Of a DNA stretch of 64,000 nucleotides, positions 1 through 64,000 are shown in pieces; position 1 is the stretch's first letter; the number at the start of each line of letters is the position of its first letter. The notes under the pieces were generated by a model that did not search any database, had not been told where the DNA came from, and was given only the letters and a program-made list of their open reading frames with translations. This stretch comes from a virus: the IMG/VR virus record IMGVR_UViG_3300042673_002246; one strand, written 5' to 3'. Made by a program: the position numbers and the translations under genes.

Positions 1-192
1 AATTTTATGCTTTCTCCTGGTATTGCCATTAAGACGCGACAGGGCCTTATACTCAACAATCTTTTGACTGATTGCTCCACGCCCGCGAATAAAGTCAAAC
101 TTTGACTTAGTGTCCAAATCAGAAAGAATAACTCTCGTTACGATACGAGAAGTTGACTCCGGACAGCAGTATTCTGTATCGCTATTAACCAC
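1..192 (-). CDS. 5' part of a head-operon protein running off the left edge (MVNSDTEYCCPESTSRIVTRVILSDLDTKSK...IVEYKALSR...)
   Basis: Hand translation: GTG at 190-192 overlaps the stop of 185..829 by 8 bp; frame open to position 1; not in the ORF track. Confidence 0.7.
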   Translation of the reverse strand, partial: MVNSDTEYCCPESTSRIVTRVILSDLDTKSKFDFIRGRGAISQKIVEYKALSRLNGNTRRKHKI

Positions 193-829
193 AGCACTCC
201 TCATCGAGTGATTTCTTTTTTACAACACTCTTCGACACTGTGCTGCCTGTTTCGTCCTCGCCTTCAATCTCCCAGTTTTTATCTTCTCTCAAAAAGTCCA
301 TAAACTTTGGCTCCATTTCACAGAAGTCGCGCAAAACAAGAAACGCGTGCTTGTAGTCATCTTCAGTTACAACTTCAATTCCTTTTGATTCCTGTTGAAC
401 AAAGTCGTGAAAAAACACGTCGTCAAAAATTGCGTCTTTTTTTGCCCCTCTAACAAGATTTGCTGGCTTTGCGTTGCTTGCCAGCCTTCTGGCAAATTGT
501 GCATCAGTCCAGTTGGTCAGCTTGCGAATCTTCTTTTTGCAGTTCTTCATTCCTGGATGGTGGCATCCTTCATTTGGCCATAAACCAGTTGTTTCATGAT
601 GAAGCCATGCGCAAATATTGTTCAGCGGATACAGTTCTGGGTGATTCGCTAAAATCACTCTGCATCTCCTGAACCCGCCTGGTTTTTTCATGATTGGACG
701 CCAGTAGCGAAGTAGGCGCTCTAGGTTCCCTCGACGCGGTCCATATCCACGAAGAATATCGCCGGTGACAATCTCCTGAGGGAGTAGCCCTCCTAGTGGG
801 TCGGCTTTTATTTCGTCTTCGTTAGACAT
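185..829 (-). CDS. Head-associated protein with YW...GGFRRC...CAWLH...TGLWP domain
   Basis: Motif resembles a small domain I recall from actinophage capsid-maturation/head proteins; translationally coupled within the head operon. Confidence 0.55.
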   Translation of the reverse strand: MSNEDEIKADPLGGLLPQEIVTGDILRGYGPRRGNLERLLRYWRPIMKKPGGFRRCRVILANHPELYPLNNICAWLHHETTGLWPNEGCHHPGMKNCKKKIRKLTNWTDAQFARRLASNAKPANLVRGAKKDAIFDDVFFHDFVQQESKGIEVVTEDDYKHAFLVLRDFCEMEPKFMDFLREDKNWEIEGEDETGSTVSKSVVKKKSLDEECCG

Positions 830-1334
830 CGTTGTTATCCTCCAATTGGCGCAAAATATTCATTGCGTTCCAGGCGTCGTCGCGCTGTTGCAGCGATTTA
901 AATGAATAAATATCCCTCTCAGACTTTACCATTCCTCCGCAGCAACTAGTTTGAACTTGAACAACATCAGTCTTTGTGTTTAAAAACTCCTGAATGCGGT
1001 CAGATTTTTGTTTAAGCGATTTTTGTTTTTTACCCAATTTTGAAACAACATTTAGACCGTCAAGCATTTTTTTGTCTATTGGCTTAGTTTTTAAAATAAA
1101 TGTGTCGTACCATGAACCCTTGGTTGGATTTTGTGGTGAATCCCAAAGAAATCGTAAAAATCTTGACGAGCGGTTCTTTCTGACGCCGATTGCTTTTGCT
1201 GCAAAAGAGAAAAAGTACACGAATACGGCACTTCCGTCCGGACGAACAACTGCACCATCTTTGGAATTTTTATTCGCGTCGATTATGTAATAAATACGGT
1301 CTTGGCCTACTGAACCAGCCAATACAGCTTTCAT
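822..1334 (-). CDS. Hypothetical protein (head operon)
   Basis: 170-aa ORF overlapping both neighbours (4 and 8 bp). Confidence 0.7.
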   Translation of the reverse strand: MKAVLAGSVGQDRIYYIIDANKNSKDGAVVRPDGSAVFVYFFSFAAKAIGVRKNRSSRFLRFLWDSPQNPTKGSWYDTFILKTKPIDKKMLDGLNVVSKLGKKQKSLKQKSDRIQEFLNTKTDVVQVQTSCCGGMVKSERDIYSFKSLQQRDDAWNAMNILRQLEDNNDV

Positions 1335-4300
1335 AGCATTGCTCCGCTTCTAGTCACAAGGCTAGGACTTTTCTCTTTTCTCATCTCTTCAAGAAGCTTT
1401 TTGGCGTTTTCTGCAATCTCGCGCATTATTTTTTCCCTAAGGACTGTCTCTATGTCGTCGGAGCGCTTTGCTGCTGCACTATAGCTCCTGGCATCAAAAA
1501 GATTAATTCCTTCTGGGTGAGCTATCCCTACATTATCAAAACCAAGTTTTTTATATTCATCTTGTATTTTTTTTGCAGCTCTATAGTTTCTTAATTTTTG
1601 CATGCTTTGCGTATTCATTTTGCTTCCAGAGTTAATTGAGTAAAAATACTCAATCTCTTCTTGTGAGAATCCTGCCGAACGAAGCCGCTCAGCAATCGAG
1701 CGATTATTGACTACGTCAGAAATATCTTCTTTGCCAGAATTTTCAGATAGTCGGGAGAATGGGTAGTTGATTTTCTCAACTTCATCCTTATCAAAACCGC
1801 CAAGAATTTGTGCTTCGAATACATCCCTGTCCACCCCTTGACCCAAGCTGCCAGGAGTTGGGAATTTGCCATCTCTATCTCTTCCACTATTTACGGAAGA
1901 GAAATCATCCGACATGCCAGCACCGAGAAGATTTAACGTTGATACTAGATTTCTGCTTCTCGAACCTGGGCTGCTACCACCGATATAAGCATCAACGATG
2001 TCATCACGGTTCATTGAGTTTAATGCAACCGGTCTGTGGCCGGTGCTTAACGAATCACCCTTACCATATGCAACTCTGTTCGATACATTTGGCTTGAGTA
2101 CAACTTCTATGTCGCCGAATGCGGTAAGTCCATCACCGACAATATCTTCGTCCATGATTTCAAAATTTGCATCCATGTCAATATTGCCTGAATTGTTTTG
2201 CAATACTTGATTTTGTTTTGCCTTTTTATATGAATTGTGAACAAGATATCCACTTACTGGCCTCAATTCATTTGGAATATCAGAAGATAGACCGATTGAT
2301 GATTGATAGTCTTTGGCAAAATTAATTGCGGACATTCCGATTCTCTGCGAGGAAGTGGCGTCAGTATCTCCGTCCGACATTTTCCCTGTTAGGACCTGCC
2401 TGCGCGTCCTTGACAAAACCCCACGCGTACGATTGTTATTGCGTGTTTCTGAAACATTCTTCATAAATGCCCTAAACCCATCGGCAAATGAGTTTTGTAG
2501 TTTTTTTCTGTTACTCACTGGTTTTCTTGGTCCTGAGTAATCGCCAAGTTTTTCCATCGCGCGCATGGCTGTGTTTTTGTCTATCGCTCCACTTCTTTGG
2601 AGCTCCCTGACAGCGACAAGAGCCAGGTCTTGATTTCCAGCAGCAGCAATTTGGTTTGCCACCTTTGCTATATCTTCTGATGTCCCACCGTTTCCAAAGA
2701 CGCTCATTGCCGCAATCGCCTGGACCATGTCTCCGCGCTCGGATTTTTCTACTCCGGCTTTTGTTAGCGCGCTAACTGCTCTTGCATTTGCATTTCTATC
2801 GTTTCTAGCTCGGTTCGCGGCACTTGTCATGTCTCTTCCAGAGCTGAACCATGTCCTTCGCGCAGCTGCCCTACCTGTGATTTCATCAGAATCGTCTGGT
2901 AGGACTATTCTGCGATTGGAACGCAACGACTGTCTTGTGGTGACTGCTTTTTTGTAGTCCGGACGTGCTGTGTATCCGACGGCACCAACCTTGATGAAGT
3001 CACCTCGCTCATAGAGCTCGTCGGCCATGTCTGAAATATTCGTCTTTAGGTCTTCTGCAACTTTCGCAATTTCCGAGTCGCTGATTTCAGCAATATCTCC
3101 CTTTTGCCAAGCATTTTCTGCACCAAGTCTTGCTTCTTTGATTCCATATACTTCCTGAAAAGCTCTGCCAAGTGTAAGGCCCTCAACGATGTCGGTTTGC
3201 ACTTCGTTAACATTTAGTGGAACCTGCAATTCATCACCTAAGCCAAGATTCGCTACGTTTATTCCTGCCCATCTGTGATGTCCATCCAAAATGTATTTAT
3301 CCATTGTTGCGAGTATCGGCGAACTGAACCACTGCTTATTGATTTCTTCAAGGAAGCGCCGTCTGAACTCATCGGACTTTCTATCAAGACCTTCTTGCTC
3401 TAGTTGGTCTGCGATTTCAAGTGCTTTTTTGGTTATTCCATCTGCCATGCCAGACACCTTTGATGCGACAAGCTGCTGCTGCGACGGAGCATACTCGTTT
3501 GCGGGGACTGTTTTTTTACGTACGGATGGACCAGTAGACGGGTCTTCTGGTGTAAGTGTTTCATTTAGGAATTGAATGAATTCACCCTCAAGATTCACCT
3601 CGGTGTTATTCCAATCCGTGTTCGAGTAGAACCAATTAAGTTCATCCTCTGACATTGGGTTCGATGATGGTTTGTTTTTCATTGGATGACGTTTTTTTAG
3701 GGATGCGTATCTTTCACTATCCTCAGTAGACAGTCCAGATGCAGGTTCCCATTTCCCATCGGCTTTACCATTTTTTAACATCCGTATGGCAATTGTGTTT
3801 GCGCCTTTTGTTCTTCCGTTTGTCTGGGGCATCTTTTCTCTATCTATGCCGATATGGCCAGAACACAGCAGATTTTGCATTGCATCATAAAGCCCACATA
3901 GGTCAGCCTGGTAGCTGTCGACATAGTCTTTTTTCATTTTGTTTACAAAATCTTTTGATGAGATATCGATGCCTGGATTGTTTGAAAGCACATCAGCTTC
4001 GTATGCTTTCTTGAAGTTCAACCATCTTTCGTTATTCTGCTCAATATGGGTCAAGGCGCTTTTCTGCACTGCCTTCTCTAGCTTTGCCTGAGCGCTAGCG
4101 GTAAGTGTTAGGTCTGCATCTTTTACAATCACGTGATGGCCGAGTGACATAAGCGCCAACGCTGTCGGTACGTCTTCGGCAATGTATGTATTTCTGTGAT
4201 TTGCGCTAATTGCCTTCCTTGTTGAGCGGACCAGTGATTTACCAAAAACCTTTGATATCTCGTCAGTAGTCATGTCATCGACGTTTTTTCCACCAGCAAC

Positions 4301-7300
4301 AACTTTGTCGAAAATGTCTGCCGCTTTTGCGGCTACCTCATCTTCCAGTTTCGCCCTACTTTCTAATTCCTCTACCGAGCTGATACGTCCACTAGACAGA
4401 CGTCCGCGCCTGTCGTTTGGTGCCATTCTTGAAAGTCGTTCTGTTCTTCTTGAGGTGGATGGAGCACCAGGACGAACTCCGCCAGAACGAACAACCCCAT
4501 TTTCCGACAACGAACTAATATCTTCGTCACGCATTCTCACTCGAACTCGTCTGTCGAAAGAACTGTGCATTTTAAATGCAGCATTTTCAATCAACTGTGC
4601 TATCTGTTCATCTGAGTACCTTCGAAGAGCTTCTGCAACATTTGAGTCGAGCATGTCTGATGCAATGTCGTCATACTCTTTTGAACCATTACCATTGAGG
4701 ATTGAGCGCAGCTCACGCATATCAGACGAAAGCTGCTTTCTCCGCGAAGACCGTCTTTCCTCTCTGGAGAGAGTTGGTCCAAAATGTGTAGACCCAGAAG
4801 AAAGTCGTCTTGATGGGGCTTCGCCGAAGGTTGACCCAAAATCTGCAACTGAATCAATTATCTCAGCGCTTGTCTCGTCTATATCTGCAGATTCTCTTTC
4901 TGTTGAGTCTGGCCTCGATATGCCGAGTTTGCTTCTTCTTATTATTTCTTTATCGGCAACTTCTCTAATTTTCTTAGAGTTTCCCTGTCGCCATATGGCG
5001 TCATCGGTTCCAGAGCTGATTCCGTCAACAAGGGCATCAAGTACATCAACGGTGTCTTTCTGTCTTACAATTTCAGCTCTTATCGTTCCATCTTTGTCGC
5101 GACTAATGATTCTCAGTTTCCCTGGAGGTGCGACGAACTTTTGCTCATCATCTTTTTCGGCATTTGGAAAGACTCCGCGATTTCCTTCTGCAACACTAAT
5201 GATTATTTTCCTCTTTACGCGGCCCGTTTCCTTATCTGTCCCCCGAGGTGATGATGTCGGTTTAGAGCGAGATGTGAGTACACGTCCAGAAATGAAATTA
5301 TCTACATTTATTTCATCCCCAACCTTTTTCCCCTTTACTTCTACTGCTGGGAAGTCGGATACAACCTCAAATTCAAATGGCGAATCTATCGACGACGAAT
5401 CAATTGCTTCCATTGTTGGGATGAGTATGTTGCGCACCTGTTCAGACAGCGAACCCTCGTCCTTGCGCCTCGGGTCTACGGCAAGGCCAAGACGGTTGAG
5501 GCGAGCATTTCTTGCATTCATCGCCCTACCTACAACAGTTTGCTTTTCCGGAGTTAACATCTGCGCTATTTCTGGGGCTACGAAATCATCCATCTCTCGG
5601 ATTGCAGCAGCTTGTTCTTTGGTTATCTTTCGACGCAGGCGCGCTTTCTCTCGTTTCGCATTGTCTATAGCTTCTTTTTGCGATTTAAATTTCTTTATTT
5701 TCTTAGGTTTTGGTTTGAGTAATTCATCTACCTTGCCATTAAACTCCCTACCGGCCCTTGCTGTTGCACGCGAATCACCACTCTCTGCAATTCGTGAAAT
5801 GTATTCAGAACGGAGAATTGAGCGCTCCTCCATTAATTCTTGAACTTCCGGGTCGTCTTCTAGCCTGTCTTTAACCAGGACGTCAATATCAGCGGCACGG
5901 CGAATCAGTTGATTTTCTGATTTTGTTTTTGCTGAAGATGTTATGTCATCAATTCTTTTTGCTTTAGCAAATGCTTTTATTTCTTCGTCATCCACCATTC
6001 CTGCATCACGTCTTGTTTTTTCGACTACCCTGTCGAATCTCGATGCCTCACCCTTTGCTCCAACTCCGAATTTTTTCCTCCACTCAGAACGCGAATCAGA
6101 GTACATTTTCTCGTAGTAGTCAAGTATTTTTTGACCTTCTTCAATTTTCTTGCTGAGGTCAGCCACTTTCTCTGTTCGCTCTGTTATTGATTCCTCTGTT
6201 GCATCTTCTGGTAGTTCAGAAAGCCCATTGAGCTCATTCGTAAAATTATCCAGTTGTGCGCGTATGTCTCTTCTTTGGGCATCAACCAGTGCAGCTTGTT
6301 GGAACATCTCTTCTTCATCGAGTTCCGAATAGAATTTTTTAAATTCTTTAAGTTTTTCCCGTCTTTCCTCTATTGTTCGTTTTTCAATGTCTCCGGACAT
6401 TTCATCGATTTCTTCATCGGAAAGGCGGTCTGCAGAAGAGCTGGAAGTCGGCCTGAATGTAGTACTTTCCAGTATTGCTCGTTCTTCTGCATCAATATCT
6501 GCGCGCTCGGCAGAAAGCCTGCTTCGCTCAACGTCATCCATCCACTCCAATGCTGCGTCTACGTCATCTCCGAAAATAAGTCCCTGTTCGCGTAGTGCAT
6601 GTAGTTCTGCACCAACCTCAAGACCCCATATTTCGCTGCCTTCTGTATATTCGGTTGGGTACTTGCCAGCAAGAAATGCAGCCACTTCACTGCGCTTTAA
6701 TGCATCTGACATATTTTTCAGGTCCAAGCCATCATTGGAATCCATCATCAAATCCATAACATCACCGCTTGTTAGATTTGTCAACAATCCTCCACGCTCT
6801 TCATCGAAATCAACAGTGACAATACGGTTTCCGACAAACGTCATCGCACCAGTTCTCTTGTCTTGTTTGTACTGAGGGATTTCAATTTTTCCGCCGTTAT
6901 CGATAGCTTTGCGAAGAATTTTTTGAATGAATGCCTGGCTTTGAATTCCGTGTGAAAACTCATGAAAAGCAATATGTTTAGTAAATGACCTCGGCCCGTC
7001 TACAAGCCCTGCCATGTGGCGTGCTGCATATTCGGAATTTATTAAGAAGTCTGCTACTGCGCTCTTCGCCTCTGAGTCACTGACAACCCCAACAGCAGAT
7101 ACGGCAAGTCGTTCATCTGCACGCATGTCTGGCAGCATCGATTCCTGGTTTGTCATGATGCGCTCTAGGTTTACGTGCATTACTCCACGTATTCCACCAG
7201 CACCTGGCCTCATGCTTCCGTGAACCGCAGTTCCTGCTTCGTCATTAGTGAAGAAATTGTATTCAATTCGGTCGAAAAATTTAGCGGTTCCTGGTTTTGT

Positions 7301-8707
7301 TTTGTACAGATGCAAAGCTGTTTCAAAATATGCTCGCTCTGTTTCGTAATATCTCTTAATGTCAGCTTCAATTAAGCGCTCTTGTTCTGGCTTGGTCAGC
7401 GCTTTCCAGTTAGCCACCTTCTGCAGGCGGGCTGTTATGTACCTGCGAACCTCGTCTGGTCTCATTCTGGACATATCGCCCATTCCAGAAACATTCGATA
7501 CGTTTAGGTCCCAACCATCTCTGCCGCCCGTTGCGACGAACAGCTCATTTAGCTTTTCTACTGCCTCGAATACGTCGGCATTTACTGCTCGTGCAGCATC
7601 GCTTCTGTCAACACCCAATTCGCTATACAGTTGCGAAACGCTTTCATCGAACTTGATAGCCGCATCCTGGGCATTTATCAGTCCGTTTCTAAAAAGTCGC
7701 TGACCTGGCTCAACGTCAACCGTACGCCAATCTGGGGAATCTAGTCTTTCTCCAGTTATCTCGTCGTAATACGGGCTTCTTGCCATTCTGACCGGAGCCC
7801 ACGGAACATTTGAATCCCACTCATTGTTTTTTATAAAGTTAAGTAGTGTTCTTACTCCGTTTGTAAAACCACCAAGCTCCCCTGATTCCTGCATCTCTTT
7901 TGCCTTACGCGCAGCAAAGCGAGAGAATCTCGACGCGCTAAAACCAAAACAGTTGGTTCCGAACATGTCCGTAAATTGGTTTGCAGCAGGGGTTCCCGGA
8001 GGGCATCTGAATTTGTTTAGCTCGTCACGGACTACGCCGAATCGAGCAGCAGCTCGCGCAATGAGATTTCCACCAGGAACACGAGAAGAGAGAGGTCTGC
8101 CAGGGAGGCGTTTTTTTTCTAGTCCGTTTTCTTTTTCTGTTAGTTCACGTAGTTTGGCTCGTCGCTCATCGAATGACATGCCTGCAGTAATAGAGAATCC
8201 ATCTATTTCTTCTGCCGATTCCTGGATTACATCATCTGTTTTTGCATTTACTTTAAATTTTGTAAGTTTTATTTGCGGTTTGCGATTAAGCTCAAAAAGC
8301 ATTTCGTCGAGATTTTTGAAATTCCCAGTTGTCGGCTCAATCCACCCAATGTTTGGCATGGTGTCCATGCCATTTTTGCTTTCGTATGATGGACTAAGTA
8401 CAAACCTTTTTCCTGGCTCCCACTTCGCTGCAGTTTCCCATCTGTGACCAAATTCGTCGGACTGAACGCCAGGTCTAGTGTCTCCAGTGAATTCACGTTT
8501 CTTATTGTCGGTATCTTCGTATGTTTGGCGATTTTCGCCAAGAGCTTTTACTGCGATATCGGCAATAAGTCTTTCCTGTTTGGCTGATTCAATAACTGAA
8601 GCCTTGAAAGTAAGAGCCTTTTTATCAACGTCACCAATAGTGCGCGCAGGCGCCAGCATGCGACGCGATACAACTACTCGTTCCTTGTCGGTGAAATCAC
8701 CCGTCAT
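1331..8707 (-). CDS. Giant polyvalent head protein: zincin metallopeptidase, degenerate VIP2-like ART, ParB/Srx domain, DUF3626-like domain
   Basis: FRCPPGTPAANQFTD (~7966-8012); HEFSH...EVGAE (~6950); ART-like VGDEINVDNFISG...VAEGNRG...DEQKFVAPPG (~5090-5350); GIDREKMPQ...PSQ...PILATMDKYILDGHHRW (~3270-3850); RPVSGY...FGDIEVVLK...GDSL...FEAQILGG (~1800-2310). Confidence 0.8.
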   Translation of the reverse strand: MTGDFTDKERVVVSRRMLAPARTIGDVDKKALTFKASVIESAKQERLIADIAVKALGENRQTYEDTDNKKREFTGDTRPGVQSDEFGHRWETAAKWEPGKRFVLSPSYESKNGMDTMPNIGWIEPTTGNFKNLDEMLFELNRKPQIKLTKFKVNAKTDDVIQESAEEIDGFSITAGMSFDERRAKLRELTEKENGLEKKRLPGRPLSSRVPGGNLIARAAARFGVVRDELNKFRCPPGTPAANQFTDMFGTNCFGFSASRFSRFAARKAKEMQESGELGGFTNGVRTLLNFIKNNEWDSNVPWAPVRMARSPYYDEITGERLDSPDWRTVDVEPGQRLFRNGLINAQDAAIKFDESVSQLYSELGVDRSDAARAVNADVFEAVEKLNELFVATGGRDGWDLNVSNVSGMGDMSRMRPDEVRRYITARLQKVANWKALTKPEQERLIEADIKRYYETERAYFETALHLYKTKPGTAKFFDRIEYNFFTNDEAGTAVHGSMRPGAGGIRGVMHVNLERIMTNQESMLPDMRADERLAVSAVGVVSDSEAKSAVADFLINSEYAARHMAGLVDGPRSFTKHIAFHEFSHGIQSQAFIQKILRKAIDNGGKIEIPQYKQDKRTGAMTFVGNRIVTVDFDEERGGLLTNLTSGDVMDLMMDSNDGLDLKNMSDALKRSEVAAFLAGKYPTEYTEGSEIWGLEVGAELHALREQGLIFGDDVDAALEWMDDVERSRLSAERADIDAEERAILESTTFRPTSSSSADRLSDEEIDEMSGDIEKRTIEERREKLKEFKKFYSELDEEEMFQQAALVDAQRRDIRAQLDNFTNELNGLSELPEDATEESITERTEKVADLSKKIEEGQKILDYYEKMYSDSRSEWRKKFGVGAKGEASRFDRVVEKTRRDAGMVDDEEIKAFAKAKRIDDITSSAKTKSENQLIRRAADIDVLVKDRLEDDPEVQELMEERSILRSEYISRIAESGDSRATARAGREFNGKVDELLKPKPKKIKKFKSQKEAIDNAKREKARLRRKITKEQAAAIREMDDFVAPEIAQMLTPEKQTVVGRAMNARNARLNRLGLAVDPRRKDEGSLSEQVRNILIPTMEAIDSSSIDSPFEFEVVSDFPAVEVKGKKVGDEINVDNFISGRVLTSRSKPTSSPRGTDKETGRVKRKIIISVAEGNRGVFPNAEKDDEQKFVAPPGKLRIISRDKDGTIRAEIVRQKDTVDVLDALVDGISSGTDDAIWRQGNSKKIREVADKEIIRRSKLGISRPDSTERESADIDETSAEIIDSVADFGSTFGEAPSRRLSSGSTHFGPTLSREERRSSRRKQLSSDMRELRSILNGNGSKEYDDIASDMLDSNVAEALRRYSDEQIAQLIENAAFKMHSSFDRRVRVRMRDEDISSLSENGVVRSGGVRPGAPSTSRRTERLSRMAPNDRRGRLSSGRISSVEELESRAKLEDEVAAKAADIFDKVVAGGKNVDDMTTDEISKVFGKSLVRSTRKAISANHRNTYIAEDVPTALALMSLGHHVIVKDADLTLTASAQAKLEKAVQKSALTHIEQNNERWLNFKKAYEADVLSNNPGIDISSKDFVNKMKKDYVDSYQADLCGLYDAMQNLLCSGHIGIDREKMPQTNGRTKGANTIAIRMLKNGKADGKWEPASGLSTEDSERYASLKKRHPMKNKPSSNPMSEDELNWFYSNTDWNNTEVNLEGEFIQFLNETLTPEDPSTGPSVRKKTVPANEYAPSQQQLVASKVSGMADGITKKALEIADQLEQEGLDRKSDEFRRRFLEEINKQWFSSPILATMDKYILDGHHRWAGINVANLGLGDELQVPLNVNEVQTDIVEGLTLGRAFQEVYGIKEARLGAENAWQKGDIAEISDSEIAKVAEDLKTNISDMADELYERGDFIKVGAVGYTARPDYKKAVTTRQSLRSNRRIVLPDDSDEITGRAAARRTWFSSGRDMTSAANRARNDRNANARAVSALTKAGVEKSERGDMVQAIAAMSVFGNGGTSEDIAKVANQIAAAGNQDLALVAVRELQRSGAIDKNTAMRAMEKLGDYSGPRKPVSNRKKLQNSFADGFRAFMKNVSETRNNNRTRGVLSRTRRQVLTGKMSDGDTDATSSQRIGMSAINFAKDYQSSIGLSSDIPNELRPVSGYLVHNSYKKAKQNQVLQNNSGNIDMDANFEIMDEDIVGDGLTAFGDIEVVLKPNVSNRVAYGKGDSLSTGHRPVALNSMNRDDIVDAYIGGSSPGSRSRNLVSTLNLLGAGMSDDFSSVNSGRDRDGKFPTPGSLGQGVDRDVFEAQILGGFDKDEVEKINYPFSRLSENSGKEDISDVVNNRSIAERLRSAGFSQEEIEYFYSINSGSKMNTQSMQKLRNYRAAKKIQDEYKKLGFDNVGIAHPEGINLFDARSYSAAAKRSDDIETVLREKIMREIAENAKKLLEEMRKEKSPSLVTRSGAML

Positions 8708-8724
8708 TGCGGGTTGCCTTTTTG

Positions 8725-10347
8725 TTAGAGATTGTCGATTTGCTCTTCGAGCAGCTGAAACTCAACCAGTGAGGCGAGGAAGTTTGCATCATTTGGCACC
8801 TCATTCTTTTCTGAAGCACCAGCAATCCAGTTTGCTGGAATCAAGCTTTCGAGCTTCAGAGCCCGCGCCCGCTTCATGATGTGCTTCTTCGCTGCTTCTT
8901 TATCCTTGGCGCGACCAAATGCCTGAATTGCATTGCGCAAATCAGCTTCGGTAACAATTGGGTATGAACCGTCCGGAAGAGCCATGCCTTCTTTTGCAAG
9001 GTCCATTCGTCGTTCTTCGTTGAAAGCACGCTTCAAGGCAAGCTCTGCTGCTTCTGCTTCAATTGCTTCAGCTTCATCTTGCTCGTATCTGTCGTATCCC
9101 AGAACCTCTCCATCGAGGGCAACGAAAACATCGTATGACTTCCCGTCGAATCCTTCGATTTCAACTGCGTACGAATCAAATCCTTCGAATACGTCTGGCT
9201 CAACAGCCACGACATGTCCATCGAATGATTTTACTGCGATTTCTGCAGCTTCAGTGAAGTCAATCAACTTGTACTCAGACGCCTCTGATTTTTGCTCAAA
9301 TTCATTTACGTCAAGTTTGTGGAAACCCATAACTTCAGCAGTTGTTCCGTCAATGAATATTTCCTTGACATCTCCACTCTTTGTTTGCACATCAACCACA
9401 AACATGTCCGCATCTGCAGAATAGCCAGAGTCGATAACACGACCATTGAACATCTGTTCAGCAAGTCCTTCAACATGAAGGATTCCTGGCATTCCTTTTT
9501 CCGCAATGCATCCACCTGGGCAGTCATCGCATACTGGGGCCGAGCCAGCATAAGCCTTGCGCTCCAGGGAGCAGACGTAACCTGACGCACCAATGTCCGA
9601 TGGCTTTATGCCCATCGACTTAATACGTGTTTCACGGAGGGCATCCCAGTATTCATTACCGGCATCAAAAGACTTTTCCTCAGTATCTTCTTCTTCGTCT
9701 TCGTCCATTTCTTCTTCGTCTTCTGCGCCCTCTTCGGCTTCTTCTTCCATGTCCATGTCTTCTTCTTCCATGTCCATGTCTTCTTCGTCTTCTTCGTCTT
9801 CTTCGTCTTCGTCCATTTCGTCTTCTGACATATCCATGTCTTCAGCCTTGAACTTACGGCGTCCCTTTGGACCCATTCCGTACATTTTTTCGGATTCAGA
9901 ATCCATCTCTTCCTCGTCTGCGTCAGTGTCGAGGTTTTCGTCATCTTCTTCGTCCATGTCGTCCATTTCTGGTTCGACATCTTCTTGCATCTCTGGAACC
10001 ATGCGCTTTTTGGCCATTGACTCTTCTTCGTCTTCGGCCATTTCCTCGTCATCCATTTCTGCGTACATTTCTTTCATGGATGGTTTCTTCTTTTTCTTCT
10101 TGTTGCGAGAAACCATGTCCTCTGACATTTCTGGCATCATGTCTTCTGTCATATCTTCCGACATGACGCTTTTCCCATCCAATCCCGAAACTGGAACCAT
10201 CTTCATTTCAACTGGTACCGCGCCGCATTTGGCGCAAATTTTTGCGCCCTTGACAAATCCGCACTCGCCAGAAGCAAGTCCTTTCGCGCACTTCAGCACG
10301 TCTCCGTCGCTGTCGATGCTGACATTAACCTTCTCGTCGTAGCTCAT
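8725..10347 (-). CDS. Acidic head/scaffold-like protein: Cys clusters, D/E/M-rich tract, two PepSY-like repeats, C-terminal DUF6582-like domain
   Basis: CAKG...C...CAKCG; long EDEEDMDMEEE tract; IDFTEAAEIAVKSFDGHVVAVE...YAVEI...YDVFVALDGEVLG; ALPDGSYPI...DLRNAIQAFGRAKD...HIMKRARAL. Confidence 0.6.
   Translation of the reverse strand: MSYDEKVNVSIDSDGDVLKCAKGLASGECGFVKGAKICAKCGAVPVEMKMVPVSGLDGKSVMSEDMTEDMMPEMSEDMVSRNKKKKKKPSMKEMYAEMDDEEMAEDEEESMAKKRMVPEMQEDVEPEMDDMDEEDDENLDTDADEEEMDSESEKMYGMGPKGRRKFKAEDMDMSEDEMDEDEEDEEDEEDMDMEEEDMDMEEEAEEGAEDEEEMDEDEEEDTEEKSFDAGNEYWDALRETRIKSMGIKPSDIGASGYVCSLERKAYAGSAPVCDDCPGGCIAEKGMPGILHVEGLAEQMFNGRVIDSGYSADADMFVVDVQTKSGDVKEIFIDGTTAEVMGFHKLDVNEFEQKSEASEYKLIDFTEAAEIAVKSFDGHVVAVEPDVFEGFDSYAVEIEGFDGKSYDVFVALDGEVLGYDRYEQDEAEAIEAEAAELALKRAFNEERRMDLAKEGMALPDGSYPIVTEADLRNAIQAFGRAKDKEAAKKHIMKRARALKLESLIPANWIAGASEKNEVPNDANFLASLVEFQLLEEQIDNL
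9686..9845 (-). repeat. Low-complexity coding repeats (21-bp EEEDMDM-type unit x2; 9-bp EED-type unit x3)
   Basis: tcttcttccatgtccatg and tcttcttcg units on the + strand. Confidence 0.8.
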
Positions 10348-10411
10348 AGAACTCCTGTTTGTGCAGGAAAATGACCGGTCTGGACATTAACCATTAAATT
10401 GTGCTCTAAAT

Positions 10412-10421
10412 TATAACGTAT
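10412..10421 (-). promoter_or_regulatory. Putative -10 element (cgtTATAAT) upstream of the 540-aa gene
   Basis: Perfect TATAAT on the minus strand in the 10348-10489 intergenic gap; AGGAG RBS before the ATG. Confidence 0.5.
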
Positions 10422-10489
10422 CATGTCGCAGCAGCGTGAATTAGCAACATTAACTAATTTCTGCAAATTTATTTACTACTGCAATATTC

Positions 10490-13400
10490 CTATTCTTTTG
10501 TTCCTGATTTGCCGAACATGGTTCGACCTTCTTCTTGAAGTCTCTTACGTGCGTTTTCTAATTGCTCTTTACTGAAAATGTCCTCAATTGTGTGGCTTGT
10601 GCCAAATATTTCATTGAAACGATTGACCACATCCTGAAGCTCGTTGGATGAGTATCTTGGCTCATCACCCTTAATCTTGCTGAAAGTCTTGCCGCGTGTT
10701 TTTGCTGCATTGTTTAGAAGAACGGAAAGATTGCTCGTACCAAGGATGTATTCCTTATTTCTCTTGGTGTTTCCACCAGAACCCTTCTGGGTGTTTGATA
10801 TGAACTCAACCATCGCCTCGGCAACATTTGCCTTGCTTGCGCGAAGTTCACCGTCAAGCTTTTGACCATTTTCTGGCCAAACGCTTTCCGCATTCTCAAT
10901 CATCCCTGTCCGAATCATCTCCTGGATTGCTGCAACTGGCACTCCGTCACTTTCCCATGACTTCCTGTCTTTCGGATTGGTCAAACCGACATCATCCATC
11001 CCGAATGACCGCTTCATTCTTTCTCTTAGCTGAGCCATCCATTCGTCTCTGTCAAGACCAAGATTTTCGATGAGATTATCCAACTTGAAATCTCTTCTTG
11101 ATGTCTTTGCGCCAGCTGGGTTTGTTTCATTGACCGTCGGTGCTGGTGCTTCTGGAACAAAGTCTGGCATTCCCTCGTAAATAAGGTCAGCCTCGGCAGA
11201 AGCTTCGCCATCAGCGTCTTCTGGGTTTGGCGTAAATCTTCCAGTTGCCCTAAATTTTGCCACTGGGTCGACTTCTCCAAGAGTGGAGTATTCATCTGAA
11301 GAAATGATTTGATTTTCTTCCCTGTCGGCCCAGAACGGATATGCGTCTTTCCCAAATGTTTCAATGATGAATCTGTCGCGCATATTGGCTCTACCGAGAT
11401 TTTCGGCAAAACGTTGAGCTGACGACATCTTCTCCACGCCCGGCTCGTCTGAAGTTACTGGCGAGAACAATCTCCATCCACCAAATTCAGGTCTATTGCC
11501 GAGTTCTGCAACGAGGAATCTGACGGCATTGTGGGATATTCCAGAATCATCATCAGAAATCCTCTTTGCATCCTCTGGCGATAAATTTAGCAATCTTGAA
11601 AGGTCGGTGTTGGAAATTGGTTCCGACTTGGTCCACTTTACATCAGCAATTGTGTTGTCTGGATTTCTGACAACATCAAACTCAGTTGGAATTCTGATTG
11701 ATTCCTTCAGGCTCTTTACTGGAAGCATCCATGTATCTGCATCTGGATTCGAAAGATTTTCATTCCCAGATACGCGACCGATAGTTACTTGTGGTCGACG
11801 CTTCATTGCGGCGGCAGCCTTATCCAGGCCCTCATTTATCTGTCGTCTGCGCTCTTTTACTGTTCCGGACTTACTTGACGTATCTAGCGTTATTCCGCGT
11901 TTTCTAAAACCATCCCAGAATCTTCTGGCAAACGCGAATGACTCTCCAGTCTTTGAGCCTCTAATTGCAGCAAGATTTGTAGCATTGATATTGTCCGCAT
12001 AAGTGGACCCGCTACTCATTCTTCGTGCTTTTCTGTCAGCGCGATTTGAACTGTTTACTGAACGTGGCCCACCAACTGCTGCTGTCCGTTCTGGCGCTTG
12101 GACTCCTGGCGTTTCTGGTGCTGAGGTTTCTGTAGTGGCCTGTCGCTCAACATCTCCGCCACGAAGTCTTGCTCGTCTTGCCGACCTGTTGGTCCCAGTT
12201 CCTGGAACTGCTGTTTCAGGTACGCTATTTACGCGACCGCTTGAAAGTATCTCTCTTGCGCCATCAGGGAATACTTGCTCACCATCTCCAAATGGGTTCC
12301 AAAATCCAGAAGGAGCCTGCTGCTCCTCGGTTAGGAACTTTTCAATATATTCAAAACCCTTTGGATTTTTCTTTGGGTCGATAATCCATGACGTTGCCTC
12401 AGACAACTGAATGCGCTTTTTTGCGCGAGTCATCATGACGTAAATAAGGTTTTCCATTTCACGACTTATGTCATTCCCTGGAAGTATCGAACCATCGTCT
12501 TCAAACTTTGGCTGGAAGAAATCGTCTCCGGCAACCACGTTGTCGAATTCCAAACCTTTGGCTGCGTGTGTTGTTAAGAACGATGCATCAACTTCTGGCT
12601 CGTTTGCTGAGTCAGTTATCATTCTTCCAACAAGGCTGAGGAGCAATCCAGTCTCTTCTGGATTATCTCCCTTTATTCTTACAGCGTCATATGCTGGTGC
12701 ATTCGATGAGCCAGCCTTACGTGGTACGTACTGCTTTTCTATTGTGACTTTTCCTTCCAGATTGAGGTCTTTAATCATTTTCTCAATCCGGCGTCGCATC
12801 ATAGGCTTTTCGCCGTTCTTGTCACCTGTGTACTGAATTTTTCCTGCTGCGTCCCTGAACTGGTAGACATCAATTATTCCTTCACCGGAAATAATTACTC
12901 CATTCTCCCATTTCCCATCTGCACCAAGACTTTCGGTATCCAGTTTCCAGAAAACTTCTCTGCTTGGTGTCTGGCCGGTTGGGTTCGGGATGATGTTAAA
13001 TCGCTTATCACGATTCATCTTGTACGCACCCTTGGCTCCACCGCCGCCTTTACCTGCTTTTTGTTTTCCGAGAGCAATTAGTTCCTCACCAGAAACCGTC
13101 GAAGAACTTCCATCTATATTCTTGAATGGGTCAACATCGAGTGGTTCTTCTATTTCTCGTATTCTTGCTCTAGTTAAGACCTCGCCAGTTTGTGGGTCCC
13201 TTCGACCTAGCAATCTGTTTAGCCAGTCAAGTGGGGAAAGTTGATTTCCTTCTGCGTCTCGAACCTGCAAAAGCTTGAGCATTGAACCCAGTTGACCATA
13301 GGATGATTTTTGACCTGCGCGTTTTCTGATTTCCTCCATTGTCCACGCATTGCCAATAATCTTTGATTCGCGTGGTCGTGTCCCAACAGGACGGAGGACA

Positions 13401-16400
13401 AACTGATAGTGGCGTAGGAATTCAACCATGTCTCTGTATTTTTCGGCAGGCAATCCAACGATTTTGTCTGGATGCGCTCCGATGAATTCCAAGGCAGCTG
13501 TAAGGGTGTTTTTGTTTGAATAAGAAATATATGCCCACGTACCATCTGCGCTTGTTGGTATCTGACGGTAGAGGATTCCTTCCGATTCTGGAACGATGTA
13601 ACCACGAGCCTTGTCCAGTAGCTCATTTCTCTCTTTTTCTGGCATATCTGCCAGTGACTGTCCGTCTGGACCAGAAATTCCGTATTTCTTTTGTATTGAA
13701 TCAAGTTTCTTACGCAAATCATTTCCGGTGAGTGTTCCAAGATTGAAGTCATGAGAAACCACATCCTGAAGTCGGCCAAACAACTTGTAGTCCGCAGAAA
13801 CCTCATCAATCCCATTCTGCCTGTCGGTCATGTTTCCACGACCAAGCATCAAGTTTCCAAGGAACGCAACTGTCTTTCCGTATCTGAATGAGTCAGTCAA
13901 CGTCAAGTTGAAATCTGGATTGAGTCGAGCGAATGAGTCAGATGAACCACGGAATCCATAAATTGATTGCCGTGGGTCACCGACCATGACTATTGCAAGA
14001 TTATTATTCGCAATATTGTCTTCAATCACCTTTTGGAGAACTGGGTTTACGTCCTGAGCTTCGTCAAAGAAGAAAGTCGAAATGGGCTTATCTTCCGTTG
14101 CATATCGGCGACGCAATCCGGCGCGTGCTCCACCACCTGTGTAGACATAATCCACACCATCAACTTGGACTATTGAGCCTGGGTCAAGTTTTTTGTCCTG
14201 TGCTCTTGCATCTTTCACTTTTCTTGTGCCGTGACCAACCATTCCAGCGTCTGTACGCAGATTTGGTTTTTGCATAGCCCAAATCTTTACTTGCTGGTCG
14301 TAGTTGGGCAGCACATTGCTCTTCGGGTCGAGCGTGTCAGACCACATTTTGAGTGCTAGGTCAACCCACTCTTGTGGTATCTGGTCGAATGCTGTTTCGG
14401 CAGGGTCGATTGGGTCGCCAGACTCGGCAAGTTGCTTATTTCTTTCAATTTCGTGTGGACGAAGCTTGAAATGTTTTTCACTAAGCGCATCATCATCACT
14501 CTGTGAATAACGAGTAAGGGCGTTGATGAGAACAAGACCATAATCGTCAGCAGTCAGCTCCACCCCTTCGTGGGTAAGTCCGTCTGGGTATTTCGTGCCG
14601 AAATCGTAGTGTCTCGCTACGTCGCGACCACCGCTTTCTGTTTCAAACGAAACGTATCCCAAAGTTCTGAATCCAGCTTTTTTCAATCCTGTTGTATCGA
14701 CAGTTTTTCCACCATATCCCTCTGCAGACGTTTGTCTTGTTGATTTAGGGTTTGCTGATGAGTAGTACTCGTTGCCGGCGCCAATGCCTATCTTTTTTAG
14801 TTTCTCTTTGAACTCTGGAGAAATTCCTGGCCTGTCTTCGAGCAATAGGGACCAGTATGCCAATTGGTTAATCGAAGAGCTTCCTGTGTTGTCAGGCATT
14901 CTACGTGCTGCTTCTGCAGCATTTTTCTTATTGAATGTTATGTAATAAAACTGTGACTCCGGAGATTCCTTGGCCATACGAATAACAGATTGTTCAACTG
15001 TGGTGGTTTTACCTGCTCCGGCTCCTGCGCGAACAGCAGCCAATCCACCTTCACCAGTTTTTGTGAAGTGTGCAACTGTGTCCATAACGTCTTTTTGTTC
15101 ATCAGTCGGCTCAAACTTCATTCCAAACATTTCCATGAACGAACCCTCAGTTCGCTCAATCTTGCGCTTAGGGTCCTTGGCGCCAACAATTGGTCCGCGG
15201 CCAGAAGAAAGACGCTTGTTAATTTGGTTATACGTGTTGCCTTCTTCGTCCTTGATAACGAATCCGGTTATGCCGCTTGAAAGACGATTATTCTCGTAGT
15301 CCTCAAGGATAGTTTTTACTGCAGATGGACCTTGTCCACGAACACGCACGCGTTGACGTACTTTGTTTTCTGGTGTTGGTGTGCCGACAACTGGCTTTTT
15401 CTTTGGAATTGGGATAGTGATTCGACCAACGATTGGCGCTTCAATTGTGTAGTCTTCTTTACCCTTGCGTTCGCTGTCTGGAACACCAGCGCGCTTGCGC
15501 AGCGTTGCTGACTTATTCATAATGTAGTCAACAGCCTGCTGTCCGCCTTCAATTGCACGACGGATTGAGCTTGGGTCGTCCTGCAGTGCTTTGCGCCAGA
15601 ACGCTAGGTACTGAATATGGTCTTCGCGTATTTGAGGCTCTACACCGAGGAATCCCATCGCAAATGAAGCACCGATTTCTGCGATGAGTTCTTCAAATGC
15701 GTATTTCTTTCTCTGTTCTGGGGTGCCCTTCATTCTGCCGCTTAGGTCCCTCTTTAGTCGCGATGGATGGGCTGTCCAGTGAATAATTTCATGCAGAACT
15801 GTTCCATAGAAAGCAATTGGTTCAATAAAGTTCTCAAATGGAGGAACATTTATCGTGTCGTCGTTTGGGTCGTAGAATGCGCTGACTCCCTGTTCCTTGT
15901 ATCTAGGACCAATTTCTTTGATTACATTTTCAATGTCTTCAAGTCGTTGTGCCGCATCAAGTTTTTCTGTTTCTTTGACTTCGTAGACCCATGCTGGCAG
16001 TCCGTCCATTTGGTCGGCGTTGAATACTGTTTCAATTTTGAAACCCTTTTCACCAGTACGAATTCCGTCATCATTTTTTATGTCAAACGGAACGAGGATA
16101 TTGACACCAAGTTCTCCTGGTTTTGGTTTTGCTTTCTTATTCAACTCACGCCACTGCGAACGTCCAGCCCAACGATTTGTTTTGTATTTGCGCTTTGATG
16201 CGACCTGGGAAAGAATCAATTGATTCATGCCTTGATAAATACGATTTCTTCTTGTTGGATTTCGACCGTACAACTCTGGCGAGCGCCAAGGCACTTGCCA
16301 CTGGCCAGCTTTGCTTGGGTCCTTTAATATCTCATCAAGCGCAGCAATAATTGCTTCACCCATTTGCTGGTACATGTCTTTAATACGAGCTGCATCTGCT

Positions 16401-23684: not shown

Positions 23685-24401
23685 ATGGAACAAAATCAAG
23701 TAAAAGACGCTTCATCAATCATGAAGGAACTGTATGCGCAGTTCCCACAAGAATCAGAACGCACAATCGTCAAGAGCGGCGTATCACTTGTTTACTTGCC
23801 AATCAGCGAAGTAATCAATCGACTAAACAAGGTTCTCGGCGTGGAGGGCTGGTCATTTGAAATTATTTCAGTTCGTCGCGACGAAATTGACCAAGACGAA
23901 TTGGTAGCACACGTTGCGCTTACTGCAGAGATTGGCGACAAGCGAGTGGTTAAACATGGATTTGGTGGCTCAAACGTAAAGCGCGCTAAGAGCAATCAAA
24001 AGCCAGTTGACCTTGGAAATGACTTTAAGGGCGCGGTTTCTGATGCGTTAAAGAAGGCTGCCCAACAATTGGGAGTCGGTCTCTATCTTGCTCGCTCGGT
24101 TGACGCTATGGACGCCGAAGACGCAATTCTTCTTGATGCATCAGATGATGGTTTTGCGCGTATTCCAGAACAGGTTCCAACACCTGCGCTTTCTGAGCTT
24201 GAGGAAAAATGGAATACTTTCATCGATATCACCAAGGGGCTGAAGAAAGAACAGAAGGAAGAGTTGAACTCGTTCTGGTCAACCCACTCTGGAGGCCGAC
24301 CAAAGCCGACGAAGTCAAGTGCCACAATCGAGGACTTGCAAGCACTCATCACAGAGGCATTGCGAATTCAGTTTGGTGGGCAGTATGTCACTAATTCCTG
24401 A
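23685..24401 (+). CDS. Rad52/Rad22-family (Sak-like) single-strand annealing protein
   Basis: YL...VINRLNKVLGVEGWSF...KGAVSDALKKAAQQLGVGLYL. Confidence 0.88.
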   Translation: MEQNQVKDASSIMKELYAQFPQESERTIVKSGVSLVYLPISEVINRLNKVLGVEGWSFEIISVRRDEIDQDELVAHVALTAEIGDKRVVKHGFGGSNVKRAKSNQKPVDLGNDFKGAVSDALKKAAQQLGVGLYLARSVDAMDAEDAILLDASDDGFARIPEQVPTPALSELEEKWNTFIDITKGLKKEQKEELNSFWSTHSGGRPKPTKSSATIEDLQALITEALRIQFGGQYVTNS

Positions 24402-25167
24402 TGGTGGATTTGTCGCTCCAGAGTTTCTATCCCCATCATCACTGGGAACGTTCAGGCAGTGTCCGCAAAAATTTAAGTACAGCAAAATAGATGGTCTCCA
24501 TGACCCAAGTGGCCAAGAAGCAATTCTTGGAAATTTCGTTCACGACGTACTTGAAGATTTGTACAAACTTCCGCCAGAACTTAGAACTCTTGAGCAGGCA
24601 AAAGACCTTGCTCGCAACCAATGGGCGAATAAATGGTCGGCAGAAGCTTCGTCGGTAATTCACTCAGAGAAAGAACTCAACAGATTTCGTTGGGCTGCTT
24701 GGTGGTGTATTGAGAATCTTTGGCTAATTGAGGACCCGACTACCGTTTCTCCTTTTAGTATGGAGTCTTACGTTCGCGGAGATATAGGCGGAGTAAAAAT
24801 TCATGGATTCATCGACAGGCTAAGCGTTAATGGAAATAGCGCAAAAGTTAGTGACTACAAAACAGGGAAGACTCCAAAGAAAAATTATCTATCCGACAAA
24901 TTTTTTCAGTTGATTGTCTACACTCAACTTTTGTCTAGCCTAGACATAGATGTTGACCAAAAGTCCGTTGAACTCCTCTATTTAAAAGACGGAGTGAAGT
25001 TTGAAAAAGATGTTTCACTGGATGACATTAAATCAACCGTTGAGTCAATTCAATCGACAAAACAGGAAATTGACAAATGTTGTAAGACCGGTGAATTTGT
25101 TGCCAATAAATCTATTCTTTGCAATTGGTGTGGCTTCAAGGGAATCTGCCCTGCGTGGAATAATTAA
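24385..25167 (+). CDS. RecB-like PD-(D/E)XK exonuclease with 4-Cys Fe-S staple (start revised to 24385)
   Basis: LSPSS...CP, GNFVH, GFIDR, DYKTGK, QL..Y, CNWC...CP. Confidence 0.88.
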   Translation: MSLIPDGGFVAPEFLSPSSLGTFRQCPQKFKYSKIDGLHDPSGQEAILGNFVHDVLEDLYKLPPELRTLEQAKDLARNQWANKWSAEASSVIHSEKELNRFRWAAWWCIENLWLIEDPTTVSPFSMESYVRGDIGGVKIHGFIDRLSVNGNSAKVSDYKTGKTPKKNYLSDKFFQLIVYTQLLSSLDIDVDQKSVELLYLKDGVKFEKDVSLDDIKSTVESIQSTKQEIDKCCKTGEFVANKSILCNWCGFKGICPAWNN

Positions 25168-25185
25168 AAAATCAAGGAGAAGATA

Positions 25186-25698
25186 ATGCAAGTTTTAAAC
25201 GATGATTCATTTGCAAGAATGGTTGCGGAAGAGGTGAAGAATAAGCTCTCCCCAACGCATAAGCAGGTTCTTCTAGAAAAAGAAAACTGGGGAAGATGGA
25301 AAGATGCCCTTTTAGCATTGTCCGACAACCTCCAAAATCAAATCGACAATATCGAATCAGATGCCGAATCAGACAATCTTCGTTATTCCTCGCTTGGGCC
25401 AGCTGGCTCCAAGTTAAGTCGAGAAGCAATATCTTATTACGACACGAAAGCAACTCGCGTTAAGCGGTTTAAGTTTCATGTAGACAAGCGTCTTGACGAA
25501 GTCATGAACATGATTGAAACCGGCGCAGAAATACAGACCGATGGATGGGACCAGGTTGAATTTCTTCGAAGGGCAATCGTCACTCATCGCACCCTTATGC
25601 GTTCATTTGACCTTGAAGATACCGCCATCGATAGGGCTCTGTGGTCTACACTTGACAATAAGTGGCTATTCGATTCCGTCACTAGCGATAATTTGTAA
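25186..25698 (+). CDS. Hypothetical helical protein
   Basis: 170-aa ORF with AGGAG RBS. Confidence 0.7.
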   Translation: MQVLNDDSFARMVAEEVKNKLSPTHKQVLLEKENWGRWKDALLALSDNLQNQIDNIESDAESDNLRYSSLGPAGSKLSREAISYYDTKATRVKRFKFHVDKRLDEVMNMIETGAEIQTDGWDQVEFLRRAIVTHRTLMRSFDLEDTAIDRALWSTLDNKWLFDSVTSDNL

Positions 25699-25762
25699 TA
25701 AAGCCACACTTAATGTGCCCAGCAGGGAGATTCACGCTCTAAACATGTAATAGGAGATTCGT

Positions 25763-26140
25763 ATGCTTCGTCGTAAAAAGCCATTGAAGCGCACGCCGAT
25801 AAAGCGTTCAGCAACAAAAGCAAAGCCGCGAAAAGCAATTCGCAAACGAAGCAAAAAAATGTCTGATACATATGTGGAGCGCCGAAAGCTTGTTGAGAAA
25901 GTTCTTCAAGAAAGACCGCTGTGTGAAGCATGCAAAATATTTGCTACACACGACGGAAAAATAACTTTCAATCACCATCTAAGCAGAGACCTGCATGAAG
26001 TTATTCGTCGCTCACAGGGCGGTTCGATTCTGGACGAAGAAAATATCCTGGCTGTATGCAGGCCTTGTCACGCAAGAATTAACGCCAACCCGCAGCTTGC
26101 ATTCGACCTTGGTTTAGCCAAGCATGGATGGGAACGCTAG
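25763..26140 (+). CDS. HNH endonuclease with basic N-terminus
   Basis: CEAC...HEVIRRSQGG...NILAVCRPCH. Confidence 0.85.
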   Translation: MLRRKKPLKRTPIKRSATKAKPRKAIRKRSKKMSDTYVERRKLVEKVLQERPLCEACKIFATHDGKITFNHHLSRDLHEVIRRSQGGSILDEENILAVCRPCHARINANPQLAFDLGLAKHGWER

Positions 26141-26757
26141 TTTTCTACAGAACCAATTCTTGGGGCAACCCTTTTGCTTCCTGCCCAGGCATCTCTGAGG
26201 GATTCCCCATCATTCGTAGTCACATCTCCGCCATTAAGAAATTGTCCGTAACCTCCAGAAACAATAACCAAATCAGCAACACCGAATAGGGCCAGCGTTA
26301 TTCTCTTGCGACGCCATTTTTCTTCTACGAATATTTGTTGTATTTTTGAATCTTGCTTAAACCATTGCAAAAACCCAACACGCTGAGAGCGTCCGAGAAA
26401 TTTTTTGTTTATTAAGTCACTTTCCATAACTATTGTTCCGGATGGGAAATCATCTCCGAATAATGCATAGATAAACATCATTGGTATTGCTGGACCGTTC
26501 GGATGTGGACGCGGCGCATCTTTCACTACATACCAAAGAGGAGGGGTAATCCCGATAATGTCTTCGTCTTTCCAGTTTATGAAAAGATTATTTTCTGAGT
26601 CTAGAGACCCATACCAAACCGATTCAGCGCTAGTAGGTTTATCTTTAGAAACAACAGTGGAAGGACGCTCAAACTCCTCCGTCGAGAAAGCATGAACTTC
26701 CGCCCATCTGTTGTTTAATTTGCCTGATTCCCAAAACCAAAGTTGCTTAAAAGGCAT
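26137..26757 (-). CDS. Possible GNAT-fold acetyltransferase
   Basis: IQQIFVEEKWRRKRITLALF resembles GNAT motif A; later T.DG helix. Confidence 0.5.
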   Translation of the reverse strand: MPFKQLWFWESGKLNNRWAEVHAFSTEEFERPSTVVSKDKPTSAESVWYGSLDSENNLFINWKDEDIIGITPPLWYVVKDAPRPHPNGPAIPMMFIYALFGDDFPSGTIVMESDLINKKFLGRSQRVGFLQWFKQDSKIQQIFVEEKWRRKRITLALFGVADLVIVSGGYGQFLNGGDVTTNDGESLRDAWAGSKRVAPRIGSVEN

Positions 26758-26766
26758 TAGGCTAGG

Positions 26767-27459
26767 TTAGTCGTTCCACCAATCAACCCATGGCTTTTGT
26801 GTAGCAGAAACAGCATCTTCACCAGACATACCAGTGTATGCAATCGAGATGATGACCTTTGCGTCATTCTCGTAGTCGTCCCAGTTGCCATCGACGTTGT
26901 AGACGAACATCTGGAGGAATTCGTCGGTATTCATAACCGCAGCATCTGCGAGGTACGTCCGTTCATTCCACTCTTCTTCGCTCCAATTGGAGTTTGTAGC
27001 GCGTGATTTTTCAATAGGTGATGCAGCAGTACTTCTAAGGCTCATTGCATTTCCTCCGAAACCGCCACCCTCTGTGCAGAATGCACCAATTCTTCCAGCG
27101 GCATCGTCTGGATTGCCAAGCCACATTGTTGGCTTAAGTTCTTCGTTTATGCTCTGGCTGTAGCCAAGGTCTTCAAATGCGTACAATATGTCGTTTGGGT
27201 TGTCGTAAATGCTGTGTTGAGTCTTGGAATTCTTTGCTTTATAAGCCGCAAGAGCCAAAACTCTGTCAGTTGTCTCAATGTCCAAAGTTGTCTCATCACC
27301 CTGCCAGAAACCAGCCGTGTTGCCGTAAATCGCTTGTGTGGTGAACCAGATTGATACAATCTTGACTCTGAATGGGAATGACACATTCAAAAAAGATGGG
27401 TCGCTGATTTTTACGGTCCAATCGTAGTTAACTATGGATGGTGCGATAATTCCGGACAT
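26767..27459 (-). CDS. Hypothetical acidic beta-rich protein
   Basis: 230-aa ORF with AGGAG RBS. Confidence 0.7.
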   Translation of the reverse strand: MSGIIAPSIVNYDWTVKISDPSFLNVSFPFRVKIVSIWFTTQAIYGNTAGFWQGDETTLDIETTDRVLALAAYKAKNSKTQHSIYDNPNDILYAFEDLGYSQSINEELKPTMWLGNPDDAAGRIGAFCTEGGGFGGNAMSLRSTAASPIEKSRATNSNWSEEEWNERTYLADAAVMNTDEFLQMFVYNVDGNWDDYENDAKVIISIAYTGMSGEDAVSATQKPWVDWWND

Positions 27460-27576
27460 GTTTTCTCCTTCGAGTAGTTAAACAGCTTACTACAGATATT
27501 CTTTTTTAAAAGTTTATTATTAACACTTTCAGTATTTATTACGGGTGTAATGTAGTAATCCTTAGGACCGTTATAG

Positions 27577-27625
27577 GTGCGAGGGCCGGGTGCACAGGGC
27601 AACGTGCGGCACCCGGTTCTTGCAT
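27577..27625 (+). ncRNA. Candidate structured RNA: 16-bp stem with three G-U pairs and a GCAA-containing apex
   Basis: tgcgagggccgggtgc (27578-27593) pairs with gcacccggttcttgca (27609-27624); GC-rich island in an AT-rich intergenic region. Confidence 0.4.
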
Positions 27626-27721
27626 GTTCAAAATTAAACAAATTAATTTTTAATTGGTTTACTAATCAGTATTTATTTTTAGTGTTACGATTTTTTCATC
27701 TAGCCAACATCTACTCTTAGC

Positions 27722-27846
27722 GAGAGAAAGGCAGGTGGTCAAAGGTCTAGTAGCGCGAGCTACGGCAAAACTACGCCAGACGTAAAACCACCAGCGCCAG
27801 TAGCACCCGCCGGACAGGCTAGAAGTTCGGCGGGTCTTTGCTTTTT
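27722..27846 (+). ncRNA. Candidate small RNA or cis-regulatory RNA: three-way junction followed by intrinsic terminator
   Basis: ggtggt/accacc, gtct/agac, gtagc-GCGA-gctac, ggc-aaaactac-gcc; upstream TACTCT possible -10. Confidence 0.45.
27805..27846 (+). terminator. Rho-independent terminator
   Basis: 11-bp stem acccgccggac/gttcggcgggt followed by ctttgcttttt. Confidence 0.7.
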
Positions 27847-27863
27847 AGGTTAATGTCTACTAA

Positions 27864-28400
27864 GTGAATATTCTTTCGCTCGACTTATCCCTAACGTCCA
27901 CTGGTTATTGCCACAATGGCGAAACCGGAGTTATATCTGTCGACAAAACTGGACCGCATCGTTTGTGGTTGATAAAACGCAAAGTTGAAGACCTAATCAT
28001 TGAATTCTCGATTGACGTTGTTGCCATGGAGGGGTATTCGTTTGCTTCCAGGAATTCTCAGGCACATTCAATTGGTGAACTTGGTGGTGTGATTCGTCTC
28101 TTGCTTTGGGAATTGGGCAGGCCAGTAGTCGTGATTCCCCCAACATGTAGAGCAAAATTTGCAACAGGAAAAGGCAATGCTTCTAAAAATGAAGTAATTT
28201 CTTCCATATCTGCAAAAACAGGACTAGTGTGGTCAAACCCTGGTGCAGATGATAAATGCGACGCTTGGATTATGGAAGAGATGGTTCTGGCTCGCCTTGG
28301 GAGTCCTAGATTTGACTGGCCAGCCACGCACGTATCTGGTCTAGAGAAAGTAGATTGGACGCTACTAAATGCCTACATTGAACAGCTTGGAGAGAAATGA
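27864..28400 (+). CDS. ruvC: RuvC-like Holliday junction resolvase
   Basis: LSLDLSLTSTG, VAMEGY, ELGGVIR, ATGKGNASK, DDKCDA. Confidence 0.88.
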   Translation: MNILSLDLSLTSTGYCHNGETGVISVDKTGPHRLWLIKRKVEDLIIEFSIDVVAMEGYSFASRNSQAHSIGELGGVIRLLLWELGRPVVVIPPTCRAKFATGKGNASKNEVISSISAKTGLVWSNPGADDKCDAWIMEEMVLARLGSPRFDWPATHVSGLEKVDWTLLNAYIEQLGEK

Positions 28401-28732
28401 GAAATAACCCAATAAGCCAAGTCGAGATTGAACAAGAGCTGCTTCGCTTGATGGACAAGCTCGAGACCGAAACTGAGCAGTTCGAAACGCTCGCAATGGA
28501 TTGTGCAAAAAAAGAAGCGCTTTATAAGTCAAATTGGGCCAAGGAATATCTTTCTGCTAAAGGCTCAATCAAAGAGCGTGAAGCATGGGCTGATTACAAA
28601 ATGGACCAGCAGAATTTCGAGTACAAGTGTGCCGAGGCGCTGGTGAAGTCAAAGCGTGAGTCGCTTCTGTCTATTCGTGCTTCAATGGATGCAATCCGAA
28701 CACTCAATGCAAATGTCAGGACACAGGTTTAA
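28397..28732 (+). CDS. Coiled-coil hypothetical protein (possibly recombination accessory)
   Basis: 111 aa, helical, ATGA-coupled to ruvC. Confidence 0.65.
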   Translation: MRNNPISQVEIEQELLRLMDKLETETEQFETLAMDCAKKEALYKSNWAKEYLSAKGSIKEREAWADYKMDQQNFEYKCAEALVKSKRESLLSIRASMDAIRTLNANVRTQV

Positions 28733-28735
28733 CTT

Positions 28736-29584
28736 ATGGCTAATGGAATACATGAATCGCTTCTTTCGCTTGCGGTAGATATCGACACGCTTTTCCCGCT
28801 TGACAACAATCCGCGGCGAGGCAATGTTGAAGCAATCATGTCGTCGTATGCAGAATTTGGCCAAATCAAACCTATCGTTGTGCGCCCAAACGGAGATGGA
28901 ACATCAACCGTTATTGCGGGAAATCATCAATTTGAAGCCGCAAAGCGTCTCGGGTGGGACAAGATTGCAGCAGTTGAATATGATGTGGACGACAAGCGAG
29001 CAATTGCATTCGCATTAGCAGACAACAGAACCATGGAGCTCGGATATACCGAGCCAGAATTGCTTAATGATTTTGTCTTAGAAATTAGTGATTACTACCC
29101 AGAGTTAATGGATGGACTTGGCTGGGATGAATTTGATATTGCTGAAATAGAACAAAAATCGATACGTGAAAACCACCAGGTGGTTGACAGCGGAGAATAT
29201 AGGCCACCTGTAATCGTCAATCCAAATGCGTCGTTTGATAATCCAGATGATTTGGTTGATGATGAAGAAGATTCTCCAGCATCAATCCAGCCAAGACAAT
29301 CTGTAGACATGAATACAGTAGAGGTAACCAAAACACGAGATGGTCAGCATCTTTCAGCAAAGGGCGGGGTAGACCAGCGCGATGCTGCTATTCGCGGTTC
29401 AACCACTGTTTCACCCTCGTCTGCTCCGCAGGCAGTTGTTCAGTACACACTTGTTTTTGATTCACCACAACAGCAATCTCGTTGGTATGACTTCATTAGG
29501 TGGTTGCGCTCTGACCCAGGTATAGATGGCTCAACAACGGCAGAAAGACTGATGAACTTCATTGATGAACACTGCGAGATTTGA
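28736..29584 (+). CDS. ParB/Srx N-terminal domain protein
   Basis: NNPRRG...FGQIKPIVV...IAGNHQFEAAKRLGW...ALADNR. Confidence 0.88.
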   Translation: MANGIHESLLSLAVDIDTLFPLDNNPRRGNVEAIMSSYAEFGQIKPIVVRPNGDGTSTVIAGNHQFEAAKRLGWDKIAAVEYDVDDKRAIAFALADNRTMELGYTEPELLNDFVLEISDYYPELMDGLGWDEFDIAEIEQKSIRENHQVVDSGEYRPPVIVNPNASFDNPDDLVDDEEDSPASIQPRQSVDMNTVEVTKTRDGQHLSAKGGVDQRDAAIRGSTTVSPSSAPQAVVQYTLVFDSPQQQSRWYDFIRWLRSDPGIDGSTTAERLMNFIDEHCEI

Positions 29585-29593
29585 TAGTTAATA

Positions 29594-30736
29594 ATGACTA
29601 GACAGCGACTCTTTTTGGATATGAGCTGTGTTGATGCAGCACGTGAACGCATTCGTCACGTATACGACACGTTCGACACCGTTTGTGTGCAGTTCTCCGG
29701 AGGAAAAGACTCAACAGCGGTTCTGTATCTTGCAAAAGAAATCCACGAAGAGCGCGGGCTTGGTCCAGTGAAGGTGATTTTTCGTGACGAAGAAATGGTT
29801 AGTCCTGCAGTAGTCAAATATGTAGAACAAGTTCGAAATTATGACTGGGTCGATATGGAGTGGTATTGCTTACCATATCCAGCAGAAGTTTGGGTTCTTG
29901 GGCACAGAATAACGACGCTGCTATGGAGTGACCAGAGACGAAAACAGGACCGTCTTGTCAGGGAGATTCCACCATGGGCAATTACTGGAAAACACTTTGG
30001 GTTGAATCACGATGTATCGCTGCCAGAGCAGACCGATTACTACACAATGCAGGGAAAGAAGGGAAACGTTGCTTTTCTAACTGGGGTTCGCGCCAGCGAA
30101 TCAATGGTTCGTTACCGCTCAATTGTCCAAAAGCTTCATGAAAATTACATCGTTACGCCATACAAACTGAAGCGCGGCATACCACTAAAGTTTGCAAAAA
30201 TAATTTATGACTGGAACACAAACGATGTATTTAAATTTATAATCGAGGAACACGGCGCAGATTACTGTGAATACTATGACCTAGCTGTTGCTACGGGTAG
30301 CAACACAAGAATAGGAATACCGCTACACGCCACGGCAATCAGACGGATAGGTGATGTGATTGCAACAGAGCCAGAGTTCTACGACCGTCTTTATGAATGC
30401 TTCCCATACATTGATGCTCAGCGTAGAGTGTGGCCGGAGTACGACGTAGAAAAAGTTATCGCCTCTTATGCCAAAGACGGATTTGCTGGTGCCTCGGCCT
30501 TTATTGATAAATACCTAGTTGGCTCACGCAGGCAGATGGAGGCGCGAGTCTTCGTTTCTAAGTTTCGCAAAAAACACCTAACCGACCCGCATGGTTACCC
30601 GGTTGCTTGGCTCATAAGGAACTTGATGCTTAACGAAATTGACGTAAACTCACCAACACCAGTCGGGCCAAGAACAAAAGCCCACACCATACGAACAGCG
30701 GAGCTAGAACAGGAACTTTACGGCGATGGCTATTAA
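29594..30736 (+). CDS. PAPS-reductase-family (PP-loop) protein, YbdN/IbrA-like
   Basis: AARERI...FSGGKDS...FRDEE...WYCLP...GVRASES..R...IYDW...DVF. Confidence 0.85.
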   Translation: MTRQRLFLDMSCVDAARERIRHVYDTFDTVCVQFSGGKDSTAVLYLAKEIHEERGLGPVKVIFRDEEMVSPAVVKYVEQVRNYDWVDMEWYCLPYPAEVWVLGHRITTLLWSDQRRKQDRLVREIPPWAITGKHFGLNHDVSLPEQTDYYTMQGKKGNVAFLTGVRASESMVRYRSIVQKLHENYIVTPYKLKRGIPLKFAKIIYDWNTNDVFKFIIEEHGADYCEYYDLAVATGSNTRIGIPLHATAIRRIGDVIATEPEFYDRLYECFPYIDAQRRVWPEYDVEKVIASYAKDGFAGASAFIDKYLVGSRRQMEARVFVSKFRKKHLTDPHGYPVAWLIRNLMLNEIDVNSPTPVGPRTKAHTIRTAELEQELYGDGY

Positions 30737-31283
30737 TATTGAATATGTAGATATGGACTTGCTCGTGGTTCCAAGTTGGCGCGCAACATATGTCCTCAGA
30801 CCAGAACTTCTTATCATTTCTGGCTCACTTATGGAGTTTGGTTTCATTCAACCAATTCATGTAAGGCGCTCGTCTAATGAAATAATTGATGGTTCTGAAA
30901 GATTTCTTCTTGCAAGCAATATTGACGATATATATGAACAACTTGACGGAAAGATTCCAGTTGTTTTTCATGACGTTAACCAAATAGATGCAATGATTAT
31001 GCATTTGCGCCTTAATCGTGGGCGCTCAACTGTTGTGGCTGCAAAAACATCGGAAATAATTAGAAAAGCAAAACGCTCCGGAGACTACAGAGATAGCGAC
31101 TTTAATGAGTTACTTTCAATGAGAAACGAAGAGCTTTCATTAATGCTTGACGGAAGTGTCCTAAAAGCAAGGAAAATAAAAGAACATAATTACGCCAAAG
31201 CATGGGTTCCAATAGAGGCTCCATCGTCTCTTCCGGTATCGGACAAGATGGTTATTGAATCTCCGCCAAATCCTGACAGATAA
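30726..31283 (+). CDS. ParB-like protein, YbdM/IbrB-like, divergent active site
   Basis: FGFIQPI...IIDGSER...HLRLNRGR...YAKAWVP. Confidence 0.75.
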   Translation: MAINIEYVDMDLLVVPSWRATYVLRPELLIISGSLMEFGFIQPIHVRRSSNEIIDGSERFLLASNIDDIYEQLDGKIPVVFHDVNQIDAMIMHLRLNRGRSTVVAAKTSEIIRKAKRSGDYRDSDFNELLSMRNEELSLMLDGSVLKARKIKEHNYAKAWVPIEAPSSLPVSDKMVIESPPNPDR

Positions 31284-31297
31284 AGAACATTTTTTTC

Positions 31298-31306
31298 TGC
31301 TATATT
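31298..31306 (+). promoter_or_regulatory. Extended -10 promoter candidate (TGcTATATT)
   Basis: TGn-TAnnnT upstream of the AAGGAG RBS of 31329. Confidence 0.45.
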
Positions 31307-31328
31307 TTTATAGAGCTTAAGGAGCAAC

Positions 31329-32138
31329 ATGCCTGGTGTACGGTACGGCCCTGACATTTCTGATGACGCCGCATATATTCTGAATCAAATTGTCAGCCTC
31401 CAAGATGTCGAGGCTGACCTCAAGCGTCGTGGGCGAAAACTTAACGACCGTGACTCGAAGACTTTGGCACGAAACGTAAAAGCAGCTCAAACATTTTTTG
31501 GTGTAAGTGCTGCAGACATAAAGAAACGAAAATTCGGTGACATGGGAACACTGGCTCAGTATTCCATGGAGGGAATCAATCTCTCTCGCCGCAAGAGGGG
31601 GGCCAACGGTAAATGGGTTTACACAAAATCGAAGCGTGTAAAACTTGCAAAAGACAAAGATGGAATTGCGAAACGTACAGTTGCTGAAGAGCACGTAAAA
31701 TACAGAGGAGCGAATCCAGGCCGCACGTTTATTAGTGCTAGCGAGGACAAGGCAATTCGCAAAAAACTTGACCCAGTTGGTGGTGGAACATACCTTGGAA
31801 GGACGAGTCCAAGAAAATTTATGGATGCGCAAAAACGCTTCTATGACCGGATGTCAAAAAAAGGCGCAGTATCTTACGGTAACCAACCGGCAAGAAAAAT
31901 ACGCGGTCAGGACGACCTGGATAAAGTCAATATAGCCAAGCAATATGGCAAAAGCATCCGTCCAAGAATGACAACCTCACGTCCTGGCGGAAGAAGAAAA
32001 GCGACCCCAAAGACTCCAGCTCAGTTGAAGCGTGAAAAGACGATTGCAAATGCTGGTCGACGTAGTGGGACTATGAGTACGGCCAAGAAAGCACGTGGGG
32101 CAAAAAAGCCAACGAAGCCGCGCAAACGGGCTAAGTAA
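31329..32138 (+). CDS. Highly basic K/R-rich protein (possible DNA-condensing/core protein)
   Basis: Composition; C-terminus KKARGAKKPTKPRKRAK; strong RBS. Confidence 0.6.
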   Translation: MPGVRYGPDISDDAAYILNQIVSLQDVEADLKRRGRKLNDRDSKTLARNVKAAQTFFGVSAADIKKRKFGDMGTLAQYSMEGINLSRRKRGANGKWVYTKSKRVKLAKDKDGIAKRTVAEEHVKYRGANPGRTFISASEDKAIRKKLDPVGGGTYLGRTSPRKFMDAQKRFYDRMSKKGAVSYGNQPARKIRGQDDLDKVNIAKQYGKSIRPRMTTSRPGGRRKATPKTPAQLKREKTIANAGRRSGTMSTAKKARGAKKPTKPRKRAK

Positions 32139-32143
32139 TTTAC

Positions 32144-32533
32144 CTAGCTAGTAAAAATTGATTCCCAATCGCCAAGGTCTACTTCTGCGCCATCACTCGT
32201 TGTTTCGTCAATGTCATCTTCATAATAGGCTTCACCCTCTTCACCGATACTTTTCTCCATCAGCATTTGTTTAACGCTTTCAACTGGAGAAATTTCAGCC
32301 AGAATTTTTCCATCTTTTGTTTCGCCGACGATTCTCATATTGAGAGAACCCATGCACAAAACGGCAATATCCCAAACGAAGAGCACGAACTCTTCGAGTT
32401 GCTCTTCATTCTCTAGTTCTTCATTTTCCTCGAAAAAATAGTAAAGAATTTCAGATACATGGTTGATTATGTCAACAACATGTTCTTTTTGTTTTTCCTT
32501 AGGAATTCGAACAATTTTTGCTTCCTCGGCCAT
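32144..32533 (-). CDS. Highly acidic small protein, apparently leaderless
   Basis: E/D-rich; TGcTAGCTT 6 nt upstream of the ATG. Confidence 0.7.
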   Translation of the reverse strand: MAEEAKIVRIPKEKQKEHVVDIINHVSEILYYFFEENEELENEEQLEEFVLFVWDIAVLCMGSLNMRIVGETKDGKILAEISPVESVKQMLMEKSIGEEGEAYYEDDIDETTSDGAEVDLGDWESIFTS

Positions 32534-32579
32534 ACCCAGAAGCTAGCACATAGTGTTGGCAAGGGGGATACGTGTTTAA

Positions 32580-32588
32580 TGTTAAAAT
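32580..32588 (+). promoter_or_regulatory. Extended -10 promoter candidate for the neck/tail operon (TGtTAAAAT)
   Basis: TGn-TAAAAT upstream of the GAGG RBS of 32631. Confidence 0.5.
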
Positions 32589-32630
32589 TTAATATCAGCA
32601 ATTTATTGCATCATTTGACGAGAGGCCGAA

Positions 32631-33275
32631 ATGCTCGCATCTATTTTTGACATCAAAACATATATGGACATCTCGCTTACTGCGAGGCAAGAAGACGCCG
32701 CGACAATGATTCTTGCCGGACTGCAGAGCGAGCTTGAGGGCTATCTAAAAAGACCGATTGAAGTTTCCGAATACACGGAAGAACATCGTCTCACTTCGTC
32801 TCACACCGGAATTCCGATGAGCACATTCCTTACAGCAAACGATAATACGTATAACTACGGTTTCGAAAGCAGTCCAAAATACGACATGACCACATGGGCT
32901 TCTCCACCCCCAGCAATTTATTTTAAAAATACACCAATATCGTCAATTACGGAAATAAAAGTAAAACCGCTATTTGGTGAAGAGCGAGTTCTTGAAGAAG
33001 AGACAGACTATGTAACTCGCCCATATGGGGTTGACTATTATTACGGATACGCAGACGATTTGGTCACAGTAACGTACGAAGCGGGATTGGACGGCTCAAC
33101 AATTCCGGTGTTTAAGTTAATGATTTTGCGTGCCGCCAGCAGAGAGATGCAAAATATGCACGATGACGTAGTATCCGTTAAAGACCTAAACACGAGGAAC
33201 ACCGGGCCACTGGTTACTGGATTCCTTGATTCTGAACTTATGGCAGTAAGAAAATACCGCAGAGTAAGGGTTTAA
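32631..33275 (+). CDS. Head-tail connector/adaptor protein
   Basis: DIKTYM...LEGYLKRPI...YTE...VTVTYEAG...L...RKYRRVRV pattern; first gene of the neck cluster. Confidence 0.7.
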   Translation: MLASIFDIKTYMDISLTARQEDAATMILAGLQSELEGYLKRPIEVSEYTEEHRLTSSHTGIPMSTFLTANDNTYNYGFESSPKYDMTTWASPPPAIYFKNTPISSITEIKVKPLFGEERVLEEETDYVTRPYGVDYYYGYADDLVTVTYEAGLDGSTIPVFKLMILRAASREMQNMHDDVVSVKDLNTRNTGPLVTGFLDSELMAVRKYRRVRV

Positions 33276-33772
33276 TGGTGGGCGGAGCTGTCCAATACAA
33301 AGTAATCATCAGAATAGATATTGATGAGGCAAAAGACAGGCTCGACAACATGCTTGACCGCATGAACGATTTCGGTCCAATTCTAAGACACGCTGGAGAA
33401 AAGCTCGAGCGCGTTTACTCTGAAAACTTTACGACCATGGGAGCAATGTCCGCAAAAGCAATGCTTCGCGGTGCCTGGCCACCGCTTGACCCACAGTACG
33501 CAGCATGGAAAGCAATGAGATATCCAGGCGCCCCACCATTGGTGCAGACCGGAGAATTGTTTCGCAGCGTATCCAACTTAACCAAAGGTCCAGTAAATTC
33601 AATAAGTGACCACGAAGCAGTATTTGGTGTTGTTGGAAAAATTCCAAAGTTCCATCAATACGGAACTGAAAACATGCCAGCTAGAAAAATAATTTTTGTT
33701 CCCAAAGATTTTGACAGAGATATGGGTAAAGCTGTCGCTCGCTATGTCACCGAGGGAAGCAAAATTATATGA
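33275..33772 (+). CDS. Virion morphogenesis protein (Mu gpG/tail-completion-like)
   Basis: WPPL...Y...K...PLVQTGELFRS...FHQYGT..MPARK. Confidence 0.8.
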   Translation: MVGGAVQYKVIIRIDIDEAKDRLDNMLDRMNDFGPILRHAGEKLERVYSENFTTMGAMSAKAMLRGAWPPLDPQYAAWKAMRYPGAPPLVQTGELFRSVSNLTKGPVNSISDHEAVFGVVGKIPKFHQYGTENMPARKIIFVPKDFDRDMGKAVARYVTEGSKII

Positions 33773-34410
33773 GCGATTTAATGAATGGCGTTCACTTTGC
33801 AAAAGAATATGTAAATTCATATCTCCAGCAAGACATACCGATAAGACTGGTTAGGTACAGAAACGGCTGGAACCTTCACTCCGGACAACTCCCTGACCCA
33901 GAGGACTACCTGGCCCATGAGCCATTGGCCATAGACCATTGGCCTTCGATAATTACCGTCGCTCTATCTACTGGACAAATGGAAAGAATTGGTTTTGCCG
34001 GGCCAGACCCCCTGTATCGAGTCTCGTACAACATGAGGACTTACGTTTGGGTTAGAACCGAAGGAACTGCAGAGACGACATTAATGCGAGATAGATTAAC
34101 AACTGTTGTTCGTTCTGCACTTTTGGACTACCCATGCTTAAAAGCATATGATTCAAGGACTTCTTTCAGGGCACTAATTGACGAATCAACCTTTCGTGAA
34201 GAGTTTTCGGACATTACCCTACTCAAGGGTGACCGGTTTATGGCTGGTGCATATATTGGTTATACATTAGAAATTGATGAAGTTGTGACGAGACTTGACA
34301 TCGGAACCATGGACGAACTTCGTTTGGTCGTTAAATCTGTCTCTTCTGATGGCGCACTTCCATCAATGCTGGACGATGAGAATCAATCGGCAAGCGTTTC
34401 GCTTGGTTAG
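33769..34410 (+). CDS. Probable tail terminator/neck protein
   Basis: Position just before the sheath; WPSII...YNMRTYVWV...RDRL pattern. Confidence 0.5.
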   Translation: MSDLMNGVHFAKEYVNSYLQQDIPIRLVRYRNGWNLHSGQLPDPEDYLAHEPLAIDHWPSIITVALSTGQMERIGFAGPDPLYRVSYNMRTYVWVRTEGTAETTLMRDRLTTVVRSALLDYPCLKAYDSRTSFRALIDESTFREEFSDITLLKGDRFMAGAYIGYTLEIDEVVTRLDIGTMDELRLVVKSVSSDGALPSMLDDENQSASVSLG

Positions 34411-34540
34411 TATCGCTCCAGTATGTTTGGATTTTTCAATTTTAAGTTAAATAGATAGTTGCATAAAATAAACACTCCCTATCTGTACAATTGAAATCAA
34501 CATACGGGATTCAACCCCAATACCGAATTAGGAAGGTCCT

Positions 34541-35995
34541 ATGCCTGGTGTAGTGATTTCAACTTCAGTAAGAACCGGCCCGTCAACGGCAACGGTTCGG
34601 CAGTCTTCGCAGCTCTTCATTGTTGGCCTCGCGGAGCGTGGACCATCAACAGAGGCGGTGCTTGTAGAGAGCATCGCAGAATTCGAAGATGTTTTTGGCC
34701 CATACAAGTCAGACTCATACCTTCACCCATTGGTCGAGTGCTTCTTTGAAGAAGGCGGCACGCGCGCATATGTTGCTCGTGCAGTTGGTGCTTCGGCAAC
34801 AGTTGGTGAATTGACACTTCAGTCTGGCGGCGATGACGCAATGACAATCACGGCAAATGGTGCTGGCGATTGGTCATCAGACATTGAAGTTCAAGTAGAA
34901 CACCCATCGGGTTCAACATTCAAAGTTAACTTGTTCTTTGAAGATAGTCTTGTCTACACAACTGGAACAGTTTCATCCGTTCCGCAGGCTGTAGGTAGAA
35001 TCAATTTGAGCGCAGTCGCATCGCGCTACGTTGTTGCTTCAGTTGATGACGAAACACTTATCCCAGCCGTTCTTGCAGCCACAGCTCTTTCAGCTGGTGA
35101 TGCAAATCAATCATCAGTAACGGATTCCACATATACAAGTGCTCTTGAGCTGTTTAATGACGCACTTGGAACAGGTGCTGTTGCATGTGCTGATTCTTAC
35201 TCGAACACAATTAGCGCAAACCTGGTTACACATGCAAATGCGTACAGCAGAATCGCTCTTCTGTACCCAGCAGAAAATGCAACTGCCGCAAACGCAAAGA
35301 CACTTGCAACAACTATCCAAGCAGCAGACCATGCAGAACATGCAGCCGTTTACCATCCTTGGGTGCAAGTTCCCACAACGGTTGCCGGTGTTACTCGTTT
35401 CATTCCGCCAGTTGGATATGTTGCTGGTAAGCGTGCAGCTGCACACAACCAAACAGGTCCACATCTACCAGCCGCTGGTTTGATTTCTTCCGCACGATTC
35501 GTGAGCGGATTGAAGACAGACATCAACAAGACAGTTGGCGATGACCTAGATGAGTACTCAGTAAATGCACTCAGAATTATCCAGAACACGGTTCGTATCT
35601 ATGGTGCGCGCTCATGTTCATCAGACACAGACAACTTCCGCTACATCACGCAGCAAGATGTTGTCAACTCAATCGTGTCAGAGTGCTACAGAAGCCTTGA
35701 GGACCTAGTGTTCAGCCCAATTGATGGCAGAAACACAATCTTCGCAAACGTCGAGGCTCGCCTCGTTGTAATTCTTGCAGCAATGCGCGACCTTGGTGCT
35801 CTTTACCCAGCGTTCGACGTAAATGGCAAGCAACTCGACAACGGTTACACCGTGAAGTGCGATACATCGATTAACCCAGCGTCACAACTTCAGACAGGTC
35901 TCGTCAAGGCGAGAGTCGGTTTGCGAGTAAGCAGCGTTGGTGACCAAATCGAAATCGATATCGTCAAGTCCAACCTAACCGCGTCAGTGGTATAA
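34541..35995 (+). CDS. Tail sheath protein
   Basis: MPGVVI, GLAERGP, FFEEGG..AYVAR, AVYHPW, PPVGYVAG, VNALR...IYGARS, LVFSPID. Confidence 0.92.
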   Translation: MPGVVISTSVRTGPSTATVRQSSQLFIVGLAERGPSTEAVLVESIAEFEDVFGPYKSDSYLHPLVECFFEEGGTRAYVARAVGASATVGELTLQSGGDDAMTITANGAGDWSSDIEVQVEHPSGSTFKVNLFFEDSLVYTTGTVSSVPQAVGRINLSAVASRYVVASVDDETLIPAVLAATALSAGDANQSSVTDSTYTSALELFNDALGTGAVACADSYSNTISANLVTHANAYSRIALLYPAENATAANAKTLATTIQAADHAEHAAVYHPWVQVPTTVAGVTRFIPPVGYVAGKRAAAHNQTGPHLPAAGLISSARFVSGLKTDINKTVGDDLDEYSVNALRIIQNTVRIYGARSCSSDTDNFRYITQQDVVNSIVSECYRSLEDLVFSPIDGRNTIFANVEARLVVILAAMRDLGALYPAFDVNGKQLDNGYTVKCDTSINPASQLQTGLVKARVGLRVSSVGDQIEIDIVKSNLTASVV

Positions 35996-36009
35996 CGGAG
36001 GAATAAACA

Positions 36010-36513
36010 ATGGCCAAAATAGCACAGCGTCAAGTACTTGCGGAAATTTTCCCAAGCAACTTCGCCAACAACGCCAAGCAGCAGACAAACGTTCAGACGA
36101 ACCTGCCTAAGTGGACAGGATTCAAGTTTGCTCAGGTGTCGGGTGGCGAAATCACAGCCTCTGTAGAAAAAATCTACGAGGGTGGAAAGTCTCGCCCAAC
36201 AGTTCTGTGTGCTCCTTCTGAAATAGGTGACATCACCTTGACAGCCCACTACGACGACGATAACGTCGCAGCCGATACGGCTGCAGGTATTGCGGCAAAG
36301 ATTCAGACGCTGCGCAAGTATGTCGGTGTTGCTTACTACAACATTACGGTATCTACTTACGACTGCGACATCAAGGACCCAACAAACGACCGCTACTACT
36401 ACGATGCGCTGTTGGTTGGTATTACGGAGCCAGAGGGCGACTCGTCCTCGGGTGCTCCAGCTACCTTTGCTTTGACTTTCGCAATCTCAGACGTAACGTC
36501 AACATCTCGCTAA
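36010..36513 (+). CDS. Tail tube protein
   Basis: Follows the sheath; FAQVSGGEI...GDITLT...EPEGDSSSG...FALTF. Confidence 0.8.
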   Translation: MAKIAQRQVLAEIFPSNFANNAKQQTNVQTNLPKWTGFKFAQVSGGEITASVEKIYEGGKSRPTVLCAPSEIGDITLTAHYDDDNVAADTAAGIAAKIQTLRKYVGVAYYNITVSTYDCDIKDPTNDRYYYDALLVGITEPEGDSSSGAPATFALTFAISDVTSTSR

Positions 36514-36545
36514 ATTTGCTAGTTGCGCCACGAGGCGCACTGGTG

Positions 36546-36554
36546 TGATAGTTT
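36546..36554 (+). promoter_or_regulatory. Putative leaderless extended -10 promoter (TGaTAGTTT, 7 nt to ATG 36562)
   Basis: Spacing to ATG and absence of SD. Confidence 0.45.
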
Positions 36555-36561
36555 CTCATAC

Positions 36562-37113
36562 ATGAGCGACAACACACTTTACACATCAGACGAAAACGAG
36601 CCAGCACGCAAGAAGGCAACAAAGGATGCTCAGTCATCCGGCCTTGTGCAGACCAAGGAAGAGTCACAACTAGAGCGTCTTCGCGCTGTGGTGAAGAAGA
36701 AGGTTGAACGTTCCTACGTTCTTATCCCTGTTCCGGAACGACCTGGCGTGAGCATCAAAGTGAGCCCAAATATCACGCAAAGCCAAATGAAGAATTGGCG
36801 CAAAAATGCAGGTGAAGATTCGCGCAACGGTCTCGATGCAACAAAGTTTGCTTGCTTGGTTATCGGTCACACCGCAACCGGAATCTTTATTGACGACGAA
36901 GAGGTGTTTGACGAAAATGGCAATTTCTTGAATTTCGCACATCCGATAATTCTCGAAATGACAGAGGCAGCACGCCCTGTTCCAGACGCAGTTCGTGCGA
37001 TGTTTGGCGTTGACCCACACGTGGAGTCTGCAGCACTTGCAATTCTTGATGCCGCTGGATATTCGGATACGGTCGCAGCAGTGGACCCTACGAAGGAGTC
37101 TTCAGCGAATTAG
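36562..37113 (+). CDS. Tail assembly chaperone (G-type; start revised to 36562)
   Basis: Between tube and tape measure; ends VDPTKESSAN. Confidence 0.75.
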   Translation: MSDNTLYTSDENEPARKKATKDAQSSGLVQTKEESQLERLRAVVKKKVERSYVLIPVPERPGVSIKVSPNITQSQMKNWRKNAGEDSRNGLDATKFACLVIGHTATGIFIDDEEVFDENGNFLNFAHPIILEMTEAARPVPDAVRAMFGVDPHVESAALAILDAAGYSDTVAAVDPTKESSAN

Positions 37114-37283
37114 TTGAAGATTCCGCAATAAAGTCAGCAGCTCGACTCGGTGAGCTGTTCCACACAAATCCGCTAGACCTATTGGCTGTAGAGGATGTTG
37201 ACTGGTTGATGCTTTTGGCCTGTGCTAAAGTTATATCTAACGACCGCGAAGAGCAAGAGCGTAAGTCGAAGACTCAGAGGTAG
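37086..37283 (+). CDS. Tail assembly chaperone, frameshifted extension (T-type; -1 frame)
   Basis: Open -1 frame ...ELVEDSAIKSAARLGELFHTNPLDLL...WLMLLACAKVI...QR* overlapping the chaperone end; no good start of its own; not in track. Confidence 0.72.
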   Translation, partial: PYEGVFSELVEDSAIKSAARLGELFHTNPLDLLAVEDVDWLMLLACAKVISNDREEQERKSKTQR

Positions 37284-37358
37284 TACGGGAAACCCCAGAA
37301 ACCCCATAGCTCGGCAGTTCCTTACACTCACGTGACTTAAAACTCACCTGGAGCAGTA

Positions 37359-40300
37359 ATGGCCGACGAGACAGTCAATATAAAAATAAAGATTGATGCG
37401 AAGACTCGTGAACTTCGCAAGGTCATGGCTGAGCTTGGCGCGCTCAAGAAGATGGAGCGCCGTTTTGCTAGCGGTAGAACCATTGAAAACTACGCCCAAT
37501 CCACCACCCGAAGTATTTCAGGTATGGCGTCAAAGTGGAAACGCAGTTTCGATGAAATAGATGCTGCTACCAAGATGACTGGAAAGTTTCTTGGTGGCTT
37601 CTTGAAGCTCGCCATTAAGAGCGTAATTATAGAAATGGCGCTACTTTCAGCAACAATGATTGGAGTTCACGCACTCTTCAAGGCTGGTCAATTCTTGGTC
37701 AAGGCGTACCAAGGAGCTATGCAGTTTTTAGCTGGTGGGGCTGCCGCAGCTGCGATGGCAATAGGAACAGTTGCTGCAGCAATACGTGAGCAGCAGGCAG
37801 CAATGTTTGCATATAGAGGAAAGGGAGCAAAAGAGTTCGGTTCATCCATGAATCAAACGAGAATGGCAATGCGAAACCTTCAATCAGATGTTTCGCTTGC
37901 AGGACTTGGTGTCGATTCGCTGAACAAGGCATTTGGCGTTATGTCTAAGACCATGAATATGGCGCAGATAAATGCGAGCAATAAAACAATCCGAGCTTTG
38001 ATGGATTTTGGTTCAGCAGGACAGGACCCAGCAAAAGCTGTTGAACAAGTTGCCGCAGTAGTCGCTGCTCTCTCTGACCAGAAAAAGGGAATCGGCGAGG
38101 TAATGGCCGAAGCAAAAAAACTCGGTCCAGAAATGCAAAAAGCACTGAAAGATGCGAATATTAAAACGAAAGACCAGTTTAAAGAGCTTTTATTTTCTGG
38201 AAAGCTTGCTGAAAAAGGAGGTGTTGCTGGACAGTTTGAAGCAGTAAACAACACACTCATCGGACAACTTAAAGCATATTTCGGAGTAATCCGTAGCGAA
38301 TTTGCAGACTTCGGCGACCAGTTCCTTGAGCCAACCAAAAAAGCATTTGAAGAAGTATTTGGGATTATACGAAGAGACCTTGCTCGAGCAAGCGCAGCAA
38401 TTGCCGGAGGTCCTGGATTCGATTCATTTACCGGTGGTTTTGTAACGGCAATAGACAAGCTGTCCAACTGGATGGTCACGATGTTGCGGGAGTATTTACC
38501 AAAAGCACAAGGAATGTTTGAAAGAATGGGCAATTGGTTTTCTAACTTCCGCCGTGGTTGGAACTTGCTTCTCGATAAGCTACGACCTCTCATAGATGGC
38601 GCTAGAGTTTTGTACAAAGCGTGGGACCCAATCTGGGAAGCCATTAAGCGTGGCGCAGACAACCTTACTCTTTTCAGAGAATTGCTTATCAAGAATGAAG
38701 ACAGTGTTGCCGAATTTGGGCAGCGCATAGGCGACTTGATTGACAGCTTGGCTAAATATTTCATGAACATGAAAAAAATGTTTGCTGACATGGCTCCTTT
38801 TATAAACGACCTTCTCGCCGGAGTAAAAATGATGTTCGACCTTTTGTCGAAAATGCAAACTCTCGGTGCTGGAAATGGTCTTGCGTCCGCCCTTGCGCCT
38901 CTATTTGGTTTTGCTATAGCGGCACGAGGAATGAAGAGCGTTAAGGGCATGATGATGCCTGGCGTCGGCGCAATGAGTACCCAGCAAATGAACGTAACAG
39001 CAGGAACAGTAAATGTTGGAAGTGCTGCACTTACAGGACCAACTGGCCCTTCGGAAATGTCAAGACTCGCCAGCGGAGGAAGGGCTGCAGCTGTCAGTGG
39101 TTCGCCGGAAGCAAAAAAGGGTCTCGCCTCAGGACTGGCTACTGCTGGTATGGCATCGAAAGCTGGAGGTTCACCGAAAGAATTTCCAGGAGCTGGCTCC
39201 ATTACTCCATCCACCGGATTCTTTCAGGCCCTTGGCATAGGGTATCGAGAGCCAACCAATAACGGGATGGCAGCAGCAACAGCCCGAAGGATTGAGGGAT
39301 ACGCACGGCGTCGCGATGCTGCGCTCGGGTTTACAACTGGCCCTGGCATTGGTTCGCGAATTGGTGCATCAATCATGGCACGCACTAGGGACTATGCATC
39401 AGCAGCAGCAATGACCCCGGCAGAAAGGGGTGGTCTCAGCGCATCAGAATATGCCGCTGGCGGAGTTGGTGGTGGCGCTACATACGGAGAAGCAATGCGC
39501 AACTCAATGACGAGGGCCGGAGCGCATGTTCGTTATGGGGCACTTGCAGGAGCCGATAGGGCTCAACTATTTGCGCGAAGAGTTGGTACTGCTGCTTCAC
39601 GCGGCATGGACTACATGAGACAGGCTGCATATGACCCAAATCTAAAAAATGCTGACGGACAAACCGTGGGTGGATATGTAAACCTCCAGGAACAAAGAAA
39701 TGCCATACGAGCAAACCGAGATTCAGCAATCGATGCACGCGGCGGAAAATTTCTCGCAAGGCAAGCAGAAAATATACGTGCCATGCGACAGAATTTACGC
39801 TTAGAAAGAAACATGACAAAATTCGGTGCAGCGCAGCAGAAATTCGGTAAGAGCTTCGGTGGTCGAATGGGTACTGCGATGGGGCTTGGAATGGCCAGCC
39901 AGTATGCGCCAGAAGAAATGCGTGGAGCAATGGCGCTCGGCGCAACCGTATCGCAGCTTGACCCGCGACTTGGTATCGCGGTAGCTGGTATAGGTGGCGC
40001 CATGACTGCTCGTGGCGGACTCAAAGGCGGCCTTGCTGGAGCAGCTGGCGGAGCAGCGCTCGGCGCGCAGTTCGGAGGAGCATACGGAGCACTGGCTGGT
40101 GCGGTAATCGGAGGAGTATTTGGCGTAATCAAAGGCAGCATAAATAAAGGTGCTTATGAAATGAAGCAAGCCAGAGAAGTAGCTCGTGAAAGTATCAGGC
40201 AAATATTTTCCGGCATTGCAACTGCTGCTGGAACACAATTTGAAAGAAATAAAAGAACATACGAAGCTGGCGGCATGTTAAGCGGTGGCGGTGCGTTCGG

Positions 40301-42071
40301 CGATGTCGCCAAAGATTTTGTTTCCAGGAGGATGCGTGCAGCCACGGGAATACTCGCAATCTCAAGAACACAAAAACAAAAGGATTTGTATGGGAAGGGT
40401 GGCGGTCAAAAAACAATTGAAGAAGTCTTTCAGGAAGTATATGCAAATCAAGAGAAGCTAGGAATCAGCATTCCAAAAAGCAAATACGAAGAAATAATGG
40501 GCAAGGGCAAATCCGGCAGAGATAAGCGTGCATATGGGTTTTTGAATGAACTTGGTTTTTCAGGTGTACAAGACGATAATCCATTTTTTCCAGATGACTA
40601 CAGCAGTATGGAAAATGCAAGCATTGATGCAAAATTTCTTGCAAAAATGCAAGGATTTAAAGACATAGACAAGCAGGGCGACCTGCGCATGCAGTACCTT
40701 ACAAAAATCACTGGAAAAAGCGGTGCGGAATTAGAAATTCTTGCAAAAAATCTTGGTGTAAACATATACGACCCGACGGTTAAATTCAATGAATTGTTAA
40801 AAGCGCTTGGCGAGAATGTTGTGAAAACAGCGCAAGAACTCAAAAATGCATTTGTTGATTTGTTCCTTGCAGCTGGAGATATATTTAGAAAACGTCGTGA
40901 AGGAAGAGAGTCCATACTTGCAATAAATTCTTCATCTCGAGGCCTTCGAGACACGCTTGTTTCAGGAGGCTTGAGTGATACAGAAAAAACTGTTGCCGTA
41001 GAAGGTTATTTTGAAAATTATTTCCAGCAGATATTGGCCTCAACCGGTGGAGACCCTGTCGAAGCTTATCTTGCCACAGTTGGTTCATTTGGTACAGAAG
41101 GACAGGGCGTATATGCGCCTGGTCAGGTATTCGAGGGACAATATGGGGCCATTAATCCAAGCTACCAAACTGGAATACAAGAAGTTAAAAAAGGAATAGG
41201 AAATCAATACGGTGGTCAATTGCAGGCCATGCTTGGAGAATTAGGTTTTAACACTGACGCAAATATGGCTTCTCGACTAATCAGCGGTTTGAGCGACCAG
41301 GATATGACGAAGTTCTTGAATCTAACAAATAGGGGTGCGCTATTTACTGGAGATAAAGGCGACTATACAGACGAGGACATAAGAAACATTCTATCGACGG
41401 TTGGTCTTGGTGGACTAGCGCTTGAACGGACACCAGAAGAAGCACTTAATGAAATTGCCAACAAGACTGCCGACTTAGCTACGGCATCAGAAGGACTGAA
41501 GTCCGCAGTTGAAGAATTCAATGGATACCTAGATGGATTCTTTGAAAACATGCAGGATAAACCAGAGTGGTGGTCAAAGTCTGCAATGGCTGAAATTATG
41601 AACCAGGACACCACAACTCCGCGTGGTGATACAACTTCAAGCAGGCTTTCGCAGACAATGGCCCGTCACGCAGCAATGGACAGCCAACTAACTGGCAAAC
41701 GAAACGTAACATCCGCCTACAGAACAGTCGGACTTGGCTCAATCAATTCAGACCATGTAACCGGAAGAGCGTATGACCTTACTGGCCAAAACCTTGGCGC
41801 ATACTCGCGTCTTGTTCACGAAAACGGCGGGTTTGCAGAGTTCCACGGAACGCAAGCAAATCGACACCTACATGTAGTCCCAGCTAGAGCTGGAGACACT
41901 TCATCTCCCATGGCGCCTATGGGGATGTCAACAATGACAGCAGGTAGTGGTGGAAGCACAAACTACTTCAACATCGAGATTAATGGAGCAACGCAGTCAC
42001 CAGAGGCAATCGCAAACATGGTGATGGCAAAGATTGCTGAAAAAGAAAGAAACGCCAGGGAGCGTAGCTAA
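37359..42071 (+). CDS. Tape measure protein with C-terminal M15-like peptidoglycan peptidase
   Basis: 1570 aa, Ala/Gly-rich helical with hydrophobic segments; SAYR...SDHVTGRAYDL...HLHV. Confidence 0.88.
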   Translation: MADETVNIKIKIDAKTRELRKVMAELGALKKMERRFASGRTIENYAQSTTRSISGMASKWKRSFDEIDAATKMTGKFLGGFLKLAIKSVIIEMALLSATMIGVHALFKAGQFLVKAYQGAMQFLAGGAAAAAMAIGTVAAAIREQQAAMFAYRGKGAKEFGSSMNQTRMAMRNLQSDVSLAGLGVDSLNKAFGVMSKTMNMAQINASNKTIRALMDFGSAGQDPAKAVEQVAAVVAALSDQKKGIGEVMAEAKKLGPEMQKALKDANIKTKDQFKELLFSGKLAEKGGVAGQFEAVNNTLIGQLKAYFGVIRSEFADFGDQFLEPTKKAFEEVFGIIRRDLARASAAIAGGPGFDSFTGGFVTAIDKLSNWMVTMLREYLPKAQGMFERMGNWFSNFRRGWNLLLDKLRPLIDGARVLYKAWDPIWEAIKRGADNLTLFRELLIKNEDSVAEFGQRIGDLIDSLAKYFMNMKKMFADMAPFINDLLAGVKMMFDLLSKMQTLGAGNGLASALAPLFGFAIAARGMKSVKGMMMPGVGAMSTQQMNVTAGTVNVGSAALTGPTGPSEMSRLASGGRAAAVSGSPEAKKGLASGLATAGMASKAGGSPKEFPGAGSITPSTGFFQALGIGYREPTNNGMAAATARRIEGYARRRDAALGFTTGPGIGSRIGASIMARTRDYASAAAMTPAERGGLSASEYAAGGVGGGATYGEAMRNSMTRAGAHVRYGALAGADRAQLFARRVGTAASRGMDYMRQAAYDPNLKNADGQTVGGYVNLQEQRNAIRANRDSAIDARGGKFLARQAENIRAMRQNLRLERNMTKFGAAQQKFGKSFGGRMGTAMGLGMASQYAPEEMRGAMALGATVSQLDPRLGIAVAGIGGAMTARGGLKGGLAGAAGGAALGAQFGGAYGALAGAVIGGVFGVIKGSINKGAYEMKQAREVARESIRQIFSGIATAAGTQFERNKRTYEAGGMLSGGGAFGDVAKDFVSRRMRAATGILAISRTQKQKDLYGKGGGQKTIEEVFQEVYANQEKLGISIPKSKYEEIMGKGKSGRDKRAYGFLNELGFSGVQDDNPFFPDDYSSMENASIDAKFLAKMQGFKDIDKQGDLRMQYLTKITGKSGAELEILAKNLGVNIYDPTVKFNELLKALGENVVKTAQELKNAFVDLFLAAGDIFRKRREGRESILAINSSSRGLRDTLVSGGLSDTEKTVAVEGYFENYFQQILASTGGDPVEAYLATVGSFGTEGQGVYAPGQVFEGQYGAINPSYQTGIQEVKKGIGNQYGGQLQAMLGELGFNTDANMASRLISGLSDQDMTKFLNLTNRGALFTGDKGDYTDEDIRNILSTVGLGGLALERTPEEALNEIANKTADLATASEGLKSAVEEFNGYLDGFFENMQDKPEWWSKSAMAEIMNQDTTTPRGDTTSSRLSQTMARHAAMDSQLTGKRNVTSAYRTVGLGSINSDHVTGRAYDLTGQNLGAYSRLVHENGGFAEFHGTQANRHLHVVPARAGDTSSPMAPMGMSTMTAGSGGSTNYFNIEINGATQSPEAIANMVMAKIAEKERNARERS

Positions 42072-43606
42072 TGGCCTCAACCGGAACAATCAGACTCTTT
42101 ACTATTGGGTATACGGCTTCAGATTCGTTAAGCCTATTTAAGAACTACCCACTTAAAAGAAAGTATATTCAAGTCGAAAATACGTCAACACCTGTTTTCC
42201 CGGAATCGTATTCTCTCGTGTCTGCGCAAAAATACTGGTTTCCATTTGCTGAAGTAACACCATCTGACGAAGAATACATAACATATACAAACGGGGATGA
42301 ATATACATTTAGTGAACCAGACTTTCAACGGACCCCAGAGAATTCAGCAAATCCGAATAAGAATAAAGTAAATGACTATTCTGTCGGAGCAAGAATAGTT
42401 TTTGGAAACGAAGTCTACGAGGCAGTAAATTACAAATTCAACTGGTCAGACACTGAGTTTGACTATTCAAAAAATCCATATCTTTCTGATTCCATTTATA
42501 AATGGAAAAAACTCAGCGACTCATCTAACACTTGGATACAGTATTGGTATCATCCACAGTTAAAAAGATTCTTCCCATTGGCCAACACAAACGCGCTTCA
42601 GTCATTGCCGGACGTTGGGGACTTTGACGCATCAAAATGGTCATCTTTTATAGGTGACTCAGCAGACTTGAATTTGACGAATTTTACTAATTCGCAGATA
42701 AAAGAACTCGTGTCTGGTGGGCTATCTCTTCTTGCAGCTAAAACGATAGTACTTGATGCTGATACACGAATTTCTAAAATATATAGCGGAACGATTGCCA
42801 TGGATACGTTGCGCAAAACCGGAGCAATACAGAACTACGAAAATGGATTAAGCACAAGTGGAACAACGGTTGTGGTATCTAAATCAACCGGTGGCTCAGA
42901 AGGGGAGGGTGGTGACTACTCATACTCCCTAGACCAGCCCCAGATGGTGCAGTTTTACAATAATCCAGATGGTTCAACAGCCCCAAGACCAGCACGTTTT
43001 GTTTTCGATTATCGCCCAAATAACGTTTCATATTCAAACATTGGCGCTGAATGGACCGAGATTCCGCGAGTAAATAATACGCCTTTTGTTGACTTCAAGA
43101 ACTTCAAACTAATGAAGATTAGTTTCGAATTTTTGGTTGGCGACAACAACAACATCTTCACCTCATGTGACGAAAAATTACGTGAACTTCGTACTATGGC
43201 CATGCGGCCAGAACCTGTCATATTTTTAGGTTTTGACTCAATGTTCACCGAGCAACTCACCTACCCAACTTGGACCGGTGGAAGTGGAATCGTTTTTGCA
43301 ATTGTCGATATGTCAATTACTTCTGTTCAGCGAACAAGGTCAAGTAATGATTCTGTATTTAGCCAGACACCAACAGGTGAAATAAACAGAGCAACAGTAA
43401 ATATGTCAATTTTAGAATTGCCTCTAGAAACGCCGCTTATAGCAGTACTTCCAAAAATTACTCCAAGTACTTCAACTCCCGGAGGAACAACCAACAATCC
43501 AGATGACTTATGCACTCAGATATTCACTAAAAATCCAGGAATACCAGCGAATATTCGCGCAAAAATGCTGTCTACTGCTGGATGCCCTGGAATCCCAACT
43601 AAATAA
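42071..43606 (+). CDS. Tail tube initiator/baseplate-proximal protein with long N-terminal extension
   Basis: Position after TMP; C-terminal FVFDYRP..V.Y...WTEIPR...ISFEF...I..ATVNMSILE. Confidence 0.55.
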   Translation: MASTGTIRLFTIGYTASDSLSLFKNYPLKRKYIQVENTSTPVFPESYSLVSAQKYWFPFAEVTPSDEEYITYTNGDEYTFSEPDFQRTPENSANPNKNKVNDYSVGARIVFGNEVYEAVNYKFNWSDTEFDYSKNPYLSDSIYKWKKLSDSSNTWIQYWYHPQLKRFFPLANTNALQSLPDVGDFDASKWSSFIGDSADLNLTNFTNSQIKELVSGGLSLLAAKTIVLDADTRISKIYSGTIAMDTLRKTGAIQNYENGLSTSGTTVVVSKSTGGSEGEGGDYSYSLDQPQMVQFYNNPDGSTAPRPARFVFDYRPNNVSYSNIGAEWTEIPRVNNTPFVDFKNFKLMKISFEFLVGDNNNIFTSCDEKLRELRTMAMRPEPVIFLGFDSMFTEQLTYPTWTGGSGIVFAIVDMSITSVQRTRSSNDSVFSQTPTGEINRATVNMSILELPLETPLIAVLPKITPSTSTPGGTTNNPDDLCTQIFTKNPGIPANIRAKMLSTAGCPGIPTK

Positions 43607-43615
43607 TGAGAACGA

Positions 43616-45355
43616 ATGGCTGCTGACCTAACAACATTTGCTGGATGGCGCTACTCCCGTCAGTATAGGGGGCCATACCAGGGGAAGATTCTTATTGCCG
43701 ACCTGTCAAACACGTCATCAAATGGTTATGCGGACATTTCAAAACTTGTTACAAGTGTGAATGTTAGCTATTCGATGGATATGGCCTCTCAGTTGAGCTT
43801 TGAGCTGGTGGACCCAGAGCTACGCATGTCAGGACAAAATTTTTTCACTCTGGGCAGGGACATAATATATGAAACGCAAACACTTGGACGCATAGATGAC
43901 GGGTCGGGAAGTGCTGCGCTCGTTAAACAGTTGTTTGAGATTTCCAAGGTGACAGTATCCCAGGGCCCTGGCAGTAGTCCTACTTTTAGTATTGATTGCT
44001 ACTCCAAGGCGATACAGCAAATGAAGAGAGATAAACGACCCGACACAATCAAAGGGCAAGGAACGGATTTCGTTAGGCGTGCAGCTGCAAAATACGGTTT
44101 AAAGTTTTACGGACAAGAAACAACAAAGAAGCAAAATATAACAAAAGCTTCTGGAGAAAAACAAGCAGAATCATTGTGGGATGTAATTACCCGTCTTGCT
44201 GGAGATGCAAAATTTGTTTGTTTTGAAACTGATGGATATTTAATATTTGCATCAGAACAATTTCTTCTTCATAAATGGGGCACCAACGCAAGACAGGTAC
44301 CGAAGTTTACTGTTGACAAAACAACTGGCCAAAAGAAACAAACTGGTAAAAAAACGCAACGATGGATACCCCTTCAGTATCCTAATCAAAGTACGCCTCA
44401 ATTTCAGTATCTTGGTACACCAGGGTATTTTAAGTTGACACAATACCCAAGCATCACGAAGTCTGACAATGACCCGTATGCCGCAGATGGCTCCTGTGTT
44501 GTTGAGAGAACCAACGGAACGCAGATTCGACCAGGCATGACGGCGTATGTTGGCAACGTTCCGAACATGTCGGGTTTTTATATAATCGAATCTGTTTCAT
44601 TTGACGAGATGTCTTCAGAGCCAGTAAGCGTCTCTTTTAGAACGCCGCAGCGTGATGAAGAAAAGAATAAACCAAAACTTCTGCCAATTGGCGTCACGTA
44701 TCAACAAACATACGTTCCGTTTGCTGGGACACAGACCACTCCAGTAACTGTGGTCCAATCTGCAAAAAACGCAACAGGGAAAAAGATTACTTCAGAATCA
44801 CTGGATGCACGCTTACTCCCGATACCTGACCAATCAAACCAATTGCGTTACCCAAGAATGCAGTATGCAAACCTGACCATTACCTACCCAATGCTCAAGG
44901 GGGCAATAGCACAAGGCGGAGCAGGCCAAGCAAGCACAAATGATGCCGATTCAGTTCTATATACAGGCAACATAAATCTTTTCTCGCGTCCAGTTCTTCC
45001 ATCAGGGTCTGATGCTCTGACAATATTTTCAATTACATACGAGTTTGAATTCGGAAGTGAATGGAGGGCAGTATTGCTCCCGGCCATATATACACAGGGT
45101 GGCGTGGCCGTACTAAAGAGCAGCGCAGAAGTAATAGCTAAATATAACGCTGACGGGGGATATCTTGGAACAGCAAAATACCTTGCTGTTGTTCGTGGTG
45201 AAACTAAGCAAAAAGCTATCTTGAATGCTCGTGATTATGCATATTTACTATCCAAACAGCAGTCTCTGATACTAGATAAGCGTTTTCCTGAATACTCTGG
45301 GTCACGTGGTTCTATTCCAAATACGGCAGGCGATTCGACATCGCTATGGGTCTAG
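43616..45355 (+). CDS. Baseplate hub protein (gp27/Mu gp44-like) with C-terminal extension
   Basis: SMDMASQLSF..DP, ESLWDVITRLA...FETDGYLIF, IRPGMT...GFYIIESV. Confidence 0.7.
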   Translation: MAADLTTFAGWRYSRQYRGPYQGKILIADLSNTSSNGYADISKLVTSVNVSYSMDMASQLSFELVDPELRMSGQNFFTLGRDIIYETQTLGRIDDGSGSAALVKQLFEISKVTVSQGPGSSPTFSIDCYSKAIQQMKRDKRPDTIKGQGTDFVRRAAAKYGLKFYGQETTKKQNITKASGEKQAESLWDVITRLAGDAKFVCFETDGYLIFASEQFLLHKWGTNARQVPKFTVDKTTGQKKQTGKKTQRWIPLQYPNQSTPQFQYLGTPGYFKLTQYPSITKSDNDPYAADGSCVVERTNGTQIRPGMTAYVGNVPNMSGFYIIESVSFDEMSSEPVSVSFRTPQRDEEKNKPKLLPIGVTYQQTYVPFAGTQTTPVTVVQSAKNATGKKITSESLDARLLPIPDQSNQLRYPRMQYANLTITYPMLKGAIAQGGAGQASTNDADSVLYTGNINLFSRPVLPSGSDALTIFSITYEFEFGSEWRAVLLPAIYTQGGVAVLKSSAEVIAKYNADGGYLGTAKYLAVVRGETKQKAILNARDYAYLLSKQQSLILDKRFPEYSGSRGSIPNTAGDSTSLWV

Positions 45356-45366
45356 GAGGATAAGCA

Positions 45367-45747
45367 ATGGCTCGTAATAGACCGGACATCGTTGATAATC
45401 AAAAAGCATCATCGCACCCGCTTAAGGCTGGTCGGATATTCACAGCAAATGTAACGGCAGTCAATAGTTCTGGGCAAATTAGTGTTTCCATTCCTGCTAT
45501 TGGTTCAACATACGGTCCGATTACTCCAATTGGAACAACAACTCTTAACAAATACTCAGTTGGAGATGTAGTGAAATGTTCATTCACGGATGAGTTCTTT
45601 AATGAAATAATGGTTTATGGGTCTGCAAAAATAAAAGCCGACGTTTATGCCTCAAAAGTTCTTTTTGAGCAATTGCAGGCAACCGTTAGCGCTCTTCAGA
45701 CGCAAGTGGCAAATCTTCAAAGTCAACTTAATTCGCATAGTCATTAG
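45367..45747 (+). CDS. Baseplate central spike (gpV-like OB fold, coiled coil, terminal HxH)
   Basis: VTAV...VSIP...GP...VGDVV..F; ends LNSHSH. Confidence 0.7.
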   Translation: MARNRPDIVDNQKASSHPLKAGRIFTANVTAVNSSGQISVSIPAIGSTYGPITPIGTTTLNKYSVGDVVKCSFTDEFFNEIMVYGSAKIKADVYASKVLFEQLQATVSALQTQVANLQSQLNSHSH

Positions 45748-45758
45748 GAGGTGAAAAG

Positions 45759-46064
45759 ATGGACATGATTCAATTCCCGGTTCAATTTGATTCGACTGGT
45801 TTTAAAAAGCTAAGAGACGGAACAACTGACTATTATGCACAATTGCTTTCAATTATTATTCTTACAGAACCAATGACCCATCCATTCACTCCAGCTTTTG
45901 GTGCTAACGACCCTGCGTTTAGGACTGTAGATAAAGGGCTATTTGTTTTAAATGCGTCGAGGTATGTTCCAGAAATAAGAATAACCAATTTATCAACAAC
46001 ATCAAACGAAGGAAACACTGGTAAAACCAAAGTTTCTTTCGCTTTTGAAATACAAAGCTCGTAG
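45759..46064 (+). CDS. Baseplate wedge gp25/W-like protein
   Basis: IQFP...LTEP..HP.TPAFG..DP...YVPEI. Confidence 0.75.
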   Translation: MDMIQFPVQFDSTGFKKLRDGTTDYYAQLLSIIILTEPMTHPFTPAFGANDPAFRTVDKGLFVLNASRYVPEIRITNLSTTSNEGNTGKTKVSFAFEIQSS

Positions 46065-46071
46065 GTTTAAA

Positions 46072-47535
46072 ATGCCAGCAGATTTTTCAGAATACGTCAA
46101 CCTCACAATTTTTGACAAGGAACCAGGCGACATTTATCGCGACTCGATTGAGTTGGCTCGACTCAGCTTGCCTGAATTCAATCTCCGTACTGGTTCTCCA
46201 GAAGACGCGATTTTTCAGGCAATGGCATATGTAAGTGCGTTGAATATTGCTGCAATAAACAGACTTCCAAATAGGCTTATGGCAGGAATTGTGGGAATGC
46301 TCGGATTTATTCGCCAGGAGGCTATTCCAGCAGAGATTGATGTCACCATCACGCTCAACACATATGATGGCGGAACAATACCTGCTGGAACGGTTTTCAG
46401 CTTTGAAGCGTTGTTTGAAGATGAATTACAGGAATTTCCATTTCAGACAACATCTGCACTGGAACTGGAACCGACTGATTTGGAGATATCTGTAGATTAT
46501 CCGAGCGCATCAGCAACCATTGTGTGTTTAACGCCAGGAATTATTCCACCAATAGATGATGGAGCTCAGTTAAAAATACTTTCTTCTGGAACACAAATCC
46601 AAACAGTAACGGTTAGAACGCCTTCAAATTTTGCAAATGGAATTAACTCAGACTCAGATACAGACTACCTATCACGAGCTACAACTTATTTGCGTTCTCT
46701 TACTTCGTCCCTCACAAGAGCAACACAAGTCGACTCATATGTTCTTTCTGAATACCCAGACGTTATAAGTCGTGTCAAAACATATGACTTGACTAATGGC
46801 GATGATACAAGCGGCGACATAACTGTAAAAAGACAAGCCGGAGTCATAAAAACATTCTTGGATAATAACCTGGCAACAATTCAGACAGCAGCACCACACC
46901 TATTCATAACTGGTGACACAATTGAATTAGAGGTTTTTGACCCTTCGGTAAGTGCAACATTTAATGGCTTGCATGAAATAACTGCTACCGGTTCAGATAC
47001 GGTTAATTTCGTCAAAGTAGCAACAAACTCAGCAAGCACCACAGTTACTGCTTCTGCTTACGCTGGTCAGGATGTGTCTGGTTTCGTAACTGTTTTTGGA
47101 TATGGCCTAAACACTTATTTAACATCAATTGAAAAAACAAACGTTGTTGCTGACATTCGCGCAAAATCAGTTGCTGGATTAACTTTTGAAATGTTAGACC
47201 CAGAAATTTGCACATTAGAAATTTCTGGAGAAGTTGTGATAAGTGAATCGTATGATGCTGCATCCGTGGAGGGTGCCGTACTTAATGCGTTGGTCGACTT
47301 CATAAGTCCGGCAAAATATCCATACACCCAAGATAGAGTGAGACAGACACAGCTAATATCACTTATAAGCAATGTCCCTGGTGTGGTTTTTGTTGAATCA
47401 CTCACGCTCTCTCCAACTGGTTCCGGTTGGTTGCCACAACTGGGCAACGACTTGCTATTTCATAAAAAAGGCTCATTGCCAATAATTGCAGTTGAAGACA
47501 TTGACCTTACGTTTACGGTATTGGAAATAAGTTAA
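46072..47535 (+). CDS. Baseplate J-like protein (start revised to 46072)
   Basis: LPEF...SPE, IPAGT, NGINSDSD..YLSR, LISNVPGVVFV. Confidence 0.82.
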   Translation: MPADFSEYVNLTIFDKEPGDIYRDSIELARLSLPEFNLRTGSPEDAIFQAMAYVSALNIAAINRLPNRLMAGIVGMLGFIRQEAIPAEIDVTITLNTYDGGTIPAGTVFSFEALFEDELQEFPFQTTSALELEPTDLEISVDYPSASATIVCLTPGIIPPIDDGAQLKILSSGTQIQTVTVRTPSNFANGINSDSDTDYLSRATTYLRSLTSSLTRATQVDSYVLSEYPDVISRVKTYDLTNGDDTSGDITVKRQAGVIKTFLDNNLATIQTAAPHLFITGDTIELEVFDPSVSATFNGLHEITATGSDTVNFVKVATNSASTTVTASAYAGQDVSGFVTVFGYGLNTYLTSIEKTNVVADIRAKSVAGLTFEMLDPEICTLEISGEVVISESYDAASVEGAVLNALVDFISPAKYPYTQDRVRQTQLISLISNVPGVVFVESLTLSPTGSGWLPQLGNDLLFHKKGSLPIIAVEDIDLTFTVLEIS

Positions 47536-47537
47536 CA

Positions 47538-48749
47538 ATGGCTACAACACGTAACCTTTTGCCATACGATAGTGCGCTGCTTCGAGTAAATGATAGTGGA
47601 CAAATTGTTGAACTCGGCGCATATTCAAACGATTGGGAATCAACTAACTCGGAATTAACAATAGTTTCAACTAACTTTTTGGTTGATACTCGTTACGTTC
47701 TGCAATTAAACCCATCATCTACTGGTGAAATATTAGTAACACTAGAAGATGTTCCATTATATCTCGAAGACAATGGACGAATTCTTTCCTTTAATATGCG
47801 AATCAAAGCGCTGTCTTCTGTCGATTTATCAACAATGATTTATCTTGATGGTTCATCAACTGGAATTGAAGGAAATATTCAGTCATTTAGCAGCGGTGAA
47901 TACAACGCTATTCAGTCAAATAGAATAACCGTTCCGGATGATTCAGAGCTTCACACCTTAAGTGTAAGAATATCTATCACTGGACATAATGCGTCAAACA
48001 TATGGTTGACATGTCCACACCTAATTCACGACCTGGATTTCTACTCTAATGATTTCGTATCTGGAATACGAAATTTTCTACCTGATTTTTACTGGGAACT
48101 TGACTCATCTCAGTCATATCCGACTTATCCTTTTTTTAGACTTATTGACGTGCTTACATCTGCTGCTGGTGACACAAAATCTGAATACGAAGAGATGTAC
48201 GGTCTTGAGGCCGAAGAGCTGGTAACACAGGACGAGGGAATTCTCAGTTGGGTTCAGAGTTCGCTTGTTTCTCCATCAGCGGCTCGAGACGCGTATTTGA
48301 GTTGGCTGGCTCAATTCAATGGGGAAAGAATCCATCGTAACTTTCAGTTATCTGATGGGACTCTTTATTTCAATAACGCCGGTCTTCAGCGAGACTTTGT
48401 GGAGTGGCAGCTCTATGGGAGCCATTATGGAAGAGGTGCTGGGACAAGACATGCAATGATTGAATCTGCAAAACAGATGACAATCAGGACAAAAGATGGA
48501 GAGGCTTCCACACAGTCTGTTTCGTTGACGCCATATTTCGGTGGAGACCCTTTTGCGATTCGCATTCAGACGCTAACAAACGAAACAATTGATGCAAATG
48601 TCGGTGAATCAAGCGATGCCATACTCCAATCAGTGAATATGGCTAGACCTATGGGATACGTGGTTACTCACCAAACTATTGACGAATTCTTCTTAACACT
48701 TGATGACGTCACGTATGGTTTGCTTGATGGAAGCATCTCGTTCGGGTGA
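47538..48749 (+). CDS. Baseplate wedge protein (P2 I/gp7-like) with N-terminal beta-sandwich
   Basis: LPDFY..LD, YLSWLAQFNG, RGAGT, ARPMG. Confidence 0.65.
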   Translation: MATTRNLLPYDSALLRVNDSGQIVELGAYSNDWESTNSELTIVSTNFLVDTRYVLQLNPSSTGEILVTLEDVPLYLEDNGRILSFNMRIKALSSVDLSTMIYLDGSSTGIEGNIQSFSSGEYNAIQSNRITVPDDSELHTLSVRISITGHNASNIWLTCPHLIHDLDFYSNDFVSGIRNFLPDFYWELDSSQSYPTYPFFRLIDVLTSAAGDTKSEYEEMYGLEAEELVTQDEGILSWVQSSLVSPSAARDAYLSWLAQFNGERIHRNFQLSDGTLYFNNAGLQRDFVEWQLYGSHYGRGAGTRHAMIESAKQMTIRTKDGEASTQSVSLTPYFGGDPFAIRIQTLTNETIDANVGESSDAILQSVNMARPMGYVVTHQTIDEFFLTLDDVTYGLLDGSISFG

Positions 48750-48765
48750 CCAGTATGAAACATAA

Positions 48766-48774
48766 TGCTAAAAT
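48766..48774 (+). promoter_or_regulatory. Extended -10 promoter candidate (TGcTAAAAT) for fibre genes
   Basis: TGn-TAAAAT upstream of the AGGAG RBS of 48803. Confidence 0.5.
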
Positions 48775-48802
48775 AAAACACAATAATTTAGGAGATTTCT
48801 AA

Positions 48803-49825
48803 ATGGCCGGTACAGGTGTAAGACTATTTCTATCTGGTGATACTGCATATGCAGCAGACATAAACACGTATCTCATGGACCAGGTGGTTGCGCGTTTCGC
48901 GACCACAGCAGCGCGCGATGCGGCGTTTGGCGACGGAATTCCCGTATCCCAAGGAGGAAGCGGCAAGCCAGCGCTGTCCGAAGGCCGCATTTGTTATATC
49001 GATGAATTGAACTTAATTCAATATTACAACGGCGCTTCGTGGCAGGACTCAGCGCAATTTACGGTTGGAGATGGTGCAATCACCACGCAAAAGCTAGCTG
49101 CCAACTCTGTAACATCTGACAAAATTGCCCCAGGCACGGTAATAGCAGCAGATATTGCTGCTGGGACAATTACCGCAACAGAACTAGCAGATGGTGCTGT
49201 TACATCAGGAAAGATTCTTGACGGAACGATTGTCAACGCTGATATAAACACTTCGGCGGCAATTGCATACAGCAAGTTGAACCTAGCAACATCTATCGTT
49301 AATGCTGATATAAATGCTTCTGCTGCGATAGATAAAACCAAAATATCTGGAACAGCTGTGACCCTGGCTGACACTGGAGTGATTACCAGTGCGATGATTG
49401 AAAACGATTCGATTGTCAATGCCGACATCAAGAGTAACGCAGCAATTGCTTATAGCAAATTGAGTCTGTCTGGTTCGATTACGACAACAGATTTAGCTAC
49501 TGGTGCAGCTCGCTCTGGGTTTAGGTCACCGATTGTTGCTCAGCAAGGTGCGACACACACAATTGCGGCTTCCGATGTTGGTGGTTTAGTGGTGCTTTCG
49601 TCTTGTACTTCGGTTGTCATACCAACCTCTGATGCAACATTTACAGTTGGGGACAGAATAGATTTTCTTCAAACAGGCACACAAGTAGTTACATTTAGCG
49701 CCACATCCCCACAAACCGTTGGCGGGTTTGACGCTCAATTAAAACTTGGAGGACAGTTCGCAGTTGCAACACTTGTAAAGTATGCAGCAAATACATGGGT
49801 TCTAGTTGGAAATATAACGAGTTAA
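48803..49825 (+). CDS. Tail fibre protein with 10-aa shaft repeats
   Basis: DGAITTQKLA/ANSVTSDKIA/DGAVTSGKIL and IVNADI...AAIAYSKL repeats; C-terminal beta domain ending WVLVGNI. Confidence 0.75.
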   Translation: MAGTGVRLFLSGDTAYAADINTYLMDQVVARFATTAARDAAFGDGIPVSQGGSGKPALSEGRICYIDELNLIQYYNGASWQDSAQFTVGDGAITTQKLAANSVTSDKIAPGTVIAADIAAGTITATELADGAVTSGKILDGTIVNADINTSAAIAYSKLNLATSIVNADINASAAIDKTKISGTAVTLADTGVITSAMIENDSIVNADIKSNAAIAYSKLSLSGSITTTDLATGAARSGFRSPIVAQQGATHTIAASDVGGLVVLSSCTSVVIPTSDATFTVGDRIDFLQTGTQVVTFSATSPQTVGGFDAQLKLGGQFAVATLVKYAANTWVLVGNITS

Positions 49826-49826
49826 C

Positions 49827-50927
49827 ATGATTCCTGGAATAGTTGAGGCAGGTGGGGGCAGAATCCTCCCAACAACGTCTGACGATTTTAATCGCGCAAA
49901 CAGCACAGACATTACTGCTGCTGGAAAAAAATGGACAGAGACAAGTGGTGACTGGGCAATCACCAGTAACCAACTGACCACCTCAACCGCCGCAGCTAGC
50001 TACCCGATAGCCACATTGCGAACTAATACAAAAAACGCAACAGTTAAAGTTGACAGAGCAAACGGGGATGGATGGGGTGCTGCATTCTGGGTGGTGGACC
50101 AAAACAACTGGTTTGCCGCCAACACGGAGATGACGCAATCAAGTGTTCAAAACCCTGCTACTAGCGGCAGCTATGAACAGCAAACATTTACCGGAAACAC
50201 GTGTAGCGGTGGGAAAATATATAACGGCGACAGTTCGTTCCCCCCGTTTGGTGGAACTTGCTACGACGTAGTTTGTATTAGTTACTCTGGGGGAACACCT
50301 GCAACGTATGAATATCGAACACCATCAGGACTGTCTTGCTATCAGGATGGAATCCATTGTGGTGGTGGTTATGTTCTCTATGGCTATCAAGCCGGAGACG
50401 AATACCTCTGCGGTGGAACGTGTTGCTGCTCACTCGTAATGACAGACCCAGGAACGCCAGGGACATGCAATGAATATCAAATTCAAAACTGTTGTATATA
50501 TCTTGATGCAACTGACCCTGGTTGCCCTGGTGCCTGCAATGGACAAAGCCCAAGACCGCAGTACACGACCACGACGGTATACTACACAAATCCTGAAACA
50601 AGAACCTGGACATACTCGCAAAAAGCAATAATAAGAAAAGCCGTTGCTGGAACGGTTTCGATTGTTGCAAATACGAACACAGTCACATCTACCGAGACGG
50701 TTGCCGCGGCTGGGGCTGCTGGTAACCCAACAAGACCAACTTCACTAACCGTAACACTAGTCGGTGAAAGTATATCAATTTCAGCACCAGGGGCAGCAGG
50801 CGGAACAATAACAGGAAGCCATACCGCAACGGGGGCCAATAGAGGCAAAAAACATGGCGTTTCTATTGCTCCAGCGACAGTCTCTCAGTCAAATGCTGTC
50901 GACAACTTTGTGTATACTAAACCGTAA
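49827..50927 (+). CDS. Putative receptor-binding/fibre-tip protein: beta-sandwich with 14-Cys insertion
   Basis: DDFNRAN...W...SGDW.I...GAAFWV.D..NW and KKHG...VDNF flank a Cys-rich segment (50202-50537). Confidence 0.65.
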   Translation: MIPGIVEAGGGRILPTTSDDFNRANSTDITAAGKKWTETSGDWAITSNQLTTSTAAASYPIATLRTNTKNATVKVDRANGDGWGAAFWVVDQNNWFAANTEMTQSSVQNPATSGSYEQQTFTGNTCSGGKIYNGDSSFPPFGGTCYDVVCISYSGGTPATYEYRTPSGLSCYQDGIHCGGGYVLYGYQAGDEYLCGGTCCCSLVMTDPGTPGTCNEYQIQNCCIYLDATDPGCPGACNGQSPRPQYTTTTVYYTNPETRTWTYSQKAIIRKAVAGTVSIVANTNTVTSTETVAAAGAAGNPTRPTSLTVTLVGESISISAPGAAGGTITGSHTATGANRGKKHGVSIAPATVSQSNAVDNFVYTKP

Positions 50928-51085
50928 TGAGCGACACAGCAGTTAATTACGGGGAAGAGCGATTGAAGATATGCTTGGGGTGCCCGCGTTTATTCAGGCC
51001 GACAATGACCTGTAAGGAATGTGGTTGCTTCATGAAAGTAAAAACGAGACTTAAAACGGCAAAGTGCCCAATAGGAAAGTGGTAA
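50927..51085 (+). CDS. 52-aa Cys-rich protein, DUF6171-like
   Basis: Hand translation MSDTAVNYGEERLKICLGCPRLFRPTMTCKECGCFMKVKTRLKTAKCPIGKW; TAATG coupling; below track cutoff. Confidence 0.8.
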   Translation: MSDTAVNYGEERLKICLGCPRLFRPTMTCKECGCFMKVKTRLKTAKCPIGKW

Positions 51086-51089
51086 AAAC

Positions 51090-51422
51090 ATGGCTTTTAC
51101 AATAATCACAACAACAAATGGTCCAGTGGTTAAGAGTGGTACGAATCACTACACGCTCCACGATATTGCTGCATGTATTGATATTGCTGAAACAAACGCA
51201 ACTTTTGTTGACGAAATGGGCACTCACATTGCCAATGAGTTGATGGCCGCAGCCACGGAATGGACGGAAGCATTTGTCGGCGGACTGCAACCATCACAGA
51301 ACAAAGTTGTTTACTACATGAACTCTGGGGCGCATTTCAAAATGTTTGTCCAGCAGTATGATATGTACAAGCGGAACATGGAAAATCCACCGCCTGCGAG
51401 CGCCTCGGTTGTCGTTGAGTAA
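51090..51422 (+). CDS. Hypothetical protein
   Basis: 110-aa ORF in the fibre operon. Confidence 0.65.
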   Translation: MAFTIITTTNGPVVKSGTNHYTLHDIAACIDIAETNATFVDEMGTHIANELMAAATEWTEAFVGGLQPSQNKVVYYMNSGAHFKMFVQQYDMYKRNMENPPPASASVVVE

Positions 51423-52470
51423 AGCAGTCCAATTTCCTCCATTTTTTGGGAGCACGCCAAAAATTGGTAAATCAGAAGTACTAGAAATTGATTCAATTAA
51501 TGACGTTCATCTTGGCGGCGGTGTTGTCTGTTTCAGAAATGCATTTAATCCGAACAAAGAACTCATTATGCCATGGGCTGACAGAAATGCACAGCTGGCG
51601 CATGAGCAAAGATGGAAATATCACACCGACAGCTCCGGTCAGAAATATGCGGTAAACGAGGACGGCAATAAATTCTCAATTGAACAGATAGAGGAAGTTC
51701 CAATTCGTGTTCTTCAGCCGGTACAGCAAGGCACCGAGCCGGAAGTTGTTGAGATATTCCAGAACTGGGAAGACCAAATTTATAAGTGCTTAATTAAGTA
51801 CATTCACAGATTCCCATTTGCTCTCGGAACAATATGGTGGAGGAGCAGGGGGCACCTTCTGCGATACGACGAGGGTGATTATTTGGGAATCCATAACGAT
51901 AATGACTCAAACTATAGGGCCACAAACGGTGAAAGATTTGTCCCCAAGGGGCAGGTGCAGATGCGTCAAGTTGTTGCCGTAATGGCATACATCAATGACT
52001 GCGTATCGAGCACATCCGAATTGGATGGAACAAACTACATAGGCGGGGAGTTGTTTTTTCCATACCTTGATATTGAGCACCAAGCAAAATCCGGAGATAT
52101 AGTAATTTTTCCTTGCAACTTTATGGCCACCCATGGCGTCCACACTGTTACGCATGGGAAACGATACGGGTATCTAGAGTTCTTTTCACAAGGTTCATCA
52201 CATGATGACGTCTTAATAAATGTGTCGGAGCCAGATGCTGTTGATGACTGGTGTCGTCCGCATTGGATTGACTCCCTGTATGACGATTACTCCCTCTATG
52301 CAAAACACTCAGATTACGGTCAATCGGATTTTGATGAAGCAAGAACAAATCCTGTTTATCAGAATCGGGCGCTTGAGGGGGAAAACGGTTTATCTCGGCC
52401 GTATTACGCGAGCGATGTAATAAAAGAAACAGAAAACAGGGGTAAAGTTTACCCCGACCAACTTATATAA
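51415..52470 (+). CDS. Prolyl-4-hydroxylase-like 2OG-Fe(II) dioxygenase (start probably TTG 51415)
   Basis: GIHND...YIND...GGELFF...HGV..V..GKRY. Confidence 0.85.
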   Translation: MSKAVQFPPFFGSTPKIGKSEVLEIDSINDVHLGGGVVCFRNAFNPNKELIMPWADRNAQLAHEQRWKYHTDSSGQKYAVNEDGNKFSIEQIEEVPIRVLQPVQQGTEPEVVEIFQNWEDQIYKCLIKYIHRFPFALGTIWWRSRGHLLRYDEGDYLGIHNDNDSNYRATNGERFVPKGQVQMRQVVAVMAYINDCVSSTSELDGTNYIGGELFFPYLDIEHQAKSGDIVIFPCNFMATHGVHTVTHGKRYGYLEFFSQGSSHDDVLINVSEPDAVDDWCRPHWIDSLYDDYSLYAKHSDYGQSDFDEARTNPVYQNRALEGENGLSRPYYASDVIKETENRGKVYPDQLI

Positions 52471-52491
52471 GCAGTCCCTGAAGCACCATAT

Positions 52492-53322
52492 TCATCTCGG
52501 TTCCTGCCAAGATGGATAGTCACCTCTTGGCTTATCAAGTGAATTGTTCATTGTTAAGTGTTTTCCAAAAGTATTGATTCCATGTATGAATCCCAAATGC
52601 TCTGGAAATTTTAAATCGATGCATATGTCTCTCAGTTTTCCGTCGCGAATCTGTTCCCAAATATAAACCATCGTTTCAGAGCCAGTTCTTCCATCCACGT
52701 AGAATTTTTCTGCTATTAGGTTTAGCATTTCATCTTCCCATTTGGGATTTTTTGGTGTTATTTTGTCTTGAAACAGATGCTCTTTTGGCGGCGACATACT
52801 GCCAGACGCAATGAGCCGATTTACGTATTTTGCTGGAGCGGCAGATACGTGGACATCAAAAAGCCCGCCCGACAACAATGCCGCTGCTTCCCGTGCTGAT
52901 GGTCCTGAAAGAATCATGAGTCGATGCTTTTTATCAGTTAAAGCTTCATCTTCAATGGGGTACCCCCTAATTGCTCCCTCACAGTAGTTATCTGTTAGGC
53001 CAGAAACGATGGTCCTCCACTGGTGTTCTTCCTCGTCTCCATTCAAAGAATTTAAGTCAATATACAAACCTTTGTATTTGTTTATTAATACATTTCTTGG
53101 TGTTTCCATGGCTGCATCATTTGTGCCTATGCAGATAATCGCCCCACACTCATCAGCAAGCTTCTCCAAAGTGAATAAATTATTTATTCCGCAATCCGAT
53201 GCTCTGTGTATAGTCTCCATTGACCTATCCATCGATGCGAAAAATACAGAATGTCCTGCTAATTGCAATGACTTTGCGATTGTTGCACCCATTTTCCCGG
53301 GAGAATTAATTCCAATTTTCAT
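52492..53322 (-). CDS. NAD(P)-binding Rossmann protein (6PGDH/3-hydroxyisobutyrate-DH-like N-terminus) with unrelated C-terminus
   Basis: MKIGINSPGKMGATIA..L..AGH...YIDLNS...GAIRG.P...LSGP.A. Confidence 0.7.
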   Translation of the reverse strand: MKIGINSPGKMGATIAKSLQLAGHSVFFASMDRSMETIHRASDCGINNLFTLEKLADECGAIICIGTNDAAMETPRNVLINKYKGLYIDLNSLNGDEEEHQWRTIVSGLTDNYCEGAIRGYPIEDEALTDKKHRLMILSGPSAREAAALLSGGLFDVHVSAAPAKYVNRLIASGSMSPPKEHLFQDKITPKNPKWEDEMLNLIAEKFYVDGRTGSETMVYIWEQIRDGKLRDICIDLKFPEHLGFIHGINTFGKHLTMNNSLDKPRGDYPSWQEPR

Positions 53323-53331
53323 TGATACGCC

Positions 53332-54108
53332 TCACTTTATTGGACCAACAGGAACAAACTGTTGGACCGAATTTGCTGAATGACTAGTAATAAAATCAAG
53401 ATGATACGAAAAGTTCTGCAATTCTTGTCTTTTATGTTCTGCCGGTGGGCTTATATCGAGAACGCCGTGGCAGAACCAGGAAAGATAAGCAAATCTCTCT
53501 CCCGTTTCTATTGGTGTTATCTCATGGCAACCAGAAAAGTTAGAAGGGTACACAACGATTGAACCAAACTTGGGGAATACGGTTATGCCCCATGGGCGGA
53601 AACTTAGATTTCCACCTGTGTATTTATCGTTTAGGAAAATGCTACACGTAAGAGTATTTGCTATTGGTGCCAATGAGATTGGAGTCAAACCATCATCTGC
53701 GTATGGGAGATTTGCGTCGGAATGTGGTCCTATCATTTGTCCCGGAAGATACCTAATTACATGACCCCTGGTCCGCCATTTTACGGCACCTGCGGCAGAT
53801 GGGAATATCTCCAAGTACTTACTGACACAGTTGGTTCCGGAGTCCTCCAAATCGCTCAAGGTTTGAAAATCTTTTTTTTCTATTCCCAAATGATTTACAT
53901 TTAAGTATCTATGTGGGGCAATCTTTGCTTGTTCTAAATTGTGGTTATACCCACCAGAATTTTTTAAATTCTCATTACCCAAATTTGAGTAACCCTCATG
54001 GTTGGTGGACAGGAGGAGGTTTTCAAGATACTTATCGACATCTTGTTGTGTTGACTTTATTGCATTGTCAAACTGAACAATTCCATTTCCTAGATGCGTT
54101 ATGTTCAT
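53332..54108 (-). CDS. P4H-like 2OG-Fe(II) dioxygenase
   Basis: PHSD...FLND.YTGG...HEI..I..GERF. Confidence 0.88.
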   Translation of the reverse strand: MNITHLGNGIVQFDNAIKSTQQDVDKYLENLLLSTNHEGYSNLGNENLKNSGGYNHNLEQAKIAPHRYLNVNHLGIEKKDFQTLSDLEDSGTNCVSKYLEIFPSAAGAVKWRTRGHVIRYLPGQMIGPHSDANLPYADDGLTPISLAPIANTLTCSIFLNDKYTGGNLSFRPWGITVFPKFGSIVVYPSNFSGCHEITPIETGERFAYLSWFCHGVLDISPPAEHKRQELQNFSYHLDFITSHSANSVQQFVPVGPIK

Positions 54109-55016
54109 TAAAAACCGTCCGAAACCAGAGACATGGCATAGAAGTGTTTATCTGGCCCACAATTTTGTATGTATTCTCTAAAGTCTTTGCGCAAGTTGGG
54201 TAGGTAAACGTTTGTAGAAACCTTTGCAATTTCTGGTTCCTTAACAGGGTCTGCGATGTGCTCGTGATATTCGCTATTTGGGCTTCCGTGTGAATACCAA
54301 CCCAAATATGAATATCTCTCCCCCCTGGAAACTGGAAGCACTTCATGTGATGCTATGTAATTTGATGGGAACATTAGTATGTCCCCCTTTCGTGGTTTGT
54401 AATTTATATTTAGTTCGTTAAAGAAATGGTGTCCTCCAGCAAATGAATTTACAGCATCATCGCCAGATTCATCGCAATCGTTAATGTAGACAATGCAGGA
54501 TAGTGTATTTCTTGTTGCTAGCTGGTCGGATGGGTGTTCGTATCCATAGACGTAGTCGGCGCTTGTGTCTGAATGGACGCCAAGGTATTGGCGATTACCC
54601 ACAACTCCAGATGGTGGAGATGAATACCTAACGATATGCCCCTTAACCTTCCACCAAATATTTTTGTAAGAAAGGGGATATCTGAGCATGTATTTGAGCA
54701 AATACCTATCTTTCGAGTCCTCCCAAAACTCAAGCATTTCCCTAAACTTATCTGAACATTGCTGATGGGCGGACGAACACCTACTTGGCATCGATGCAAA
54801 TGTGTCGTAATCAAAAATGTAGCCGCTCATATTTACTAGCGCTTTTTCGCCAGTTTCGGGATGAATTGTTTCGGTGTACATAGCGGAGGCGTCTCTGTCG
54901 ACAAGCTCCCTACAGGAATTAATAGCAAATTCCCAGTCAAAGTCGATAGCCGACGGAAACAGACAAACACCAGCACCAAGTTCCATCATTTCTACGTCAT
55001 TAAACTTATTAACCAT
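54108..55016 (-). CDS. P4H-like 2OG-Fe(II) dioxygenase (start revised to 55016)
   Basis: VHSD...YIND...GG...HEV..V..GERY; GGAG 8 nt upstream. Confidence 0.85.
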   Translation of the reverse strand: MVNKFNDVEMMELGAGVCLFPSAIDFDWEFAINSCRELVDRDASAMYTETIHPETGEKALVNMSGYIFDYDTFASMPSRCSSAHQQCSDKFREMLEFWEDSKDRYLLKYMLRYPLSYKNIWWKVKGHIVRYSSPPSGVVGNRQYLGVHSDTSADYVYGYEHPSDQLATRNTLSCIVYINDCDESGDDAVNSFAGGHHFFNELNINYKPRKGDILMFPSNYIASHEVLPVSRGERYSYLGWYSHGSPNSEYHEHIADPVKEPEIAKVSTNVYLPNLRKDFREYIQNCGPDKHFYAMSLVSDGF

Positions 55017-55842
55017 GGTCATTGCTCCGAGACCTGTGCGCTGCTGCTCTTGCTGGTGGCATTCCGGAATACTTGCCGTTGATGTATTCATCATAGTCTT
55101 CAGTGATTGAGCTCAACCAAACTTGTCCACCTGTGTCTGAAATCTCCAACTGTGGGTTTATCCCTTTTTCTTGAGATTCTGAGCCCTGGGCAAACCAGGC
55201 AAGGTACGTGAGTCTTTCTCCACTTGTGATAGTGGATATCTCATGGGCGGCTACGTAATTAGCCGGAAACAAAAGTATGTTTCCTTTTTGCGGTTTGATT
55301 GCAACGTCTGCATACGGAAATAACATTTCACCGCCACAAAACGCTCCTGGCGCTGGGGTTTCCGACCAGTCGTTAATGAAAACTATTGCACTCAGAACGT
55401 TTCTAGTTGCGTGTTCCTTGCTGGGCATTTTTCCATATCTGTAGTTCACATCATTATCCGAATGAAGCCCCAGTGAACCACCGGTTGAATAAGAGAGGAT
55501 ATGTCCAGAAGTTCTCCACCACAGGCAGCTAAGGATTGCTGGAAACATTTCAATGTACTGCAAAAGACAGGAATATATCGCTGGCTCAAATTCGTTGTAT
55601 ATTTCGCTACCCAACCCTTGTAGTCTGAGTGGAGCTTTTGCCATGTCCTGCAGGCTATAAATAAAACCGCCCTGATTTAGCGCGTGGATTGGATTTCCGT
55701 TTTCATCTAGGACAACGGTAAAATTTTCTTCTATTGCCTTTTGCTTCAACTTCTCTATCTTGTCTGAAAATTTACTGAATTCGATGTTCGCAGCGGCCAC
55801 AAACTCGATTATTCCATGACCATGATTTATCACGGAGCTCAT
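55009..55842 (-). CDS. P4H-like 2OG-Fe(II) dioxygenase
   Basis: LHSD...FIND...GGEM...HEI..I..GERL. Confidence 0.88.
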   Translation of the reverse strand: MSSVINHGHGIIEFVAAANIEFSKFSDKIEKLKQKAIEENFTVVLDENGNPIHALNQGGFIYSLQDMAKAPLRLQGLGSEIYNEFEPAIYSCLLQYIEMFPAILSCLWWRTSGHILSYSTGGSLGLHSDNDVNYRYGKMPSKEHATRNVLSAIVFINDWSETPAPGAFCGGEMLFPYADVAIKPQKGNILLFPANYVAAHEISTITSGERLTYLAWFAQGSESQEKGINPQLEISDTGGQVWLSSITEDYDEYINGKYSGMPPARAAAHRSRSNDHG

Positions 55843-56453
55843 AGCAGGGACCTTATGGCTTGTTTTATTGAATTATCCTCCCCGAATAAAGCCTGCTCCG
55901 ATATCGGTGATTCCGCCCAATTAAATCGACCAACATAAACGCCTTCTCGTGATGTTAAGAATTTTTCCCAATTGTTCGGAACCCTCATTGCAACTTCCCC
56001 CGCTCTATTTCTTCCAGCAGCCGCAGCGGCACTCAAGTCGGCCATGCTGTCGTTAAAATTTCTTATTAGCTCTCCATTTAGGAATGAGTAAACGTCATGC
56101 CTATTTTGCCCGTTAACGTCTATTTTTTCTGCTATCGGAAATGTAACGTAGGGATAATTTTTTTTTATATTTTCAAAAATTTCCAAATTGTCGCCATTCT
56201 CCATGTTCCCAAATTGGTTGCATGGGTAACCGACGACGCTAAAACCGCTATCACAAAATTCTTCATGAAGTTTTTGCAATTCCCAAAAATTTTTAGCTGT
56301 TCTTGCATAAGACCATAGACGACTGCACTTTGGCGAGTATCCGGTCTTTGATACAACGTTTACATGGAGGAGCACTTTACCCCTTAACTGTCCAAGCAAA
56401 TTTGGACAGCCATCCAAAGAGCTTATTTCTATATCAAAAATCGATTTACTCAT
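55839..56453 (-). CDS. Glutathione-peroxidase-fold protein with altered catalytic residues (start revised to 56453)
   Basis: GKVLLHVNVVSKTG, GYPCNQFG.ME, TFPI.EKIDVNG, NWEKFL. Confidence 0.85.
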   Translation of the reverse strand: MSKSIFDIEISSLDGCPNLLGQLRGKVLLHVNVVSKTGYSPKCSRLWSYARTAKNFWELQKLHEEFCDSGFSVVGYPCNQFGNMENGDNLEIFENIKKNYPYVTFPIAEKIDVNGQNRHDVYSFLNGELIRNFNDSMADLSAAAAAGRNRAGEVAMRVPNNWEKFLTSREGVYVGRFNWAESPISEQALFGEDNSIKQAIRSLL

Positions 56454-56745
56454 CCTCTGACACCGTACATGAGATTTTGGTATTAAGAAATTCACCTATT
56501 CTTAGAAAACCGCTTCCAGATTCCGTATCAATATCGATTTGTACCGTCGTAATAATTGGTGCCTCTAGTTCAAATCTGCTACTTATACTCTTTCCGTTAT
56601 TGCCGATGACCACATTTTCTCCAGGCACCACGTGGGTTCCCCTGCTATGGTTGATTGCAATTGAGCCATCTTCGGAAAGAGTTAATCTGCAAACTTCTTC
56701 CCCAAATGGTGTATCAACGGAGATATCCCAAGACCCCAAAATCAT
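56446..56745 (-). CDS. Small beta-rich hypothetical protein
   Basis: 99 aa; GSWDISVDTPFG N-terminus; coupled to the GPx-like gene. Confidence 0.65.
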   Translation of the reverse strand: MILGSWDISVDTPFGEEVCRLTLSEDGSIAINHSRGTHVVPGENVVIGNNGKSISSRFELEAPIITTVQIDIDTESGSGFLRIGEFLNTKISCTVSEDE

Positions 56746-56752
56746 GGCATCG

Positions 56753-57361
56753 TTACTGTGAATTGCGGCCTCTTGCCCAAGGACTCATGTCCGGGTATAC
56801 CGTTGTATTTGGAATTCTTGGGTGGAGGTTAAAGCTTACGCAAACTCTAGGTTTGTCTTCATTGTGTCTTTCTGTCTGATGGGGAACAAATGAGTTGAAA
56901 AATACAATCTTCCCTGTTTCTGGTTCTATTTTTGTAACCATGTTGTATGCGTTCATGGCTTCTCCGTAAAGGCAAAGTCGGCATCCTGGACCAACAGCAT
57001 CGATGTAAATAACACCAGACCAGTACTCGCTTGGAAAAAGATGCGCATTCGAACTATGTCTATGGTAAGGAGTTGATTGTCCTTTTTCTAAAATTCCACA
57101 CCATATGTCTGCAAGGACAACGTCGCCAAGTACTTCGTTGGCCCTATGCTCAATCATGTCACGCAAACCCTGACACTCTTTTGTGTTTGGCAGAACGTAA
57201 TCAACCCCACTCTGCACGTCAACAAATTCTTTTGCATCTGGGAAATCTGGATGTATTCTAGATTCCAAAATTTGAGACGCTATTACCGAATAATCAATTC
57301 CTTTAATGAATGATTCATGGGCTCTGATTGGAACTAACCAAATCCAGCCATTGTTATTCAT
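56753..57361 (-). CDS. Putative 2OG-Fe(II) oxygenase (HxH type, TIGR02466-like)
   Basis: W...GQSTPYHRH...WSGVIY...FFNSFVPHQT...RVCVSFN. Confidence 0.82.
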   Translation of the reverse strand: MNNNGWIWLVPIRAHESFIKGIDYSVIASQILESRIHPDFPDAKEFVDVQSGVDYVLPNTKECQGLRDMIEHRANEVLGDVVLADIWCGILEKGQSTPYHRHSSNAHLFPSEYWSGVIYIDAVGPGCRLCLYGEAMNAYNMVTKIEPETGKIVFFNSFVPHQTERHNEDKPRVCVSFNLHPRIPNTTVYPDMSPWARGRNSQ

Positions 57362-58025
57362 GCGCAAAATCTCCTGTTGCTAGCCCCATTGGGGGAACAT
57401 CTTTTGTCCATACATTAATGACCATTACTTGCCTTAGTCTAGACCCTGCTGGTGTCGTGTTATGTACCACATGGCCGGAATCAAATACTACGAGCCTGTT
57501 CCCCTTGTACCTAATCCTCTCTCTTTCATTTGGTGGAGAAGACGCGTATGCGGCAAGTACAGATGGCTCCAAGGCCAACGTTGAGCCATCCTCCAACCTT
57601 GAGTTGTGGATTTCGAGAAAGCCACCGTCATCATTATCGCATCCATACCAAACACAGCCAATCCGCGGTCCGTAAAACGTACCTGTCAACAGATATGCAA
57701 ATGTATCCTCATCTACATGCTCCCCTATGAACTGACCTGGTTCGAATGTCCTGGTCCAGTATTCGAAACCAATGACCTCTTCAATCGGAAAAGGTAATCT
57801 CTTTTTCCAGATTTCTTTTATAACTAAATGCTTGAGGCTTCTTGGTTGGCTTTTCCCCCATCCATCCCAAAACATATAGGACGATAGCTCCTTGGAATCC
57901 CCGTGATACGAGTTGAGACTTGTCGCTATTTGTTGACCATCTTCATATTTCGACGCGAAAAAAGTTTCATCGCGCAAGACTTGTTCGTACAATTCTGCCG
58001 GAACGCAGTTATCTTCAACGAACAT
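57354..58025 (-). CDS. 2OG-Fe(II) dioxygenase
   Basis: EYW...HVDED...GGFLEI...NRLVVFD...H...R.V. Confidence 0.82.
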   Translation of the reverse strand: MFVEDNCVPAELYEQVLRDETFFASKYEDGQQIATSLNSYHGDSKELSSYMFWDGWGKSQPRSLKHLVIKEIWKKRLPFPIEEVIGFEYWTRTFEPGQFIGEHVDEDTFAYLLTGTFYGPRIGCVWYGCDNDDGGFLEIHNSRLEDGSTLALEPSVLAAYASSPPNERERIRYKGNRLVVFDSGHVVHNTTPAGSRLRQVMVINVWTKDVPPMGLATGDFAHE

Positions 58026-58028
58026 AAT

Positions 58029-58745
58029 TTATAAAAACTTTTCATTCGGAAATTTACTTCTGAGGTAAGCAAGGTCAAAGTCGAACATCAAAACAAGACG
58101 TCTTGATGTACCATCATGTCTTACCGAGTGCTCAAACGGCGGGCCATCCTTGAAAGCAAGAATCTTGCCTTCTTCCCAACTTTTTGTTTCGTCGCCTACG
58201 GTTATTCTACAGTCCTTATCGTTTATTAGGCACAGGTGACTTCTCATTAGTTGGTCAGAACCAAAATGCGGATTTACTACCGCCCCAGGATGCATTATGC
58301 TGAACATTCCGCCAGAACATTGGTTGCTGTCAGCGAACTCAGCAACTATCGAGTTAAACGTTTTGAATTGTTTCCTAACGTGCTCTAGGTGTGTTTCTAG
58401 ATTGGCTTTTGTTTTCCACCTCAGTATTTTTTTTACCATTTCCGTATTTGCCCACTGCTTGGGGTCACTTGCTGGTGGAGTTCCGGCAACCGCTACGTCC
58501 CAGGAGCCTGTATAAAGCTTTCGCCTATCCCCTTCCGGCAAGTCTGATTGTGGATTTTCGTACCTTGCGTGAGAGAGGGTAACATTTGGGGCAGGCAGAG
58601 AAACCTTGTTATCGGAGTATGGGTGTTGAGTGTTTTCGTAAACGATGTACTCGTCACGTATCTTTTCCCAGTTTTTCTCAATCTGCACACACACGGGCAA
58701 GGACCTGATTAATTCATCCCAGAACCTTGGCTGCAAGTCACTCAT
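58029..58745 (-). CDS. Aspartyl/asparaginyl beta-hydroxylase family protein
   Basis: NWEKIRDE, FSIMHPG...PHFG...RSHLCL, WEEGK...F.D...EHSV...RLVLMFD. Confidence 0.88.
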   Translation of the reverse strand: MSDLQPRFWDELIRSLPVCVQIEKNWEKIRDEYIVYENTQHPYSDNKVSLPAPNVTLSHARYENPQSDLPEGDRRKLYTGSWDVAVAGTPPASDPKQWANTEMVKKILRWKTKANLETHLEHVRKQFKTFNSIVAEFADSNQCSGGMFSIMHPGAVVNPHFGSDQLMRSHLCLINDKDCRITVGDETKSWEEGKILAFKDGPPFEHSVRHDGTSRRLVLMFDFDLAYLRSKFPNEKFL

Positions 58746-58781
58746 TTTTTGATACTAACACGTTTCACGTGCTTAAAGATT

Positions 58782-59507
58782 TTAATTTTTAATGAAAACC
58801 GTTTGTCCGTATCCGTTGGCCAGGTGGTATGTGTGCCCGTCGCTGTTTTTAAGAATTTCATGCATGCTTGAATATGGGTGAATATGAAAGTCTTCCCTGT
58901 AAAGCTTCGTATTGTGATTGGACATGCCAATCAGTAGAACACCACCAGGATTCAGTGATTCAACCAAATCTTTAACAAGTTTGTCATTGCCCACAAGAGA
59001 CCAACCCCAGCAAATGGCCATGTCAAATGTGTTTTCAGATATTTCATTTGGCTCGACGACGCAGTATTCGTTAAGCTCATTGATGCCCGGGCCAGGTAAT
59101 TCTAGTTCCCCGGCAATATGCTCCAAAAAGAACAATGAGTGATTATTCACAAAACACAAGTCTGTGTCTGGAAATTTTGCTTTATACATACTCCAAAGTA
59201 GTATTTCTGCATCGACGAATAACAAGGAATTTGGCTTCTTTGTCATTAGAACTTGTTCTTGAGCGATGTATTCAGCTTCGATTATCGCTGCCCATTCTGG
59301 TTCCATTCCCTTAATGAGTTCATAAATCCAGTATGTGTTCAGTCCTGCTACAGCAACATTTCTCTTGTCAAGATTGATTGATGAAAGCCAGCTTGATACC
59401 GCGCTTCCTGCATCGCTCATCAACTGAGCAAAATCAATATTGTTGCTAAATTGGGTCTTTGATGACTGCTGCGTCACCAGAGCGCTCCTAATTGCAAAAT
59501 TATCCAT
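58782..59507 (-). CDS. Class I SAM-methyltransferase-like protein (divergent)
   Basis: FDMAIC...LVESLNPGGVLLI; the canonical GxG motif I is not evident. Confidence 0.5.
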   Translation of the reverse strand: MDNFAIRSALVTQQSSKTQFSNNIDFAQLMSDAGSAVSSWLSSINLDKRNVAVAGLNTYWIYELIKGMEPEWAAIIEAEYIAQEQVLMTKKPNSLLFVDAEILLWSMYKAKFPDTDLCFVNNHSLFFLEHIAGELELPGPGINELNEYCVVEPNEISENTFDMAICWGWSLVGNDKLVKDLVESLNPGGVLLIGMSNHNTKLYREDFHIHPYSSMHEILKNSDGHTYHLANGYGQTVFIKN

Positions 59508-59808
59508 TTTGGATTACCGCCAATACAACTTGTCTCTGGAACCAGAGATGCCTTGCCCTATTTGTTAGTAGAAAATTTCTTTTACGCGTTAAGTCGTAGT
59601 ATGGTTTTCCCTGTTGGTTAAATGTCGAACTGCTCATGTGAAATGACTGTCTCAGACTAAAAAAAATGTCGTCGAACTCGACTTCGGATATTTGATTGAA
59701 CTCCATACCGGCTATGTACATTATCTTTGCGAGTTCGCGCTCTATTTCCTGCAAGTGCGAAGCAGCATCGAAGAGAGGCTCTTCACCGTGTTGTCTAGTC
59801 TGTTTCAT
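59500..59808 (-). CDS. Small helical hypothetical protein
   Basis: 102 aa; coupled to neighbours. Confidence 0.65.
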   Translation of the reverse strand: MKQTRQHGEEPLFDAASHLQEIERELAKIMYIAGMEFNQISEVEFDDIFFSLRQSFHMSSSTFNQQGKPYYDLTRKRNFLLTNRARHLWFQRQVVLAVIQNG

Positions 59809-60103
59809 CTGTAAATTCCTCGGTCCAGTCGTCGTTTATATCAATCGGGTCTTGTCCAAATTGGGACATTGGGTCATTCCCCTGTAGGCGCTCACAAAAT
59901 AATGCAGCGCCGTCCGGAAGAACGAAAGAAAAAGTTTTTGGGTTCCAGTGCAAAACATTTTCTGTTCTATCTGGATTGTCCATTGGGTTGGTTATGTCTG
60001 GTTCTGATTTTGACTGCTCAGGACAGATGTTGTATTGCCCTGTAGCGATGGCAGCGTCCACCAGCGGAACATTCCTTTTGATTGGCGGTAAATTCAGCTC
60101 CAC
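59795..60103 (-). CDS. Hypothetical protein
   Basis: 102 aa, GTG start. Confidence 0.6.
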   Translation of the reverse strand: MELNLPPIKRNVPLVDAAIATGQYNICPEQSKSEPDITNPMDNPDRTENVLHWNPKTFSFVLPDGAALFCERLQGNDPMSQFGQDPIDINDDWTEEFTDETD

Positions 60104-60113
60104 AATGAAACCA

Positions 60114-60329
60114 CTACGAGAGTCGCTGCAGAGACTCTATTTGTCTAATCAGATTGTTGAAAGACTTGTATCTTGTTGCGTCTGATTCTGGAGTCTCTGG
60201 GTTTTCAAAATTCTCATCAAGTGTTTCTGGATTGACGCCAAGAGAAAGGGCAAGTACGTATATCGAGTATTCAAGATATTGCTTTGCTTCTTGTCGTGCT
60301 TGTTGTTTTTGTTCATCCGAAAGCGCCAT
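60114..60329 (-). CDS. Small helical protein (tandem paralog family)
   Basis: LSDEQK...LALSLGVNPETL; AGGAG RBS. Confidence 0.75.
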   Translation of the reverse strand: MALSDEQKQQARQEAKQYLEYSIYVLALSLGVNPETLDENFENPETPESDATRYKSFNNLIRQIESLQRLS

Positions 60330-60341
60330 GTTGATTTTCTC

Positions 60342-60587
60342 CTATTTAAGTGTGTCCATTGTCAGATTCGATGCTTGTCTAAAGTGGCCGACTTGGCGCA
60401 ATAACTTTTCTTTGCGAGTTGGTCTATCAGAATCACGAACATTAAGGTTTTCCATAACTTCATCTTCGGATATCTCAAGAGGGTCTATGGCGCTCAGAAG
60501 CAATGTATGAATCTGGGCGTTAATCAGCTGCTGATGCAGTCTAAACCCAGCAGCAATCTTTGCCTGTTTGCTAATCCCAAATTGCAT
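60342..60587 (-). CDS. Small helical protein (tandem paralog family)
   Basis: ISKQAK...LLLSAIDPLEI. Confidence 0.65.
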   Translation of the reverse strand: MQFGISKQAKIAAGFRLHQQLINAQIHTLLLSAIDPLEISEDEVMENLNVRDSDRPTRKEKLLRQVGHFRQASNLTMDTLK

Positions 60588-60593
60588 TTTTGC

Positions 60594-60818
60594 CTACGAG
60601 TTAAGTTCATTCAGCTTGCGCTTAATCAGTTTTACTGCATTTATTGACTCATTGAGGATTGGGACCTCGAAATTGTGCTCAGCCTCAAGAATAAATGTGT
60701 CTGGGTCTATTCCGTGCCCAATCAGTCTTTCAAACAACACCTTTTCGGCGTCCCTAAGGCTGCGCTCAAATATCCCGCGCTTCTCGTTATTTGTCAATTG
60801 AGACGAAAATTCCATCAC
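60594..60818 (-). CDS. Small helical protein (tandem paralog family)
   Basis: LTNNEK...LIGHGIDPDTF. Confidence 0.72.
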   Translation of the reverse strand: MMEFSSQLTNNEKRGIFERSLRDAEKVLFERLIGHGIDPDTFILEAEHNFEVPILNESINAVKLIKRKLNELNS

Positions 60819-60858
60819 CTATCTCCGATTGTGTTGTTTGCTTTGAATCATACCACCA

Positions 60859-61566
60859 TTATACTATGGGCTCCGAAAGTGCTGGCAGCCCAGCAAATGT
60901 TGGGCCTATTTGATTTCCGTCCGCGTCAAGACCTGTCTTAATGCCCTTTGTCCAAGTCCATGGGCGTTCGATATTGTTCTGCGACTTGAGTTGACCATAT
61001 TTTGACCTTGCCTCCACCAGCTCCTTATCGTCCCATAGTGTCACTACCTCGAATTCTGCGTCTTTAATGATTTGAGGCGAGTAGATGTTAAAAAAACACA
61101 AAGGCGAACCGGCTGGGAAAACTACTTCCTGATTTTCTTTTGTTATCTTCCAGTTCATTTGAACTTCGTCAGGCCACCACCACGAAGGAATCGTTGCTGA
61201 CAGCCCGACAGCGCCGTCTATAAAGTAATTTGGAGAGCCCGAAATCCAAGTCTCATACCCTGGCTCGGTGTTTATAATCCATCCCATGTGTAGGGAAATG
61301 GTTCCTATTATTGATGATGTGGCTTGCTTTCTGCCGCTTTTAGTAAATTCGCCTGCAAGTATTTCGGGGGGAGTGTTTCCGCCGGACCATTTAATTACAA
61401 GGTCCTCCTCCATCTGCACTTCCCATCCCATTACATTCGCCACGGAGACTGGCATGCATTGATAAGCGTGTTTTTTATGTGTCTCGTCCATCCAGTCTCT
61501 CTTTAATCTTGACTGAACTATCCGAGGTGGATTTGGGTCTGTTCTTTTTAAAACTATCTTGCTCAT
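60859..61566 (-). CDS. DUF6065-like protein
   Basis: RDWMD...HAYQCMP...AN.MGW...SGSPN...W...MNWK...F..G.P. Confidence 0.78.
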   Translation of the reverse strand: MSKIVLKRTDPNPPRIVQSRLKRDWMDETHKKHAYQCMPVSVANVMGWEVQMEEDLVIKWSGGNTPPEILAGEFTKSGRKQATSSIIGTISLHMGWIINTEPGYETWISGSPNYFIDGAVGLSATIPSWWWPDEVQMNWKITKENQEVVFPAGSPLCFFNIYSPQIIKDAEFEVVTLWDDKELVEARSKYGQLKSQNNIERPWTWTKGIKTGLDADGNQIGPTFAGLPALSEPIV

Positions 61567-62282
61567 TTCTTTACCGACATATCAATACTTGTTCCAGACG
61601 AAACCCCAGCCCCATATGTTGCCTTTGAGCCGTCAATATTCTCCCCGTAGCCATGTTTGTGAGTTCTGTCGTTGTAGTCAAACATGGTCACTGCCGCATA
61701 CTTTGTTCCAGAAACAACAGGTCGCGACGCGTGGGCATACGTAAACGTAGATGGGAACATTACGTTGTCCCCAGCGGCAAACTTCACGTTTAGGTCAAGA
61801 TATGGGAACCAAAGCTCACCCCCCTCGTAGTCGTCATTTATGTATATGACTGACGAAACTGTACAGTTATAAGAAAATCCATGGTCTGTGTGAACGTTGA
61901 AGTGCTGACCAGGCTTATATCGCACATAATTTATGGCTTCACGATAATCCATTTTGATGTTAAATCTTTGCTGATAGTCGTTAAGACATGCCGTTAATAT
62001 TTCAACGGTATCTTCGTATACTGAGCGAAGTCCGGAAAATTCTTGTGGCAAGTTTGCTATATGGGCATCTCCCAATTTACAATCAACGCAGTCTCTGTAT
62101 TCTGGCATTTTTTGTTGGTCGCCAACGAGTGCATCCATCCACATATACGGCGCGGTTTCACTGGACCCAATCGCCTCTTCAATTCTCTCCGGTATGTTCA
62201 ATTCCCGTGGGAGCGCATTGCGATAGACGATTATTGCCAATCTCGGGTCTCCAATAAACTCAACCTCGATATTTCTTACCAT
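61563..62282 (-). CDS. P4H-like 2OG-Fe(II) dioxygenase
   Basis: VHTD...YINDDYEGGEL...HAS.PV.SGTKY. Confidence 0.9.
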   Translation of the reverse strand: MVRNIEVEFIGDPRLAIIVYRNALPRELNIPERIEEAIGSSETAPYMWMDALVGDQQKMPEYRDCVDCKLGDAHIANLPQEFSGLRSVYEDTVEILTACLNDYQQRFNIKMDYREAINYVRYKPGQHFNVHTDHGFSYNCTVSSVIYINDDYEGGELWFPYLDLNVKFAAGDNVMFPSTFTYAHASRPVVSGTKYAAVTMFDYNDRTHKHGYGENIDGSKATYGAGVSSGTSIDMSVKK

Positions 62283-62814
62283 ATTGGTTGCTCCTTTTTT
62301 GTTTATGTTTCATAGAAAACCACATTGGGCATGCCCACCTATCCCCTCCGTATACATTATCTACATAATGAGCAAATTCAATACCGCCACCATAAATTAC
62401 AACCCGGCCTGGGGATGGCTTCACGGTATTGCCCGTATCGGCAAAAACAAGTTCCCCCCCATTGAATTCTTGGTTCAAATACAGAACCGCAGACACATCA
62501 AAGTCCTCACACCCAAGCTTTGGTGAGCCATCCAAATTCTGCCTGTCTGCGTGCAGTGTTGGGACATGAAGTCCAGATTTGCTGACAAAAATTCCGGGCA
62601 TTCTATGCTCAAGTTCAATGTCATATTTTTTCTCTGCGGCTGCCATGACAACCCATGATGCAAATATCAATGACTCGGCGGCTTCAAAATCTTCTGTCAG
62701 TAGTCTGTCAATTCCAATACTTTCGCCAATTTTTACTGCCGCCGACAATATTTTGGAAATAGTCGTATCTTCAAAAAGCGAATCTATGATATGTACTTTG
62801 TCTACTCTATTCAT
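62260..62814 (-). CDS. P4H-like 2OG-Fe(II) dioxygenase (start revised to 62814)
   Basis: LHAD...YLNQEFNGGEL...HYV..V..GDRW. Confidence 0.88.
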   Translation of the reverse strand: MNRVDKVHIIDSLFEDTTISKILSAAVKIGESIGIDRLLTEDFEAAESLIFASWVVMAAAEKKYDIELEHRMPGIFVSKSGLHVPTLHADRQNLDGSPKLGCEDFDVSAVLYLNQEFNGGELVFADTGNTVKPSPGRVVIYGGGIEFAHYVDNVYGGDRWACPMWFSMKHKQKRSNQYGKKYRG

Positions 62815-63442
62815 CCACAACAGTATAGAACGATGGGGTCGTATATCTCTCCCCAGATTCAACCATGCTTACCCCGTGTAAGTACCCAACATCACCAGGA
62901 TGTATCACTGCCAAGCCGGGTTTTGGTCTAACGGTAATCCCGTGCTGTGGGTAATACAAATCGCCACCCTCAAAGTCGTCATTGTAATAGAACAATGAAT
63001 TGATGTCGTAATCCGTGAAGGCGTTTGGTCTTCCGTCATTTAGTTGCTTATCGGCATGGGGGCGCTGCTCTATGCCTGCCCGCCATTTCATTATCACCGG
63101 AGGGCGCACTGAAACAGAAACCTGAAAAAGCTCTTCGATGAGGTTCTTCATTTTGTAGATGTATTTATCAACAATTTCATAAACCTCCGAGTTCAGCTCC
63201 TTTAAAATTTCAGAACTGCACTGCCTGTCGTTCCAGTATTCTGCGTTATACAAACATGTTCCATCTTCCGCATAAACGCTTTCGGCTGTGTTGTTCCATT
63301 TATTTATTGTTGGGCAAAATTTCTGAACTAAGAGCAAGTCTTCTAGTTCGATAAAATTTTCAATTATGTGGATGTTCTCTGGTCCGCTGCCAAAATGCCC
63401 GGGTTTTATCTTCCAGGGTGAATCGATATCAATCATTTCCAT
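62807..63442 (-). CDS. P4H-like 2OG-Fe(II) dioxygenase
   Basis: PHAD...YYNDDFEGGDL...HGV..V..GERY. Confidence 0.9.
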   Translation of the reverse strand: MEMIDIDSPWKIKPGHFGSGPENIHIIENFIELEDLLLVQKFCPTINKWNNTAESVYAEDGTCLYNAEYWNDRQCSSEILKELNSEVYEIVDKYIYKMKNLIEELFQVSVSVRPPVIMKWRAGIEQRPHADKQLNDGRPNAFTDYDINSLFYYNDDFEGGDLYYPQHGITVRPKPGLAVIHPGDVGYLHGVSMVESGERYTTPSFYTVVDE

Positions 63443-63998
63443 GTGATTTCCTTTGGGACGTTATATGTTCATACAACATAACATCCAATTTGCTTCTTTC
63501 AAGTATTTCCTTTTTTTGTGACGGGCTCGGTTTTATTCCAGCTCGGACCGATGAGTTCATTTTTTCTAAACCCAACCCTACAAATTCAACATTGAATTTA
63601 TCCTTAAATTGATAAGTCAAATATTTTTCTACGGCCATTCGCTCGTTCATTTCAAAAATTGTAATGTCTTTAATTCTGTCTATTAGTTCTTTTTCTCCAG
63701 TAGGTAAATCGGACTCGACAAACCATGCACCATTAGGCTGAATACTAACCCCTGGTGATTCATCCCCAACATCTAAGACTGCATTGATTTCAACCATCCT
63801 GCACGTAAGCATCTTGGTTTGCAAATTTCCGTCAGATGAAAACAATTTACATCCAAAAATTGTTTCGTATTTTCCGTCTAAGAACTTGTCAAGAATTTCG
63901 TTTGTAAATTCCCTTCGGGACGACATGGCCCTGTATGCAGCAATGCTGACAAAATGGTCTACCGGCTCCCTTATAACGGAGAACGTCTCCAGGCTGCT
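63429..63998 (-). CDS. Sulfotransferase-family protein, 5' end beyond the window
   Basis: Frame is open upstream of the track start: ...TFSVIREPVDHFVS (3'-phosphate-binding motif), NLQT, and C-terminal LDVMLYE. Confidence 0.75.
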   Translation of the reverse strand, partial: SSLETFSVIREPVDHFVSIAAYRAMSSRREFTNEILDKFLDGKYETIFGCKLFSSDGNLQTKMLTCRMVEINAVLDVGDESPGVSIQPNGAWFVESDLPTGEKELIDRIKDITIFEMNERMAVEKYLTYQFKDKFNVEFVGLGLEKMNSSVRAGIKPSPSQKKEILERSKLDVMLYEHITSQRKSHGND

Positions 63999-64000
63999 GT

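Follow-up and report, generated by a model that had tools for sequence, protein, structure and literature searches.

An uncultured phage with a 134-kb genome strings its enzymes into three giant proteins, and a short peptide recurs at the joints between the modules of these proteins. As read from the sequences, this junction code is [R/K]-[L>F>M]-[S>A]-S-G. In related phages, these joints bear another peptide, which makes a cutting signal for a phage-specific protease the most likely role of the code. That cutting takes place, which enzyme performs it, and when it does so (prior to assembly, within the particle, or following ejection) are points that we infer from sequence patterns.

RESULTS

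Gene order and composition of the giant proteins

Giants 1 and 2 are encoded in the window, by which we mean the whole 64,000-nucleotide stretch that was analyzed (Table 1), and giant 3 lies immediately outside it. The genes are ordered portal, giant 1, acidic protein, and giant 2, with the capsid gene further downstream. From this gene order and the fusion of giant 1 to a prohead protease, which together make up the evidence on this point, the giants are predicted to reside in the head and to be delivered into the host. Giant 1 starts with an S78 prohead protease (38 bits to PF04586, for which the cut-off is 21; phrog_80, annotated as head maturation protease, 1.1e-25; portal gene directly upstream), followed by a Cys-rich region, a leader module, and then a series of cassettes, namely, an unknown module, an HTH-like module, ArdC-N plus an MPTase zincin, a UvrD helicase, and an unknown C-terminal module. 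Pfam E-values were 2.3e-9 for Peptidase_S78, 1.2e-12 for ArdcN, 2.2e-33 for MPTase-PolyVal (PF18818; residues 1140-1267, 115 bits against a cut-off of 27.5), and 2.2e-16 for UvrD.

Giant 2 consists of an N-terminal module of approximately 1230 aa, free of the motif and containing an HExxH zincin, and of junction-separated cassettes behind it. A Foldseek search with the model of giant 2 gave no significant row, and the match of one domain to the ParB/sulfiredoxin (Srx) fold came up only upon re-alignment with VIA-align (Z 7.9, rmsd 2.2 Å over 73 residues). ParB, Noc, KorB, or sulfiredoxin accounted for all of the first 18 rows, the next unrelated row had a Z of 3.7, and D, G, H, and H were invariant among homologues. 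Giant 3 contains seven LSSG, a DEDD exonuclease, and an HExxH, and begins with a leader; residues 22-102 of giant 3 are 71% identical to the leader module of giant 1. This leader was N-terminal in all 28 LSSG-lineage relatives of giant 3 (28/28), with a junction 28-55 aa further on.

Searches of Pfam, PHROGs, and NCBIfam returned no family match for the acidic protein P0003 and no usable match for giant 2 or several of the cassettes. A counterpart of P0003 with 47-60% identity occupies the same place in other lineages; its Cys-rich start holds a single GLASG within a probable zinc knuckle. Among GenBank phages, only domain-level matches were found (ArdC, helicase, protease, and capsid proteins, in actinophages and others), and no relative with the giants. 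The portal protein was searched for the junction motif, and none was found.

Table 1. Positions in the window of the features discussed here
Feature	Positions	Strand	Basis or remark
Giant 2 (P0002), 2458 aa	1331..8707	-	translation
FSSG, giant 2 residue 1954	2837..2848	-	FSSG/LSSG in homologues extending there; pLDDT <50
ParB/Srx-like domain, giant 2 residues 1724-1844, invariant DGHH	3176..3538	-	VIA-align of predicted structure
LSSG, giant 2 residue 1437	4388..4399	-	homologue alignment; pLDDT <50
LSSG, giant 2 residue 1302	4793..4804	-	conserved amid indel-rich flanks; pLDDT <50
ISSG, giant 2 residue 1230, doubtful	5009..5020	-	homologues have IKSG, IASG, or LSKN; modelled helix, pLDDT ~61
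Candidate reader: zincin module, giant 2 residues 400-760, HEFSH at 582-586	6428..7510	-	invariant HExxH
Acidic protein P0003, 540 aa, very acidic, between giants 1 and 2	8725..10347	-	translation
Giant 1 (P0001), 2954 aa	10490..19354	-	translation, Pfam, PHROGs
MSSG, giant 1 residue 2446	12008..12019	-	9 homologues with LSSG at the aligned place
LSSG, giant 1 residue 2370, right behind helicase	12236..12247	-	tetrapeptide count, Pfam edge
LSSG, giant 1 residue 1382, right ahead of helicase	15200..15211	-	pLDDT <50
LSSG, giant 1 residue 1358	15272..15283	-	pLDDT <50
LSSG, giant 1 residue 976, right ahead of ArdC-N	16418..16429	-	in 72/83 aligned homologues
LSSG, giant 1 residue 940	16526..16537	-	borders low-confidence break, model residues 332-339
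LSSG, giant 1 residue 822	16880..16891	-	in 25/37 aligned homologues; pLDDT <50
FSSG, giant 1 residue 624	17474..17485	-	in 39/59 aligned homologues; pLDDT <50
Leader module, giant 1 residues 537-619, with DxDxDG, immediately ahead of first junction	17498..17746	-	
S78 (HK97-type) prohead protease domain, giant 1 residues 31-174	18833..19264	-	Pfam PF04586 + phrog_80
Portal protein, directly upstream of giant 1	19461..21527	-	Pfam Phage_portal 1.3e-51
Tail tape measure protein, 1570 aa	37359..42071	+	follows sheath gene; carries code
Tape-measure FASG, residue 36, context RR-FASG-R	37464..37475	+	
Tape-measure LASG, residues 570 and 589, Gly/Pro-rich stretch	39066..39134	+	

The motif is enriched in the giants and conserved in their families

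In giants 1 and 2, an L, F, M, or I stands before every SSG, and LSSG is the commonest 4-mer of the two proteins. The first-pass annotation had listed eight SSG copies in the 2954-aa protein and four in the 2458-aa protein, and all were present at the positions given there. Its rough estimate of less than one copy by chance was borne out by composition (12 [LFMI]SSG seen versus 0.43 expected) and by the shuffle test that it had suggested, in which none of 5000 shuffles reached 12. The three giants together contain 19 sites versus 0.60 expected (Poisson 2.5e-22), compared with 4 versus 2.8 in the remaining proteome (~32,500 aa). The 19 sites are encoded by 18 different 12-nt strings in which TCN and AGY Ser codons are mixed; selection thus acts on the peptide, in agreement with the earlier view of a protein-level signal rather than a DNA repeat. 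The sequence logo shows R, K, G, or S at -1, a strict S-G, and then R, K, or A, with hydrophilic flanks.

The same preference extends to the protein families. LSSG occurs 1029 times in 120 relatives of giant 1 (11 expected), and L, F, M, I, or V precedes 1258 of the 1334 SSG in this family. The 88 homologues of giant 2 have 344 sites versus 24.8 expected, the first usually near residue 1220-1340, and most giant 3 homologues have 6-15 SSG apiece, with L before nearly all of them. A description of the motif was not found in literature searches on LSSG with phage cleavage and on polyvalent proteins with prohead protease.

Sites coincide with module joints

The sites bracket the recognizable domains, as the first-pass annotation had observed. 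In giant 1, sites 976 and 1358 enclose ArdC-N plus MPTase (residues 992-1267), and sites 1382 and 2370 enclose the UvrD helicase (residues 1418-2319); in giant 2, the ParB/Srx-like fold is enclosed by sites 1437 and 1954. In giant 1, the HTH between sites 822 and 940 is a weak Pfam match (approximately residues 895-927). BLAST alignments end within 15 aa of a site in 32% of cases, versus 8% for random positions. The sites are often paired around spacers of 24-76 aa. A comparison of homologues, likewise proposed beforehand, favored the junction interpretation: site position was conserved although the flanks were only ~20% identical, and the modules differed between homologues at these points. 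Of 53 homologues aligned at site 1382, for example, 40 had retained it and another 8 had LASG or FASG there. Gene fission and fusion have also occurred at junctions, given that other lineages encode the protease as a protein of its own and that giant 3 starts at the leader.

Predicted structures agreed with this placement in part. Seven of the 10 modelled sites fell in AlphaFold segments with pLDDT <50, which span 20% of residues (binomial 9e-4), as expected of linkers. Site 976, at which S and G were invariant in alignment A1, had a pLDDT of 62-72 and is therefore not a clear linker. The ISSG of giant 2, one of the copies listed in the first-pass annotation, is not conserved, falls in a modelled helix, and is probably not a junction. 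The MSDG that had been added to the list (positions 2369-2380) is probably not a site either, as LSDG is not enriched in the family (7 seen versus 12.5 expected) and family support for the variant is thus lacking.

The tail tape measure carries the code

The system had been described as one of two proteins, a view that has to be widened to include the third giant outside the window and the tail tape measure. The junction code is therefore not confined to head proteins. The tape measure has three [LF]ASG versus a shuffle mean of 0.41, and 171 of 20,000 shuffles reached three. At the aligned position of its FASG, five of six LSSG-lineage tape measures have LSSG, FSSG, LASG, or FASG, and five of six also have a site in the stretch corresponding to residues 570-590 (own numbering). 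In lineages C, D, and G, the tape measure has that lineage's code instead.

Sister lineages replace the code as a set

At the same joints, sister lineages have G-SKS-TT, I-S-G-R-M, I-T-G-[AS]-M, G-M-R-S, or G-V-S-G-x-M; G-SKS-TT is the code of lineage C and G-V-S-G-x-M that of genome G005. The replacement spans all giants of a sister lineage and is seen, for example, at the joint right ahead of the exonuclease start KPxYPRKP. Capsid proteins are nevertheless 72-78% identical between lineages with wholly different 5-6 residue codes, and identity between the S78 domain and the protease proteins, which stand alone in lineages using other codes, is 68-78%. Each of these separate protease proteins bears one junction motif behind a leader module. 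In other lineages, giants with lengths of 1280, 3464, and 3697 aa have the code and lack HExxH. The reader must therefore act in trans, and these proteins rule out, as a general rule, the possibility that each giant is cut in cis by its own zincin.

Capsid protein and candidate readers

The capsid protein (MCP) contains no [LFMI]SSG. Based on analogy with the HK97 capsid protein, which is cut at K103/S104 (PMC10275583), the probable maturation site of the MCP is K|S[I/L]G, and it is constant across lineages with different junction codes. The pre-site QL(S/T)SREIK is likewise the same in the LSSG lineage and G005. QLSSRE in the MCP delta domain was considered as a junction-like site and rejected, since it is also present in G005, which has another code, and its loss elsewhere is independent of code.

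The zincin module of giant 2 is the other candidate. HExxH is present in 87 of 88 giant 2 homologues, near residues 480-640, and in 30 homologues, H183, E184, and H187 of this motif were invariant together with the downstream residues E298 and E302. The module had no match in Pfam, PHROGs, NCBIfam, or PDB sequences, and a protein-atlas search gave leads below 0.9 only, to zincin-like and Wss1-like clusters. It is 27% identical to its lineage C counterpart, compared with 68-78% for the S78 domain; other cargo modules evolve fast too, so this divergence is not specific evidence of coevolution with the code. A complex prediction combining residues 400-760, Zn, and a 56-aa linker with two RLSSG gave no verdict (score 0.00). 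The lineage C code G-SKS-TT has no hydrophobic residue suited to a zincin S1' pocket. PLSSR, which lies in the conserved block at the N-terminal end of giant 2, was considered as a pseudo-substrate and discarded, as it is lost beyond the closest relatives.

DISCUSSION

We favor, with somewhat better than even confidence, the explanation that the code is a cleavage site for a phage-encoded, lineage-specific protease acting in trans, with the zincin of giant 2 as its likeliest reader. The code would mark flexible joints between independently folding cassettes as well as two conserved places in the tape measure, and one such protease would read it as an endoproteolytic site. The giants would then be polyproteins yielding about twenty separate products, including a protease-containing head piece, ArdC/zincin, the UvrD helicase, the DEDD exonuclease, the ParB-like module, and several unknown modules. 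The enzyme proposed to read it, in preference to S78, is the HExxH zincin that giant 2 has in its N-terminal module, where the motif is absent; this zincin is conserved yet evolves fast. A polyprotein reading had been put forward in the first-pass annotation, and it appears to be the best explanation of the sequence data; cutting by the head protease appears to be the weaker option. More tentatively, and at less than even confidence, this may be a true polyprotein strategy of a large uncultured group of tailed dsDNA phages. One dedicated protease would free approximately 20 enzymes from the three giants, as their precursors, and would trim the tape measure too, perhaps only once these proteins have been ejected into the new host. 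Protease and code would have diversified into several mutually orthogonal pairs (RLSSG, GSKSTT, ISGRM, ITGAM, and GMRS; 5-6 residues).

Cutting by the S78 protease fused to giant 1, inside the prohead once the giants have been loaded, is in our view an unlikely alternative, even though giant 1 opens with S78 and the genes are flanked by those for portal and capsid. The single junction motif behind the leader in the separate protease proteins is in keeping with such a role, and the leader with the first junction of giant 1 resembles a cleavable capsid-targeting propeptide of the phiKZ/SPN3US type (SPN3US propeptides, PMC10052503). In addition, every lineage code has a Ser with L, M, K, or R ahead of it, a loose resemblance to the K|S of the capsid protein, which may indicate a broad-specificity S78 reader. 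However, the S78 domain has barely diverged between lineages whose codes are quite different, the probable MCP cut site is unrelated to the code and constant, with a pre-site shared by the LSSG lineage and G005, and the tape measure, a tail part not expected in the prohead, bears the lineage code at conserved positions.

To a similar degree, we doubt that the motif stays uncut and serves within linkers as a short docking or modification motif whose partner, for instance a kinase, a chaperone, or a factor needed for packaging or ejection, is specific to the lineage and acts on the tape measure too. Set-wise substitution and presence in both the giants and the tape measure (the proteins expected to travel through the tail) would fit any coevolving reader, and the basic residue ahead of L-S-S resembles basophilic kinase sites (RxxS-like context). 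Nonetheless, the sites lie exactly at cassette boundaries, often in pairs, and homology blocks break there, so that module separation suits them better than docking. The strict small S-G with exposed hydrophilic flanks is also typical of protease sites, and gene fission and fusion happen at the junctions.

That a host protease reads the motif after ejection into the cell, with the code tracking host range, is a considerably more remote prospect. Only outside the capsid would the tape measure and the cargo share an enzyme, and the codes do differ between lineages possibly infecting different hosts; yet at the capsid identities noted above, wholly different codes would require very different host proteases in probably related hosts, and the phages always encode, beside the substrates, a conserved zincin whose active site is intact. 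Finally, chance, low-complexity linker composition, or a DNA-level repeat can be dismissed as refuted, for although S, G, and R abound in the linkers, the shuffles, the distinct 12-mers, and the hydrophobic residue ahead of SSG throughout the giant 1 family all stand against it.

The proposed protease-cut giants belong with a class of proteins already described. Iyer, Burroughs, Anand, de Souza, and Aravind (2017) reported polyvalent proteins of phages and conjugative elements, proposed their packaging and delivery with DNA, and predicted their processing by zincin-like metallopeptidases (PMC5512222). Both they and the giants are multi-domain chains combining ArdC-N, MPTase zincin, helicase, nuclease, and ParB-like domains. 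Giants 1, 2, and 3 each have several unrelated domains per chain, as polyvalent proteins do, and giant 1 also has the MPTase-PolyVal zincin. Assemblin-like peptidases are always C-terminal in that study, whereas the protease of giant 1 is N-terminal. A text search of PMC5512222 found no cleavage motif or linker (the word "linker" occurs 0 times), and a junction code that varies by lineage and also occurs in the tape measure would be an addition to that work.

In T4 (gp21), phiKZ, and SPN3US, a short motif marks cuts in head or ejection proteins, with propeptide removal and self-cutting of the protease; phiKZ gp175 and SPN3US gp245 cut after AXE (PMC10052503, PMC5694885). Those cuts mostly strip propeptides from single head proteins, whereas the motif in the giants parts many cassettes per chain. 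Unlike the prohead-protease codes (LXE in T4, AXE in phiKZ and SPN3US), the junction code mismatches the probable MCP site, occurs in a tail protein, and changes as a set between close lineages in which the head protease barely changes. The Dar proteins DarB and DdrB of P1 are large antirestriction enzymes located in the head and delivered with DNA (PMC9024508, PMC12810830), and DdrB, for which Iyer et al. predicted a C-terminal zincin, is processed (PMC5512222). Each of them has its own gene and lacks a repeated junction peptide, and they are likened to the giants by domain types only. The lactococcal tail-associated lysin Tal of TP901-1 self-processes at a Gly-rich NGGGNSGGGD (PMC11409707) and is similar in that the cut in this tail protein falls at a short motif of small residues, where a structural linker meets an enzyme domain. 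Tal differs in having one site in one protein, with neither a code common to head-region proteins nor a lineage-wide replacement.

Polyproteins of RNA viruses offer a further parallel. A virus-encoded protease, such as the picornavirus 3C protease, recognizes a repeated short site, and protease and sites coevolve. Here, by comparison, the virus is a dsDNA tailed phage, the protease type is different, and the cutting is putative.

In sum, if the code is a cutting signal, these phages would hold large anti-defense and DNA-handling payloads in few genes and yet deliver them as separate proteins, the step that Iyer et al. (2017) proposed without a site (PMC5512222). The motif would also offer annotators a simple way to divide giant "hypothetical" phage proteins into their functional parts, and it would explain the exchange of cassettes at the junctions. 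The lineage versions would constitute a natural series of protease/site combinations of different specificities, useful for protein engineering, and should the reading as orthogonal pairs prove true, they would represent a natural set of orthogonal site-specific proteases.

The junction motif in three giant proteins

The first-pass annotation had described SSG tetrapeptides, 8 in giant 1 and 4 in giant 2, each after L, F, M or I; both open frames and every position were recovered as described, and neither protein contains any further SSG. Its estimate of less than one chance copy also held, with 0.43 expected from composition and 12 copies reached in 0 of 5000 shuffles, and LSSG is the commonest 4-mer of the two proteins. 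A whole-genome motif scan found a third giant carrying seven LSSG, mostly RLSSG. Together the three giants contain 19 sites versus 0.60 expected (Poisson 2.5e-22), and the remaining 140 ORFs (about 32,500 aa) contain 4 versus 2.8 expected. Because the 19 sites are encoded by 18 distinct 12-nt strings that draw on both serine codon families, selection acts on the peptide, in agreement with the protein-level signal first suggested. Thus, the motif system is real in both giants but wider than the two proteins to which it had been assigned, since the third giant and the tape measure also carry the code. Two entries leave the site list: MSDG (window 2369-2380) and ISSG at window 5009-5020 (giant 2 residue 1230), the latter modelled in a helix and unconserved in homologues.

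The motif is retained at aligned positions in homologues, although identity over the 20 residues around it is only about 20%; giant 1 site 976, for instance, persists in 72/83. Giant 1 homologues (120 listed of 299 found) contain 1029 LSSG versus 11 expected, 145 FSSG versus 5.6, and 48 MSSG versus 4.0. Giant 2 homologues contain 344 sites versus 24.8 expected. For most homologues of giant 3 the SSG count is 6-15, with L in front of nearly every copy. The logo reads [R/K/G/S]-[L>F>M]-[S, rarely A or G]-S-G-[R/K/A]-[R/K], and the residues on either side are hydrophilic.

Modules and genome setting

The window covers bases 64459-128458 of one 133,891-bp contig (46% GC) from an uncultured virus (metagenome record: JGI, ENA, NCBI). 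The phage is of myovirus type; actinophage capsid proteins are at most 49% identical to its major capsid protein, and no relative carrying the giant proteins was found among GenBank phages.

Features of the phage genome and its giant proteins
Feature	Location	Strand	Remark
Giant 1	window 10490-19354	minus	2954 aa
S78 prohead protease	giant 1 residues 31-174		at protein start
Cys-rich region	giant 1, after S78 protease
ArdC-N plus MPTase-PolyVal zincin	giant 1 residues 992-1267
UvrD helicase	giant 1 residues 1418-2319
Acidic protein	window 8725-10347	minus	540 aa, between giants 1 and 2
Giant 2	window 1331-8707	minus	2458 aa
Conserved block	giant 2 residues 201-260 (window 7928-8107)	minus	K-x-R-C-P-P-G-T-P-x-A-N-Q-F-T-D ... 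S-N-C-F
ParB/Srx-like fold	giant 2 residues 1724-1844		Z 7.9, rmsd 2.2 A; DGHH motif invariant
Giant 3	G000:C1:37854-44471 (L001:1855-8472)	minus	2205 aa, about 20 kb left of window
DEDD exonuclease	giant 3 residues 632-816
Major capsid protein	genome 59626-60975 (L002:3626-4975)	minus	HK97-like, just left of window
Portal	window 19461-21527
Terminase	window 21798-23111
Cas4/RecB-like exonuclease	window 24319-25167	plus	phrog_69, 2.7e-28
RuvC-like resolvase	window 27864-28400	plus	phrog_159, 7.8e-32
ParB-like, PAPS-reductase-like and second ParB-like proteins	window 28736-31283	plus	consecutive; PAPS-reductase-like phrog_2302, 8.9e-75
Sheath	window 34541-35995
Tape measure	window 37359-42071		1570 aa
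Tape-measure sites	residues 36, 570, 589		RR-FASG-R, R-LASG-G, G-LASG-L

Each giant has exactly one HExxH, that of giant 3 being the zincin motif HEWGH. Giant 3 is neighboured by primase genes, not the head module. A leader module containing DxDxDG is shared by giant 1 (residues 537-619) and giant 3 (residues 22-102) at 71% identity; the first junction follows it directly in both, as it does in 28/28 LSSG-lineage relatives of giant 3. Giant 2 matched no known family, and the top 18 structural rows for its ParB/Srx-like fold were all ParB, Noc, KorB or Srx. Its 201-260 block is its most conserved part (about 75% identity) and can be recognised in every lineage, irrespective of code; the two Cys could be a metal knuckle or docking element.

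The 540-aa protein, Cys-rich at its start and extremely acidic and rich in Met in its middle, had no family match and occupies the same place in other lineages (C-terminal half 47-60% identical). Its role could be to neutralise the Arg/Lys-rich giants or to provide a scaffold. Elsewhere, the ParB-like and PAPS-reductase-like row looks like a DNA-modification cluster, and the Cas4/RecB-like and RuvC-like genes lie between the terminase and tail genes.

Junctions between cassettes

AlphaFold2 models built with homologue alignments (giant 1 residues 600-1420, giant 2 residues 1225-1960) largely bear out the proposed linker location. Segments with pLDDT<50, 20% of residues, contain 7 of 10 modelled sites (624, 822, 1358 and 1382 in giant 1; 1302, 1437 and 1954 in giant 2; binomial 9e-4). 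Site 940 borders such a segment; site 976 (pLDDT 62-72) and ISSG 1230 fall outside. When giant 1 is aligned with its homologues by BLAST, 32% of the alignment ends come within 15 residues of a site, versus 8% for random positions, so relatives differ in their cassettes there. Sister lineages (L083:8571-9977 and 10001-21082; L099-L104 of genomes G002, G004 and G005) distribute the cargo over varying numbers of giants, with as many as five proteins of 1280-3697 aa, indicating that genes were fused and split at junctions. In these lineages a gene of its own encodes the prohead protease (468-831 aa), which has one junction motif after a leader-like region.

Replacement of the code between lineages

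No LSSG was found in divergent giant 3 relatives, where another peptide is repeated at the same joints: G-SKS-TT, ten times, in P0167; G-MRS-[RQ]S in P0164 and P0165; SG-[RK]MS-T in P0160 and P0161; and LSG-SMS in P0162 and P0163. The exonuclease start, KPxYPRKP, has the junction peptide immediately before it in every lineage. Comparison of sister-lineage head regions gave G-SKS-TT in both giants of lineage C (G001), I-S-G-R-M-[GS] in five proteins of lineage D (G002), I-T-G-[AS]-M in lineage G (G004), and G-V-S-G-x-M in G005; G-LASG is the code of one sub-lineage inside the giant 1 family.

The tape measure carries 3 sites versus a shuffle mean of 0.41 (3 reached in 171/20000 shuffles). The LSSG-lineage tape measures (n=6) have 2-3 sites each, with positions near residues 36-50 and 570-590 each retained in 5/6 despite diverged flanks. 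Those of other lineages carry GSKSTT and GSKSAT (G001), two TGAM (G004), or ISGKM and two GRMG (G002). A cross table of code against tape measure is diagonal for the LSSG lineage and lineages C and G; the lineage D genomes score one (G002) and none (G003) for their own code. The G003 and G005 tape measures did not match the patterns derived for their own lineages; both contain a single LSSG-type and a single TGAM-type tetrapeptide.

Candidate readers of the code

Since some motif-bearing giants of other lineages have no HExxH, the factor recognising the code must act in trans. The head (S78) protease is probably not this reader: its domain is 68-78% identical, a conservation resembling that of the capsid protein, across lineages whose codes share little. 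The sharp shift from variable to conserved sequence at K|SIGQMF in the capsid protein probably marks the S78 maturation site, and by alignment the HK97 capsid cut at K103/S104 (PMC10275583) corresponds to K|S[IL]G in this group. K|S[IL]G does not vary, and the LSSG lineage and G005, with their different codes, share the sequence leading up to it. Moreover, the code-bearing tape measure belongs to the tail. The delta domain of the capsid protein is about 100 aa long.

The giant 2 N-terminal module appears to be a better-fitting candidate than S78. It comprises about 1230 motif-free residues and is present in every lineage examined, with only 27% identity between lineages A and C. HExxH occurs in 87/88 giant 2 homologues and, with two downstream Glu, is invariant in a 30-sequence alignment. 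The module matched no described peptidase family.

Relation to known systems

An earlier account of polyvalent proteins predicts that zincins process them, and no cleavage site was found in it (PMC5512222). Assemblin-like peptidases are C-terminal there, whereas the giant 1 protease lies at the N-terminal start. Motif-coded head maturation is known in T4 and in phiKZ/SPN3US, the latter cutting after AXE (PMC10052503), and the TP901-1 tail protein Tal is cut at a small-residue junction motif (PMC11409707). We found no description of the junction code in the literature searched.

In sum, the giants are best explained as predicted polyproteins cut at the junction code; this earlier proposal gains from the code's confirmation at joints and its extension, and loses the head protease as probable reader. 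The junctions emerge here as points of cassette exchange and of gene fusion and fission, and what is new is a lineage-variable junction code that the tape measure shares with several giant polyvalent proteins.
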